NCBI GenBank assembly: GCA_054600435.1
Contig: BAAIJX010000009.1
Location: 558,001-622,000 of the forward strand
Origin: Neophaeotheca triangularis
Lineage: Eukaryota
Direction of reading: 5' to 3'
DNA: 64,000 bases
Below, piece by piece: positions 1-64,000 of this stretch; within the stretch, counting starts at the first letter, position 1; every line of letters begins with the position of its first letter. The position numbers and the translations under genes were made by a program. Below the pieces are notes generated by a model, which was not told the origin of the DNA, searched no databases, and worked only from the letters and a program-made list of their open reading frames with translations.

Positions 1-22
1 GTGCCATAGCACGGAAAGCAAC

Positions 23-1823
23 ATGGCCGGTGTAAGGAGCTCTACCACATAACCACACATCCATACAACGCAAAAGCTGACAGACTCCAAGACATCCGTC
101 CAACCCACCTTTGATCATGTCCAGAGCATCGTTGATGCCGGGAACAAACTCCCCAACGCCCCCAATCTGGTGCCAATATGCGCCTCCATGTCCTCCGAAT
201 TCCTCACTCCCTCCGCCATCTACCTCAAGATAGCCGCAAAGTCCGTTTCAAAAGAGCAGACAGCAGCATTCGGCCACATACTAATACTACTGCAGTTCTT
301 CCTCCGACTACTCGTTCCTCTTCGAGTCCGCAGCCACCACTGAGACCATTGGTCGTTACAGTTTTGTCGGCACCAACCCTCGCAAGCTCCTCCTCTCGGG
401 ACCCAAGCATGGCCTCGAAGCAGACCCTCTACCCGCTCTACAGAACGAGCTCGAGCAATATCGCGTGGCCGATGTCCCTTCACTGCGGCTTCCGCCCATG
501 ACGGGCGGCGCCATTGGTTACGTTGGCTACGACTGCGTCAAATACTTTGAGCCAAAGACAAAGCGAGACATGAAAGATGTTCTGGAAATACCGGAGAGTC
601 TGTTTATGCTATGCGACACCGTCATCGCCATGGACCACTTCTTCCAAAAAGTCCAGGTCATTACTTACGTCCACGTCCCCGGCCCCAACGTCGGCGAAGG
701 AGCCCTCCGGACCGCCTACGATCAAGCAACAAAGTCGATCCACAAGACACTATCCACACTCCGCAACCAAGAAACGCCCCTCCCACCTCAACCCCCTATT
801 ACCCTCGGCAACGACTTCACCTCCAACGTCGGCCGCTCGGGCTACGAATCCCACGTCACAAACCTAAAGCGACACATCGTAGCAGGCGATATCATCCAAG
901 CAGTTCCCTCGCAACGTATCGCCCGCCCAACCGCCCTCCACCCCTTCAACATCTATCGCCACCTCCGAACCGTCAACCCCTCCCCTTACCTCTTCTACCT
1001 CTCCCTCCGCGACTTTCAAATTATCGGCGCCTCTCCAGAACTACTCGTCAAAAAAGACCCCCTAACCTCGCGCATCATAACCCACCCAATCGCGGGCACA
1101 GTAAAACGCGGCTCAACCCCGGCCGCCGACGCAGCCCTCGCGCACTCCCTCCGCACCTCCCTCAAAGACCGTGCCGAACACGTCATGCTCGTTGACCTCG
1201 CCCGCAACGACATCAACCGAGTCTGCGACCCGCTCACAACCCGCGTAGACCGCCTAATGGTCGTGCAAAAGTTTTCGCACGTCCAACACCTGACGTCGGA
1301 AGTCAGCGGTCTGCTCCGCGCCGACAAAACCCGCTTCGACGCTTTCCGCTCCATCTTCCCGGCCGGCACCGTCAGCGGCGCCCCTAAAGTGCGCGCTATG
1401 GAACTCATCGCCGAGCTCGAGGGCGAGAAACGCGGCGTCTATGCTGGCAGCGTTGGGTATTTTGGCTACAACACTGTCACTGTCGATGGCGAGAAAGCTG
1501 GTGCCGAGGAGGAAGGGGCTATGGATACATGCATTGCGCTGAGGACTATGATGACTAAAGATGGGGTTTGCTATTTGCAGGCTGGCGGGGGGATTGTTTT
1601 CGATAGTGACGAGGGTGAGGAGTTTGAGGAGACTGTTAACAAGTTGGCTGCGAATGTTCGGTGTGTGGAGGGTGCTGAGAGGGCGGTCTGGGAGGAGCAG
1701 CGGATGGAGCAGGATGCTGGGGAGGGCATTGAGGGGGCGGAGGCGAAGGCTGTGCCCGGGGGTGAGATTGGACAGGTCAGGAAGGAGGATGGCGATGTTA
1801 AGGTTAGCTTGGGAGGTGGGTAA
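23..1823 (+). CDS. TRP2: Anthranilate synthase component I
   Basis: ATG at 23; introns ~32-91 and 241-295 (GT..CTRAY..AG). The spliced protein has FLFESA, GGAIGYVGYD, NPSPYLFY, HPIAGT, EHVMLVDLARND, FPAGTVSGAPK and QAGGGIVFDS, which are chorismate-binding motifs. Confidence 0.96.
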
Positions 1824-2477
1824 AAACTCTCCGCAATAGAAGTGTTGGCGGTGAATGTAGTCTGGAATGTCGGATGATCGAAGCTCTCGAGATCTCAACA
1901 CTTCAGCATTCCATGGACCCAAAATCTGCTAACTGTGCTTCACACTGTGTGCAGCTGAATCTTGTTGCCCACTGGGATTAATGAGACTTGCCCATCGTGT
2001 TTCTCCCGCGAGGACCATTGGATAGCAAGACTCTAGTTCTAGCGCTGGAGCTAGTTCAACAACGTCTTTTGAGTACCCCGGCGGCCTCCACACAATCTAT
2101 AGACCTGACAACTTGTGGGGTGAAATGAGGCAGACATTTCGCCCGTGACATGTCGTCGCGCCCCTATTTCTCGAGTCAAAAACACCGAGAGGCCAAAACC
2201 ACAGCCGCCAACTAGCGCCGTCTATGCTTCGACCAATCATAAGCCCAGCCGAAGCTGCCAGCCACACCCCAGCCCAGCCACGCGCAGCTCTCCTCGACTC
2301 GACTCGCTTCGCTGCCTCGGCGATGGTTTTGGTGTAAAGTACTTGCATTCGCCCAAACACAACTAAAACTACCATTTGCTCCACTCACCTCTTTGCGTGA
2401 CGTTGTTGGTATACTTGCTGTATCTTTGTGGATTAAACAGGCCATAGACAGCTTCCAGAGGGAGGCACGCAGCCATC

Positions 2478-4661
2478 ATGGCCTCGAACCCACGACCCTA
2501 CCCTCGCTCCCATTCCTCAGCGACCTCATCCTCGCGCTCTTCGCACTCGCCCTCTCCCTCGCTCCAAAACCAGATCCAATCCCAAACTCAACCTCAAAGT
2601 GCCGCGTCGAAAAAATTGCAAACCGAGCACCCCCACTTCCCTCCCGCCCAAGCACCCACACCCTCCCCAACGCCCTCCCCCTCCCTCCCACGCTCTCACT
2701 CCCAACTCTCGACCCGCACCACCCACACCCCGAACAATTCCAAAGACCCCGACTGGCACTTTCCCGGCCCCTCCAGCAAATACCATACCCGCGCTCTTTC
2801 TCGGCCGGAGTTATCGACACTGCGGGCGCGGAGTTCGGGGGTTACGAGGCCTGTTGGGCCGAGCTTGGAAAGTGGGAGGCGGGTGCATAGAAGGGCTTTG
2901 ACGGGGTTTGGGGGTGAGAGTGGTGCTGGTGTTGGTGGAGAGGGGAGTAAGAGGGGCAGGTTGGAGGCGCTTGGGAAGAATGGGACGCCAATGACGCCAG
3001 TGGGTAAGGGATTGGGGTTGTCCGGGGTGGAGGATGGGGTGAGGGCTTCGCCTTTTAGTGATTATTTTACTGATGACGGGCGGTCGCCGGGGTTTGGGGA
3101 TGGGAAGGCTGGGGTGCAGAGGTTGTTGGTTAGGTTGAATGAAGTCGGGGCTATGGTTTTGAGACTGGGGGAGGAAGTTCGGGGAGGAGAAGAGGGAGAG
3201 GTGGGGAGGGTGGTGGAGAGGAAGGTTGGCGAGTTGGAGAGGGAGTTGGAGGGGCTTTCGGTGGGTCGTGACGTTAGGGGAGCGGAGGCTGACGGTGTCG
3301 GGGATAGTGGCATTTTCATGCGCGAAGATGAGAGCCCGAGTCAGAGGGCTAGGCGGTCTGCGAAGAGGGCGGATGGCGTTGAGGATGGTTTGCTTTCCAG
3401 CTCGCCTACAAAAGCCACCCGGGATTCGGAGCGCTTGCTCACCACGGCCCGTGATGTTCTCAATCGCGTCACCTTTGCACAGGAAGAGCTAAGGTCTCGT
3501 CACGATGAGCTGCAGCAATTACACGCCACCCACAACATTGAGCTCGAGGATCGCGAACAGGCTATTGAGACGCTTCGAGCGGAGAACGAGCAACTCAAAG
3601 CTGATCTCGGTTTCGGGCGCAGCGAATTGCTCTTCCTGAAACTCCAGCTCGAGGGCTTGAAAGTGGAAGTCGGAGAGGTGGGCGCACTGAGCGGCAAAGC
3701 GAGAGCGCAGTTGGAAAAGGGGTTCAAATTCTTGCGTGAAGATTGGAAAGCAGTGGAAGGCCGTTTCAAGCAACGCGCGCACGAAGATGGCGCGGAAAAC
3801 CTCGACGACAGCACCGATAACGACGGCGCCGCTACCGACTGGCGCGTCTCCCTCCACCGCGAGCATTCTGGCAGAGTGCAGCGTGTGTCCGCCATTCGAC
3901 GAGTTGCTCCGGCCGCCGAGACGGAAGCCGTCGACACCGCAGTACCTGACCACGACAACCACACCCAACGCCCCGCTCTCCCAACCCGCGACTCCAGTTG
4001 CCAAACCCACGCTTTCCTCTTCCGCGCCAAGTCGAGCCTAAACGCCAACTCCAACTCCAACTCCATCGAGCCGCACGCCGACAAAGCACCCGCCAGCCCC
4101 GTTTTGGCGGCGAAGAGGAGTCCTGCTAATACGGACGTGCAGACTGAGTCTGGTAATTTGGCTTTGCGATCTCGAAGCGGTGATGGTGAGGAGGGGCCGG
4201 AAGTAAGGGATCAAGATGGCGGCGCGGGGGCGAAGGTCGTGCTGCAGCCGGAGGTTGGAGAGGATCTGGGTGCTTGGGTTACTGCTGATTTTGATGAGGG
4301 GGAGGAGTTGGGGGTAGGTGTTGCTGCTGCTAAGCGTCGAACTGAAGAGGATGAGCACGAGGAGGAAGAAGAAGATGAAGAAGAAGATGAAGAAGATGAA
4401 GAAGAAGATGATGATAATAATGATGATGATGAGAAGGAGGAGGAGGAGGATGATGCCGAGCAAAAGGCCGAGGACGAAGAAGAAACCAGAACAGCGATTG
4501 CCGCCGCGCGCGATCAAGACGAGCCTACCATCTCCTCCCAACCCGTAACAGACCCTGTCCACGAGAAGACCAAGACCAAGACCAAGACCGCGTGGCAGGA
4601 ACTCTGGGATAGTCTAGGCAACCTCGCTGGTATGGGGGAGGGCGAGGAGGATTCGGAGTAA
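2478..4661 (+). CDS. Hypothetical protein (727 aa) with coiled-coil core and acidic C-terminal tract
   Basis: Long single ORF with heptad-like segments (LQQLHATHNIELEDREQAIETLRAENEQL), a D/E-rich run at ~4340-4480 and a C-terminal KTAWQELWDSL motif. No recognisable catalytic domain. Confidence 0.75.
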   Translation: MASNPRPYPRSHSSATSSSRSSHSPSPSLQNQIQSQTQPQSAASKKLQTEHPHFPPAQAPTPSPTPSPSLPRSHSQLSTRTTHTPNNSKDPDWHFPGPSSKYHTRALSRPELSTLRARSSGVTRPVGPSLESGRRVHRRALTGFGGESGAGVGGEGSKRGRLEALGKNGTPMTPVGKGLGLSGVEDGVRASPFSDYFTDDGRSPGFGDGKAGVQRLLVRLNEVGAMVLRLGEEVRGGEEGEVGRVVERKVGELERELEGLSVGRDVRGAEADGVGDSGIFMREDESPSQRARRSAKRADGVEDGLLSSSPTKATRDSERLLTTARDVLNRVTFAQEELRSRHDELQQLHATHNIELEDREQAIETLRAENEQLKADLGFGRSELLFLKLQLEGLKVEVGEVGALSGKARAQLEKGFKFLREDWKAVEGRFKQRAHEDGAENLDDSTDNDGAATDWRVSLHREHSGRVQRVSAIRRVAPAAETEAVDTAVPDHDNHTQRPALPTRDSSCQTHAFLFRAKSSLNANSNSNSIEPHADKAPASPVLAAKRSPANTDVQTESGNLALRSRSGDGEEGPEVRDQDGGAGAKVVLQPEVGEDLGAWVTADFDEGEELGVGVAAAKRRTEEDEHEEEEEDEEEDEEDEEEDDDNNDDDEKEEEEDDAEQKAEDEEETRTAIAAARDQDEPTISSQPVTDPVHEKTKTKTKTAWQELWDSLGNLAGMGEGEEDSE

Positions 4662-5592
4662 GCTGGATTTTTATTAAGTGTGGAAGAGGGTGTGGAGTCT
4701 TGGTGCTGTTTTGTTAGAGCCTCGAGCTGGAGCTTGCGTGCCTTGACTTTTTGGCTGGGTTCTGGTGACCTTTTGGATACCCGATTATCGCACGTGCGTT
4801 GTTTCTAGTACTGGGGGGAGTTTTTTCTTCTTCTGTAAATGGGATGGGGTAGATGGGATAGAGACTATAGTGTAGTGTAGATAGCGGACGCGAGTCCTTA
4901 CTACAATGTGTAGCAAGTTGGATTCCTCCTAGGCAGCCTACCACTCTCGTTCAAGGAGGCTTTTGATAATCTCCTACCAACTGCATGATCTGGGGGATTG
5001 CTGGTCGCTTGCCAACGTGAGCGATCCCACTGCTAGTATGCTGACTTGGATATTCTGCAGGCTTGATAAGGAGGCTATAGTAGTCAGATTAAACCCCAGC
5101 GTGCTCTTTGGCGCATCATCCACGGCCTCTCGATGGTGGAGGATGTAGGGATGATGTACGAACCCGTGGACGGGTCGAGAGACGTTAGGCCTGAGTTGCA
5201 TATCTAGCGCTTCGTATATCTGGTCAACGGTTACCGACGCATGTCCCAAAGAGGCAGTCTATTTTGTGTGGCTTGGGCTTCGTCACTTCCAGCCAGGGCG
5301 GCTCATGGTCAAACAGTCGGGTCGGCTTGAAACACGTTCCCATATCGTACTCTACGCTACCTTTTACTCTTCCTGCTCTGTTGACTATCCTCCCCTACCC
5401 TTCTTACGCTCTTTCGTGTAAACTCGCAACCAATCGATCAAAGCAGAAGTCACGAGAAACCGCGGTGAGTTCAACACGCATTCCACGCTACCGCCGCCAT
5501 CACCAAGCTGACGGCAGGAATGTTTTAAAGTCACTCGCTGGAACCATCGAGACACGAACGCAGGAGGAACAGTACAAAAGAAGAGGCCCGCC

Positions 5593-6638
5593 ATGACCTC
5601 CTTCATCCAAACAATGTTCGTACACGGCTCCCCCCCTCACAGCCAGTACCCCCAGTCGCCCAAACCACTGCCCGCCCTTCACTCGAATATCCTCGCCGAG
5701 TCGGAATCCTGCATGCATCTGCCCTATCCCGCCAGTCCGCAATCAAGCTACAAATCTCCTCTGCAAAAGCACATACTCGAGACGTTTGAGGAGGACGGCG
5801 GGCAGCACAGGTTCTCCTCTTCACGCGCGGGACAAGAAATACGGCAGCGCGAGACTCATCGTGGCTTGTTTGCAGGTTGGCAAGATGTGAGCAACAAGGC
5901 TGACCTTTTGACGCGCAGCAACAGCAATGCGCGGAACAGGACGGCTTTCCAGCCGCAGAAGCGCGCCAAGGGTACCAATAGCTGGCAGCTGAAGCAGTTT
6001 GCTGAGGCTACGTTGGGGAGTGGAAGTTTGAGGAAGGTGGTGCAGCTACCGGAGGGTGAGGACAGGGACGAGTGGCTGGCTGTGAACGGTAAGCATGATA
6101 ATTACTTGTTCCCCCACCTACTTTGAGGGTCAATGCTAATGGAAATGTCACAGTCGTCGACTTCTACAACCAAATCAACCTCCTCTACGGCGCCATAACT
6201 GAATTCTGCTCCCCGCAAACCTGCCCCGAGATGAAAGCAACCGACGAGTTCGAATACCTCTGGCACGACCCGCCCACCTACCCGAAACCCACGCGCCTCC
6301 CAGCTCCCTCCTACGTGTCCTCCCTGCTCACCTGGACCAGCAACCACTTCTCCAACCCGGCCATTTTCCCCACTCACCCAGGCGTCCCCTTCCCGCAAGA
6401 TTTCGAGAAGACAATACGCCAGATTTTCAAGCGCTTGTACCGCATCTACGCCCACATTTACTGTCACCATTACAGTGTTATTAGGGGTTTGGGGCTCGAG
6501 GCGCATCTAAACACGGGATTTAAGCATTATGTCCTGTTTGTGGAGGAGTTCGGATTGGCGGAGGAGAAGGGCGGGAAGAAGGGGGAGTGGTATGGTCCGC
6601 TCGGAGAGTTGGTTGAAAGTATGCTGCGGAGCGAGTAG
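5593..6638 (+). CDS. MOB1: Mob1-family NDR kinase co-activator
   Basis: Exons 5593-5615, 5919-6088 and 6154-6638. Motifs [57 protein letters not shown] and HLNT. Probable 5' UTR intron at ~5465-5517. Confidence 0.95.
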
Positions 6639-7338
6639 GGAGAATTGTACGGGGCATCTGATGCTTGCTGGGTTCTGGCGTTTATGCGGTGGGCGGGTAA
6701 TGATCACGAGCGAGGTCACGCAGGCCTTCCACGGGCTGGGAATATGAGATTTGCCATGGACTGGAGTTTGGGATCCGGTTGTTTAGAAATGCCGTAGCGA
6801 ATCGTATTCTCTAACGGCAGGCAAGTCAGGCGGAACAGTCAGCCATACCAATTCACTTGCATTGCTCGATTTATGCAGACAACACCCGATACACAGCTGG
6901 TGGTCCGTGCTATATTTATCCTCTGACCTCACCTCTTCACGTCGAGCGACGCTGATGGCCCATTTTGCATATTTCTAATCGAACAATGTGACTTGAGCGA
7001 CTTGTCCAGAGACACACGGCGCTGGTCGCCAAAGCCTCGGTCGACTATCTTGCGATGCTAACTGGCACTCTGCTACTGTTGACTGGGTAGATGGTACCTG
7101 CGAACTCTAGTCACTCTCTTCCCCCACCTTCGGCTGTCTAGACCCCTCTGATGTAATTGAAATTGGTCCGCGGTCAACATCCATTTCTCAAAATTAGTGA
7201 GTAGTTCTTATAAAGATCCATCAAAGAACGTGTCAAGATAGTATTATCCAGCTCCCTTCCATACTCCTATCCTGCTTTACACACCTTCTCGCCCAACAGG
7301 CCTCCTCGAACCAATCACACAGTCAACGACCACCAAAC

Positions 7339-8343
7339 ATGTCTCTCATCCACTTCGACTACGGCAAGCCCAGCCCCTCCATCCACCATCCCCCTCCTCC
7401 CCAACTAACCCCCCACCCCAAGACTTCTCCCCCTACGCCCAAAAAACCAAACTCCTCCTAACCGCCAGCGGCCTGACGTACAAAAAATGCGACCAACCCA
7501 TGGTCCTCCCACGCCCCGACCTCGAAAAACTCGGCATAACCTACCGGCGCATCCCGGTCCTCGCAATCGGCCGCGACGTCTACTGCGACTCGGCCCTCAT
7601 AATCTCCACAGCCCTCTCCAAGCTCGGCGGCAGCCTCCCAACTTCGCCCTCGGACGCGGCTTTCCAGGACTGGGGCAACGTGGTTTTCCAAGGCGTCATT
7701 GCCACGATACCGCAAACGGCGCTGGAGCCGGGTTTCGTCAACGATCGCGCGAGCATTTTCCCCGCGATCAAGAGGCCGGATTTCGCGAGTTTGCGGCCTT
7801 CAGCGCTCGCCGAGTTTAGGGCCAGGTGTCGGCAGGTCGAGGAGGTCTTCTTGGCCAATGGTCCGTTTGTTGGCGGTGAGAGGTTGAGTGTGGCTGATGT
7901 TCATGTCGTGTGGGTTTTGCGCTGGGCGTTGAGGGATTTGGGCGTTGCCCGGGAGCCCGGGTTTGGGAAGGAGAGTTTTCCCAAAATGTGGCGGCTAATC
8001 GAGGGATTGCCTGAGCCGAGGCCGGAAGTTTTGGGGAGTGAGGAGGCGATTGAGGCGGTTAGGAATGGTGGGGATGGAGCGACTGGGATTGAGATTGATG
8101 GGATGGATCCTTTGGGTATTGAGAAGGGGGCTCAGGTTACAGTTGAGAGTTCGGAGTGAGTTTCTCTCATACCCGCAGTAGGGAGTTGTTTTTTGCTGAC
8201 CTTGATGTTTTAGTGCGGAGCCCGGCAAGCACCCTCAAGCTGGCAAATTGATCGGCACGAGCATCGACGAGGTTGTCCTCGAGCTGCCGACGGGTGTGCG
8301 CTTGCACTTCCCCAGAATCGGCTACATTGTGCGCAAGCAGTAG
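7339..8343 (+). CDS. Glutathione S-transferase-family protein
   Basis: Exons 7339-7363, 7423-8155 and 8214-8343. N-terminal FSPYAQK...PRPDL...YRRIPVLAIGRDVYCDS, a C-domain LSVADVH and a terminal VRLHFPRIGY. The first intron needs a GC donor. Confidence 0.88.
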
Positions 8344-8704
8344 ACTGCGTCGCGAGCAAGATAAGCTTCCAAACAGACCTCGCATAGATTGCTTTTCGCC
8401 GCTATCACATTCCTTCATTCTCCCTCCATTCTCTTGAGCCCCTAGATCAATTCTTCTTCTCTTCGACCGTGCTTTCCATTCTACGACCCTGTAAAGTTCG
8501 CGACGTCTTTCGAAGGTACCCGGGAATGTTCCGAGGCACCCGATGCTGCCGCCCGCTAGCCGCTTCAGCTGGCAAGCCGTCCGTGTTGGATCACTAAAGG
8601 GTTTTTGTGAATTTGGCACATAGAGAAATTCTGTTTAGATTATTTACAGTCGAACAGCAAAGGTGGCCACATACGACCACAGCTCAGTGAATCTAAGGCA
8701 TCCA

Positions 8705-8752
8705 CAATATTACTACGGCTCGCGGCGAAGCCGTGTGGCCGTAGTGATATTG
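8705..8752. repeat. Near-perfect 48-nt inverted repeat (hairpin)
   Basis: CAATATTACTACGGCT-CGCGGC-GAA-GCCGTG-T-GGCCGTAGTGATATTG: about 22 bp of stem with only G:T wobbles and one bulge. Confidence 0.8.
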
Positions 8753-8905
8753 CCATTTTAGCACGCTTACTAACTAAAGGTACTTCCGTACCTACCTACA
8801 CCTTACCTAGGTACTACGCTACTACGCTACTACCTCGATACGGGACAGCTACCCTACCTACCTTTTGCTCTGCCATATTCAAGCACTGAAGCGGGTGACT
8901 AGTAC

Positions 8906-9002
8906 TACGGTGGGTGACCACGTGGGAATCCCACCTGTTGTATGTTTTTTATTTTTTTATTTTTAATCTTTTTCCAAATTTTCATCCCCATAACCCACCG
9001 TA
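8906..9002. mobile_element. Possible MITE-like miniature element
   Basis: TA-CGGTGGGT (8906-8915) and ACCCACCG-TA (8993-9002) are inverted termini including flanking TA. They enclose a GTGGGAATCCCAC hairpin and a T-rich tract. Confidence 0.3.
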
Positions 9003-9349
9003 TGCTGGGAAACCGCCTGTATATTGTAGTTAGCAGAGTCAACGACCTCTAGCCTCGACTCGAGATGAGTATTTGCGCGCGCTTGAGTTTAGCCAGCAAG
9101 AGCAGGGTTATTGACGGAGCACGCTGAACCGGTAAATAGAAAAAGAACACAGCTTATGGCAGACAGGGTGCAAGCAGCTGATAGCAGCAACAAGAGGGGC
9201 GAAAAACCGGGAAATCAGCTATACACAGGATCATCACCCAAAAGCCTCTAACCGAACCCTTCAATCCAATCCCGCACACATATCAACCCCGGTCCCAACC
9301 ATATCTACACCACCCAAACCTAGCCCCTTGGCCCAAAAACGTCTTACGC

Positions 9350-12300
9350 TTACCACCCCAACCCCTCCCGCCTCCACTCTATCCCCACCTCCTTCTCCCC
9401 CTCGACAGCCGGATAAACAAGCCTCACAACCTCCTCGGCCCTGTCCAAGACGCTCTCATACTCCTTCCGACAAGCAGTCTGCACCAACTCCACCAACCCT
9501 CTCGAAAGACTCGGCTCATCCGCGTCGCCGAAATGCTTCTCGATTCGTTTTTTCAGAGTCTCGACGCCTTTGCGGAGTTCACGCGACTCGTGCTGCGAGA
9601 GGAGGTTGCGCATGGTTTTGCGGGAATAGGAGGGGCGCTGGGCGAGAGTTTGCGGGAGAGTGGTGGGGGGGAGGGTGGTGAGCAGGGAGGTGAGGGAGTC
9701 GAGGTAGTCCTTGGGTCATGTCAGCAAGTCGAAGCTTTGGACGGTGATGAGTTTTTCTTACTATCAGTTTCCCCAACGGCCGGCGCAGGACCTGCGCCAC
9801 GTAGCCCTTGAGCGCTTCATCACGCTCGAGCAGCGCTTTGCCGCGCCATTCGCTTAACACCGCTGAGTTGCCGCCCGCGTCGTCGACCTCTTCTACGTAG
9901 TGGTTCATATTCTCGATTAGTAGAACGTGGTAGTTGAGAAGTTCCTTTTGCTCGGCCTCGTCGGCAGCGCCTGCGACAGCTGCGCCTGAGGGTCTTCCGC
10001 CACCACCCACTGCTTGCGAGCCGGGAGACTCCTTGGCAATAACTTTGAGGCTATCGAACATGGCCCTGTTGATACGGGTATAGGCTTCGTCGAGCACGAC
10101 GCGGACGTTGGAGACGCAAGCGGCGCGGGCTTCGTAGTCGCGACCCGCGACGGCCGCGAAGACGTTTTCGACGCTTGCGGAAAAGTAGGGGAAGATTTTC
10201 ATGAAGGCGATGACACCTTTGCGTTTCTTGATCTTGACTTTGGTGTCCTCGATGGCGCGGATTTGGTCGTCGACGAATTTTGTGAAGAGCGTTTGCAAGC
10301 GGTTTGAGAGGGTTATGAAGAGCTGGTGGAGGAATTCTTGGCTGCTTTCGGCGGTGTAGAAGGCGTGTTTGGATAAGCTGGCGAGGACGCCCACGCCTTG
10401 GATTGGGTCCGTCGCGATTGTCCAGTCGAGAAGGGAGCCGATCTCGCTTGCGAAAGGGGCGAAGATTTCTTCCATGATAGAGGTGAGTTTGCGGGCTAGG
10501 TCGCGGTTGGGTTCGGTAGGTTTCTGCTCAAGGAGGTAGGTACCGCTGCGGTTTTCGGGAGGGGCGGCGGAGACGGCGTCGAGGAAGTCGAGGCTGGTGA
10601 GAGAGGTACATTGGAAAAGATCGACCATGAAGTTTTGCTCCATGCTTATCAGGGGCGCCATCTCGTCTAATGCACGGCCAAAGACTTCCGAGGGCATCAT
10701 GGCGCCGGGTTTTGCCGTGGTTGAGGAGAGCTGCTTGGACTCGCTGGTTGCCCGTAGAGTCTTGGCAAGAGTCTGGCTACGCTTGACGGTGATTTTGCGC
10801 GCGGTGCTGCTAAGACCGCCGTCTGTGGCATCTTTCTCTTGCGTTGTGAATAACATGTCCGCCTCATCGCCCGTAGGCTTGCGAACAGCACGCTTCCAGT
10901 TGGAAATGTTTGTCGAAAAGGTGTTCGTATAAAGCGGTTTGGCCCGGGTATGGTACATGCGCATCAAAGTGTTCCAAGCGGGTTGGTTCATCTCCTTTGT
11001 GAAAAGAATAAGTGGCCCATAAGCCCAAAGACCGCTTCTCGCAGCGGCGAAAGCATCCTTGTTGAGCTGATGAGGGCCGGCGGTCGAAGGTTGTAGGGCG
11101 CGATCTCTAGCAGTATTGAGAGCGGTATTGAAAGTCAGGTCGAGATGCTGCATCAGTCTCTGGCAGAAGTTGGCAGCCTCGCGCTCGTAATCGCTACGCT
11201 TCGCCTTGAGCGCAACCATACGGCCAAGCTCCATCTCGTTAGACCTTGACTTGGGCCTGCCAGCGACAGCTCGAATAGTAGGGTCGATCGTCAACATAGC
11301 TTGGTAAAGCCTGACGAGGCTCTTTTCAACTTCGGCAATGCCTGTTCTGTCGCTCAGGTCTTCCGACTTGAGCGGGCCCAGCACCCTCTTATCCAGCGAC
11401 ATCGTGTCCATCAAAGAATGTAATTCACCTTGCAAGAGCTTTTGGTTGGCACTCTGAACCTGCAGACCCTGCGACTGGGCTTCGACAAAAGCAATATCAT
11501 CATTCAGAGAAGACAGCTCGACACTGTAGAGTGTCAGAAGCCCCTCCAATTCATCGCATTCAGCGATAGCTTTGTCAAGCAAGCCCTCTACCTGCGCGAC
11601 CTTGCCATCTCGCGCTTCGTCAGTCTGCGATAACCATGTACCCGCCTCAGCACGGCCGAGTTCGCGTTTGATCGACATTTCAAAGTCCGATAGCTGTTTC
11701 GTGCCCAGTGCGCTGTCGTTCCAACCGTAATCAGACAAAGCGTAGTCGAAGTCCAGTCCCTTGCCAGCAAGGAGCGAGCTATCGACGCCCAAGCTTGCGA
11801 TATACTTCTCCTGTTGATTGGAACGACGCTTGAATTTGGTTGCTGGTTTGCGAGGTTCCTGCTGCTCGGGCTGTTCTTTCTCTTCCTTAGGTGGCTGCTC
11901 AACAATAGGTTCGTCTTTCAATTCAACCCGCTCATGCAAGTCGGAAACGGACCGCTGCTGGTCTTGTGGAGGCGAAGTCGGTGAGGTGACTTCGAGTTTG
12001 GGAGCATCTTGCGAGACAGATGGCTTAATGGCGTTGTCGGCAGGTGTGCTGGGCCTGCTTTCCTCTTGTGTCCCTTGCCTCGTGGCAGGCCGCGGCACGA
12101 CAGCCGTGATTCCGTCCGGCTCAGCGCCTGCCTCGCGGTCGGCTTTGGCTTTGAGGATGCGTTCGGCGGCGCCTCCAGGTCTTGGTTTGAAAGCATTGGC
12201 AGCGGTGGCGGCTTTCTTGAATCGATCGGCTGCTCGCTGCTTTTTGATCATTGGACCGAGACCAGGTCGGTATTCGTCTCCTGTGGCTCCTTCTTCGGTA

Positions 12301-14141
12301 GGCTCCGGCGTCTCGGACGAGGCAGGCCCAGACTGTGGCTCTTCAACCGCAACTGGCGTGTTTTGAGCGGGAGGCTCTGATTTGTTCTGAACGGCAAGCG
12401 GTGGAACTTGCGGTGTTTCTTCTGGAGGCGAAGTTGAAGCGATGCTACCTTCTCGCGGAGTCGCGTAACTACTGTTGCCGTCCATCGATTTGGCGTCTAC
12501 AGATCTACCATCCATCGAGCCTCTGCCTCCTTGCTTCAACGGCGGGGGCCGCAAGTCTACACTGCTTTCGCTCGGCCGATTCTCCACGGGCGGTCGCTTC
12601 ATTGATCGCTCAGGAGTGGGCGGGCTCTGCACATCGTTGGCAAAAGGGGGCTGTGGCGCCGCTGAGGTAGGCTCCGGACCCCAGTAAGAAGTGAGCGCAC
12701 CGACCGTTCCCGCATCGTTCATGTCAATACCTGCCGATGACGCTTCGCTCTTAGCTGAAGGTGGCGCGCGCTCAGTAGGCGTCATGTGCCTGCTTGATGG
12801 CTGGGGCGGCTGTGCGGTGTCTAGTTGTGGTAGTTGATAGTCATCTGGCTGCCCCTGTTGCTGGTCCTTCATCCGCTGTCGCGCAGCGTTGAACAAGTTT
12901 GCGCCGATTGGCGGGCCGTTCGCTGGGGGCGCATTCTCCCTTTGCCGCTCTTCCACGCCAGGATCGTTTGCCCTCTGGAAGTTGTTTGATCGCTCTCGGC
13001 TTTGCGGACCAGCAGGGAGGGGATGCACCTGCGCGTCCGGCTTTGGAGAGAGTGGCGGAACTTCGGATGCTTGGGCTGAAGGCGGCCCTCGAGGATACCC
13101 TGGGGCAGGGGATGTACCAGGTCGAGTATCCAACCTCGAACGCTCTCCACTAGCAGCTCGCATATGCTCAGTACTCGCAAACGGCCTAGGCACACCTTGT
13201 GCCGCGCCATTGCTCAATGGAGGGGGACGGGGAGCTCTCGCCGGCGACTCGCTGGCCATGCGAGAATTGCTGCTACTCGGAGCCCTGCGCTCGTTCATAC
13301 TAGGGGGCGGGCCTGGACTGCCACGATATCTGCTCTGCTCCCTGCTTTGCGGCCGCTGCGCAAAAGGCGGCTGAGGCGGATCTGGCGGTGGCATTTGATT
13401 CTCGCTGACTTGCCTCGATGTTGCCGCCGAAGGTGGCTGCTGACCTGGCATATTACCGAGCATCATGGCTCTCTCCTTGTCTCCGAATCCGCGCAACTCC
13501 GGTACCTGACCTTTTGTATATTTCCGGTAAATCTTAACCGCAGATGCGATGAAAAAGTCTTTCTCTTTACTAGTCCCAGCCTGCCAATAGTAAGGCTTCG
13601 TGAGAGTGACCGTGAACCCAATGTCACCAGCCCAAGAACGGTAATTCGCAATCTTGTCGTTAAGCCGAGGACTCGAGTCGCCCGAATACGATTCAATGGC
13701 AGAGAGCTCCTCCAAGTTCCACGTTTTGCCAATGCTGAAACTACCATTGTTGTTCTCCCTAGCCTTGTGCATGCGCACCCTTCCCGTGCTCCTGACAGCT
13801 ATAATGATCAACCGCGGCTTCTTGTTCTCGGCAACACTCTCAGGCGGCGCTGGGTTCGACGGGTGTTGAGCATCTTCGATGATGCGAATGTGCGTGATGT
13901 AGCTCTCGGCGAGTTGGCCGTTTTGGTCGACCTTACTGAAACAGCTTTCGATGATGCGCCTCTTCTCGTCCTCAAACCGCTCCGCTCGTGACGCGCTTGC
14001 TGAAGGGGCCTGGGGGGCGGATCGCGGAGCTGCAAGTGTTGACTGAGAGTTCATGGCGGAGGTGTTGCCAGTATTCATAGTCGTGCCTGATAGTGAAGGG
14101 TTCGAGCCATTGTATTGGCCGTTGGGTGGTGGCCGGGACAT
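9350..14141 (-). CDS. SEC3: Exocyst complex component Sec3
   Basis: ATG at 14141 and intron 9710-9761. N-terminal PH-like PIP2-binding domain (YITHIRIIED...KPRLIIIAVRSTGRVRMHKARENNNGSFSIGKTWNL), then ECDELEGLLTLYSVEL...EAQSQGLQVQSANQKLL, IKKRKGVIAF, LIENMNHY and RIEKHF. The exact last codons are uncertain. Confidence 0.94.
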
Positions 14142-15233
14142 GTTGCTAGAGTGTCTTCCCAACTCTACGATGCGCGCTCACGATGCTTCTCTCCGGCCCG
14201 GGCAATCATGTATGTACAGTAACAAAGGCTGTCATGCAGCGTAATCTGATGCTGGCCGTGGTTTTCCTGGAATCCGTCAAGGCCGATTCATAACATTGAA
14301 AGCCCGCTGTGCCGCTACAAGTTAGGAGGCTGACGAAGCTAAGGTGGCAGGTCGTCGCGACTGTTCCCAAGGTGCCTCCTGGTAATCGTAAACCAGGCCT
14401 CGATCCTTCAGAATGCGTGTGTATACGTGAGCGATAGCACAAGATGCGTAGTGGTAACGGTAAGTGATAAGTTAGAGCGGGTGTTACACGTTCACCACGC
14501 TTCGCTGCTTGTTGCCGTTACCTCCGCTCGAGCTTGCAGCAGGAAGTGGAGGGAGGTATCCTTGGCGTGGTCTTCTCCCCGACCGTGAGCCAAAACAGCT
14601 CAATAATATGAATGTAACGGAATGATAAACCAGCGACAGGCACAAATACATGATGCAGAGCGCCCTGGCTTCTCTGGTGCTGTGTCAAACACTCAACATG
14701 TTGTAGTCTCACCGGAATTATCTACCGTACTGTACTCCCTTCTCCTTCCAATGCCAGACAACAACTCGAGGTAAACAGCCATAAGCTAGCGGCTCAAGCA
14801 AACAGCCAATCATGTCTGCGACTTCCCAGCGGCTCCACCAAGACGAGACGACTCGAACATTGACTACCTACCTACCCCTCAGCCGCTGCATCGAGAACTG
14901 CAGGTGGGCAACACCCGAAGCCGCGTGACGATGATCAAGTACAGTACTAGCCAACCCAACCAACCCAGACAGGCCACCAGCCTTCGTGGAATCGTGGCTG
15001 GGCTCCTGGCCCGCTCCACGACGCCACAAAAGCGCCCGGGCGAGAACGTGGACCCAGTGACGTACAACCCTGGGAGAGCTTCAGCTCAGTGGAGGTCCCT
15101 GGAGTTCCAAGATTCCATGAAAGGAAGCAACAGGTCCCAATGCTGATCGATCATACAACTACCCGCTCTCCTCCTCATACTCGTAATTCTCATCCTCAAA
15201 CATACAAAGGTCGATAGCATTAATCTGTAAACC

Positions 15234-17684
15234 ATGTCTGAAGTTCTCAACGACCTGAAGAAGCAGAACGCCGGGCTGCAAGGTGAGTGAGCTTCGTCCT
15301 CGGGACCTCGAGTCCAGCTTGTATGAATAGCTACAAGCCACTTTAGTAGAGGCGAAACCTCCAAAGACGATTTACACCAGACCACTAACCCCAGTGCTGC
15401 ACAGAGGGTATGCAAAAAATCAGCATGCAGGACAACACCAAAAGCGGGGACAACAACGCCCCATCCTCAGCAAAGAAACCCGCAGCCTCGAAACCCTCCG
15501 TCGGCAGCAGCGGTAGTACCCCAGCAAAATCCGCTTCCAACACCCCCTCGAAAACCACCCCAGCGGCAAAGAAACCGGCTCCCGCAAGCAACAGCACGCC
15601 GTCCTCCAAGCCCTCGGCATCGTCCACGCCAGCCTCGGCTTCTAAACCTGCTCAAGCCGCCGGCGGCGCCGCGAAGCAGCGCACACCCATCGGATCGCAG
15701 AAACCTGTCAAGAACGCCGCATCCTCTGCTTCGGCATCGAAACCTGCTGCAAGCACTAGCGGTGCCTCGACGCCTGCTAAGAGTGCTTCGTCCGCTCCGC
15801 AGAAAGCTGCGGGTTCGGCCGCTGGTGCAGCGAAGCAGAGAACGCCGCTGGGGACGCAGAAGCCGGTGAAGAGCGCGCAGGGTGCTGTTGGTTCGGCTAC
15901 TGGCGCTGCCGGGGAAGCTACGAACAAGGCGACTGGTGCTGCCGGTGGCACGGCGAACAAGGCCACTGGTGCTGTGGGTGGTGCTGCGAACAAGGCCAGC
16001 GGTGGTGCTGCGGGCGGTACTGCCAACAAGGCTACCGGTGCTGTTGGCGGCGCTGCCAACAAGGCGACTGGCGTTGCGAGTGGAGCGGCGAACAAGGCTA
16101 CGGGCACTGCTGGTGGAGCGGCAAACAAGGCTACTGGCGCCGCAAAAGCGCCTCAGGCTACAGCGCAAAAGACTGCTGGTTGGTAGTCGTGATGGTCGGG
16201 GTAAAAGGCCGCTAGCTGACGGTGATGATTAGGCACTGCCACGAACACCGCACAAAAGGCACCCGGCCAAGCCGCTGGGACTGCCAAAAAGGCTACCGGA
16301 GCAGCCGGTAATGCTGCGAGCAAGGGCGTTGGTGGGTTGTGCTAGACTATCGAACCATAGAAGTCAGCTAATGCGGTTCCAGGCAATGCAACCAACACAA
16401 CCCAAAAAGCCACAGGCAAAGCCGGCAACACCGTAAACAAAGGTCTCGACTCGACCACTGGCGGTGTCAACAAGACCGTCGGCGGTGCTACAGGTACGTC
16501 TCCTGACGAAGACCGCTTACCGCCCGAGATGGATTGGTCGGCACCTCAGAATGAAGTGCTAGCCTACCTTCCATCTTGGCTTACAAGCCGTTGGAAAGCG
16601 GCCGACGACGCCAGGAAAGCCGAGTGAAGGATTTTGCCCTTCCCTTGTCGCAGCTGCTGATGCTTTTCGTCTACGTGACTAGGTAAGCTGGACCAAGCGA
16701 CTGGCGGCAAGACTCAGCCGCTTTCGAAAACTGCTGGTGATGCTACGCAGAGCGCTTCCAACACTGCCGGCTCGGTGGGGAAGAATGCCAGTAAGACTGC
16801 CACGGGCGCCATGGGCAATATTAGCAACACTGGGAAGAACACCTGGAATTCCGTGAAGCAGGGTGATATCAAAGGAACTGCGTCAGGCATGGCCAGCGGA
16901 GTTGGCGATACCGTTGAAGGTGCTGGCACGGGTGTCAACAACACCGTATCCGATGTTGGCGATGGGGTAGATCAAACTGTCGGTGGCGCCGGCAAGAATG
17001 TTGGCAGTAAGTCGACCGGTTTGACAGACACCATTGCCCATGAGATTGTTAGGCTTGTTGAGATACCCCAGCTGACCAAAGAAGACACGATTGGCGGTTC
17101 TGTTGGCAAGTCCGTCGGTGACACGACCGGCAACGTCGGGAAGACTGCTTCGGGTACTGCCAAAGGAGTGGGCAAGACTGTTGGCGATACTACCGGTGCT
17201 CTGTCGAAGGGTGATATGAGCGGGGTGGTGAGTTCTCCCTATCTGGCATACGGGTTATCGAGCTAACTGACTTTGTTTTGCTAGGCCAGTGGGGCTACAG
17301 GTGGCGCGGGTGATACAGTCAGTTCTGCAGGCAAAGGAGCGGGCTCGACAGTCGAAGGTCTCGGGTAAGTCACGTCGCCACCGGTAGCACTTGATATCAT
17401 TTAATGGTACTAACGACGGCCTCAGAAACAGTGTTGGAAACTACGTCCCAGGCCGAGGAGGGAGTACAGTGCAAGGTGTCGGGAAAGGCGTCGGCGATGC
17501 TGCCAGTGGCGTCACAGGCGGCGTGGGTGACGGCGTAGGCAAGCTCGGCAAGGGCGACGTCGCGGGCGGTGTCAGCTCGACTGTCGGAGGCGTAGGGAAG
17601 GGTGTGGCCGGTTTGGGGTCTGGCATCTGGGGCGGCATTACTGGGAGCAACCAACAAAACCAGGATGGTGAAGAAGGCAAGTAG
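15234..17684 (+). CDS. Gly/Ala/Thr/Lys-rich 11-mer repeat protein (LEA/hydrophilin-like), 8 exons
   Basis: Exons approx. 15234-15282, 15405-16178, 16233-16331, 16383-16493, 16683-17006, 17085-17227, 17285-17364 and 17426-17684. All junctions are GT-AG with branch sites and keep the frame. Repeats GA(A/V)GG(T/A)ANKAT and KG(V/D)G.TVG. Confidence 0.8.
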
Positions 17685-18045
17685 GAGGAAGAATGATCAA
17701 AGAGAGGAGGGATTTTCCGGGGTGTCGATCTGTCAAAAGCATGCAATTTCGTACCTTATGTAGCGTGTATTTTAGCGAACGTAACGTGTACGGGTAGTAA
17801 CTTGGAGTCAAGGGACAGTGAGCCTCATGGCCATGTCCGCGATGATAAGTGTGACGGCCGTGGACGGCCTCTCGAGTCGTTTAGCGCTCCGACCACGAGT
17901 GTTAGTTTAGGTTTAGCGTGCGGGATGGACCGCGAGCTTCTTGGCGCACTGCCTCAGCACACAGCGACAATTCAAAGTTGCGAACTTCCCCTTCTGCTTC
18001 TTTCGACCACGACGACAACTAACGACAACAGCATCAACCGTCGCA

Positions 18046-18691
18046 ATGCCTACCAGAAAGACCCAGACCCGCAAGCAGTACGTCGCATTCTTCCTCTCCG
18101 CGGTATCGCCTCGTTCGATTCAATGCGCGCACGCTTGTTTTGAACGGCGCCCGCTGGGAATGTGCTCCAAACTCTTCAACCGCCAGTACTAACAACTTCA
18201 CTTCAGCCGTGGTCACGTCTCGGCCGGTCATGGTCGTATCGGAAAGCACCGCAAGCATCCCGGTGGTAGGGGTATGGCTGGTGGTCAGCACCACCACCGC
18301 ACCAACTTGGACAAGTACCACCCTGGTTACTTCGGTAAAGTTGGTATGAGGTACTTCCACAAGCAACAAAACCATTTCTGGAAGCCCGTTATCAACCTCG
18401 ACAAGGTGAGCACACTCATCTACAGCTGTTCCTGAAGAATATTCCGGTGCTAATCCAATATCACAGCTTTGGTCGCTCGTCCCCCAAGACCAGCGCGAGA
18501 AGTACCTCTCCAGCAAGGGCGGCAAGTCCGACACTGCCCCCGTCCTCGACCTCCTTCCTCTCGGCTACAGCAAAGTTCTCGGCAAGGGCCGCATCCCCGA
18601 GGTCCCTCTCATCGTCCGCGCCCGTTACTTCAGCAAGGACGCCGAGAAGAAGATCAAGGAATCTGGTGGTATCGTGCAGCTCGTCGCTTAG
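18046..18691 (+). CDS. RPL28: 60S ribosomal protein uL15 (L27a / yeast L28)
   Basis: Introns 18078-18206 and 18406-18466. The protein reads [59 protein letters not shown]...GYSKVLGKG. Confidence 0.97.
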
Positions 18692-19169
18692 ATGGAGCAC
18701 GAGATTGTTACGACAAAAAAAGCGAAACAAGAGCCGGGCGTTTAACGGGCGGCATGCCGACGGTCTGACGACTGTTGCGAGCGTTGATACCATACCCCTC
18801 TTCAGCGTGGTGGCTGAGAGATGTTTGCCCTCGTACTGCTTGTAGCTAGACGAATGCATCATCTCTGAATCAAACCTTCTGACGTCCTCTTCTGAGGATG
18901 AGCTGTTCTTTGAGAGCTGCCCTTCGCGGGCTCTCCAAACCTGTGCGTTCCCAGGATGTGTCCTCTGCAAGCACTCTGCTGAGTGTCCTAGTGTAGAAAG
19001 GTAAGAAGGTAGGTTCACCTCTCTTTGTGGCCTTTGACGGTGCGCTTCAAGTACCGGCCAAGTAGGAGGTCCATGCTAGCCCACACGACTGCAACAAATC
19101 CGATTATTGAAGAAAAGGATAAGACAACATCAGAATACGATACTGCCTCATCAAAGCTTGCCGTATCTA

Positions 19170-19845
19170 TGCCGTTTCAGAAATCGTGCTCGAACCCCTG
19201 CATTGCTTCCAGCAATAATCTGCGTCGTAACAACGTCACCACCAGCATCTAGATAAATATGACAAACAGCACTGATTCCGTCAAACGGTTCATACACCGA
19301 CTCCTGCACCCTCACAGCTTCGCCCTGCTCGATTCCCTCATCAAACACATTAAACCGCATCAAATTCTCATAGCTCCCAACCGTTTGCGAACCCTGCAGG
19401 TCCCCCCGGTTATTCAATCTCGTATCAACGAGCTCGACATTCCCACCAAAACGCGATTGATAACAGTGTCGCCCGAGAAACTGTTAATGGAGATCAAACT
19501 CCCATTCTCCAGCTCAAACGCCCTCTACCCCCCAAACCCTTCCCAACATCCCCAACAGCCTCCGTGACCTCGTCCTCCACTCCTCCATCCTCTCTGCTAC
19601 CACCACCATTGCCACCACCGACCCCATCCGCAACATCCCCGACCGTCCCTGCAGTCTTCGCAATCACTGGATTCAGGTCCACGCTCTCGAGCACCGAATC
19701 CACCGTTGCCACCAAATTCCCCAACCACGCTTCCAGCAGCACCTTGACCTGCACATCCTTAATCAAGAACCGCACTCGATCGACGCTCAAATTCACTCCG
19801 GCGTTGCAATGGAGCGATTTCAGCACTTGCTAAGCTTGCACACTT
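19170..19845 (-). pseudogene. Frameshifted pseudogene of an uncharacterised fungal protein
   Basis: Protein-like blocks sit in different frames: QVLKSLHCNAGVNLSVDRVRFLIKDVQVKVLLEAWLGNLVATVDSVLESVDLNP, RAFELENGSLISINSFSGDTVINRVL, LNNRGDLQGSQTVGSYENLM...VYEPFDGISAVCHIYLD and GSSTISE. No intact start was found. Confidence 0.65.
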
Positions 19846-20149
19846 ACTACGGAATCGGATGTGGTGTGTTAGCCGAGATTGCTGTGGTCTTCGCGCGTGC
19901 TAGTTAAACCTGGTTTGGTTTTGAGATTTTGAAGGGGAGTGTTGCTTGGTATCATCAACCCGGGGAGGTTTGATTGACGATGTAGCAGGCAAGGCATAGT
20001 GGTGGGAAGAGGTGGTGTTAGAAATGGATGGTCGCTTGGTCTCCTGGACCCACTCTTTCAACTCTGCGCTTTTGGATACCTATTGGTATAGTACTGCACT
20101 GACACCCATCCATACGTCTCCGCGAAGAAGAACTGGCGTCAAGAGACCC

Positions 20150-20876
20150 ATGGTGCTTTCGTCCGCTGCCAGCAAGGCCGTCTTCCTCGATGTCTGCCTA
20201 CTGACGAGCCTCCTCGCGACAGACGCGCAAGAACCCACCACATCGAGCACCACCTCCCCAAACCCCCGGCCTCTTCAGCAACAGCAAACAGTCCCAGCAC
20301 AAACGCCTCCTCCACCACCACTCGCTCGAGCGCGGCAACCCCCAACGCAGACCCAGACATCTACCTCAAAACGTCCCCGAACTCCCCGTAGCCCGCATCG
20401 AGCTAGAAGTCGATAGTCTGATAGTCTGCGAGCAAGTCAAGCCACTCACAATCGCGACCAAATCCCTAGACCCGAAACCAACAACACTTACACGATCCCC
20501 ATGCCTAGACCATACGAACCTAATACAATCTTCCTTTCCCCCAAGACACCAAACCTCAACGCGCGCGTCGCGAACCTCGTGGCCCTGAACGCCGGCGTGC
20601 GAGTCCAGATCGAGCAAGTCGACATCGACATCGCCCTCATGGACGTGCGAGCGCGGCTCGAGCTCAGTCGTGCGCTTGGGGCTTTTGGTCGATGTTGTGG
20701 ATCGGGGGTTTTATGAGTCTTTGGATGGGAATCTTGAACTACTGCAGACTGTTGCCGGGGGTGGCTATGTGGATGGGGACGAGAGCAGTGATGGTGGAGA
20801 TGGTGAGGGTGGGTTGGGGAATGTGTTGGCTGCCCTGTTACGTTTGGGGCAAAGCCATGTATACCGTACGTGCTGA
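20150..20876 (+). pseudogene. Frameshifted pseudogene, paralogous to the divergent neighbour
   Basis: Signal-peptide-like start (MVLSSAASKAVFLDVCLLTSLLATDAQ), then DPDIYL, NVPELPVARIELEVDSL, NLNARVANLVALNAGVRVQIEQVDIDIALMDVRARLEL and VVRLGLLVDVVDRGFYESLDGN in shifting frames. Confidence 0.65.
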
Positions 20877-21139
20877 GGAGAAAGTTTGTAATCAGGCCGG
20901 AGCACACGTAAATGGTCTATCGCATTTCTATTGCATCTCGTTAAAAAGGAAAGAGGTCATCAAAGTCATGACACACACGTCCAACGGCACTCACGCTCTA
21001 AGGCGTCCGAAATCAGCGCGACTCGTGGGTTTCCGCACAGTCGAATCAACAACAGATACGGCTCCTGAATCAGCGCTGTGGCACTACTGTCGAAAAAGTC
21101 AGATTCGAGTCGGGGAACGGCGGTTACGAAACCTTTCCA

Positions 21140-22914
21140 TCACGACCATCCCGTTCCAGAGCCTTGCGTAGAGTACCCGGCATCGACCTCGTACGCGCCC
21201 TGGTAGGGATCATTAGACAACCAAGAGGTCTGCGAGCCGAAGCCAGCGTTCCCTTCGTCACCGGAGCCGTACCCAAAACCCGTCGACGAGGTCTGGCTCA
21301 TGGATGTCGTCGAGGAGAGGCCATTGGGGGCGCCGTTGAGGTCGTCATCGTCGAGTTCGGGGAAGAGCTCGCGCATGACGTCGTTGTTGGGAGCGGAGCT
21401 GGGGCCAACGGAGCGCGCGGTGGGTCTACTATTGCCGCTGCTGTTGTTGCTGCCAGGCCGTTTGGGGGTATTTTGAGATTGGCGGAGGCGGTGGGGGATT
21501 TGCGCGGATGGCGGGAGGGTTGGCATGTTCCAGATGTCGTCTAGATTTGGCATACCGAGATCTTGGTCGAATGTGTTGGTTTTCGAGTTGTTGTAGGGGG
21601 CAAAGCTGGTTGTTGAGGGAGGGTCACTGGTTTGGGAGAGGAAGCCGAGGTTGGCGTTGCCGAAGAAGGATGGTGGCAAGCTATGGCGGTTGTTGTTGGC
21701 TTCCGAATTGGAGAGGTAGGGCTCGTTCATGTTGAAACCGCTGACGTCTTCTTGTATGCTAGGCATGTGCCATGTCCCGTAGGATTCGTCGATGGGCGGT
21801 GTTTCGTCTACCTCTGAATTGCCGGAAGATGCTGCGGTGAGCGCAGGCTGTACCAGAAGATTCGTCGCATCTTGAGATGTGGGCCAGACATCGAAAGGGT
21901 TCGTGTTGGGCATGTTTGTTTGATCGCCGGACCCCAACGCAGACCAAGGGTCGTACTGACTGTCGGCGGTCCCAGAGGCAGGCCCAAAGGTGTTGTCGGC
22001 CGTGTAAGAAAACGATGGGCATCCGAAAGCTGTTGCAAAGTCGGTTGTGCCTTGCATGTTGTTCGAGAAGTCCAACTCTGACTGCGGTAGAGAACCAGAC
22101 ATCAATCCAAAGGGCCAGGCACTGTTTGTATCCAGAGGAGGCAGCTTTGGGGAGGTCTGCTCTGACTTTGATTTACGCCTTCCCATGTCGAAAGGCATGC
22201 TTAGAGCTGCCTTATCACCACTGATGCCGCAAGTGCTGCTTTGATTCAAGCCCATGTCGTCAATGGACCTACGGTTCGACATATTCTCAGTAGTGTGCGC
22301 TCTCGGCATCGGCATCTTGTACGGCATCGCGCCTTCGTGCGCTGCATTGTTCTTCCTGTGTACCGGCTTGTGATGGCCGTTGGAAAATACCGTGATGTGG
22401 CCATCGGACTTGGTCGATTCCAGTCGAGGCTTGCTCACAGCCGGTTTGCCATGCGGTAAGGATCCATCATTATCAGGCTCCTTTTTGATAGCGCAGCTGC
22501 ATTTCCCGCCGTGGTGACAACAGCACCCTTGCTCTTCAGCGACCGAAGCCAGATGATCTTTGTCCTTCTCCTCCGGGGGATCCGAGGGCAATCCTTGCTT
22601 GATCCTCTCTTCTGCTTCCCTCAAATGAATGCACTTTTCCTTTGGATGGTGAGGCTTGTCGGCCTCGCCGCAGTCGCATTTAACATGGGCAGACCTCTTC
22701 TTGCGCTCGATGCGGCAATGCTGACACTGCGTGACGGGACGACCTTTCTTGGGTACGAGGACAAGCTCTCGGTCTGGTTCAAGCGTAAGCGGATGATAAG
22801 GCATGCCAAAGCCTTTCAAGGGAACAATTTACCTGTGTGGTTGCAACCGCTCACGCGGTGCCCCTTCAGGCACGAATGGCATGCCCACTTCGTTCCATCT
22901 TCGCGAAGCACCAT
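21140..22914 (-). CDS. Copper-fist (Ace1/Mac1/Haa1-family) transcription factor
   Basis: ATG at 22914 and intron 22774-22832. N-terminus KWACHSCLKGHRVSGCNHTDRELVLVPKKGRPVTQCQHCR (copper-fist), a Cys/His cluster GCCCHHGGKCSC and an S/N/P-rich activation-like tail. Confidence 0.92.
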
Positions 22915-24226
22915 CACCGATGGGGGCGATTCGCGATCGTCGTGTCGTCAAGCCGGTGGTGGGGTATAAAGTGAATAGAATGGCCACAAAAGGTGGCGTA
23001 AGGTATCGACAAAGAAAACGAGTCAATATAGTCAATATGCGCTGGCCTCTGGGGCCTGGGTATCGTTGCTGCGTGTCCGAAACTCCTTGGTGACGATGTC
23101 GACCGTCGACGCCCACGTAAGAATACTGAATGCAGCCAACCGGAAACGAAGACTCCAGGTTCGAAGAGAAGAGGAGGGGAGGGGAGGGGAGGGGAGAAGA
23201 GAGGAGAGCAAAAAGGCCCGGACTACCACCAAAGGCGGCTGCCACGAGTGGCCGTTGTGTCGACTGTGCAGACGACCAAAATGCTGTCGACGGCGGCGTG
23301 GTAAGAGGTGAGAAGAGTAGGCCAGAGGGCTGCGGTAAGTGGAAGTCGAGGAAAAGGCGGGAGTGGAAGAGAGGGCGGGCAGCTTGCCAAGCTCAACGCC
23401 GTCGCTTCGAAAAGGGTCGACCCTGGGCGCTGACGGTGCTAAGAAGAAGCTCCCGGCCATAACCGCAGCCTAATAAAACGAACCTTGCAATTGATCACGA
23501 ATACCGTGAGCCGAATCGGGACAGCTCTTGACATGGATACTACTGTACAGTGCTATGTACTGTACCTACTTGATAAGGTATCTAGCCTCGTGGGCGATGC
23601 TAGGTACTCCCACGAAGTAGTGTGACGAGTTACCTTACTGCCCGCGTCTTGCCCAGGTGCTTTCCGCTGCAGTACAACAGGTACGGGTACAGGTACAGTA
23701 ATATCCAACAGCTCTTCATTGTCTTCTTCCGAGGGAGCTGTTTCTGCCACGACTGAAAGACAAAGCCGCCGGCGTCTAGACCTTGGCCTGCATGTCCATA
23801 AACCCATTTGAAGGCGAGAGGGCGCGAGAGGCGTTGGTCGACAAATAATGCATCATTTCCAGGTTGTGTACCCAAGGTAAGGTAGGTGAATGGCCTGAGG
23901 CAGCTATCTGCTGACGTAAGATGCGATTAGATAAGATAAGATATCTCAAATCCCACAACCCACTTGCCCACCTGCACTCCCGACCCCCCACCATCTTGTA
24001 ACATCTCCAACCCCTACCCTTGCCATATACCGCCTGGGCAGGAGGTATCCTCAAACGGATACAACCTCAACAACATACCCGGGTACTGTGACCAACCTCA
24101 TGGCCTTTTCCCTGCTCTTGGTCAACCTCAATTTCATTTGCAGCGTGTAGGACTGATCTCTACCTTGGGTCTGCTTTTCTACTCATCTTTCCTTTCCATT
24201 CTCACCTACTCGGTTGGATCTTCAAA

Positions 24227-26153
24227 ATGCAATGGCTTCTCAACCTGCTCGTAGCGCTCTTCGCTGGTCGCTGCATAGTAGCCCAGGATCATCTCCAAAA
24301 ACCTCTCGTAGGTCAGAAGAAGCCACCAAATATCATCTTTTTCTTGACCGATGATCTCGATCTACACATGGACTCCCTTTCGTACATGCCTCTCCTGAAG
24401 AAGCATTTGACAGACAAGGGAACTTCATTTAATCGACACTATTGCACAGTCTCCTTATGCTGTCCGTCCCGCGCCAGCCTCTGGACTGGCCAACATGCCC
24501 ACAATACAAACGTGACAGAGCTAAGGCCGCCGTGGGGAGGGTATCCCAAATTCGTCAGTCAAGGCTACAACGAAGACTATCTCCCTGTATGGCTGCAAGC
24601 TGTGGGCTACAGTACCTACTACGCGGGCAAGTTCCTCAACTCGCAAAGCGTGGACAACTACAACGACCCTCACGCGGCTGGTTGGACAGGATCTGATTTT
24701 CAACTCGACCCTCATACTTACGAGTACCTGAATGCCACTTTCCAGCGTAATCACGATCCTCCTGTGAGCTACGAGGGGCAATACTCGACTGATGTGCTCG
24801 CGGACAAAGCTCACGGCTTTCTCACGGACGCCCTTGACTCGGAAACCCCGTTCTTCTTCACGATTGCACCGGTAGCTCCCCACGCTAACGTCAAACACTG
24901 GACCGAACAAGTCGACGGCGAACCAGTGGCCCGCTCCGATATAGGACCTGCAGTATCAGCCGAACGACACAAACATCTCTTTGAGGACGTGACGGTTCCT
25001 CGTACGCCAAATTTCAACCCGAATGAGGTAGGCAACGATGTACTTTCCAGTCCAAGAGCTCTGCTGATGCATTATAGCCAAGCGGCGTATCGTGGATATC
25101 GAGGCTGCCACAGCAGAACCAGACGAACGTAGATTATAACGACGGCTTCTACAGAACTAGACTCCAGTCATTGCAGTCGGTGGACGAGATGATCGACAGC
25201 GTGACGACTCGACTCGAACAAGCTGGCGTACTCGACAACACTTATATTTTCTTCTCAAGCGACAACGGCTTCACCATCGGCCAGCATAGAAGACAACCCG
25301 GCAAACAAAGCGCATTCGAAGAAGATGTCTCCGTACCGCTCATTGTCCGCGGTCCAGGTGTATCAGAGGGCATGGCTACCAACATAGTCTCCTCACACAT
25401 CGACCTAGCCCCTACCTTCTTAAGACTAGCCGGTGCAGAAACTCGCCAATCGCTCGACGGTCTCGCCATCCCTCTCCACCGTCCCGAGATTGAAGAAGCT
25501 CAATCTACCCGCCAAGAAAACGTCAACATCGAACACTGGGGCATAACAATGAGCGAAGGAAAGTACGACAAAGTCCTCCACACCAACCACACCTACAAAG
25601 CCCTACGCCTGGCAGGCCAAACTCACAATCTCCTCTACACCGTCTGGTGCAGCGGCGAGCACGAACTCTACGACCTCAACGTAAGCCACCGCGTCCACAA
25701 ACCCGCCACAAAGAGATACTAAGCCCACATCTACAGCGCGACCCTTACCAAATGCACAACCTCCACGCCCTCGACCACTCGACTCCCTATCACCCCTCCT
25801 CCCCCTCCCAAAACAACACCATTCCTCCCACAACCCTCGCCCGCCTCCTCCCCCGCCTTGACACCCTCCTCAAACTCCTCAAAACCTGCCGCGGCTGGGA
25901 ATGCACGCACCCCTGGGAGCAACTCCACCCGCTCGGCGGCGTGCACTCGCTGACGAAAGCTTTGCAACCGCGCTTCGACAGTTTCTACGAAGAGCAACAG
26001 GAGCGCATTCGGTTCGAGAAGTGTGAGCTCGGTTTTATACCGGAGAGTGAGGGCCCGGTTTGGGATGGGAGGGGGTTTGATGGGGAGGAGATGTTGGGGG
26101 TGGGGTTGGAGGATCTGGTACAAGGGGGTGAGGGTTGGAGTCAGTTTGTTTGA
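24227..26153 (+). CDS. Secreted arylsulfatase (formylglycine-dependent sulfatase)
   Basis: Signal peptide, PNIIFFLTDD, the CCPSR formylglycine motif, YAGKFLN, SSDNGF and HIDLAPT. Introns 25028-25077 and 25681-25736. Confidence 0.94.
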
Positions 26154-26432
26154 GCAAGAGTGCGCATGGCGGGTGGCGCTTTGTTGGTTGCTTTGTCGAC
26201 AAGACTGGTGGGCTGAGGTATGTTTAGTTTTTGTAAGCTATGTCGTGCAGTAAGGCTGTTGAAAGAGGAGTGTTGCCACTAGAGAAGCGAATCAAGAATC
26301 CCAGCATATCATATCATATCATATCATATCAAGAAACCCAACGTCCGTCCGTCTCAGAGTGATGAAGAAAAGGCTCGTCACAATTCCGCTGCTCTTGCCT
26401 CTGCGCTGCCACGTCCCTGCTAAGCGACTCTG

Positions 26433-27435
26433 CTACAAAGCCGTGTCAACGATGAACCTCGCGGCCTCTTGCGCATTGCTGCCGTAAGACAAGTGGCCAC
26501 CGGAAGTCGTGGAGCCGCCACGGGAGCAGATGGAATCCGTAGAACCGCAGATTTGCTTGATGTTGCCGCGGGGCACGCTGCCGACGGCTTGGCCGTTGAG
26601 GGGGTCGCCTGCAAGAAAGAAAAGAGAAGAGAGAGACGTTAGCTTCGTGGTTTCGGTTTCGGTTTCGGTTTCTTTTTCTTTTTTGTCCTTTTTCGTCAAC
26701 GAAATTGGAATGGGGGGATTTGGCAACTCACCGAACAAGACGGCAGCTGCGATATCGCCACTGCTCGACGCGGCGCGGTGGACGACGCAAGCGCCCTGCG
26801 AATAGCCCGATAGCACGATGCGGGTGTTGGGGCAGCGCTGGCGGGCTGCCGAAGCTAGACTGGCCATTTCCGAGCTGCCTTGCTGGCCGCAGTTGAAGTT
26901 CCCCGCCGATGAGGCCGGGTAGTCGACGCCTTGCAGCGTGACGCCCGTCGCGCCCAGCGAGGAGATGAGTTGCTGGAACATGGGGGGACCGGCGATGCTG
27001 CCGATGTTGCCGGGCTCGCTCGTGCCGCGGGCGAAGATGACGGTTAGGGGTGTGCAACCGTTGTTGTTGGCGACTATAGGGGGAAGGGGCAGGGGGTTAG
27101 TGGTGGTCATGGTCGGCGGGGGGGGGGAGGGGGTATTTGCGGTGTGGCGAAGGCTTACCGTCGTTGGCGGTGCTGCCACGGGTGTAGGAGCTGCGGCCAC
27201 CGGTCGAGCCGCCGCCGCTGCCGCCGCCGCTGGTTGGGGCGGGAGCGGGGTTGCCTGCTGGGGTTGTCGGAGCGGGGCTACCGCCGCCGATGGTCGTCGG
27301 GCGGATGCAGGGGTACGTGTAGCCGTTGAATACGCAGGTTGCGCGCTTCTCGATGCCGCGGTTCTCGAGGTCAGGAGGGGCGGCGTAGACAGCGGTGGCT
27401 AGAGTGGCCAGGACGGTTGTCGTGGAGAGCTTCAT
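26433..27435 (-). CDS. Secreted cutinase (CE5) with N-terminal extension
   Basis: Signal peptide; introns 27074-27158 and 26609-26731. Motifs IFARGTSEPG, LSGYSQGA (nucleophile elbow), VLFGDP, CGSTDSIC and HLSY. Confidence 0.94.
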
Positions 27436-30397
27436 TGTGGTAGTGGTTGAGTTTGATGACGAAGTAAATTAGTCTGCAATGTAGAAGTGAATGAAGTTGA
27501 CCTGTCAAAGGCTCAAAGAGAGAATGTAATGGATGGAGAGACGACGAATGTGCTTGCTTGGTTGAACGGTAGGAGGTTTTTGAGGGACCTACCTGCTCCT
27601 TTTAAGTTCTAACAATGGCCGGGCGGAGAATTTGGGTACTAATATCATACCACCATATCACCATGATATCGCGCACATGCGCCTTGGCTGATCCAGCCAT
27701 CCTTGTCCGAAGATCAATACATGTACTGCACTAGGAGTGGACGACCGAATACCAGCAGAGATAGATTGCGATGGATCTACATCCAGGGGAAGTAGCATCG
27801 AATGATACAACTGCGGGTGGTGGAATTGCGGGCCTGGCTGTTGGAAGCCCGTGGGTGTTCAGTCCTTCCATAGCCTTAACTTGCCTCCCGCATAGACACC
27901 AAGCCGGATTCAACGAGGCAAACCGGTGGCGTGTTTCGGAATGCCATGTTGGCGTCGAGGTTCGATCGTTCGACAGCTGTCAAAGTTGGTCCTCGCGCGG
28001 GCGGAAGGAAAGCACGAGGCTGGATCAAGGTTCGGTGGATAGGTACATGGCCGTTTCACATTGCTTGACTCGCTCGACCTCGGTTGTGCTGTTCTGAAGG
28101 AAACGTTTTGTTGGCTCACGCTGGCTCGCTAAAAGCAATCAAACCTTGGCTTTGGAGTCTTGAAAGGTTAATGAGTTCGGCTCGCCAATGTTTCTGCAGG
28201 GCCCTGCACTTGCAATTAATTTACAAGAGCTTGAACTTACTTATTGTATAGGGATTGGGCCTGCGGCCAACGCCAAGAGCAGCCTTTTGAGGTCGGCCAG
28301 AGGCTCTCGAACCAAGATGATGGTATACAAGACGTGCAAATCTAGCCCAAATCGGAGAACTGAAATTCACTGATCAATGGGCTCTGGAAAGCGAGAAAGT
28401 CCCGGTGCAGGTCACCTTGTTAGCTACAGTAGCAATGCTTTCCGGGCGACGTTAGTCGCATCACTCCAACGCAAGGTCGATGGCCGTCCCATTGTTGTAC
28501 CATTGTGAGCGTTCACGGAGAGCAGCCCGTTGATGATAGAGGGCGTTCAGGGTTCCATGAGCAACCTACCAAGGTAGTCCGGCCACAGATTTGAAGGCAA
28601 GGCCGGGGATGTGGATGGTGCCTTGGCGTGGAAGATGTGAGTGGATCTTTCGAAGGTGATCGACATGGTGAGGTATTATTGTTTGATGGGACCGACTTGT
28701 GAAGGCCACAGTTCTGGGCTGACTCTGAGGTTTGGCGCACCGAAGACCTACCGCGATGCGGTACTGGTGGCAAATGTAGTGTTCCGATTCGTCGTGTTGC
28801 GACCTGGGAAATGGAGGAAAGCGAGCGAATATACCGTATCCGAAGAGGTGCCGCCTGCGCGTGGGGGTTACCAGGTAGGGTGCGGGAGTAGACCCGTCTA
28901 ATCTAATCTGCAAGTGAGGAAAAGGGGTTTAACAAAGGGTTTGAGTCAGAGCGACCAAAACGCAAGCCATTTGATGGATATGGAGCCCGCCAGCCGCCGG
29001 AGTGGCATGATGGAGTTGCGTACTCGGTAAGTTCTGCAACGGATGTGAGTGTCTTGAAAAGGGTGGTGCAGCGTGCTGCAACTGTTGGCCCAGCTTGAAC
29101 CCGACCACCACGCTTCAATTTGCATACAGGTCAGACAGTAGTAATTGCACTGTTTGAGGCGTTAAGTGGCAGAGATTAGTGGTAATATAAGAGTGACCGC
29201 CATCACGCGCTTTGAAACACTATTGACAGCAGAGATTGGTCTTCTTCGGATCGTCTGGCCAAAAGCCTCAGGCAATGTGCGGGAGATGATGTGCCGTCTA
29301 CCTCTGCTCTACGGTCTTGTAATCATTCTTGTAATAGAAGGCTGCTTTGTGTGCCCTGGGTGCCATTGGCTTTTTGGCTGTCTTTCGTCTCCATATTAGG
29401 TACCTATGCAAACAGATGGCACGGCCAGACCATTTATCGTTGCACCTGACGGCGGCGTTCAAATGCACCACCTCATCACTTGCGGTGAGCCGGCGAGGCG
29501 CAACAGGTCGTCGTTGTTACCTTGCCAAGGTTCCTGCATCGTCCTGTCAACAAGACTACTATTCCTCTTTGTGTGTCCCACCCGTTGCTATGATAGCAGC
29601 AGTCAAAGTTTTGCATCTCAAGACTTCAGCAAGCTAATCGATACTAGGTTAAGAAGCCCACCGTAGCAAAGCGAAGCCGTGAACAGCCTCCGCGGAGCAG
29701 ACAGCGAATGGAAGACTGCATTCCGCGCTTACAGTTACCTACAGCATATACTTCTCCAAGGGAGCTGTAGGATTTGACTAGTATACTTATTCCTCCCTCC
29801 GGACAGCCTTACGGTGGCTCTTGGTGTCGCGGGTCGACAAATCATTCGACGGCGTAACTTACTATAGGTAGGGCTCTTGATCGCGAGCGCGCGAAGGATG
29901 GGCGAAGGATGCTTGGAAAAGGTGCACGTGGAGATGTGAGCGGCATCCGGGCCAACCACCCACTCACCACTCGACGAGGCTGTGTTGGCTGGCTCGGCGC
30001 TTTTAGAGTTGATGCGGGATGTGGAAGCTTAGATGGCGAGCGTCACTCCTAAAGTTTACTTCTTGCTCGGCTTGACCCCGATTCGAGAAGTGGCCAGCAC
30101 TACCCACCTACCACCTACCATTCGCACAATATGGACCGTCGGCCGCGGGGCGGACGCTTAGCATCTAGCAACAACACTTATGACACGCTCTGACCGTTTG
30201 CTGGTGTGGCGGGAAGCCGATAATAATAAGTGGGCTCCGGTATCTGGGGGAGACTCACAGACTACCCTGGCCTTCGGTGCGGGCTCCTGGCTAACGACCG
30301 TGAAGAGATCCCCTACTCTTACTCGCATTTCCTTTGTTCAGCTCGATTGGCAGCGCATATTCTACTACCCCTTTCCTACTACCAAAATTTCACAAAA

Positions 30398-31402
30398 ATG
30401 CGGCAAAGATACGCCTTGTCGTTGTGCGCTATCACTCTCCTTGCTTGCCTTTTCCTAGCCCGAGAACACATACAGGACCTTTCCGACATAGCAAGAACAT
30501 ACTCAACCTTCCACAAGCTCGAACGCAACATCTACAGCTACCCCAACCACGGGCAGGCTGAGCCCTCATCACCGCACGAGGAGCAACTAGCCCCCCGAAT
30601 CCTCCACCAAATCTTCCTTCAAGAAGGTCGCAACTCGACCCTAGACAAATACACTCCAGCCCGCCAAAGCTGCCAAAACATCCACCAAGACTGGGAGCAC
30701 ATGCTGTGGACCGACGCCAATGCCACCACTTTCGTCGCCGACTACTACCCGCACATCCTCCCGCACTACAAAACTTACCGCCAAACAATACAACGCACAA
30801 ACATCCTCCGCTACCTCCTCATTCACCATTTCGGCGGCGTCTACCTCGATCTAGACATCACCTGCCGCGTGCCCCTCGACAGCCTCACCCACCTTCCCTG
30901 GATAACCCCCGCCGCGCATCCCGCAGGCATCAACAACGCCTTCATCCTCGCCCGCTCCGGTCATCCTTTCCTCGACAAAGTGATCGCGGCCATAGCGGGC
31001 CAAGACCTCAACTGGGGGCTCCCATACGTCGAGAACATGCTCTCGACCGGCTGCATGTTCGTGACGAACCTCTGGATGGAATACGCGCGCCACGAGCGGG
31101 AGCACGCCCCCGAAGACAAGGTTTACTTGCTTGCGGACGAGAATGGGAACTTGGAGGGCCAGATGCTGCGAGGGGCGATTGTGACGCCGCTTTTCGAACA
31201 CGGCGGGGCGAGTAGCTGGCATGGATGGGATGCAGCGACTATCGTGTTGGTGGGGAAGCATTACCAGGCCGTGGCTGGCGTGGCTATAGCACTCGTCGTG
31301 GCCGGTGTACTCGCTCTGGGCGTGAAGCTGTTGAGGGGGTATGGGAGGCGGAGGAGAAGGAGTCTAGACGAGGAAGAGCAAGCGCTTTCGAAGGTTGGGT
31401 AA
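30398..31402 (+). CDS. Glycosyltransferase family 32 (SUR1/CSH1-like mannosyltransferase)
   Basis: N-terminal membrane anchor, PRILHQ, ILRYLLIHHFGGVYLDLD (DXD), HPFL, STG and SSWHGWDA, followed by a C-terminal transmembrane helix and basic tail. Confidence 0.88.
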   Translation: MRQRYALSLCAITLLACLFLAREHIQDLSDIARTYSTFHKLERNIYSYPNHGQAEPSSPHEEQLAPRILHQIFLQEGRNSTLDKYTPARQSCQNIHQDWEHMLWTDANATTFVADYYPHILPHYKTYRQTIQRTNILRYLLIHHFGGVYLDLDITCRVPLDSLTHLPWITPAAHPAGINNAFILARSGHPFLDKVIAAIAGQDLNWGLPYVENMLSTGCMFVTNLWMEYARHEREHAPEDKVYLLADENGNLEGQMLRGAIVTPLFEHGGASSWHGWDAATIVLVGKHYQAVAGVAIALVVAGVLALGVKLLRGYGRRRRRSLDEEEQALSKVG

Positions 31403-32394
31403 CAAATAAAAAAATAGAGGAGTGGTTTCGATTTGATACCCATGGCAAGGTGCATTCTTCTGGGGTTTGGTTTGGGTTCTATACAGCGCTGGCGTGGTTG
31501 TTTGGTCGGTCTGCGGACTATAAGACATTTGGACACGATGTGACGATTTGAATTTTTTATAATATAGGTATAGCGACATTCATTGGAAATTATCAGTGTC
31601 TTTGGAATGTTCCAGCTTGACGGTCTGTATTGTTATGGTACTCTAGCAACCTACACTGTCCTCCAGATTACCAACCGTGGCTCTTGAACTGGGGTCTAAG
31701 GTCGAGGGTACAAGACGTTTCGAGTAGCGGTGCACCACGGCGTGGCATACTCCTAGGCGGTTGAGATATGATAGAGCCGACAGTGACAATGACCACCAGA
31801 GTAGGTGCTTGTACCGGACGACAACGGCGACGTTTTGCTCACGGTAAACTTATTCTTTCTCATGATCTTATGCGTACCTTTGGGGACTGCATCGCTAGAT
31901 CCCCAACATTTCTCAACACACAGCACAACGCAGACACAACACAAACAGGAAAACCGAATCGCGCGTGCCTTCCTCTTTGAGCCGACCCAAAGGTCCAAGC
32001 TCAACTAGCTCGAGAGATGAATGTTCGGTAGGAATCCGTCCTCCCACTAGCGTCGAGCCCCAGGAAAGCCCCAGGAACGTCCCCAGATCGCGCTGACCGA
32101 AAGACCTCGGCAAAAGCGCAAGCGGCATCCATCCTCGAACGGTCAACTCATATCCCCATCTCATCACTCTCGTCCTCATCCTCGCCCACCCAATCCCTCG
32201 ACTGGAAAAGCCCGACTCCCAACCCACAAGCCTCATCCAACCACTCCATCCACTACCGCCTACACCCACCGCCACACCCTCGCTTCCCGCAACCTCAATC
32301 AAACACCGAGCGAGACAGCCGCAACCAAACGCCGACCTAGGCATCCCCCCCGCCTCCAAACCCGCAAAACCTACTCCCCAGCAAGCAAGCAACA

Positions 32395-32786
32395 ATGTCG
32401 AAGCAAATCACCGCCAACGAGGTCAAAGAGCACAACACCCCCGAAAAGGGCCTGTACATCATCATCGACAACGGCGTGTACGAGATGGGAGGGTTTGTGG
32501 ACGAGCACCCGGGCGGGGCGAAGATCCTCAAGCGCGTGGGTGGCAAGGATGCTAGCAAGCAGTTTTGGAAGGTGAGTTAGCTCTTTTTTTTTTCCCCCTC
32601 TCCTGCGGTGCGGGATGGGGGGTGTGGGTGGGTTGGATGTTGGATGGGGGTCTTGGTGGTGATTTCGTGCTTTTGCGCTCTGCTGACTTTTTGTCTCGTG
32701 TTTTGCAGTATCATAACGAGTCTGTTCTCAAGAAGTATCAGGATCGGCTGAAGATTGGCGATTTGAAGGAGGAGGCGAAGTTGTAG
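32395..32786 (+). CDS. Small cytochrome b5-like heme-binding protein ending in PTS1-like AKL
   Basis: Intron 32572-32708. YIIIDNGVYEMGGFVDEHPGG...GGKDASKQFWKYH supplies both axial His residues. Confidence 0.92.
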
Positions 32787-35021
32787 ATTGGTGTGGGTTT
32801 TGCTTTTGGGGCTGGTTCGCTGCTGAGAGAGAGAGGTGTATATATTCGAATTGGATACAATTGCTCTCTATCCTTTCCGCTTTGTCTTACGCCTGGACAC
32901 CGAATTACTTTTTCTTCTATCTCTCAGGCAAGCAGGCAGTAGCGCGGGCCGGTAGTAGGAGCTCGAAAATATGCATTCGCGCTCTTCTTCGTAAAACCCT
33001 CGCCTACCCTCTGTACTCTAAAAACTTCCGCTACATGGCTCAGTAATGTGCGAGACGAGTGGTTCCAGCAATTCAAGCTTATAATCGCTGTGAAGTATGC
33101 AGGCCAGCTTGATGGTTGACTTGGGACGCCCCTTGAAAGCCTAGACTGATGCAAAAGCAGACTGCCGCCGTTCATTCGGGGCGTGGGGCGAGGGGTCGAG
33201 CGTATGAGGTTGCTGCGATGGCGCGGTCTCCGGCATCAAGATTCAAGATTCAAGATTCAAGACCGGAGACACGTTAGGCACCGGCGCAGTTTATGCAATT
33301 TCTCTTTCTTTCGGTCATTCGACTGCCAGTATGGCTGACATGGTGTTTGGACATCTACGACCATCGTGATCGTTTCAGAATACTCACCCGCGAGGAGGGC
33401 TATGCCCTTCAGCTGCTGAGCATTTACTGTTTGACGTGGACGCCCTACTTGGCTGTTGTGATGAGCATGTTGTTGTGTTGGTAATCATTTACCTAGAGAC
33501 CCTGCGGGGAAATTATAGCATTGCTATCAATACCCGATTGAGCTGTGAAGACTACATCGTGTTTTCGTCACCATCACGTTCATCTCTTGGCCAGATGTAT
33601 ACGATACGGCTAACATTGTTCCCCAGGCCTGCACTCCGACTGACTTGGGGCACGCGGTACGAGGGTGTAGACGCTGTCAATAGGTAGACGCACGGAGGTT
33701 CGATGATTGTATTCCTAGCCGGGGAGACGCTGGAGAGACGACTGCCGTGTCGTTTGATACCCCACGGAATTTCTCCCACCCCGCTCCAATCCCGGCCTTC
33801 TCCATCGGAGCAGCGTGGGAACCTGATATTACTACGAGCCGGGCGGCGCGAGTCCGGATCGGCATTGCCATGCGCTCTTTCTGTAAAATTCCTGCCCGCA
33901 CGCGGCACGCCTCAAACCAAGGATAATTGGCAGCCGAGTCTGCCGGTCGGGTGAGCATTCTCCCGATATTCAGGCGAGTGGCGACTCGAGGGCAAGCAGC
34001 AGCGCTGCGTGGAAAGATGACACTGGAAACGGCACCGAGATCTCCAGCGCCAACGAGCCCTGGTCTGTAAGATGGTCGATATCGTCAAGCTCAACAGTAT
34101 GCGTGGCGTGAGCGTGGCATTTGGGCTTGGAAGTCTTGCTCGAGTTTTGCGGTGCTTGGTCCGCCACAAGCCGTGCCAATACGCCACCGCTCTGGGCGCC
34201 AACAGCCGGAGGCACTGCATCGCAACCTACAGGCGTCTAAGTGCAGAGTACTCTCTTGGACCTCGATTAGACGAGAAGCGGGCCAACACATCTTAATCAA
34301 ATGCAGATCGACTGTCAAGTTCAAGCAATAAAGTGAGGATGCGGTGTATGTAGCGCCCCCTCTTGCTCAATCATGGAACCCGGAGACAAGTCATGGCCAT
34401 TTCTTTTGCGCTTCAACCTACCTTAGGCACCTCCTAGACCCAGGCGTGCAGAGGGCCTCCTGTGAGTGGTCCGGCTAGCGCGTGGTGAGATCAAACCTTC
34501 GTCCCACGCTTAACCTCTGTGCTGGCCGAAACCTTTACTGTCGCGTGGCCCAACTCCAATCTCGCGAGGGTGGGAGTGATCAACTCCACTCGCACGCGAA
34601 ACCAGCAAACTGCCGCCAATCATTGCAGTAGATAGATCAAAATGGTCACCGCTGGGGCCATTGAAGCGGGCTTAACTACAGGCCGGCATGCCAAACTCAC
34701 CCACGTAAATGTATCCGTGGTAGGTACCCCGGACTCCAGTTTTTTAGCCGAATGATCACCCGCTGTTTGGACCACCCCCTCTGGAGCTATGATGTGGAGA
34801 TAGTCGACCTTCGATGTCATGCCGTCAAGGGTATCCGTGGGCGCCATGGCGCATGCGATGTTTTTAAAAGCTAAGCTTCTGCCGCGTTCTCTTCATTTCA
34901 CCCCTTGGACGACCTGCGAAGCTTCCTGGCAACCTCTTGAGCTCTTCCTTCGCATTCTTTACAGACCATACCTGCATTGCCGAGCTTCTTGGTGTTTCCA
35001 CGCCTTCGCCCAGCTGTCGAC

Positions 35022-37203
35022 ATGAACGACATTGAGAGTACCGCGACCGAAAAGGTCCATGTGGACAACCACAACGAGACGCTTCAGGATCATGAGATTG
35101 TGGGCGGCAAGGATGGTTCGAAAGAGGAGGCTATGCACTGGGGCGCTTTGACAGAAGAGGAACTCGTCATCGAGAAGAAGCTGCGGAAAAAGATTGACAT
35201 CCTCATCATGCCTTTGATCAGTATGTCATCCGACCGGTCCAATCGCGTTCTTTTAAAAGACTGTTGCTAATTTATCAATGTAGTGCTCATTTACCTCATG
35301 AACTGTATGTCAGCCCCGCGCAAGGCCGGAGAAACAGAAAGGAATCCTGTTATGGTTTGAGACTCCGCGATGTGAACCGATGCTGATTGACTCCAAACCA
35401 GACATCGACCGCAACAATTACGCAGCAGCACGACTTCAAGGACTTCCCGAAGACATTGGACTCGAACCGGACAGCTCGGAATACCAAGTCGGCCTCTCGA
35501 TTCTATTCGTCGGTTATGTGCTCATGCAAGTGCCCTCCAATCTTCTCCTGAACTACATGGGACGCCCATCGCTCTACCTTGGTGGCTTCACGGTTGCCTG
35601 GGGACTAGTATCGACTCTCACGAGCCAGGTCACGAACTACGGCGGAATCGTTGCTGCCCGCTTTATCCTCGGAGTGGTCGAAGCACCTTTCTTTGCCGGC
35701 ACTCTGTTTTATCTGTCCAAATGGTACTCGAAGAAAGAGCTGTCCTTCCGCATGGCGCTCTTTTATTCCGCCTCTCTCGTCTCAGGTGCATTCGGAAATC
35801 TTATTGCTGCGGGAATTTTGGATGGCATGGCAGGGGAGCTCGGGTATTCAGCATGGCAATGGGTAAGGCGCTTCCTTAAATTCTATATTTCCCTGCCAAG
35901 CTGACGGCGATCACTACAGCTTTACATCATCGAGGGTTCCATCACGATGTTCATTGGCGTTGTGGTGATGATTGTTCTTCCGGGTAAGAATTGAGCCCTT
36001 ATATCTATCGCCTGACTACAGGGCGGTTGAATAACCCCTTTTCGCGCCATACAAACGCTTACCCCAATAGACTTCCCTGACAGCTGGCGTGCCCTTTCGC
36101 CCGAAATGAAGCGCGTAGCCAACCGCCGGCTTGCTATCGACGCCGCAGAGGCCGATGTTGACGAAGCGGGCGGCATGAGCCAACTGCGTGGCGCGAAAGC
36201 CGCCTTCATGGATCCAAAGACCTACCTGCTCGCGATAGCATACCACGGCATTACAGGGGCTGCAGGTTTCCAGAATTTTTTCCCCACGCTGACGAGAGAG
36301 TTATATGACGACGATACGATTAGTCTTCTCCTTGTGGCTCCCCCTTACGTCTTCATGGTCTTCTACAGTTTGGGCCACTCTTGGGCCTCCGACCGGTTTC
36401 AAATGCGCTTCTGGTTCTTCGGTAAGTCGTTACGTTTCGTTGTTGGACAGAAAGATTACTTTGCTGACAATATTTAGTATACCCTATCCCAGTCACCATC
36501 CTCGGCTGCTTGCTCTACATGTTCGTCGACAATTTCGGTGGGAGATACGTCTCGTTCTTCTTCCTCAACTTTGTATTCGCGATGAACGCAACTGTGAGTG
36601 ATTGGGAAGCTTTCAGACTTTTTCCGGAGCTCAGAAGCTAATCTCAAATATCCTTAGTGCTACGCATGGATTTCCAACTCCATCCCTCGCCCACCAGCCA
36701 AACGTACGTCTTTCCAAAAAAACCATCTCCTCTTACCCCTTAGCTGCGCACCTGCACGACCACAGCTCTCCCAACCCTTTCCAAAGCTAACGTCGTCTCC
36801 CCCAGGTGCCGCGGCCCTCGCCTTCATAAACTCCGTCGGCAACGCCGCAAGCATCTGGACCCCCTTCACTTACACAGACAGCTCGGCACCACACTACCGC
36901 CCCGCCCTCGGCGTAGTCATCGGGCTCATGGTCGTCGCAGGCATCTGCGCGGTAATCCTGCGTCTCCTGCTACAGTATCAGAACAGGCAATTGGAGCGTC
37001 TGGAGAACTCCGATGCCACGCTGACGGACAAGGACATGGCGAAGTTGCGCAAGACGGCCGAGTTTGAGGATATTGATATCGCGACTGCTAGGCAGTTGCA
37101 GAAGGGGTATAGGTATGTTTTGACTTCTGAGCCGATGCGTTGCGTTGCGTAGTCTGTATGTGTGAATGGTTACTGACTAGTTTTGTGTAGGTACATGATC
37201 TAG
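35022..37203 (+). CDS. MFS transporter, anion:cation symporter (allantoate/nicotinate permease-like), 9 exons
   Basis: Exons approx. 35022-35220, 35284-35304, 35402-35862, 35920-35983, 36071-36421, 36478-36593, 36658-36702, 36806-37112 and 37191-37203. Motifs YLMNYIDRNN, QVPSN, RFILGVVEAPFF, WYSKKELSFR, WQWLYIIEG and LPDFP. Confidence 0.92.
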
Positions 37204-37344
37204 GAAACGAGCAGATGGGAATGGTGGGAGAGGATGTAGTCTTTGTACATGATATCGATATGTCCAGTTCTTCAATGTCACAATGAGCACTTTCAAGCCA
37301 TCCGCGTGACACACAGCGACCTTCACACATATGACTCCGCCACG

Positions 37345-37845
37345 CCTCAATCAACTCTCGCTCAACACCTTACCTACACACTCCTAACAACTACTCCCCT
37401 GCGGCTCAACGCCATCCATACCTGCCCTCGACTCCGAAACTCCCCGCAAAACGCTCCGAGTGCCTAAACCAGCCGACAAGCAAACAACACCCCTAACCCG
37501 AAAGAATCTTCGACGTCACGGCAGCTCCCACCCTTTCCAGAACAGAGACAACCGATGGCAGAAAAACTCCGACGCGAGAGCCGGCCCTCCGTGCCCGAGA
37601 GAACCAAATCCGTGCCTGCCCTCCAGTCTCATTCTTCAGGCGGGATGGACGACGGCTTCGTTCGGTTTCGTCGCGCTCGGAGATCAACAGGGTAGACTGT
37701 GCTAGTTGTGTGGTGTTGCTAGCTGACGGGGCACGATCTGTCTTTTGGGGGGGTTTGTGGAAACGCCGGGGGTAGAGCTGACGTTGAGGGTGGGGAGTAG
37801 ATGTATCGGTGGCGTAGGTTGTTGAGGTTGTCGTGTTTGATTGTG
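37345..37845. other. Non-coding long imperfect inverted repeat / candidate structured RNA
   Basis: Nested complementary blocks: 37348-37354/37837-37843, 37361-37367/37820-37826, 37391-37399/37792-37800, 37405-37411/37782-37788, 37460-37464/37730-37734 and 37567-37577/37671-37682. Confidence 0.55.
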
Positions 37846-38317
37846 GTTTGTGTGGCTTACTTTTAGTTTCGAGTTTCGAGATTGTGGATTGGAAAGGAAT
37901 GGAATGGATGCCTGACAGTCGAGAAATGGCGAGATGCTGGCTTTACAGATTTATGTGAGAGACTTAGTGAGGACAGGAGACCTGGTGAGTCTGAAGATGG
38001 CCCTTGATGAGGCTTGATCGATATTACACGACGTCTCATCGGCCAGCACCTCTAGTGACAACGGATAGGTGCAGAGGAGGATGAACTCATTGCCTTCGAG
38101 GCGAATCTTCTTTCTTCGATGTGTGTATAGTGACTGTGGACTACGCCACACAAGTGGCAATTCGTCGGTCTTCTGCGTTTCTGCAGAGCCTCATAACTCG
38201 GCTTGACAAGAATCGAAATCCACACTTGTTCCCATCATGCAAGAGACCAAAGTCACCTAGTAACCGTCACAGTGAATATCACCACCCACCACTCCCTTTA
38301 GCCATAGCAGCTTCCCC

Positions 38318-40447
38318 TCACAAGTCCAAAAGCTCCTCAGCAAAAGCATCCAATTCAACAATTCGGAATCTCTCCCCCCACTTCCGTCTAAACGCCTCAT
38401 TCTTATACATGCCGTTAACATTCCCGCTCCACGTGACTAACTCGACCGACCAGCCCTTGATCAGAGCGCGCTCGGCCATGGCCATGAAACCATCCGAATA
38501 CTCAGCCTGCGCAGCATCGCCCGTTGCCAGAACCATCGTCGCGGGTTTCTCCACGTCGATGATGCTCTGCAGCATTTGCAAGTGCAGCATTTCGTCCACG
38601 CCTTGCTCGACCCATTTGGCCTTGGCGTATTGCGGACCTGGCGTGGCGGTGGCTGTGGCGGGGGTCGTTTCTGGCCCGCTGCCGTAGCCACCACCACTGC
38701 CGGAGGAGGGAGTAGGATATTTCGATTTCGCGAAATTCTTGCGAGCGGTCCGGCGCAATTGCTCTTGCTCGTTGAACCATATTTGGCGCGGGGTAAGCTC
38801 TTTGGCTTTCCAGACTTTGTCGAGAAGATGGCATTGGTAGCCGACTTCTTCGGCGCGGTCAAACGCCGTGGTGCGGGGGAGGGAGCCGGCCAGGTAGCGT
38901 TTCGCGACTGGGCGACGGCGTTCCATAAGCAAGGCGAGCGCGTCGAAGGAGATGTCCGCCGGCTCGACGTGCACCCATGCGGGGATGTTACGTAGCTTTT
39001 TCAGCTGCTCGGTGAAGCCTATGAAGATATTACTGGCGTCGACGAAGACGTGAATGCCTTCGGGGCTGTTGTTGTGGGTTGTTAGGTTCATGGGGTTGAA
39101 GAGGTATTTCTTGTCGGCGGGGAAGTGTTCAACTAGGTCCATCAGCAGCTGTTGATGTCTGTCTTCTGCCAGCCGGGCGCGCTGAGGTCCGATCTTCGGC
39201 CTCGGAGTCCGTGAAGGCGTTGCCTGGTAGTTGGACTGGCTCTGAGGTTGCTGAGGCGTGATCTGCTGGGTTGGCTGTGGAGTGCAAGGCGTGTGCGGGG
39301 CCTGCTGCTTCACTCGCTGAACCGAAGATGGCATTGCTGGTGCGGGTGAAACTTGTTTCTCGATCAATCTCTCGGGCGGAGGTGATTGCTGATCTCTCTC
39401 AAGAATCTCGGACTGCTGGGCGATGATGTCGTGCAAAGACTCTGAAGAAGTCGCCTGTTGGCGAACCTGTTTAGAAGGAAAAGATGCCGTCGAATTAGAT
39501 TGCGGCTGAACAGTGAAAGGAAGCAAATTCGGTTTGGAGGTAGCGACAGCTTTAACGTTACCACGTTGTTTCAGAGCCTGATGCGTTGGTGTAGGTGTGG
39601 AAGGAAGCTCGCGGTGTGCGGTGCTCTGAACAGGTTGTGGCGATGTGTTTTGACTTGCCAGAGCGTCTTTCTGAAGCCGCGTGGCATGGTTAACTGCTGC
39701 AACGGCCTTGGAGATGGAATTCATATCATTATGCTCCACCGTTCGCGGGTTAAGTCGTTTGGCGGAGACGTTGGCCTGCGGTGTTACCTGCCTCTTAGGT
39801 TCAGGCGTAGCTGGCCTGTTCTCGATGACCTTGGACTTGACCTCCGGCACAGCATCTTTCGCCTCGGCAGGTTCAAGAGCCTTGCGCTCTTTTCTTCGCT
39901 GCTTCTTGCGTTGCGTCTTGGTCAACTTTTTAGTGACCCCTTGCGAAGTGTCGTTGGCGGTATCATCGGCAGTGAGATCATCGCCGCTGTCACCTGAGGA
40001 GAACGGGGCTCGGTGGCTGTCATGTGGCGAGTCACTAGCACCTTGTTTTGTATCATATTCTACCTCGGCCCCGGTCGTGGCCAGCGTGGGACCAGTGTAT
40101 AGGGCCCCCAAAGACTGTGGCTGTACCCGTGGCGATGGGGAAGGCTGGGGCGTTCCTAGAAAACTGTAAAGGCGCGAGAAGTCCCCCAAGCCTGTGGGCG
40201 CCCTATCAGACTTGGCACCAAGGCTGGCGCTCAGATCTCGGAAGACGCTGTCGCGATCGGCATCTGGAATGACCTTGGGTGTTGAGGAGACTTTACTCGT
40301 TGCTGAGAAAACGTCATCAAGACGAGACGTGTGGTAAGTGAGGTCCCATGGCTTGCCACGGGATTGTGGTGCAGGCGATAGACTGGAGAGCTCCTGATTG
40401 AAGGAGGTGAAATCCCACAGCCGGTCCTGGGATCGCTGCGATGTCAT
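38318..40447 (-). CDS. NYN/LabA-DUF88 PIN-fold ribonuclease-like protein with long disordered N-terminus
   Basis: C-terminal GIHVFVDASNIFIG...EQGVDEMLHL...MVLATGD...GWSVELVTW has the acidic PIN/NYN motif pattern. There is a basic NLS-like tract (QRKKQRRKERK). Confidence 0.85.
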   Translation of the reverse strand: MTSQRSQDRLWDFTSFNQELSSLSPAPQSRGKPWDLTYHTSRLDDVFSATSKVSSTPKVIPDADRDSVFRDLSASLGAKSDRAPTGLGDFSRLYSFLGTPQPSPSPRVQPQSLGALYTGPTLATTGAEVEYDTKQGASDSPHDSHRAPFSSGDSGDDLTADDTANDTSQGVTKKLTKTQRKKQRRKERKALEPAEAKDAVPEVKSKVIENRPATPEPKRQVTPQANVSAKRLNPRTVEHNDMNSISKAVAAVNHATRLQKDALASQNTSPQPVQSTAHRELPSTPTPTHQALKQRGNVKAVATSKPNLLPFTVQPQSNSTASFPSKQVRQQATSSESLHDIIAQQSEILERDQQSPPPERLIEKQVSPAPAMPSSVQRVKQQAPHTPCTPQPTQQITPQQPQSQSNYQATPSRTPRPKIGPQRARLAEDRHQQLLMDLVEHFPADKKYLFNPMNLTTHNNSPEGIHVFVDASNIFIGFTEQLKKLRNIPAWVHVEPADISFDALALLMERRRPVAKRYLAGSLPRTTAFDRAEEVGYQCHLLDKVWKAKELTPRQIWFNEQEQLRRTARKNFAKSKYPTPSSGSGGGYGSGPETTPATATATPGPQYAKAKWVEQGVDEMLHLQMLQSIIDVEKPATMVLATGDAAQAEYSDGFMAMAERALIKGWSVELVTWSGNVNGMYKNEAFRRKWGERFRIVELDAFAEELLDL

Positions 40448-41217
40448 GCAAGGCTAATAGCGTGCTGTCTTGCACGAGCGAAGAGTCGCGGTCAAGAGTG
40501 GATGAGGTGCGGAGTGGCGACAGCAAAAGGCCAGAGGAGCTTTGCTCGGTGGCGTAGGTGTTATCCGAAGGCGGTGTCGGCGTCACAATGGATGATATAA
40601 ATGTAGCCAGCGAGCAGCCCTACAGGCATTGGCGGGGTCGAAGTCTTTGTTGTTGTTGTCGTACCAGAAGAGGAGAGAAGATGAACTTGAAGGGAGTAGT
40701 CGTGGTATTGGAAGGTTAAGGGTAGGTAAGGTAGCTAAGGTATTGAGGCGGCGTCGGCTGATGGAGTCATCAAATCAACGACAGACAGGGTCCAGCGTCC
40801 AGCGGAGCTCGGGCGATTTTCGCCACCCACGACGACCGACGACCACAAGCAGCATGCAGCGACTCGGCGACTCCTCCGCCTACTAGTAGTACCTCCTACC
40901 TCCTGTCTCTCCTATGTTCCTTTGCACAGGGATGAGATACCGTCCATCTTTCGCATGCGATATTCGATATAGATATAATCCGACACCGCACACGCATGTC
41001 GGCACGCCGCAGACGCTTTCCAACAACGGTGAGTTGAGGAGGCAACTGAGTCACTGCTTTTCTTTCCCTACTTGAAGCTGCGCCGTTTACCCCCTACAAT
41101 CAAGCAAGAAGACCTCCCCACGTACTTTCGTCGCATCTTTCCTTCTTCTTCTTCTTCTCCCTACCATTCTAGTCAACACTTCAAGAACCTCCTCTTTCTC
41201 CTTTGTCTCCCTCCAAA

Positions 41218-44200
41218 ATGGTACATCGGGCCATGCAATCGCAGCACTCTCGCCTCGACATGACCTACATAGCCATGGCAAGCAATATCGACAACAGCAC
41301 CCTCCGTAACAGCCACCCCAAAGACATTGCAGTCTACTTGGGCACTACCTTGGCCAGCACAGAAACCAAGACCGTTTCCGAGCATCTCATCGCTTCTGTC
41401 GCTTGCGGTGCCATCTCTCCTCGTGTCTTTCTCATATGGCTCTCCGTACGCAAGGACCCTCTCGCCCTGGCACAGGCACTGCAACAGGATGTGTCAATCG
41501 CTGCCCGTAGCCATGCTATGCGCATCTTCGCAAAACGTTTACGTGGCGCCAAATTCACCGAGACATGGCAAGCTGTAGGAGGCACTGAAGGAATGTTGGA
41601 GCTCTTTGCCAAATTGTCACTCGCCGATGTGCGTTACTTTTGCAAAAAAATGGGAGGTTGCTATTCAGCTCCAAACCCCGAGGATACGCTATGGCAAGTC
41701 ATGACAGAATTCACTTCGTCACTGGCGTACAAGTACTTTCCTGGAGCCAAACATCAACATCGAGACAGAAGACCGCTTCTCAAATACTACGCCCACTTGC
41801 TACCAGCCTGTACCGCAAGCTTTCTGAAAGAGTGGATTGATCGCTTTGGATTTCCCAGTCAGGCTTCCAAGAAACTGCTGCTGTCGCACTGGCTGTATTT
41901 TCAACTCTCTTTCCACGGACTTTCGCACCATGATGCGAACGAGAAAATTCCCCCCTCGGACGGCGCCAAAATCCTGGACCCACTGCTCCATTCCACGCCG
42001 CCTTTGCCAACCGAGAAGCGCTATCTGTCCAAGAGTATGGAGTTTGCCATGGAACGCATCGAGGCCGCCAGCTCCGAGGTCGACGTTGAGGACGAGGAAC
42101 GATCCTCTCGTGTGGTACCACTCGAATTTAAATCTCATTTTGCCGAACCATTACTCCACCGTGCAATTAGACGAAAGGCACCAACAGCGGTGAAGTGCCA
42201 CATGTTGGAGTTTATCATTCGGTATTTGGAAGCAAGACCACATTTTGCAAAGACGTTTGGGTTAAGGAATGATTCCCTGCTCAAAATTACCATCAAGCTC
42301 TGGTCAAGGCGTTCTGAGGTTTACGGCGAGTTGCTTGTCAGGCTTCTGCAAATCTTTCAAAAAGATGATATTGACGGGCTTTCTCGAACCTTCAGCGTTC
42401 TGGAGCTTGCAAGACCAGCGCTTCGTTACGAGCTTCTGAGCATGATCTGCAGACATGTCAAGTTTCTCGACTTGGACATCGAGAACGATGCAGAGGTTAA
42501 GCAATCAAAAGCAGAGATCTGGGATGCTTCAATTTTTGAGTCTCTTCCCCCAGAGCAGGCTTTGCCTTTGTTGAGACGCTTCATGCGAATCCGGCCTCAG
42601 TGCGACTTCCTCGGCTCGTCTTCAGATTCGACTGATTTGTATCTCAGGGTCAGCAGAGGCGAAGAAGGCCATAAGGACCTTTCCAAGCAGAAGATCAAAA
42701 AGCGCAAAGACACAGCCGTCAAGGCTCGCGATCAAAAGTTACGCGCCGTCGGGGCAAAGCAATCGATCCACACAGCCGCAGCTTCGGGGTACCCGGACTT
42801 GTTAGCGGAGACACTGCTCTGGGCCAGAAGGTTCAACCGAGATTCCTGGACGTTGCAAGGGATCTATTCTCATTCCATTATCAGTCACGACAGCGTTGTT
42901 GAAGTGCTTTGCGGTATTCCGGAGAGATGCGACCCAGAGGCCACGCCCCAGAGTATCAGTGAGGCCATTGTCGCGGGCAATGAGACGATCAAATTGTTGT
43001 ACGAAACCATGCGTTTGTGCCAATCAGAGCCTTCCTTTGCCCTGGAACATTGGTACGGGGTTCAAGAACTACTCGGGACTACCATTCACAAGCGTGAGCT
43101 GAGGATATCGAAGATGCAGGCGAGTCTGGCTCTCACCGATGAAGAGACATATGATATCGTGTGGAGACCGACACTGGAGACGTGGATGGAGCTCGAGGCG
43201 ATGGTCTTGAGAGTAGAGAATGAGAAGCTGTATCAAGCCGTCCCACAGGGCATTGTCGACATTCTAAATGTCGGCCCTTGCATACCCGCCACTCTCCGCT
43301 TCATCGACAAAGTAGCTCGCTGCCGTGATGAGCTTTGGAGGTCTTACCGGAGATCCCTGTACCCGGCTGTCGTCAGTCTCAATGAACCTTGGCCGAAGGG
43401 CCTCCCGTTGCAGGCGCTTCATCCGTTTTGCCATCAAGGGAAACGTTATGATATGGATATGATTGCAACACCTTACTGTCTCGAGCAAGCAACGCGGGTC
43501 GTTTTCATGCCCCGGGAAACGGCAGCGGCCTCATTGCCCACAGACGAGGAGACAAGAAAGGCAATCGGTTGCGTAGTTGATGATTTCAAGATGGCTCTGA
43601 AGGTCTACTGTACCGGCCTGGACGACAAACCCACGGCTCGATTGCGGAGGACGCAGGCGGCATGGGATCATGCGTTGTCGCAGCTGACGGGCGATCGAAT
43701 GCACCGACATGAGGCCGTACACTTTTGGAAAAACGCATTCAAAGAGGCCAATGTCGACATCAAGAATATCGATCTTTACTTGCCAAAAAGGCCTCGACCG
43801 GCGTTGCCCACCATAGAGGATGCCGACGAGCGTATCGAGTGGAACCCGGAACCTGATCATCCTCTCCAATTGCCAACTCGTAATCTCGAAACTGTCACGA
43901 TCGATTGCTTTCTAGAGAGAGGGCGCACGGATGACTTGACGCCATTGGCCGAACACGATTTCGATGACAGTCCGATGATAACGACCGCGGGTGCGCCACG
44001 TAAGAGCTTCTGGGAACCCGAACCAAAGGATGGCCCCGCCGTTTGCGAAGCCTTGATAGCCAGCGGCATGCTCTATCTTGCGTCCAAGAAAGCACAAGGC
44101 TCAAGTCTCTTCTCGAAGCCGTTCCCTTCACAGGATGAGGTCAGATTTCCTGCCATGTTTCTAGACGACGCCTTTCTACAGCAACGCGACTCTGAAGAGA

Positions 44201-46230
44201 AACGGGCCTTTCGCTATCTGAAAGAGAGGCTAGTCGATGTCCCTCCAAAGCTGCTGGCAGAGCTAGTCCAGGCGCTTTTTCAACCCCTCTCCGACAAGGG
44301 CACAGCCGTATCATCTGATCACACGCCATTCTTGTTGCTCAAGCTGTTAGCAACATCCGATCGTCCAGAAATGGCATGCAAATTCATCCAACACTTGGTG
44401 GTCGACCGACCGAAGGATAGCTCCTGGCATCGGCAATTCCTAAACTCGGGCTTCTTCACAAAACTGTCTGCCGACCAGGCTCAGGAGTTCTTGCACGGCA
44501 TTGTGGACGTGTTACAGGACCGTCTCAAGGCGTCTGCTGATCGAGACAAGGCGATGAAGGGGGGTGAAATTGCTTCGACATCTAGCGAGCCTGTTGTTAA
44601 AACCACCACGGTTAAGATGCTGGCACAGATTATGCGGCACGCCGACTTCTTCGACCAGCACGCTAATGTCAGCTTGCTTGGGGGACTCTTTGTTCACAGT
44701 AGCCACATCGATATTCAAGTTGCTGTTGCAGAGAGTCTGTTGAGCACGCTGGCTAAGACCGATGATGCCGAGCTGATGGAGAGGATCTTTGTCGAGTTGG
44801 AGCAACATGCGGTGCCCGTTGCTGGCCGACTGGACGAGCGGGTTGAGCTCACGGAGCAAGATTGGCAAGACGCAGAGACTAGCATGCAATTACCAGACAT
44901 TGGCGAGACATATTGCGAACGCGGAATGGATGAACGGCCTATGATGCTCCTCCTCAGAAAAGCGAAATTGCAAGAACAGGACATGCAACAGAAATACGAC
45001 CGTCTAATAGTCCCCGCAATCGAGGCTTCCACGCACGACATGATGCGTTACCTGGCTATTTTCCTACGCAAACAGGCACCGCATGTCTCCATCGATTCCC
45101 TCCCCAGGACCCCCACGCGCCCTACCTTCCTGCCTGAGATCATCCAGTCAGGCATCGCTTATCTACCCTCTCACATACTAAACACCCACGCCACCCTTCT
45201 CAACATCTACCTCTCCCCACCACCCGCTCTAGCAAGCCTCACCGCGCAGATAAAAAACAACCACGGACTCAAAACCTCTCCCGGCGGCGCAACCTGGCTG
45301 CTCTTCTACAACACCCTGGACAACCCAACCTTGATGACCAACGACCCCTTCCATCTGAACAAATACCTCACCCACCCCTTCACCTCCAAACGCCACGACA
45401 ACAACGGCATAACCCACACCCAAATCGCAACCCACGCCTCGAACCAACTAAACCTCCTCCCAACCCTCCCAGGCAACACCCTCCCCCTCTGGACCACCTG
45501 GCTCAACACCCTCGCCCGCCGCCCCGGCCGCCCTGGATCCGAGCAAACCCTCTACTCAACCCACATCACGCCGCTCCTCCAAAAAACCATCCAAGAAGTC
45601 ACAACTCTCAGCACCTCGCCAAGCTACCACCAAACCCCGTCCCAAGACCGCGTCCCCCTCGTCCTCCCGGACCTCTTCAAAGCCCGCCTCTGGCTGCTCT
45701 CCTGGCCGGAATCCCCTCTAGAACCGGGCTGGGAAGAGCGCTGTCGCGTTTTCGCCGAGGAGATTAGGATCATCTTGGCTGGTTTGCTGGCCGGGAGGTA
45801 TGGGAGGCTTTGGTTGAGACATTTTGCGGCTTTGGTTGAGATGTTGAAGCGGCTCGAGAGTGCTATTTTGCCCGTCGTGGCTGTGGGGGTTGGGGCGCTG
45901 GAGGAGGTGGGAGTGGGTGGTGACGAAATGCTCAAGCTGGTCGAGAGAGAAGTTTTGCCGGTTGTGGTTGTTGGTGCGCGTACGGTTGCGGGTGCGGGTG
46001 AGGATGCGGGCTTGGGTTCGGGAAGCGTGAGTGGTGGTGGTGGAGGCGGGGAAGATTTGAATTTGACGGTTCTGAGAGTTGAGCTTGCTGCGGAGATGTT
46101 GGCGGGAGCGAAGTGGTTGAATTGGAGTTTGGAGGCGAGGTGCAAGGTTTGGGGAATGCAGGCGAGTTGGCGTCAGAGTCGGGTTGCGGAGATTAGGTTG
46201 CTGGGGTTTGAGAAAAGGGGGTCACCATGA
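41218..46230 (+). CDS. Large uncharacterised, probably alpha-helical protein (~1,670 aa)
   Basis: A 5-kb stop-free, intronless ORF with Leu-rich helical composition. The start ATG is uncertain (41218, 41233 or 41261). No catalytic motif recognised. Confidence 0.85.
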   Translation: MVHRAMQSQHSRLDMTYIAMASNIDNSTLRNSHPKDIAVYLGTTLASTETKTVSEHLIASVACGAISPRVFLIWLSVRKDPLALAQALQQDVSIAARSHAMRIFAKRLRGAKFTETWQAVGGTEGMLELFAKLSLADVRYFCKKMGGCYSAPNPEDTLWQVMTEFTSSLAYKYFPGAKHQHRDRRPLLKYYAHLLPACTASFLKEWIDRFGFPSQASKKLLLSHWLYFQLSFHGLSHHDANEKIPPSDGAKILDPLLHSTPPLPTEKRYLSKSMEFAMERIEAASSEVDVEDEERSSRVVPLEFKSHFAEPLLHRAIRRKAPTAVKCHMLEFIIRYLEARPHFAKTFGLRNDSLLKITIKLWSRRSEVYGELLVRLLQIFQKDDIDGLSRTFSVLELARPALRYELLSMICRHVKFLDLDIENDAEVKQSKAEIWDASIFESLPPEQALPLLRRFMRIRPQCDFLGSSSDSTDLYLRVSRGEEGHKDLSKQKIKKRKDTAVKARDQKLRAVGAKQSIHTAAASGYPDLLAETLLWARRFNRDSWTLQGIYSHSIISHDSVVEVLCGIPERCDPEATPQSISEAIVAGNETIKLLYETMRLCQSEPSFALEHWYGVQELLGTTIHKRELRISKMQASLALTDEETYDIVWRPTLETWMELEAMVLRVENEKLYQAVPQGIVDILNVGPCIPATLRFIDKVARCRDELWRSYRRSLYPAVVSLNEPWPKGLPLQALHPFCHQGKRYDMDMIATPYCLEQATRVVFMPRETAAASLPTDEETRKAIGCVVDDFKMALKVYCTGLDDKPTARLRRTQAAWDHALSQLTGDRMHRHEAVHFWKNAFKEANVDIKNIDLYLPKRPRPALPTIEDADERIEWNPEPDHPLQLPTRNLETVTIDCFLERGRTDDLTPLAEHDFDDSPMITTAGAPRKSFWEPEPKDGPAVCEALIASGMLYLASKKAQGSSLFSKPFPSQDEVRFPAMFLDDAFLQQRDSEEKRAFRYLKERLVDVPPKLLAELVQALFQPLSDKGTAVSSDHTPFLLLKLLATSDRPEMACKFIQHLVVDRPKDSSWHRQFLNSGFFTKLSADQAQEFLHGIVDVLQDRLKASADRDKAMKGGEIASTSSEPVVKTTTVKMLAQIMRHADFFDQHANVSLLGGLFVHSSHIDIQVAVAESLLSTLAKTDDAELMERIFVELEQHAVPVAGRLDERVELTEQDWQDAETSMQLPDIGETYCERGMDERPMMLLLRKAKLQEQDMQQKYDRLIVPAIEASTHDMMRYLAIFLRKQAPHVSIDSLPRTPTRPTFLPEIIQSGIAYLPSHILNTHATLLNIYLSPPPALASLTAQIKNNHGLKTSPGGATWLLFYNTLDNPTLMTNDPFHLNKYLTHPFTSKRHDNNGITHTQIATHASNQLNLLPTLPGNTLPLWTTWLNTLARRPGRPGSEQTLYSTHITPLLQKTIQEVTTLSTSPSYHQTPSQDRVPLVLPDLFKARLWLLSWPESPLEPGWEERCRVFAEEIRIILAGLLAGRYGRLWLRHFAALVEMLKRLESAILPVVAVGVGALEEVGVGGDEMLKLVEREVLPVVVVGARTVAGAGEDAGLGSGSVSGGGGGGEDLNLTVLRVELAAEMLAGAKWLNWSLEARCKVWGMQASWRQSRVAEIRLLGFEKRGSP

Positions 46231-46933
46231 TGGGATTGATGTGCCGTGTAATTTGCAAAAAGGTGAGCCCGCAAGAGGGGTTGGGAGGGTTCTTGTTGGA
46301 AATGGAAGCGGGATTTATTGAAGAGAGAAGATGATTGACAGATGTCAAAGACGAGCCTACCTAATACTCATTCAGTGCTGTTCGCTGTCTCGAACCCCAT
46401 TGTATGCGGAATGATGAGGTGTGACAAGGCAATTTATGCGACAGTTCTGGAGGAGTTGTGGTATTTGGTATCGAGGTCGGTGTCGGGGTGATGGTATCCA
46501 TTGTATTGATAGACTGGGTAGTTCTACTGCACATGCGTTCGGGTCACTAGTTTCATCTTTTGAAGGGAGAAGAAAAAAAAAAAAAAAAAGCGAAGCCTTG
46601 TCCTCTCCTTTGCTCGAATAGTTGGATCATTCATTTCAATAAACTTTAGCGGACGAGTTTCCAAGTCTCCAAGTCTCCAATATAAGAGAGGAATGACAGG
46701 AAGTTTTCGGTTTCGGTGAGCTCTGGATAGGTTCGAGCCTCGATAGTCTCAAGGCGCTGGAATCGATAGGTCTCAATATCAGGTGCGCATGAACGTCAGA
46801 AACACCAACAACAACGATAACACCAGCCCCCTCATCTACGATAATCGAACCGCCCCCGAACCACACGCACCACAAAACCAACATCACCCAAGCCCGTTAC
46901 CCCTATTCCCATCCCTCGCGCTCGTCGTGCCAC

Positions 46934-48989
46934 CTACCTCACCTCCCCCCCAACGTCAAAGCTCTCATCAAAAACCGGACTCCCCACCCTCCCCATAGCC
47001 TTAGCAGCACCCCCACAACAATCCCCCTCCTCCCCGTCCCACAATTCCTGGAATTTAATACTCCCATCACTCGTAGCACAAACAACGCCCCTGCCAAACG
47101 CGAGCCCGAAAAGCGCCCTCTCCTCCCCTGGCCACGCAATCCTAACCAAGGTCTCGCATCTCGGCCACGAGAACACCGCAACGCGGAAACTGTGGTCTGG
47201 CTGCGGGAAGCCGAACGTCGCGGCCAGAGCCCTGCGACGGCAGGAGGGGGGTGACCACAGGATGCTGGTGACTTGGGCCAGGCAGTCGATGGTTGAGATA
47301 GGCGAGCCGCTGTCGGTGTGGTAGACGTGGATGCAGCGGTCGTTGCTGCCGCCGCCCGCGGCGAGAAGCGAGGGCTGCCACGGGGCGAAGGCTAGGGCTT
47401 TGCAAGCCGCGCGCAGCTCGAAAGTGTGTTGGGCTGCTAGGTCGGTGAAGTCGGTTACCGTTTCGATGGACATAGGAAGAGTGGCGTTGTTGGTTGTGGT
47501 GAAGGAATTTGTGCCGTTGGTGTTTGCTTGGTCGGAGCTTCCGCTGGTGGAGGTTGCAACGTTGGTGTTGTCGCTCATGCGGCGTAGCCGGCGGACATCG
47601 AGAGCAGGCTGGGCGATTTGGTAGGTGGAAAAGAGTTGGATCTTGTTGTCGTTGCCGCCACTGGCGAAGTGGCCGCCCGTGATTGTCCATGCCAGACCGC
47701 AGAGTTGTTGGCTGTGACACTTGATTCGTGCGAGGAGTGTGAGACTGCCATTCCAATCGTAAAGATCGCGGTCGCTTGGCGAGGGCCACTGTATGCAATA
47801 GAAGTATACTGTACCCTCTTCGTCCCCAACTATCAAGTCTTTGGTTTCTGCCTTTTGCGTTGGATCGCGGATGGATGGTCTGCTGACTGAGTTTGGACTG
47901 AATGCTAGGCACGAGATTGGACTTTGTAATTGGGTGTTCAGGCGGGTCGATGTCTCTTGGGGTGACCAGATAGAGAGCCTGCCATCAGAACGGCCGATGG
48001 CGAGGATGGCTTGGTCGTCGTTGGTCGCAGAGAATGAGAGCGAGGTTATGTGCGCGATGTCACCGGGAGGGGCGGGGAGGCATTGCTGCAAGTCCGCCTG
48101 CTGTGGCATGGTGCGGGGATCCGACTAGAGATATACCTGCGCTCCTAGACCTACAGCGATGCAGCCGGCGACTTTTGAGTAAGCCAGCAGGGAGCAGTAG
48201 TAGTCGTCGCGCAGACCAGACGCCTCCAGTACACGATACGGAACAGTCGGAATTGGCCTTGGGGCACGGTTGGTGTAAGACTGGACTTTGGATAATGTCT
48301 TAGCTGTGGTGTCAGATTGACTGGTGTGAGCTCAACACACCTGGTGATAGATCTGGCATCCATTTCCCCCTCCTGTATATGTACTTCCGACCAAAGCTGT
48401 CCACCGGCGCGTGTTCAGCCAGCGGTTTAGGCTTCTTGACTGGTGACAGTAGTTGCATCGACGCAGCGAGCCGACGCCAGTGTCTACTCCTCTGCTCTTG
48501 TCTTGCTGCATCTTGTCTACTTGCTTCATGTCCGAGAAAAGTGGACGGGTCGGGTGGGTACTCGTTTAATCCAAGAAAGGTCGCATAGTGGTGCTCAGCT
48601 GTCGAACCGCTTGTGGTGAAGCCTCCACGGCCATCAGAAATCGCTGGCACGACATCCGTCACCGCGGTACCACCTACCAGCCACACTGTCCCGGCGCTTG
48701 CTTGACGTGTTGGGGCTTCGACGATGCTGGGGTACGCCGGCAGAGTGGAGGAGACAGGAGCGCGATCACCTAAACGCTCTTCTCGACGTATGCTCGGTAT
48801 ATTCGCTTGAGAGAAATGTGAGGTTTCTAGGTATGTTTCCAATGCATTGCAGTCGCCTCCAAAGTCAAAGATGTTATCGAGATGCTGGGGATTCTGCATT
48901 GATTGACGTCCGGACGGAGGCTTCTGCGGGGAGCGAAGGGGGCGAGGAAGGCGGGCACGAGACGCTGGTCCAGGGTGGTGGTGAAGCAT
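46934..48989 (-). CDS. AMA1: Ama1/Cdc20-family WD40 APC/C activator with one in-frame TAG (48125-48127)
   Basis: Short intron 48304-48340, then PTVPYRVLEASGLRDDYYCSLLAYS...IAVGLGAQVYL*SD, HSQQLCGLAW, FASGGNDN, AACKALAFAPWQPSLLAAGGGSNDRCIH and QVTSILWS, ending in an IR-tail-like EVR. The start codon is uncertain. Confidence 0.85.
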
Positions 48990-49286
48990 GTTGGGCCAGA
49001 CAAAGCAACAGATACGATGCCGCTGTATTAATGGTTGCCACGCCCGTGGCTCGCGAGACTGTTAGGATGAGACAGCGGACTGTAAAGAATCGAGATGTAG
49101 AAGTTGGACCACAACGGAGATTGGAAAGACTGACGCGTCGGAGCCGAGAAGCGGATTCAGGCAGGTAGACGTTTTGCCCTTTCCTTCGATTTCATGGGCA
49201 ATTCCACCAGTTAAAGCTTATGCGGGTAGTACCTGCTCGCTTTGAGACTACTTCGACCTCTCGACGACCGATCTCGCTTGGTCGCT

Positions 49287-50336
49287 TCAGAAGTTGCTGG
49301 GAAAATCCATATCAACTACCCATGCCGCGTTTATGGGCTTATACTTGACATCCATGATAGCGGCGTTAACAAGCAGTGTTTCTTCTCCCCTTTTCAAAGA
49401 TTTACCAGCGTCTTCTGAAACATTCGCAAACGCAGCGCGTTCCTTCTTTACAGCATCAAGGCCTCCGTGAGACGAGGAGGCTCTTGGGCTTTCGTCTACA
49501 ACGCTCGAGACCCAGCCACCGGGCGCTCCCACGTCGACACTGCCGGCGTTACCAGAGATCTGGTCTTGTGGAGCCCAGCCTACCTTACGTGCTCCCCATC
49601 CCTCGTGAATGTGACCGAAACAATGTAGCAAAGGTCGCGATCGCGCCAGCGCATTGAGGAGATGCTTGCATCCAGCGTCCACACCACTGTCAGTTCCATC
49701 CATAATCTGCCAAGGCGGACCATGAGTCATCATTACGTCGATTGGACGCTCTGATGAACTGAAAGCAGGTACGGGCTTGACTGCAATATTCTTGGCGCCA
49801 GGTAGAGAGCTCTCCGGTGGGTTAAAACGGTCTTCGTCATGCTCATAGGGAAAGCCCCAATCGAGGAACTCGGGCGTGTAGGGATTGGCGTAGACTTTGA
49901 CGGAAGCACCATTAGGCAAATCAACGAGATGAACACCTTCATCGAGGAAAGTGATGCCTTCGCTTTCCGCTCTACCACCGGGTGAGGTCCAAAGATCCCG
50001 CATGCGCTGCCACTTTACTACAACTTCGTCCTCGGAGCTTTGCTCACGGTGCGACAGAAGGAAGTACTTGTCTAGTGACAAGTCATGGTTGCCGGCAATT
50101 ACCAGCTTCACTGGTGCATCGATTTCTCTGAGCATGTCGAGACATTGGTGATACTCTCCCTCTTCACCCGTGTGAGTAAGATCGCCACAGTGAATCAGGA
50201 GGTCTGCAGACGGGAGTGGCGATTCGAAAGGAGGCGTTGGATAGGTGCTGAGTCCGCCTTCCCTCTTTGAAAGAGCGGCACAGTGGGTGTCGGAGATGAT
50301 GAGAACGCGGGTCTTTACCGTAGCGGTCTTCGCCAT
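49287..50336 (-). CDS. Calcineurin-like metallophosphoesterase (MPPED-type)
   Basis: Motifs IISDTH, IHCGDLT, IAGNHD, THGPP and HCFGHIHE. Likely ATG at 50336. Confidence 0.92.
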   Translation of the reverse strand: MAKTATVKTRVLIISDTHCAALSKREGGLSTYPTPPFESPLPSADLLIHCGDLTHTGEEGEYHQCLDMLREIDAPVKLVIAGNHDLSLDKYFLLSHREQSSEDEVVVKWQRMRDLWTSPGGRAESEGITFLDEGVHLVDLPNGASVKVYANPYTPEFLDWGFPYEHDEDRFNPPESSLPGAKNIAVKPVPAFSSSERPIDVMMTHGPPWQIMDGTDSGVDAGCKHLLNALARSRPLLHCFGHIHEGWGARKVGWAPQDQISGNAGSVDVGAPGGWVSSVVDESPRASSSHGGLDAVKKERAAFANVSEDAGKSLKRGEETLLVNAAIMDVKYKPINAAWVVDMDFPSNF

Positions 50337-50731
50337 GGCTGCAGGCGCGTTGCGAACGAATGTCGAAAGTGACCGACTTACTGTAAATGTCAAGATCGTA
50401 GGGATGAGAATCAAGGCTGGGCTGCATTCGTGGGAGGTGTTGGGCTTCCAAGTACCTTTTCGGTCATAGAAGGACAGAACACATTCATGGGAAACGAGGT
50501 GTCTGGTTGGTGTGTCGTCGAGCAAGTCGCTCTGCTCTCTTACTTATCCTCCACTTGCAGCCGGCGTTCAGCCGACAAGCGAGCCCGCACCCGCGCTAGC
50601 GTGAAATTCTTGGCAAACTTCGAAAAAGCCCACCGCAAAGTGCAGCTCCATCTCGTCCATCTCTTAGATCTAGCAGCAAGGACGTCGCTCTCCGCCCAAC
50701 ACCACCTACCTCCCACCGCGACACCGCCAGG

Positions 50732-51631
50732 ATGAAGCTCAACATCTCCTACCCCGCCAACGGGTCGCAAAAGCTCATCGACATTGAAGATGACCGCAAG
50801 CTGCGCGTCTTCATGGACCGTCGCATGGGCCAGGAAGTCCAAGGCGACAGCGTCGGTGACGAGTTCAAGGGCTACGTCTTCAAGATCACCGGCGGCAACG
50901 ACAAGCAGGGTTTCCCCATGAAGCAGGGTGTCATGCACCCAACCCGTGTCCGCCTGCTTCTCGCCGAAGGCCACTCGTGCTACCGCCCCCGTCGCACTGG
51001 TGAGCGCAAGAGAAAGAGTGTTAGGGGATGCATTGTCGGCATGGACTTGGCTGTTCTCGCTCTGTCCATCATCAAGCAGGGCGACAACGACATTCCTGGC
51101 TTGACGGATACCGTGCACCCGAAGCGCCTTGGGCCCAAGCGTGCCACCAAGATCCGCCGCTTCTTCGGTCTCAGCAAGGAAGACGATGTGAGTTCTCTCC
51201 CCGTAGAGGCTCTATTCCTCTTCGCCAGCCTCCATAAAGCCTATCATGGGCGGGAGTGCTGAGTCTGAGTTAAGGGATAAAAGTTTTGCTGACTGAGATG
51301 CTGCTACAGGTCCGCAAGTTCGTCATTCGCCGTGAGGTTCAGCCCAAGAAGGAGGGCGCGAAGCCTTACACCAAGGCTCCTCGCATCCAGCGTCTCGTCA
51401 CCCCCCAGCGTCTCCAGCACAAGCGCCACAGGATCGCACTCAAGCGCCGCCAAGCCGAGGCCTCCAAGGACGCTGCCGTAAGTTGTTGCCGAGAACTTAC
51501 CGCCACATGAAGATCCATACTAATGCTCTACACAGAACGAGTACGCTCAGATTATGCACAAGCGTGTCTCCGAGGAGAAGGCCAAGCAGGCCGAGATCAG
51601 GAAGAGGCGTGCTTCCAGCATGCACAAGTAG
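50732..51631 (+). CDS. RPS6: 40S ribosomal protein eS6
   Basis: [14 protein letters not shown]...[14 protein letters not shown]...[10 protein letters not shown]; introns 51188-51309 and 51478-51535; C-terminal RRASSM phosphorylation motif. Confidence 0.98.
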
Positions 51632-52188
51632 AGAATTCCAGCGGGCTCCGTGGTGAATTAAAAGCAGTGATACCAAAGTCTCGATCCCGCCGCAACGACG
51701 GTAGTGAGACGGATTGTGATATGTGCTGCACTCTGCTAGCAAAAGCAACGGCGTTAGGGAGACGAGATAGCAGTCCTAGATATTGCTGTACCCTTAGCGT
51801 CTACAGGATTTCAACTTCAAACAACCTTCATGTTCAGTTCTTGTGATGCGGTCAAACATCAATACACATCGTAACATCCCGTGTGAGTGTGACCCATGGA
51901 TCTGTTCTTGTCACATTCATCCAAGTTTATTGTCATATTATGGCTACCGAAAAGGGTAAGCTTCGGGGACAGCCGGCCCGTGATTAGCGGGTGTCAAAGG
52001 TCGACTTCAAATCTTCCACCTCGGTGAGAGAAGCAAGACCTGGAGCTACATCGACCATGAACAAAACGTTGTCCATATCCCCACGAGTACCTTACCTCTT
52101 CCTGAGCAAGAAGCCGCCTTGAAGGCGCATCTTTTGCTGTCCATCCTTCGACCTTCTTTACTAACCTCCGGCTTCAGTGGCCCCAAAG

Positions 52189-53273
52189 ATGGCTACAAAC
52201 TCGATCAAGCTCTTGACCGGCAACAGTCATGGGCAGCTGGCCAAGCTCGTTGCAGACCGGTATGGATACACGCGCTGGAGCGAATGAGAGGCGGGAGGTC
52301 ATACTAATATGCGTCGCAAAGACTGGGCATCGAGCTGGCCAAGATCATGGTCCTGCAGTACTCCAACAACGAGAGCAGCATCTCCATTGGCGAAAGTGTG
52401 CGAGATGAGGATGGTAAAGCAGCCTGCCCTATCTTTTACACCCCTCACCTACTGACATGCCTGCTCCAAGTCTTTATCCTCCAATCCACCGATCCAGGCA
52501 ACATCAACGACCACATCATGGAGCTCCTCATCCTGATCAACGCCTGCCGCACCGCCAGCGCCCGCCGCATCACAGCCGTCCTCCCCAACTTCCCCTACGC
52601 ACGACAAGATAAAAAGGACAAATCTCGCGCCCCAATCACCGCCAAACTTATGGCCAACATGCTGCAAACAGCCGGCTGCAACCACGTCATAACCATGGAC
52701 CTGCACGCTAGCCAAATCCAAGGCTTCTTCAACGTCCCCGTTGACAACCTCTATGCCGAACCCTCGACCCTCCGCTGGATCCGTGAGAACCTCCGCGTCC
52801 AAGACTGCGTCATCGTCTCCCCCGACGCCGGCGGCGCCAAACGCGCAACCTCCATCGCCGATGGCCTTGACCTGGGCTTCGCTCTTATCCACAAGGAGCG
52901 CGCCCGCCCCAACGAAGTCAGCCGCATGGTGCTGGTCGGCGACGTCAGCGACCGCATCGCCATCATCGTCGACGACATGGCCGACACTTGCGGCACACTC
53001 TGCAAAGCCGCCGACGTGGTCATGAACCACGGAGCTTCGGAAGCCATCGCCATTGTCACACACGGCATCTTGTCCGGCAAAGCCATCGACCACCTGAACA
53101 ACAGCCGGTTGACAAAAATCGTCGTCACCAACACCGTGCCGCATGAGGATAAAAAGGCGGTTTGCAGCAAGATTGAGACGATTGATATTTCCCCCACCCT
53201 CGCAGAGGCGTGTAGGCGGACGCACAACGGGGAGAGCGTCAGTTTTCTGTTCAAGCACGCGCCACTTGATTAG
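52189..53273 (+). CDS. PRS3: Ribose-phosphate pyrophosphokinase (PRPP synthetase), Prs3-like
   Basis: [14 protein letters not shown] start; introns 52260-52321 and 52414-52470. Motifs [31 protein letters not shown] and [11 protein letters not shown]. Paralog assignment rests on N-terminal resemblance. Confidence 0.9.
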
Positions 53274-53919
53274 GTGTCAGGCGGGCAAGGGGCATTGTTG
53301 GGGTTAAAGGGAAGCATGAGGTGTGGACGAGAAGCGTAGCTTTTTTTTTTTCAATTAGGTCACAAGGAATACCCGTTTGAATGGCTTTGATGCCGCTGGG
53401 AATAACATCAGATTTGATGGTTTGCAATGGTCCTCCCCGCTTTACCTTCCCTCGGTGATTTCTCCCTATGGTAAGCGCTGCTATCGCTCTTCATGAGCAC
53501 AAGCGCACAAAACACTTCTAGACTGCGGTCCCCCTTGCTAGCATCGAGATCCGAACAAGAAACGAAAAGAAAAAGAGCATCATAAAGCACCATAACACAG
53601 AAGGAACTACCCCCTCACTCCATCAATCGCAACCACGACTAACACAAGTAGCCATAAAACCAAGGTACACCTATACAGACAGCCAACCACCCATCCAGGA
53701 CCCGCCCCTCTCACCGCCCCCTTCCCTCTCGCCATCAAGGCACCTCCCCATTTAGCGCGAAACTCTCAACATCGCGGGAACCCCGGCCCTCTCGAGCAAA
53801 GACGGCCGCCGCAGCAACTGGTAAATCACCCCCCGACCTCGTCATTGCCGCCCGTGCGAGCGATGGAAAAGACTCGGCTAAAGGGAACGCTGCTGCGGGT
53901 TTTGATGGGCGAGAAATGA

Positions 53920-54260
53920 TGGTTTGTTTGTTCGCTTGTTCGTTTGTTCGCTTATCTAGCTGTCTGTCTGGGTGTCTGGGTGTCTGGGTGTCTGGGTGTC
54001 TGGGTGTCTGGCTGGCTGGCTGGCTGGCTAACTGGCTGTCTGTCTGGCTGTCTGGCTGACTAGCTGGCTGGCTGGCTGTCTGTCTGGCTGTCTGGCTGAC
54101 TAGCTGGCTGGCTGGCTGGCTGTCTGTCTGTCTGTCTGGCTGTCTGTGTCTATCTGGCTGTCCGTCTATCCGTCTACGTTTGTCCAGCTGTCCATCTATC
54201 CATCCACGTCCATCCAGCTGCCCATCTATCCGTCCATGTCTGCCCATCCATCTCCCTACC
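53920..54260. repeat. Compound microsatellite tract
   Basis: Successive (TTTG), (CTGT), (CTGGGTGT)x5, (CTGG)n, a duplicated ~40-nt CTGTCTGGCTG..ACTAGCTGG unit and (CCAT/CTAT)-like units. Confidence 0.9.
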
Positions 54261-54919
54261 TACCAGACTACCTCCCCGCTTCAACCAGGCCACCGCTGGA
54301 AAGAAAAAACAGAACATCTCAATCTCTTCAATCCCAAATCTCAGGCTGTGACTCAGTCCAACCGGCAGGAAATTTGCCAGCGTCCCGGGCGTGCCGGCTG
54401 ATGGGGGGGAAGGGAGCAGGGGAAACGGGAAATGTCGTCGCTTGGTTGTCTCTTCGACTCCTTCAGGAGACTGAGGTAGGTGTCGTAGGCTGTGTGTGTT
54501 GTCTACGTTGTGGTAGTGGTAAGGGGGGTGGGGGGGGTGTTTTTCTTGCTGCTTGCTTTGAAAAGCGCGGGGTTAGATGGCTAAGGATGGGTGAGATGGG
54601 GGCCGGTGGGAGCGGGAGGAGATGTGTCGCTTCGCGTGCGTATGAAGTAGCAGGGCTGGTGTAACGCGGGAGGGGAAGGGGGCGTAGGAGATCAAGGGGA
54701 ATTTTGAAGGATAGAGTTCAGGAAGAAGGGGGAAAGGAAGGACAAAGCTTGTCACAATTGCGCGCACTATATCGTGCGTGGCTTTCTTGGGAGTGAGAGA
54801 GTGTCCTAAAGCTATCGGGGCACGTAGCTGATCTGACAAGCGAGACCGGCAGCCGCCTATCGCTTCTCACTCTTTGCTTTCGCGCGAACGAACTAAACCG
54901 CAAAAACTTTCCAGCGTCC

Positions 54920-56961
54920 TTAATACCTCCCTTCCCGCTTCTCCCCATCCCGGCCACTCTTCACGCACCCCTCGTTTCGCTCCTTGATCAAATCTGCCGC
55001 CTTCTCCGCGACAGCATAAACCGTCGCTTGCAAGTGCGTAGCCGGGATCAACGGCATCACGCTCGCGTCGACAATACTCAGCTTCTCCAGGCCGTAGACT
55101 TTGAGAGAGGGGTCGACGACGCCGCCGAGCGCGAGCGGCATCATGGGACAAGCGCAGGACGGGTGCGCGAAACTCGGGCCCATGTTTTGACGTGCCCAGA
55201 GCTCTAGATCCGGACGGGAGGTGATGTTGCCCGGCGGGGAGAGGGGGGAGGGGGAGAGGGGTGCGAGCACGGGGGAGGCGAAGTAGCGTTGGGTGAATTG
55301 GAGCATGCTGACTGCGAGTTCGGGGTCGATGGGGTTTGCAAAGGCGTTGAAGTCGACGATGGGGAGGCCGTGGGGGTTGGAAGGGTCGAGGGAGATGCTG
55401 CCCCGGCTGAAGGGGCGTTCCATGGCGTTTGCCGGGGTGGAGCCGCCGTTGAAGGGGAGCTCGTACATGGCGGAATCGGTTTGGCCGAGGTTGCGCGATA
55501 GGATGGCGTGTTGTTTTGCGTAGCCCGAGAGGAGGGTTGGCGAGGTGGTGTAGAGGGGGGGCAGGTTGGCGGTTGTGTTTTGTGCGGCTAGGGAGGAGAG
55601 GATGGCGTCGGTGTGGTCTGGATCGATGTCGCGGAGGGTTAGGAAGGCGGCGCTGTTGCCTCGGGCTTGGATCCAAGCGCCGCTCGCGTTGGCGTAGTAG
55701 AGGGCTTCTTGCTCGGCGTTGTAGGTGGCGTTGGTGAAGAGGGAGTCGGGCTGGGGGAAGTAGGGCTCGGTCGTGTAGTTCCAAGCGAGGTAAGCGGTTG
55801 GGTGGTCTTGGAAGTTGGAGCCGACGCCGGGCAGGTCGTGGACGACTTCGATGCCGGCTTCTTCAAGCATAGCCGCTGGGCCTACGCCAGAAACTTGTAG
55901 CACATTGGGCGAGAAAATGGGACCGGCGGCGAGAATGACTTCGAGCGAGGCTTTGGCTGAGGTGGTTTCGTTGGTTTCACGGTTGGTCATGACGATGCCC
56001 TCGGCGGTCTTGCCATCGAATGTGATTTTGTCGACCTGATCGACCAGTTAGCCGGATCGTTGCCACACGCAGCTCTCGTTGCAAGCTTACCTTTGTCCCG
56101 GTGATGAGATGAAGGTTCGGGCGGTAGGCAATGGGATCGTAGTAAGCCGTTCTGGCACTCGAGCGGGTCATATCACTCGGGTCTTCCGAGGCAGGTACCC
56201 AGAATACACCAATGGCCGAGCCGTCCGCTCCCTCACGAGGATAGGGGATGCCGGGATTAACTTCCCTAAAAGCCTCCCACATGAGAGACTGGTAGGGCTC
56301 GTATTGGAAAGGCGCGAGCGTAGCATGCACGGGCCCCTCAGTCCCCCAGGCTTCGACATTGTAGGTGTAGTTGAATTGCTCGATGTTGTAGTCGCTGGGC
56401 TCGCTGAAGTTGGTGCTCTTCCTAAAGTAGGGGAACAGACCCTCAAAATCCCAGCCCGGATTTCCTAGTTCTTCCCAGGCGTCGTAATCGGATGCAGCTG
56501 CGCGGTCGAAAAACATGCCTGAGATTGCTCGTTAGTCCGGAACACGGCAGTATGCTTGATCTGCCAACCTTACCATTGACAACGGATCCGCCTCCAACGA
56601 CGGCAGCCGTGAGGACGGGACTAGGCAAGCCATTCATATGCTCCAAAGGCGTAGACGTAATATTCCAAAGATCGCTCATGCGGTTGAAGTTTGCATAGTA
56701 TGGGATGAGAACGGTTTCGTTGTTGTCCAAGTAGCCGTACTCGACGACCAGCACGCTCACGTCAGGGTCTTCAGTTAAGCGGTTGGCGACGGTGAGAGCG
56801 GAGGTGCCGCCACCAACAATGACATAGTCGTAGCAGTCGTCGAGCGAGGAGGTGCTGTCGTGGTGGCGGTAGCCAGTGATGGGGTTTGGGATTGCGTTTG
56901 CGCCGAGAGAGAGCAAGGAGAGCAGCCCGCCAGTGATGAAGGAAGATTTGGAGGGTGCCAT
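54920..56961 (-). CDS. Secreted GMC oxidoreductase (AA3_2-like)
   Basis: Signal peptide, YDYVIVGGGTS (FAD-binding), VGGGSVVNGM, LQVSGVGP, PGVGSNFQDH, AHPSC and ATHLQATVYAVAEKAAD. Introns 56519-56573 and 56036-56090. Confidence 0.94.
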
Positions 56962-58050
56962 AGTGGATGGAGATAGATGGGAGGTGCAGGTGTAGGACGA
57001 AGAGAGCGGTACAAAGAGAGGTCGAAAGTAAACCTACCAGACGATAGTAATAAAGAGACGAAGCACGTTTCATGCACTTTTGTGGTCGGCTGTTGGGATA
57101 TAATACTGCATACTACTACTAATAATTGGCTCCCGGTAAACAAGAAGAGTCCCGATGCAGGTCGAGCAACGACTGGGTCCTGCCGTCCTACTCCTGCTGC
57201 CATAACAACTATATACTAGTACTAGTACTAGTAGTGATGCATCTCGCTGCATCTTGCATAGGCGAGGCGAATGGCTGACAATCACTGCCAAACCAATCCG
57301 CTACTCCGCTCCTAAACAGAACCTGAAGGTTTTAGCCATATTAATTACTAACCACCTTGAATGCCTGTGCCTAAATAAGGTCTTTTGTCGTAAGTGGTGG
57401 TGGTTAGCTGGACCGCGGTTCAGCTCACGCGAAATGCAACCTTGAGACCCTCGTCCTATACTAGTTTTCCCCCCTCCCGCCATACATAACTAGGTATGTT
57501 TTATTATCAAGGTATAGTAGCCCCAGTGGAGCCGCATCAACGTTAATCAAAATCCAAATGCGAGAGAAGCTTGAATTCTCCGGGTCGTGCGCCATTCCCG
57601 TTCACCGTTGCCGTGAACCTCAATCCCAGACGACGGAAGTCATTCGACCAAACCCGCTCGTTTCCCCGTCTTCCCAAAACTCTTCTCTTCCAACTCTCCC
57701 TTGATGCCGTTGAAATTGAACCGGGCCAAGACAACTAACCTATTGCATACTGTAGATACTAGTCGTCGTAACAAGCCCACCCCTCCTCCCGCCCCGTTAC
57801 GGCTCCATCCCCATCCGAGCGTAAAGTTCAAAGGACCCGCTCGCCGCGAGCCAGTGACAGCTCGCCCGAGTCTACTCCCACGACCCCGGGGGAGCTTTAC
57901 TTTTCCACTCACCATCAAGAGCTCTCTCTTCTGAAAAAAAAGAAGAAAATAAGCAAAAAGGCGACGTGATCAATCAAGACCATTGATAAGTCAAATAGTA
58001 GACAATCATCAGAGTCGAAAAATCCGTCCATCCAATTTCAAGAAGTTTTT

Positions 58051-58085
<35 letters not shown>

Positions 58086-58339
58086 AACATACCCTACCGT
58101 TTCGTACCGTACCATACTTCCCAAAGACAGCCGTTTCGAAAACATCAAACTCTCGCCCTAGCAGGCAAGGCAGTGGACAGCTACACAATCCACATCCCAA
58201 CCACCAAAACGAAGGACCGCTGCAACAGTGCAAACTCTCCCAGTTCAAGAAAAAGAAGAAGAAAAAAAGGCGCGAGAGAAAATCATGGATAACCCGAGTC
58301 GAGAATTATATCAATCCGATCGCAATCCATTATGCCCCG

Positions 58340-58512
58340 TCTATAGGCCATACATAGGCCATACATAGCCCACAGCCTACAACAGCCTACAACAGCCCAT
58401 AACAGCCCACAATAGCCTACAACAGCCCATAACAGCCCACAGCCCACAGCCCACAGCCCACAGCCCACAGCCCAAAGTACCTATCTAGTCAAGCAAGCAA
58501 GCAAGCAAGCAA
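58340..58512. repeat. Tandem repeat tract
   Basis: 10-nt ACAGCC(T/C)A(C/T)A units grading into (ACAGCCC)n, then (CAAG)n. A ~31-nt poly(A) lies at 58052-58082. Confidence 0.85.
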
Positions 58513-59141
58513 ATAAACACCCAAGTCACCCCCAGAAAACCCTCCCCCTCCTCATCCAAAACGAGGAAGCGGCCCCGTGAGAAATAGAAAACCCGCCGAT
58601 CCAACAAACCCACGAAAAAACACAAACTAACGCTCGCTCTCACGGGGGAGAGAAAAAAAAAAGATCATAGACCCAGCCAATCCCGTTCGAACATCAAGCA
58701 CATGCTTTCTTTTTTCTTTTAGGAGAGGGGGGAAAAAGAAAGAAATCAAAGTACACTTACTCCCGTCCGTGGGGCGAGAAAGGAGGAGTGGGGGGGAAAA
58801 TATAAGAAATAAATCATATCGTTTCGAGCATGGAACTTCGTGAGTAACGACGTCAAGCACCATCATCACCACCACCACCAACACCACCATCAGGCCCAAC
58901 ACAAAAGGAGGGAAGGGGCCCCTATGCTCCATCTCGCGGGCACGAGCTAGGGCCCAAGCTTGATCGAGCCGGTGCCCATTTCATCTTTGCCGTTGCTCCA
59001 AGATTGCCATCACCTCAGTGTAGCGTCCTTTGACTCTCCCCACCACATCCACCTCGCCCCTTCCATCCCATCCACCCCCTCCATCCCATCCACCCCCTTC
59101 ACCCCCTTCACCCCATTACACCCCCATCCCTACCCCTACCC

Positions 59142-62100
59142 CTACCCCATCCCACCCCCGCTTCCCGAACCCCCGCTTCCAGAACCCCCGCTTCCAGAAC
59201 CCCTCACAAACCCCATCTCCAACAACTCCTCCGCAGTAGGCCGCCGCTCAAACTCAATCTCAAAAGTGCTATCCAAAAACTCCCTAGCCTCGGCCGAAGC
59301 ATGCTCGGGTAAATCCGGTTTGGCGGAAGAATTGACGACTTTGGGGGGAGGAGGAGCGGCGGCAGGGGTGACGGCAGCGGCACCAGCGGCAGTAGTAGGG
59401 TTAGCGGCGTCCGTGGTAGGGGGAATAGCAGCAGCGGCGGCGGCGGGATTAGCGCCGTCTCCGGCGGCTGGGGAGGCGGCGTTATTATTGTTCTTGCTGT
59501 TCTTGTTGGCGCTCTTGACGGGCGCAAGACTACCGCCGATTTTGAAAATCGCTTGCAATTGCGTGCAATTCGGGTGCGGGTGGGCGCCCGTCATCATCTC
59601 GACGACCAGACAGCCAAGGGACCAGATGTCGGCTTTTTTCGTGTAAGCCGTCTGGCGCACCACTTCGGGAGCCATCCAGAAGACGCTGCCTTGGAGGGAG
59701 ACGCGTTGGGCGGCGCGGGAGGGCTTTTTGGTGGTCGTCGGTGTTGTTGTACTGGGAGTGTTGGAGTTGTTGGGAGAGGTAGGGCCGCTGCCGAGGAAGG
59801 TCGAGGCTTCGACGCGCTTGCTGATGCCAAAGTCGGAGATTTTGACCGTGCCTTTGTTGTCGACGAGGATGTTGGCGCCTTTGATGTCGCGGTGGATGAT
59901 GTCGCGGGAGTGGAGGTAGCTCAGACCCAACAGGATTTGACGGACAAAGTTCGAGATGAGACCTTCCGGGAGGGAGCCGTAGTTGACGAGCATGGTTGCC
60001 ACGCTGCCACCGGCGACGTACTCGAGGAAAATGTTGAGGTGGCGGTCGTCGCTGTTGGAGCCCAGGTACTGCACGATGTTTGGATGTTTGAGTTCGCGGA
60101 GGAGCGAGATTTCGTGCTTGAGCGCTTCGATCATGTTGTTTTTGCGCGCATCGGTCGCACTGCCGCTGTTGCTGGGCATTTCCACTTGCTTGACGGCCAT
60201 GAGCTCGGCCGTGACGGCGTGGAGAGCTAGGAAGACGGTGCCAAAACTGCCTTGCCCAATCATGGCGCCTTTCATGTATTTGAGGTCTTCCCAGCTGTCG
60301 CGCTCGAGGTGCTGCAGCAGTTCTTCGTCCGGCTCGTCACCGTCTTCGGCTATGAATTGGGAGAGGCGGGAGTTGAAACTGCTGCTGCCGGCTTCGGTGT
60401 TGCCCGGGGAGGAGCCCGTGTCATCAAAGTAGGACTGCATCACCGTGTTGCCTTCGGGGTCGGTGACGGAGAGGTTGTTGGTTGCGCTGTCTGAGCCGCT
60501 ATCAGCGCCAAAGGAGACGTAGCTTTTGCGATTCGGTTCAAGGGGAGATTCTTCATCAAGGGGTTCTAGCATGCTGCTGGAGATGGAGTCACGATAGCTG
60601 GAATTGGGTCTGCCTAGCTTCGTCACACTGAGCGGTCTAAGTCCAGAGGGGCGGCTTGGTGTGGCCTTGCCGTCCTTGAACCAGGAGTCGGCTATGGTGG
60701 GTAGAGGTGGTGCATCCTGAAGGCTCGAAGCGACGCTAAAATTGCTGACGGTGCTGAGTCGGTTGATAGCTCGACTCATACGCTGCGATCTTCGTATGCT
60801 CATGCGGACAGTACGGTCCATTTCGTCTTTGGCGACTTCGGGGAAGTATGACTGTAGATCTTGGGTGATGAGTTCTGTGGGTGGGCGAGCTCCATAAAAG
60901 TCTTTCAACCTTTGTGCTCTCGTGGAAGCCGTCGTGCTAGTGCTGGGATTCCTGTGCATCGACGGAGGCGGACTGTCAAAGTAGTTGTTTCGCTCGGCCT
61001 GGCTCGCGGGACTCATGGGATAGCTGACGGCGGCAAGAGGTTCGCCCGTCAGTTTCTCAATCTTGAGTTGAGATTTCGATTTAGGTTGTTGACGCTCCTC
61101 CGTCGTAGCGTTTTGCGGGGGTTGTTGTTGAGCAATACTGGCAGCCACCCGTAGCTGCTCTCCTTCCGGCTCACCTGCGTGAATCTTTCTCAATATCAAA
61201 CGCCCTCTTTCACTGCGGACGCGCTCATTGCACAGCTTCATCAATTCACCTTCACCCAACCTCCGGCAATGGGTGGGGTTTGGGTCTCCACCATCCAGAA
61301 CGTAAAAGCAATAACTCCGGAAGTGGGCCTCATTCAGCGCTCCTTTGCGAAGAGTGGTCCGAATGATGTCCTCGGCCGTTCGCGAGCCTTCCACATTCAC
61401 AACACTCGACCTCCCGCTCTCGTAGATGACTCGAATCAACGGTTTGTCGTTTGGTAGTGTTCCGACTGTGCTGGCGTTCAGCTGGTCAACCGAGGGAGAC
61501 GACTTGACGTGACCAGCGAATCGAGCAGTCTGTGGTGTTTCTGCAGGTGTAGTCCTCTTGCTGCTGGCATAAGTATTGCCTGCCTTTGCTGACCGAGAGG
61601 GCGGTGCTTGATGTGTACTGCTCTGCTCTTTTCGAGTAGTCTCCATAGGGCTGGGCTGTATGACCCGAGCGTTTCTATTCTCTTGATCGACCATTGGGGA
61701 GCTTGGTCGCGAGGTTGGCTTGGCCATGCCCTGATTATGCATGCCGTAGTTCATCTCGCCCGCATTCAGCTGACGAGACATGCGCTTCTCTGCCCGACTA
61801 GTTCCTCCAGCTCGTGCGGAATGCAAATGTCTCGGAGAGCCAGAAGATGGTGGGGTGTGTTGGGAGTTGCCATCGAGGGTAGCAAGAGAGTGCTTTGCAA
61901 CGTTCAGTGGTGGCATACTTTTATACTTGTCATATTGACTTACCCTGTTGATGTTTCTCTTGCTCGTCCGCTTGTACACGTTACTCCTGAATACCTTTGC
62001 CTGCGCACCTATCCTCACACGGTCCCCAATCTTTTTGATGCCCATCTCCTTGAGCGTACCCTGATCAATATCCATGAGATTCTGCCCATTGATGTTGTTC

Positions 62101-62360
62101 CGCCGAAAGAGCTCAACATATTGCGAGCAATTGATACTCTTCAGCCAGTCTCCCACCCTTCCCTCATCCCAATCTCTCACGCTGTCACTGTTGTCCTTGT
62201 AGGAGTCGGAGAACTCGCTCTCTGTTGGGCTGGTAAAGACGCCTTGACCGCTGGCAGCAGCGGCTGCGCCGGGCAACCGATAGGCATTGGTTGGGTAGTG
62301 AGTGGCCGGCATGCTGCTGGAGGGTGCCGGGTAAGGTGATCGGGAAGCGAGTGCGGTCAT
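59142..62360 (-). CDS. STE11: MAP kinase kinase kinase Ste11
   Basis: ATG at 62360 and intron 61893-61943. SAM domain (WDEGRVGDWLKSINCSQY...GIKKIGDRVRI), Ras-association region (RGRLILRK) and kinase motifs IGQGSFGTV, MAVKQV, HRDIKGAN, DFG and SLQGSVFWMAPE. Confidence 0.96.
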   Translation of the reverse strand: MTALASRSPYPAPSSSMPATHYPTNAYRLPGAAAAASGQGVFTSPTESEFSDSYKDNSDSVRDWDEGRVGDWLKSINCSQYVELFRRNNINGQNLMDIDQGTLKEMGIKKIGDRVRIGAQAKVFRSNVYKRTSKRNINRVSQYDKYKSMPPLNVAKHSLATLDGNSQHTPPSSGSPRHLHSARAGGTSRAEKRMSRQLNAGEMNYGMHNQGMAKPTSRPSSPMVDQENRNARVIQPSPMETTRKEQSSTHQAPPSRSAKAGNTYASSKRTTPAETPQTARFAGHVKSSPSVDQLNASTVGTLPNDKPLIRVIYESGRSSVVNVEGSRTAEDIIRTTLRKGALNEAHFRSYCFYVLDGGDPNPTHCRRLGEGELMKLCNERVRSERGRLILRKIHAGEPEGEQLRVAASIAQQQPPQNATTEERQQPKSKSQLKIEKLTGEPLAAVSYPMSPASQAERNNYFDSPPPSMHRNPSTSTTASTRAQRLKDFYGARPPTELITQDLQSYFPEVAKDEMDRTVRMSIRRSQRMSRAINRLSTVSNFSVASSLQDAPPLPTIADSWFKDGKATPSRPSGLRPLSVTKLGRPNSSYRDSISSSMLEPLDEESPLEPNRKSYVSFGADSGSDSATNNLSVTDPEGNTVMQSYFDDTGSSPGNTEAGSSSFNSRLSQFIAEDGDEPDEELLQHLERDSWEDLKYMKGAMIGQGSFGTVFLALHAVTAELMAVKQVEMPSNSGSATDARKNNMIEALKHEISLLRELKHPNIVQYLGSNSDDRHLNIFLEYVAGGSVATMLVNYGSLPEGLISNFVRQILLGLSYLHSRDIIHRDIKGANILVDNKGTVKISDFGISKRVEASTFLGSGPTSPNNSNTPSTTTPTTTKKPSRAAQRVSLQGSVFWMAPEVVRQTAYTKKADIWSLGCLVVEMMTGAHPHPNCTQLQAIFKIGGSLAPVKSANKNSKNNNNAASPAAGDGANPAAAAAAIPPTTDAANPTTAAGAAAVTPAAAPPPPKVVNSSAKPDLPEHASAEAREFLDSTFEIEFERRPTAEELLEMGFVRGSGSGGSGSGGSGSGGGMG

Positions 62361-63824
62361 GCTGCCGATCCAATGCGAGCAAAGCAAGTATCGGTAAAGG
62401 TGAGCGCTTGCTGCAAGCTCGCAAACAAACAATGGACAACAGCACCAGGCCTTGACACGCTCACAGACTCATCACGGTAGAGTGGTGGCACTGGTGATGA
62501 TCACTACTGGCCTCGCGCAGGACAGGGCGGAAGAGTGGACCTGGGGGCGGAGCTGTCACTGGCACTGGCGGGGGCGCCGGCGCGGAGGGATCGCAAGGAC
62601 AGAGGCGGCGGTAGCCTTGGGTATTGTTAGGTAGGGAGCGTGTGGTGAATCGTGAGTCGTGAGTGTTGTGTGTTGGTGGTATTTACGGGTGGGCACAGGC
62701 AGAGGCAGACACGGAGCTGGGTGCCGTTCGGGGTTTCTAGCGCAGGACCCGTAGGTACTTTTGACCGATGAAACGCTGGTGAATCGTCAGGGGTTCCAAG
62801 GTTATAGCTGCATTGCCGCGCTGCCGACTTTCCGAAGCATCAACCAAGAAAGATCCAACACGGCGGATATGACAGGACGTGGCCAATGATTGACTGCGAA
62901 CAGGTATATAGGTATCAACATAGGATTGAGGGATATCTTGATTAGGGACATGTCGCGTTTGTAAGATAGATGGACACGTGACGCGGCGCAAAAGGGGACG
63001 CGGATCTTTTGTCTCACTCTCACACGAGACAAGGCGGTCGGAGGCTAGCGTTTCAGGACAAGTCCACTGGCCGATCACTCCAAGTCATTCGCCGCCTCTT
63101 TTCTTTATTATTATTATTATTATTATCATTATCACCCCCCCATATTACCAGTTTCGAGTCTGACCCTCTGGCCTTCCTTTGAAGATCTTCACATCGATTA
63201 ATACCAGCCCATCCCGTCCATCTGAGGATTATCCGAATACCAAATCTCACATACAACCCGTCACCGGTCATACAAGCCGATTACGAAACCTCAAGTCAGA
63301 AAGACCCGGCACGATCCTGCGCCTTGTCTTGACCGGTACACGCTTTCCCGGACAGTTTGCAGAGTATCTGACTTCTAAAGCTCTGGACGCGGAGCAGAGC
63401 TTCAGCATCACCGGTACAGCAAAGGTGAGCACTAAGATGACGAGCATGTGTGAGAGCATCCATCCCACGGGGCGAAGGCGGGCCAGCATGTCGTCTTGGC
63501 GACTAAAGACCGGTGTAAGTGGCACCGAACGAACCAGGGCTCGTCATGCCCGGTCACTTCCTACCAGACACTTGTACGAGAGCTGTTGTACAATGAGAAT
63601 CAGGAGGTTACAAGAGACCTGAGGTGACGAGGTTGGTCGGGCTCGTCATGCGCCATTAACCGACTGCGGTCGGTGGTGTTGACACGGGTTGAATGAGAGT
63701 CTTCGTCGCTGGGTCTGTGTTGTTGTTGTTTGACCGGTTCCCTCGCCTTTTTACCTTGGCCACCCACCCTCCCACCCACCTACCCACGCTTGTGATGCTT
63801 CGCCGAGTACTAGTAGATGCCTAG

Positions 63825-63862
63825 CAGAGCAGAGTAGAGCAGAGCAGAGCAGAGCAGAGCAG
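63825..63862. repeat. (AGAGC)n microsatellite
   Basis: About 7 tandem AGAGC units with one variant. A (TTA)n run lies at ~63105-63133. Confidence 0.85.
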
Positions 63863-64000
63863 ACTTGAAGGTATATGTATCTACATAGTAGGCTCTTGTC
63901 GTGGTCTCGCTATTCTACTCGTGCTTTCCACTTTGCTTTGACACTCGATACTACTAGCAACGGGGAGGAGGTTCGGCAAGACAGTACCAAGGCAATGGAA

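Follow-up and report, generated by a model that had tools for sequence, protein, structure and literature searches.

An in-frame TAG at the invariant propeller tryptophan of an AMA1-type gene in a Dothideomycete: a candidate for restorative A-to-I editing

Is a meiosis gene whose reading frame is broken by a single stop codon dead, or is the codon repaired in the mRNA? This question is raised by a gene on the minus strand of the window, by which we mean the whole stretch of 64,000 nucleotides that was analysed. The gene is of the AMA1 type, and AMA1 is a co-activator of the anaphase-promoting complex that acts at meiosis and in the ascospore stage. From the sequence and the list of open reading frames, its frame reads ...CIAVGLGAQVYL-TAG-SDPRTMPQQ..., with the TAG at positions 48127 (T), 48126 (A) and 48125 (G). 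A scan of the window yields 58 pairs of open reading frames which are split by a single stop; homology was examined for the AMA1 pair only. A preliminary description of the locus had proposed that the stop is repaired by A-to-I editing.

The gene and its interrupted codon

All features are on the minus strand. Exon 1 (48341..48989) encodes the N-terminal region with a conserved TVWLVGG...GRGG...TSG motif and offers two candidate starts, ATG 48989-48987 (MLHHH) and ATG 48899-48897 (MQNPQ). Its frame is joined to the frame of exon 2 by a putative intron of 37 nt (48304..48340, GTGTGT...CTGAC...CACAG). The portion of exon 2 that lies 5' of the TAG (48128..48303, ...PYRVLEASGLRDDYYCSLLAYSKVAGCIAVGLGAQVYL) encodes three propeller strands as predicted in an AlphaFold model, and the TAG itself (48125..48127) is residue 69 of the read-through exon 2. 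Past the TAG the frame stays open for 396 codons (46937..48124), which encode most of a CDC20/Fizzy-type WD40 propeller and end with ...GGEVR. The terminal stop (46934..46936) is also a TAG. Thus, TAG is not reassigned genome-wide.

The preliminary description had counted about 400 codons up to an IR-like tail and had seen no other lesion. The length agrees with ours and the frame past the TAG is indeed undamaged. The tail, however, is VR and not IR, and upstream of the TAG the 37-nt GT..AG intron (48340-48304) is required. The window protein and a relative, P0003, both end with ...EVR and lack the C-terminal IR with which the homologs shown end. The change from Ile to Val is a conservative one.

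The protein matches the Pfam family PF24807 (E = 1.4e-50) with 172.7 bits, which is under the Pfam gathering score of 200, and in the PDB it matches Slp1 (5e-34), CDC20 (7e-29) and CDH1/FZR1 (9e-27). In the AlphaFold model (pTM 0.74) the propeller strands have pLDDT values of 85-96; a low-complexity insert occupies residues 240-300, with pLDDT below 50 at 256-289. A seven-bladed WD40 domain of the CDC20/Fizzy type is found by Pfam, PDB and AlphaFold alike. The identity to the F. solani ortholog is 37% (E = 4e-91), and the homolog matches include Bcama1 of Botrytis and the Fusarium AMA1 ortholog FVEG_11389. These sequence matches support the view that the gene encodes an AMA1-type APC/C co-activator and is probably the AMA1 ortholog.

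In the PDB search the counterpart of the TAG is the Trp that closes VYVW in S. pombe Slp1 (4aez) and VYLW in human CDC20 (4ggc). Both the VYLW motif which the preliminary description had ascribed to the Cdc20 family at this place and its assignment of the TAG to a conserved Trp of an AMA1-like activator agree with this. The Trp is invariant across an alignment of 24 rows (23 homologs and the window read through). Among 80 metagenome loci the site is TGG in 77, and the other three, which are without the RDD[YF][YF] motif, are unclassified; a TAG at the VYLW Trp occurs in none of the 77 metagenome relatives covering the site. W stands at the site in 118 of 150 cluster representatives, 31 do not cover it and one, from Elsinoe, is gapped. 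A regular expression for VYLW fits 77 of 120 hits and leaves the remainder unclassified, for which reason the counts rest on the two sets above. The change from TGG to TAG at this propeller Trp blocks full-length translation from the unedited mRNA. In the 38 residues 5' of the TAG all 15 family-invariant positions located there are kept, and the AlphaFold model has three strands in this part (48-52, 57-62 and 65-70, pLDDT about 86).

The 5' part of the gene cannot clearly be called intact and the N-terminus is doubtful. The relatives checked have no intron at the place of the 37-nt segment, which may be an intron peculiar to this lineage or else an insertion that shifts the frame. The segment carries a GTGTGT donor, a CTGAC branch site and a CAG end, and when exactly these 37 nt are taken out the homologous ...SP[A/T/S]K... 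junction reappears. The other intron resolved in the window, in trpE (241-295), has 55 nt. An upstream intron of 88 nt with an alternative donor was rejected because it would remove the homologous W.P.D.SP motif. APC/C co-activators have an N-terminal C-box motif of the type DR[FY]xP. In tblastn with nine homologs no canonical C-box was found: in the frame with TVWLVGG, ETYLET stands opposite the (D/E)RYVRG of the relatives, and a weak alternative, DQRLVP, is in another frame (E > 1).

Host lineage and selection past the stop

In a quick search for the trpE tree the window falls into a clade of 24 rows (SH-aLRT 100) with Cladosporium, Hortaea, Zymoseptoria and others, and the Sordariomycetes are placed elsewhere. 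The organism therefore belongs to the Dothideomycetes, Capnodiales in the broad sense, and not to the Sordariomycetes, as had been suspected from its proteins. It is thus outside the lineages with demonstrated editing (Sordariomycetes, Pyronema). The trpE branch of the host is long, 0.51 versus a median of 0.2, and the fast evolution of AMA1 is therefore partly a lineage effect.

The likely source contig, X1, has a word depth of 128 and is identical to the window. A contig from a second sample, X2, is about 1% diverged (depth 110) and spans 47854-49500; among its differences listed, 15 of 16, there is none at 48125-48127. With neither X1 nor X2 listing a difference at the codon, the TAG is not an assembly artefact. 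A run from an air metagenome, X3, covers 46500-47561 only and stops short of the TAG.

Past the TAG (46937-48124) the listed differences to X2 number 11, of which 8 are synonymous and 3 non-synonymous, and two of the latter three fall in the low-complexity insert. With 279.7 synonymous and 908.3 non-synonymous sites, dN/dS between window and X2 is about 0.12. The binomial probability of at least 8 synonymous changes among 11 is 0.00076 when the expectation is taken from the numbers of sites and 0.0043 when it is set to 0.30, in what is a small test of 11 substitutions from one pair of genotypes with the same organism label and from the same study. The frame past the TAG is under purifying selection, as seen at shallow depth between two genotypes. 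5' of the TAG the changes in X2 are 3 synonymous and 5 non-synonymous. The listed differences nearest to the TAG are 9 nt downstream and 102 nt upstream, which makes a recent transfer of the TAG between haplotypes unlikely. A TAG that is common to a second genotype and is followed by a selected frame argues against a dead, private knockout. In the comparison with relatives, which the preliminary description had proposed as a check, X2 has no listed difference at the TAG and dN/dS is low; the 77 metagenome relatives have TGG.

The preliminary description had also offered a RIP-like knockout by CpA>TpA as an alternative. This finds no support, as the gene has no RIP signature: its indices are 0.71 and 1.19, and those of the window 0.73 and 1.18.

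Editing and its rivals

We consider restorative A-to-I editing of the AMA1 UAG the best single reading of the locus and hold it tentatively, by analogy with the AMA1 gene of Fusarium graminearum (FgAMA1). During sexual development the A of the UAG (A48126 of the minus strand, T48126 of the plus strand) would be deaminated to inosine. The UIG would then be read as Trp, and the full-length WD40 protein would be made at the sexual stage only. This reading supposes that the UAG is recoded at all, that A-to-I editing is the route, and that the lineage has a sexual stage and an editing enzyme.

The candidate base is in the context C-U-A-G-U-C-G. Judged by the rules for F. graminearum, as given in PMC9600606 and applied here to a Dothideomycete host, the bases at -2 (C), -1, +1 and +4 (G) are preferred, +2 is neutral and the C at +3 is depleted. 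The U at -1 and the G at +1 are dictated by the TAG codon itself. The hairpin in which ATCT and GGAT close a CUAGUC loop, drawn by eye in the preliminary description, is the minimum-free-energy structure at 31, 61 and 101 nt. This predicted hairpin (48119..48132) has a stem of four base pairs, one of them G-U (AUCU 48132-48129, GGAU 48122-48119), and a loop of 6 nt (48128-48123) whose third base is the target A. The folds are, however, no stabler than shuffled sequence (z = -0.15, +0.82 and -0.95). The hairpin is therefore not counted as evidence.

Editing is favoured by the real and shared TAG, the selection past it, the open frame of P0003, the incompleteness of a product from Met75, the FgAMA1 precedent, the sequence context, the gene models of Elsinoe and the missing RIP signature. 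It is weakened by the Dothideomycete host and the published limits of editing, by the weak hairpin and the small selection test, and further by the fast evolution of the gene, its doubtful N-terminus, the rarity of the TAG and a site that differs from the one in Fusarium.

The main rival is a young null allele, that is an early pseudogene in a lineage where sex is rare or lost, with TGG-to-TAG as the first or an early lesion. We regard it as rather unlikely. The open frame and the low dN/dS would then merely reflect too little time and a small sample. Of 152 strongly conserved positions, 25 differ from the family in the window protein, versus 0-13 in 23 other Dothideomycete orthologs; it is the most divergent of the 24, which speaks for this rival. 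The missing canonical C-box, the VR tail, the 3 synonymous and 5 non-synonymous changes that precede the TAG, the lack of the TAG in the 77 metagenome relatives and the fact that editing is not known in Dothideomycetes all speak for decay as well, and the 37-nt segment could be a second, frameshifting lesion. Neutrality, however, fits poorly with 8 synonymous versus 3 non-synonymous changes past the TAG (P 0.0008-0.004), and the differences 9 nt and 102 nt from the codon speak against a null allele that was recently passed between haplotypes. P0003, which is 77% identical and known as protein only, has the same intact frame of 368 codons from the same Met to ...GGEVR. It shares most of the departures of the window from family-conserved residues, as judged partly by reading the alignment, and these unusual residues have therefore been kept since before the 23% divergence of the two proteins. 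The splice signals of the 37-nt segment and the junction restored by its removal suggest an intron rather than a lesion, and the long trpE branch takes some weight from the fast evolution of AMA1.

Alternatively, the gene could be functional without editing, through low-level read-through of the UAG or through a shorter selected protein from Met75 (ATG 48109-48107). We hold this to be improbable. It would explain the selection past the TAG together with the looser N-terminus and the lost C-box, and Met75 (48107..48109), the first ATG past the TAG, is where the ORF models of the window (P0002) and of P0003 both begin. This shared start is uninformative on the codon of P0003 because an ORF caller would start there anyway: in the window the stretch of the frame from the preceding stop to the TAG contains neither ATG nor GTG nor TTG. 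As the three strands 48-52, 57-62 and 65-70, which are family-invariant and still kept in the window, are encoded 5' of the TAG, a product from Met75 is predicted to miss part of the propeller. As to read-through, the base after the stop is U, and U after UAG is not known to be a read-through context. Near-cognate read-through of UAG would insert Gln, Tyr or Lys, here at an invariant Trp.

The TAG might also be spliced out as an in-frame mini-intron of 30, 36 or 54 nt, which would give an mRNA without the stop and a protein shorter by 10-18 residues; this is quite improbable. By eye, three GT..AG spans lie around the TAG (48101..48154): 30 nt (48154-48125, GTAGGT..CTCTAG), 36 nt (48136-48101) and 54 nt (48154-48101). 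All three are multiples of 3, and the GTAGGT donor of the 30- and 54-nt spans fits the fungal donor consensus. Moreover, an intron of 37 nt seems to be spliced elsewhere in the gene, a corrected stop within an alternatively spliced intron is described for FgBUD14 in PMC11156358, and in the Elsinoe annotations the skip is of exactly this 30-nt type, over the same ten codons. No branch site of the CTRAY or yTnAy type was, however, found by eye in any of the three spans, the 30- and 36-nt spans fall below the length of either intron resolved in the window (37 and 55 nt), and excision would take away the invariant VGLG..VYLW strands. A skip in annotations is also how gene predictors deal with any in-frame stop. 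A sequencing or assembly error with TGG as the true codon, for which we found no supporting point, is extremely improbable in view of two assemblies with word depths of 128 and 110 and no listed difference at the codon.

Restorative editing could also concern a second lineage. In Elsinoe batatas and E. ampelina (91% identical) the gene models lack precisely VGLGxxVYLW, a run of ten codons with the Trp as the last. For a GT..AG intron to end at this place the codon itself must end in AG, and the skip therefore hints at a TAG; the models of five Fusarium species in which the edited TAG is documented contain a skip of this kind as well. Elsinoe (Myriangiales) is thus, judged from its gene models, a possible second lineage with a stop at the VYLW Trp. 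Elsinoe has a described sexual state.

In a wider reading, which is possible though on balance doubtful, some Dothideomycetes would recode UAG to Trp in the sexual stage, and AMA1 would have been captured and stop-gated repeatedly and at different Trp codons. Such recoding would most simply be A-to-I editing that arose independently for a third time, or that goes back further than now assumed. The sites of capture would be the VYLW Trp in this lineage and apparently in Elsinoe, and the Trp about 25 codons further on in Fusarium.

Which fungal classes beyond the Sordariomycetes and one Pezizomycete edit their mRNA is an open question according to PMC11156358, and a selected TAG at an invariant Trp in a Dothideomycete would be a cheap and specific probe for the range of editing. 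If editing is true, the model of an origin in the Sordariomycete ancestor needs revising, AMA1 is a case of convergent stop-gating of one developmental regulator, and annotation pipelines should stop inventing 30-nt introns at such codons. If there is no editing, the locus shows a meiosis gene that has begun to decay in a lineage which is putatively asexual.

Comparison with known systems

The window protein has the CDC20/Fizzy-type WD40 propeller of Ama1 (S. cerevisiae), Cdc20, Cdh1 and Slp1. Unlike these proteins it has a VR tail, no canonical C-box, a long low-complexity insert and a frame interrupted by TAG.

With editing by Tad2-Tad3-Ame1 the locus shares the UAG target, the U at -1 and a predicted location in a hairpin loop, which is the known preference. 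The machinery, however, is reported to be of Sordariomycete-ancestor origin: the interaction of Tad3 with Ame1 is reported to originate in this ancestor, and the Ame1 of Sclerotinia neither complements an ame1 mutant nor binds Tad3. According to PMC11156358, no A-to-I editing was detected in either Aspergillus nidulans or Botrytis cinerea. In the literature on sexual A-to-I editing consulted here, the Dothideomycetes are named in comparisons only and no mRNA editing is reported for them. The supplementary tables of PMC10776026 contain no entries for Elsinoe, Dothideomycetes, Zymoseptoria or Cladosporium.

For the Pezizomycete Pyronema confluens the literature describes A-to-I editing at the sexual stage, with an origin that is presumed to be independent. 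This sets a precedent for editing outside the Sordariomycetes, in a class that differs from that of our host. We know of no link between editing in Pyronema confluens and AMA1. FgBUD14 is relevant as a case where splicing, and not editing alone, offers a way past a UAG. Unlike there, the spans around our TAG are without branch sites and their excision would delete invariant strands.

FgAMA1 is PSC33 (FGRRES_10728, FG3G26160), a 'premature stop corrected' pseudogene of F. graminearum, with its site given as chr3:5461540 or 5461017 and FVEG_11389 as its listed ortholog. As the preliminary description had stated, its UAG is edited to UGG; this occurs in perithecia at a level of 60-69% (60-63% in one source and 69% in another). 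The gene is required for ascospore formation, and stop correction has been shown for it and 70 other F. graminearum genes. Six independent origins of TAG at the FgAMA1 site within the Sordariomycetes are given in PMC10776026.

The two cases differ in their host, a Sordariomycete there and a Dothideomycete here, and editing is demonstrated for FgAMA1 and only proposed for the window. They also differ in the Trp concerned, which in Fusarium is about 25 codons downstream as inferred from protein models and not from DNA. The Trp of xW-LTSVAFSS, whose counterpart in the window is His94, is missing from the models of F. graminearum, F. sambucinum, F. longipes, F. verticillioides and F. oxysporum. 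This Trp is kept in F. solani, F. duplospermum, F. zealandicum, F. piperis, Fusarium sp. NRRL 66182, Neonectria and Trichoderma. At the TAG site of the window the F. graminearum model retains LYAW. The trait of the PSC genes, a UAG at an ancestral TGG in an otherwise intact gene, is found in the window as well, with the intactness of the 5' part being uncertain. Thus, in both FgAMA1 and the window a gene of the AMA1 family carries a TAG at an ancestral Trp early in the WD40 domain, and the remainder of the domain is intact.

Gene, stop codon and host

On the minus strand the frame of this AMA1-type gene reads ...KVAGCIAVGLGAQVYL-TAG-SDPRTMPQQ... with the TAG at 48127-48125. It then stays open over 396 codons up to a terminal TAG (46936-46934), in line with the roughly 400 codons announced in the preliminary description. 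The IR-like tail described there is VR (protein end ...GGEVR). Since the gene's own terminal stop is TAG, this codon is not reassigned. The normal stop (46934-46936, minus strand) also has U at -1 and G at +1 and a weak local fold; were this stop likewise subject to editing, the product would be 34 residues longer and no longer end in the VR tail.

The read-through exon 2 product (465 residues) matches the CDC20/Fizzy WD40 domain PF24807 with E = 1.4e-50 and 172.7 bits, a score below the Pfam cut-off of 200, and solved Slp1, CDC20 and CDH1 chains with E = 5e-34 to 9e-27. In the alignments to these chains the TAG lies opposite the Trp of VYVW/VYLW. This Trp is invariant in a 24-row alignment; among the 150 best cluster representatives, 118 carry it (31 have no coverage there, one is gapped). 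Of 80 metagenome loci that encode relatives, 77 have TGG as the codon; the other three, in which no RDD[YF][YF] motif was found, are unclassified. Thus the TAG at a conserved Trp is real and specific. We found no canonical C-box in the N-terminal region of the window's protein.

The host lies outside the Sordariomycetes, as had been suspected. The trpE product (285-1823) has its best named relatives at 71-76% identity in Elasticomyces, Meristemomyces, Teratosphaeriaceae, Baudoinia, Zymoseptoria, Hortaea and Cladosporium. A quick maximum-likelihood trpE tree of 52 hand-picked rows, with class labels from match names and lineages checked, groups the window with such taxa in a clade of 24 rows (SH-aLRT 100) and places the four Sordariomycete rows elsewhere. 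The best AMA1 matches, aside from the 77% identical relative P0003, are Dothideomycetes at about 48% identity. By these sequences the host is a Dothideomycete of the broadly defined Capnodiales, and its trpE branch is long (0.51 versus a median of 0.2). Several metagenome runs (X3-X14; air, concrete, urban and marine) contain small shares of the window's words, which is not informative on habitat. Four other long open frames, at 41173-46230 (plus, 1685 aa), 38318-40453 (minus, 711 aa), 21140-22828 (minus, 562 aa) and 2448-4661 (plus, 737 aa), gave nothing in a Pfam search at E <= 1e-5.

Selection and the upstream segment

Four DNA runs were compared over 46500-49500, of which X15 gave no match. 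X1, probably the source, is identical to the window over the compared part. X2 is another sample with the same organism label, about 1% diverged; one 5,676-nt full-depth contig crosses 47854-49500 and none of its listed differences falls at 48125-48127, with a small doubt on the identity of the TAG since 15 of 16 differences are listed. X3 is identical over 46500-47561, a span outside which the TAG lies. We classed the X2 differences codon by codon against the window. After the TAG (46937-48124) there are eight synonymous and three non-synonymous changes on 279.7 and 908.3 sites, a dN/dS of about 0.12 and thus well below 1; the probability of at least 8 of 11 synonymous changes is 0.00076 from the site-based expectation and 0.0043 assuming that 30% of neutral changes are synonymous. 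The three synonymous and five non-synonymous changes before the TAG fall largely in linker and N-terminal stretches of low conservation. In the 3′ flank (46592-46921) X2 has two half-depth haplotypes, with 3 versus 17 and 0 versus 7 differences, unlike its coding sequence, a single full-depth contig; this may reflect a diploid, a heterokaryon or a mixed sample.

P0003 (368 aa, protein only) has the same open frame, Met start and GGEVR end as the window. As ATG, GTG and TTG are all absent from the window's frame ahead of the TAG, an ORF caller would begin at Met75 (48109-48107) regardless, and the start of P0003 is therefore uninformative on its own codon.

The claim of no other lesion holds for the frame after the TAG, but upstream the frame is interrupted by 37 nt. 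The exon 1 frame meets that of exon 2 only with 48340-48304 taken out, which brings back the ...W.P.D.SP[A/T/S]K... junction of the homologs. Among the first 40 loci of relatives that were examined, 8 have this motif unbroken and in frame with RDDYY. The segment (48304-48340, minus strand), a candidate intron with GTGTGT, a CTGAC branch site and CAG, could be a short intron specific to the lineage or else an insertion that shifts the frame. In the former case it may be an ultra-short intron, recently gained; this order of fungi is known to have introner-like elements. The sole other intron resolved in the window is that of trpE (241-295, plus strand, 55 nt; GTCCGT...TACTAAT...CAG), after codon 52 or so of a gene whose exon 1 runs from near position 86.

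How the stop might be overcome

Both the gene and the stop are real, and the downstream sequence still looks selected. A stop-gated gene fits this better than a dead one, and we tentatively favor a mechanism in which restorative editing would recode the UAG to Trp, a reading which we hold with less than even confidence. If true, this would be remarkable in a class in which editing is unknown. Of six preferences described for F. graminearum, the context C-U-A-G-U-C-G matches four, and its C at +3 is disfavored. The target A does sit in a predicted 6-nt hairpin loop as proposed, but the structure folds no better than shuffles.

A young null allele or pseudogene is less likely, yet a serious rival. 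The N-terminal irregularities and the fast protein evolution keep it in play: the window protein deviates at 25 of 152 strongly conserved positions, 23 other orthologs at 0-13, and most of the deviations are common to P0003 in an alignment read by eye. Against it stands the selected look of the post-TAG sequence. The RIP-like knockout offered in the preliminary description finds no backing, as the AMA1 gene carries no RIP signature. Read-through of the stop, or a product started at Met75, appears unlikely. An AlphaFold model from the 24-row alignment (mean pLDDT 74.8, pTM 0.74) has predicted strands at 48-52, 57-62 and 65-70, all upstream of Met75, and a Met75 product would thus miss part of the propeller. 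Splicing of the TAG out of the mRNA is improbable, and an assembly error at the codon is scarcely credible given the identity of X1 and the absence of a listed X2 difference there. The X2 comparison also speaks against a TAG private to one genome.

Relatives and known editing systems

The one gapped representative is Elsinoe batatas, and its cluster mate E. ampelina (91% identical) is gapped alike. Both models (P0259 and P0388) miss exactly VGLGxxVYLW, ten codons with this invariant Trp as the last; the corresponding codons in the window read GTAGGT...CTCTAG (48154-48125). A predicted GT..AG intron can stop right after the codon only if the codon itself has AG as its last two bases, and TGG does not. 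With the Fusarium models as a positive control for predictors skipping an in-frame stop, the shared gap is suggestive of a conserved in-frame TAG in Elsinoe, masked in annotation by a 30-nt pseudo-intron; alternatively, the gap is a real 30-nt deletion. The Sphaceloma murrayae model (P0316) is without the entire N-terminal part. In the Cryomyces antarcticus AMA1 model (P0313) unrelated residues replace the expected ...VLDAPALRDDYY...VYLW segment, as if translated out of frame; either the genome has a frameshift there or the gene model is wrong.

F. graminearum AMA1 (FGRRES_10728, FG3G26160, PSC33) belongs, as stated in the preliminary description, to the edited genes: it is one of 71 in which a premature UAG becomes UGG by editing in perithecia, here at a level of 60-63% or 69%. 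PMC10776026 gives six independent TAG origins at this site within Sordariomycetes and mentions single species of other classes with TAGs, where A-to-I editing is 'yet to be determined'. The Tad2-Tad3 and Ame1 machinery reportedly arose in the Sordariomycete ancestor and independently in Pyronema (PMC11087585), and according to PMC11156358 editing was not found in A. nidulans or B. cinerea. In papers retrieved by a literature search on sexual-stage A-to-I RNA editing and Dothideomycetes, the class is named only for comparison.

We aligned annotated Fusarium AMA1 proteins to locate the PSC33 residue (three further Fusarium rows were unclassed by regex). The Trp of xW-LTSVAFSS is left out, in varying ways, by the models of F. 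graminearum, F. sambucinum, F. longipes, F. verticillioides (whose FVEG_11389 is listed as the F. graminearum AMA1 ortholog) and F. oxysporum, and kept in F. solani, F. duplospermum, F. zealandicum, F. piperis, Fusarium sp. NRRL 66182, Neonectria and Trichoderma. Public models of five Fusarium species (P0492, P0473, P0489, P0482, P0497) bridge the documented edited stop by differing artificial gaps, so these databases hold no correct full-length FgAma1-type protein for those species. From these gaps, the PSC33 site would be the Trp that precedes LTSVAFSS, and the F. graminearum model retains LYAW at the window's TAG site. Judged from annotated gene models, the Fusarium TAG most likely lies opposite His94 of the window, some 25 codons further downstream than the window's own TAG. 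Both stops lie in AMA1-type genes, but the Fusarium stop apparently occupies another Trp codon.
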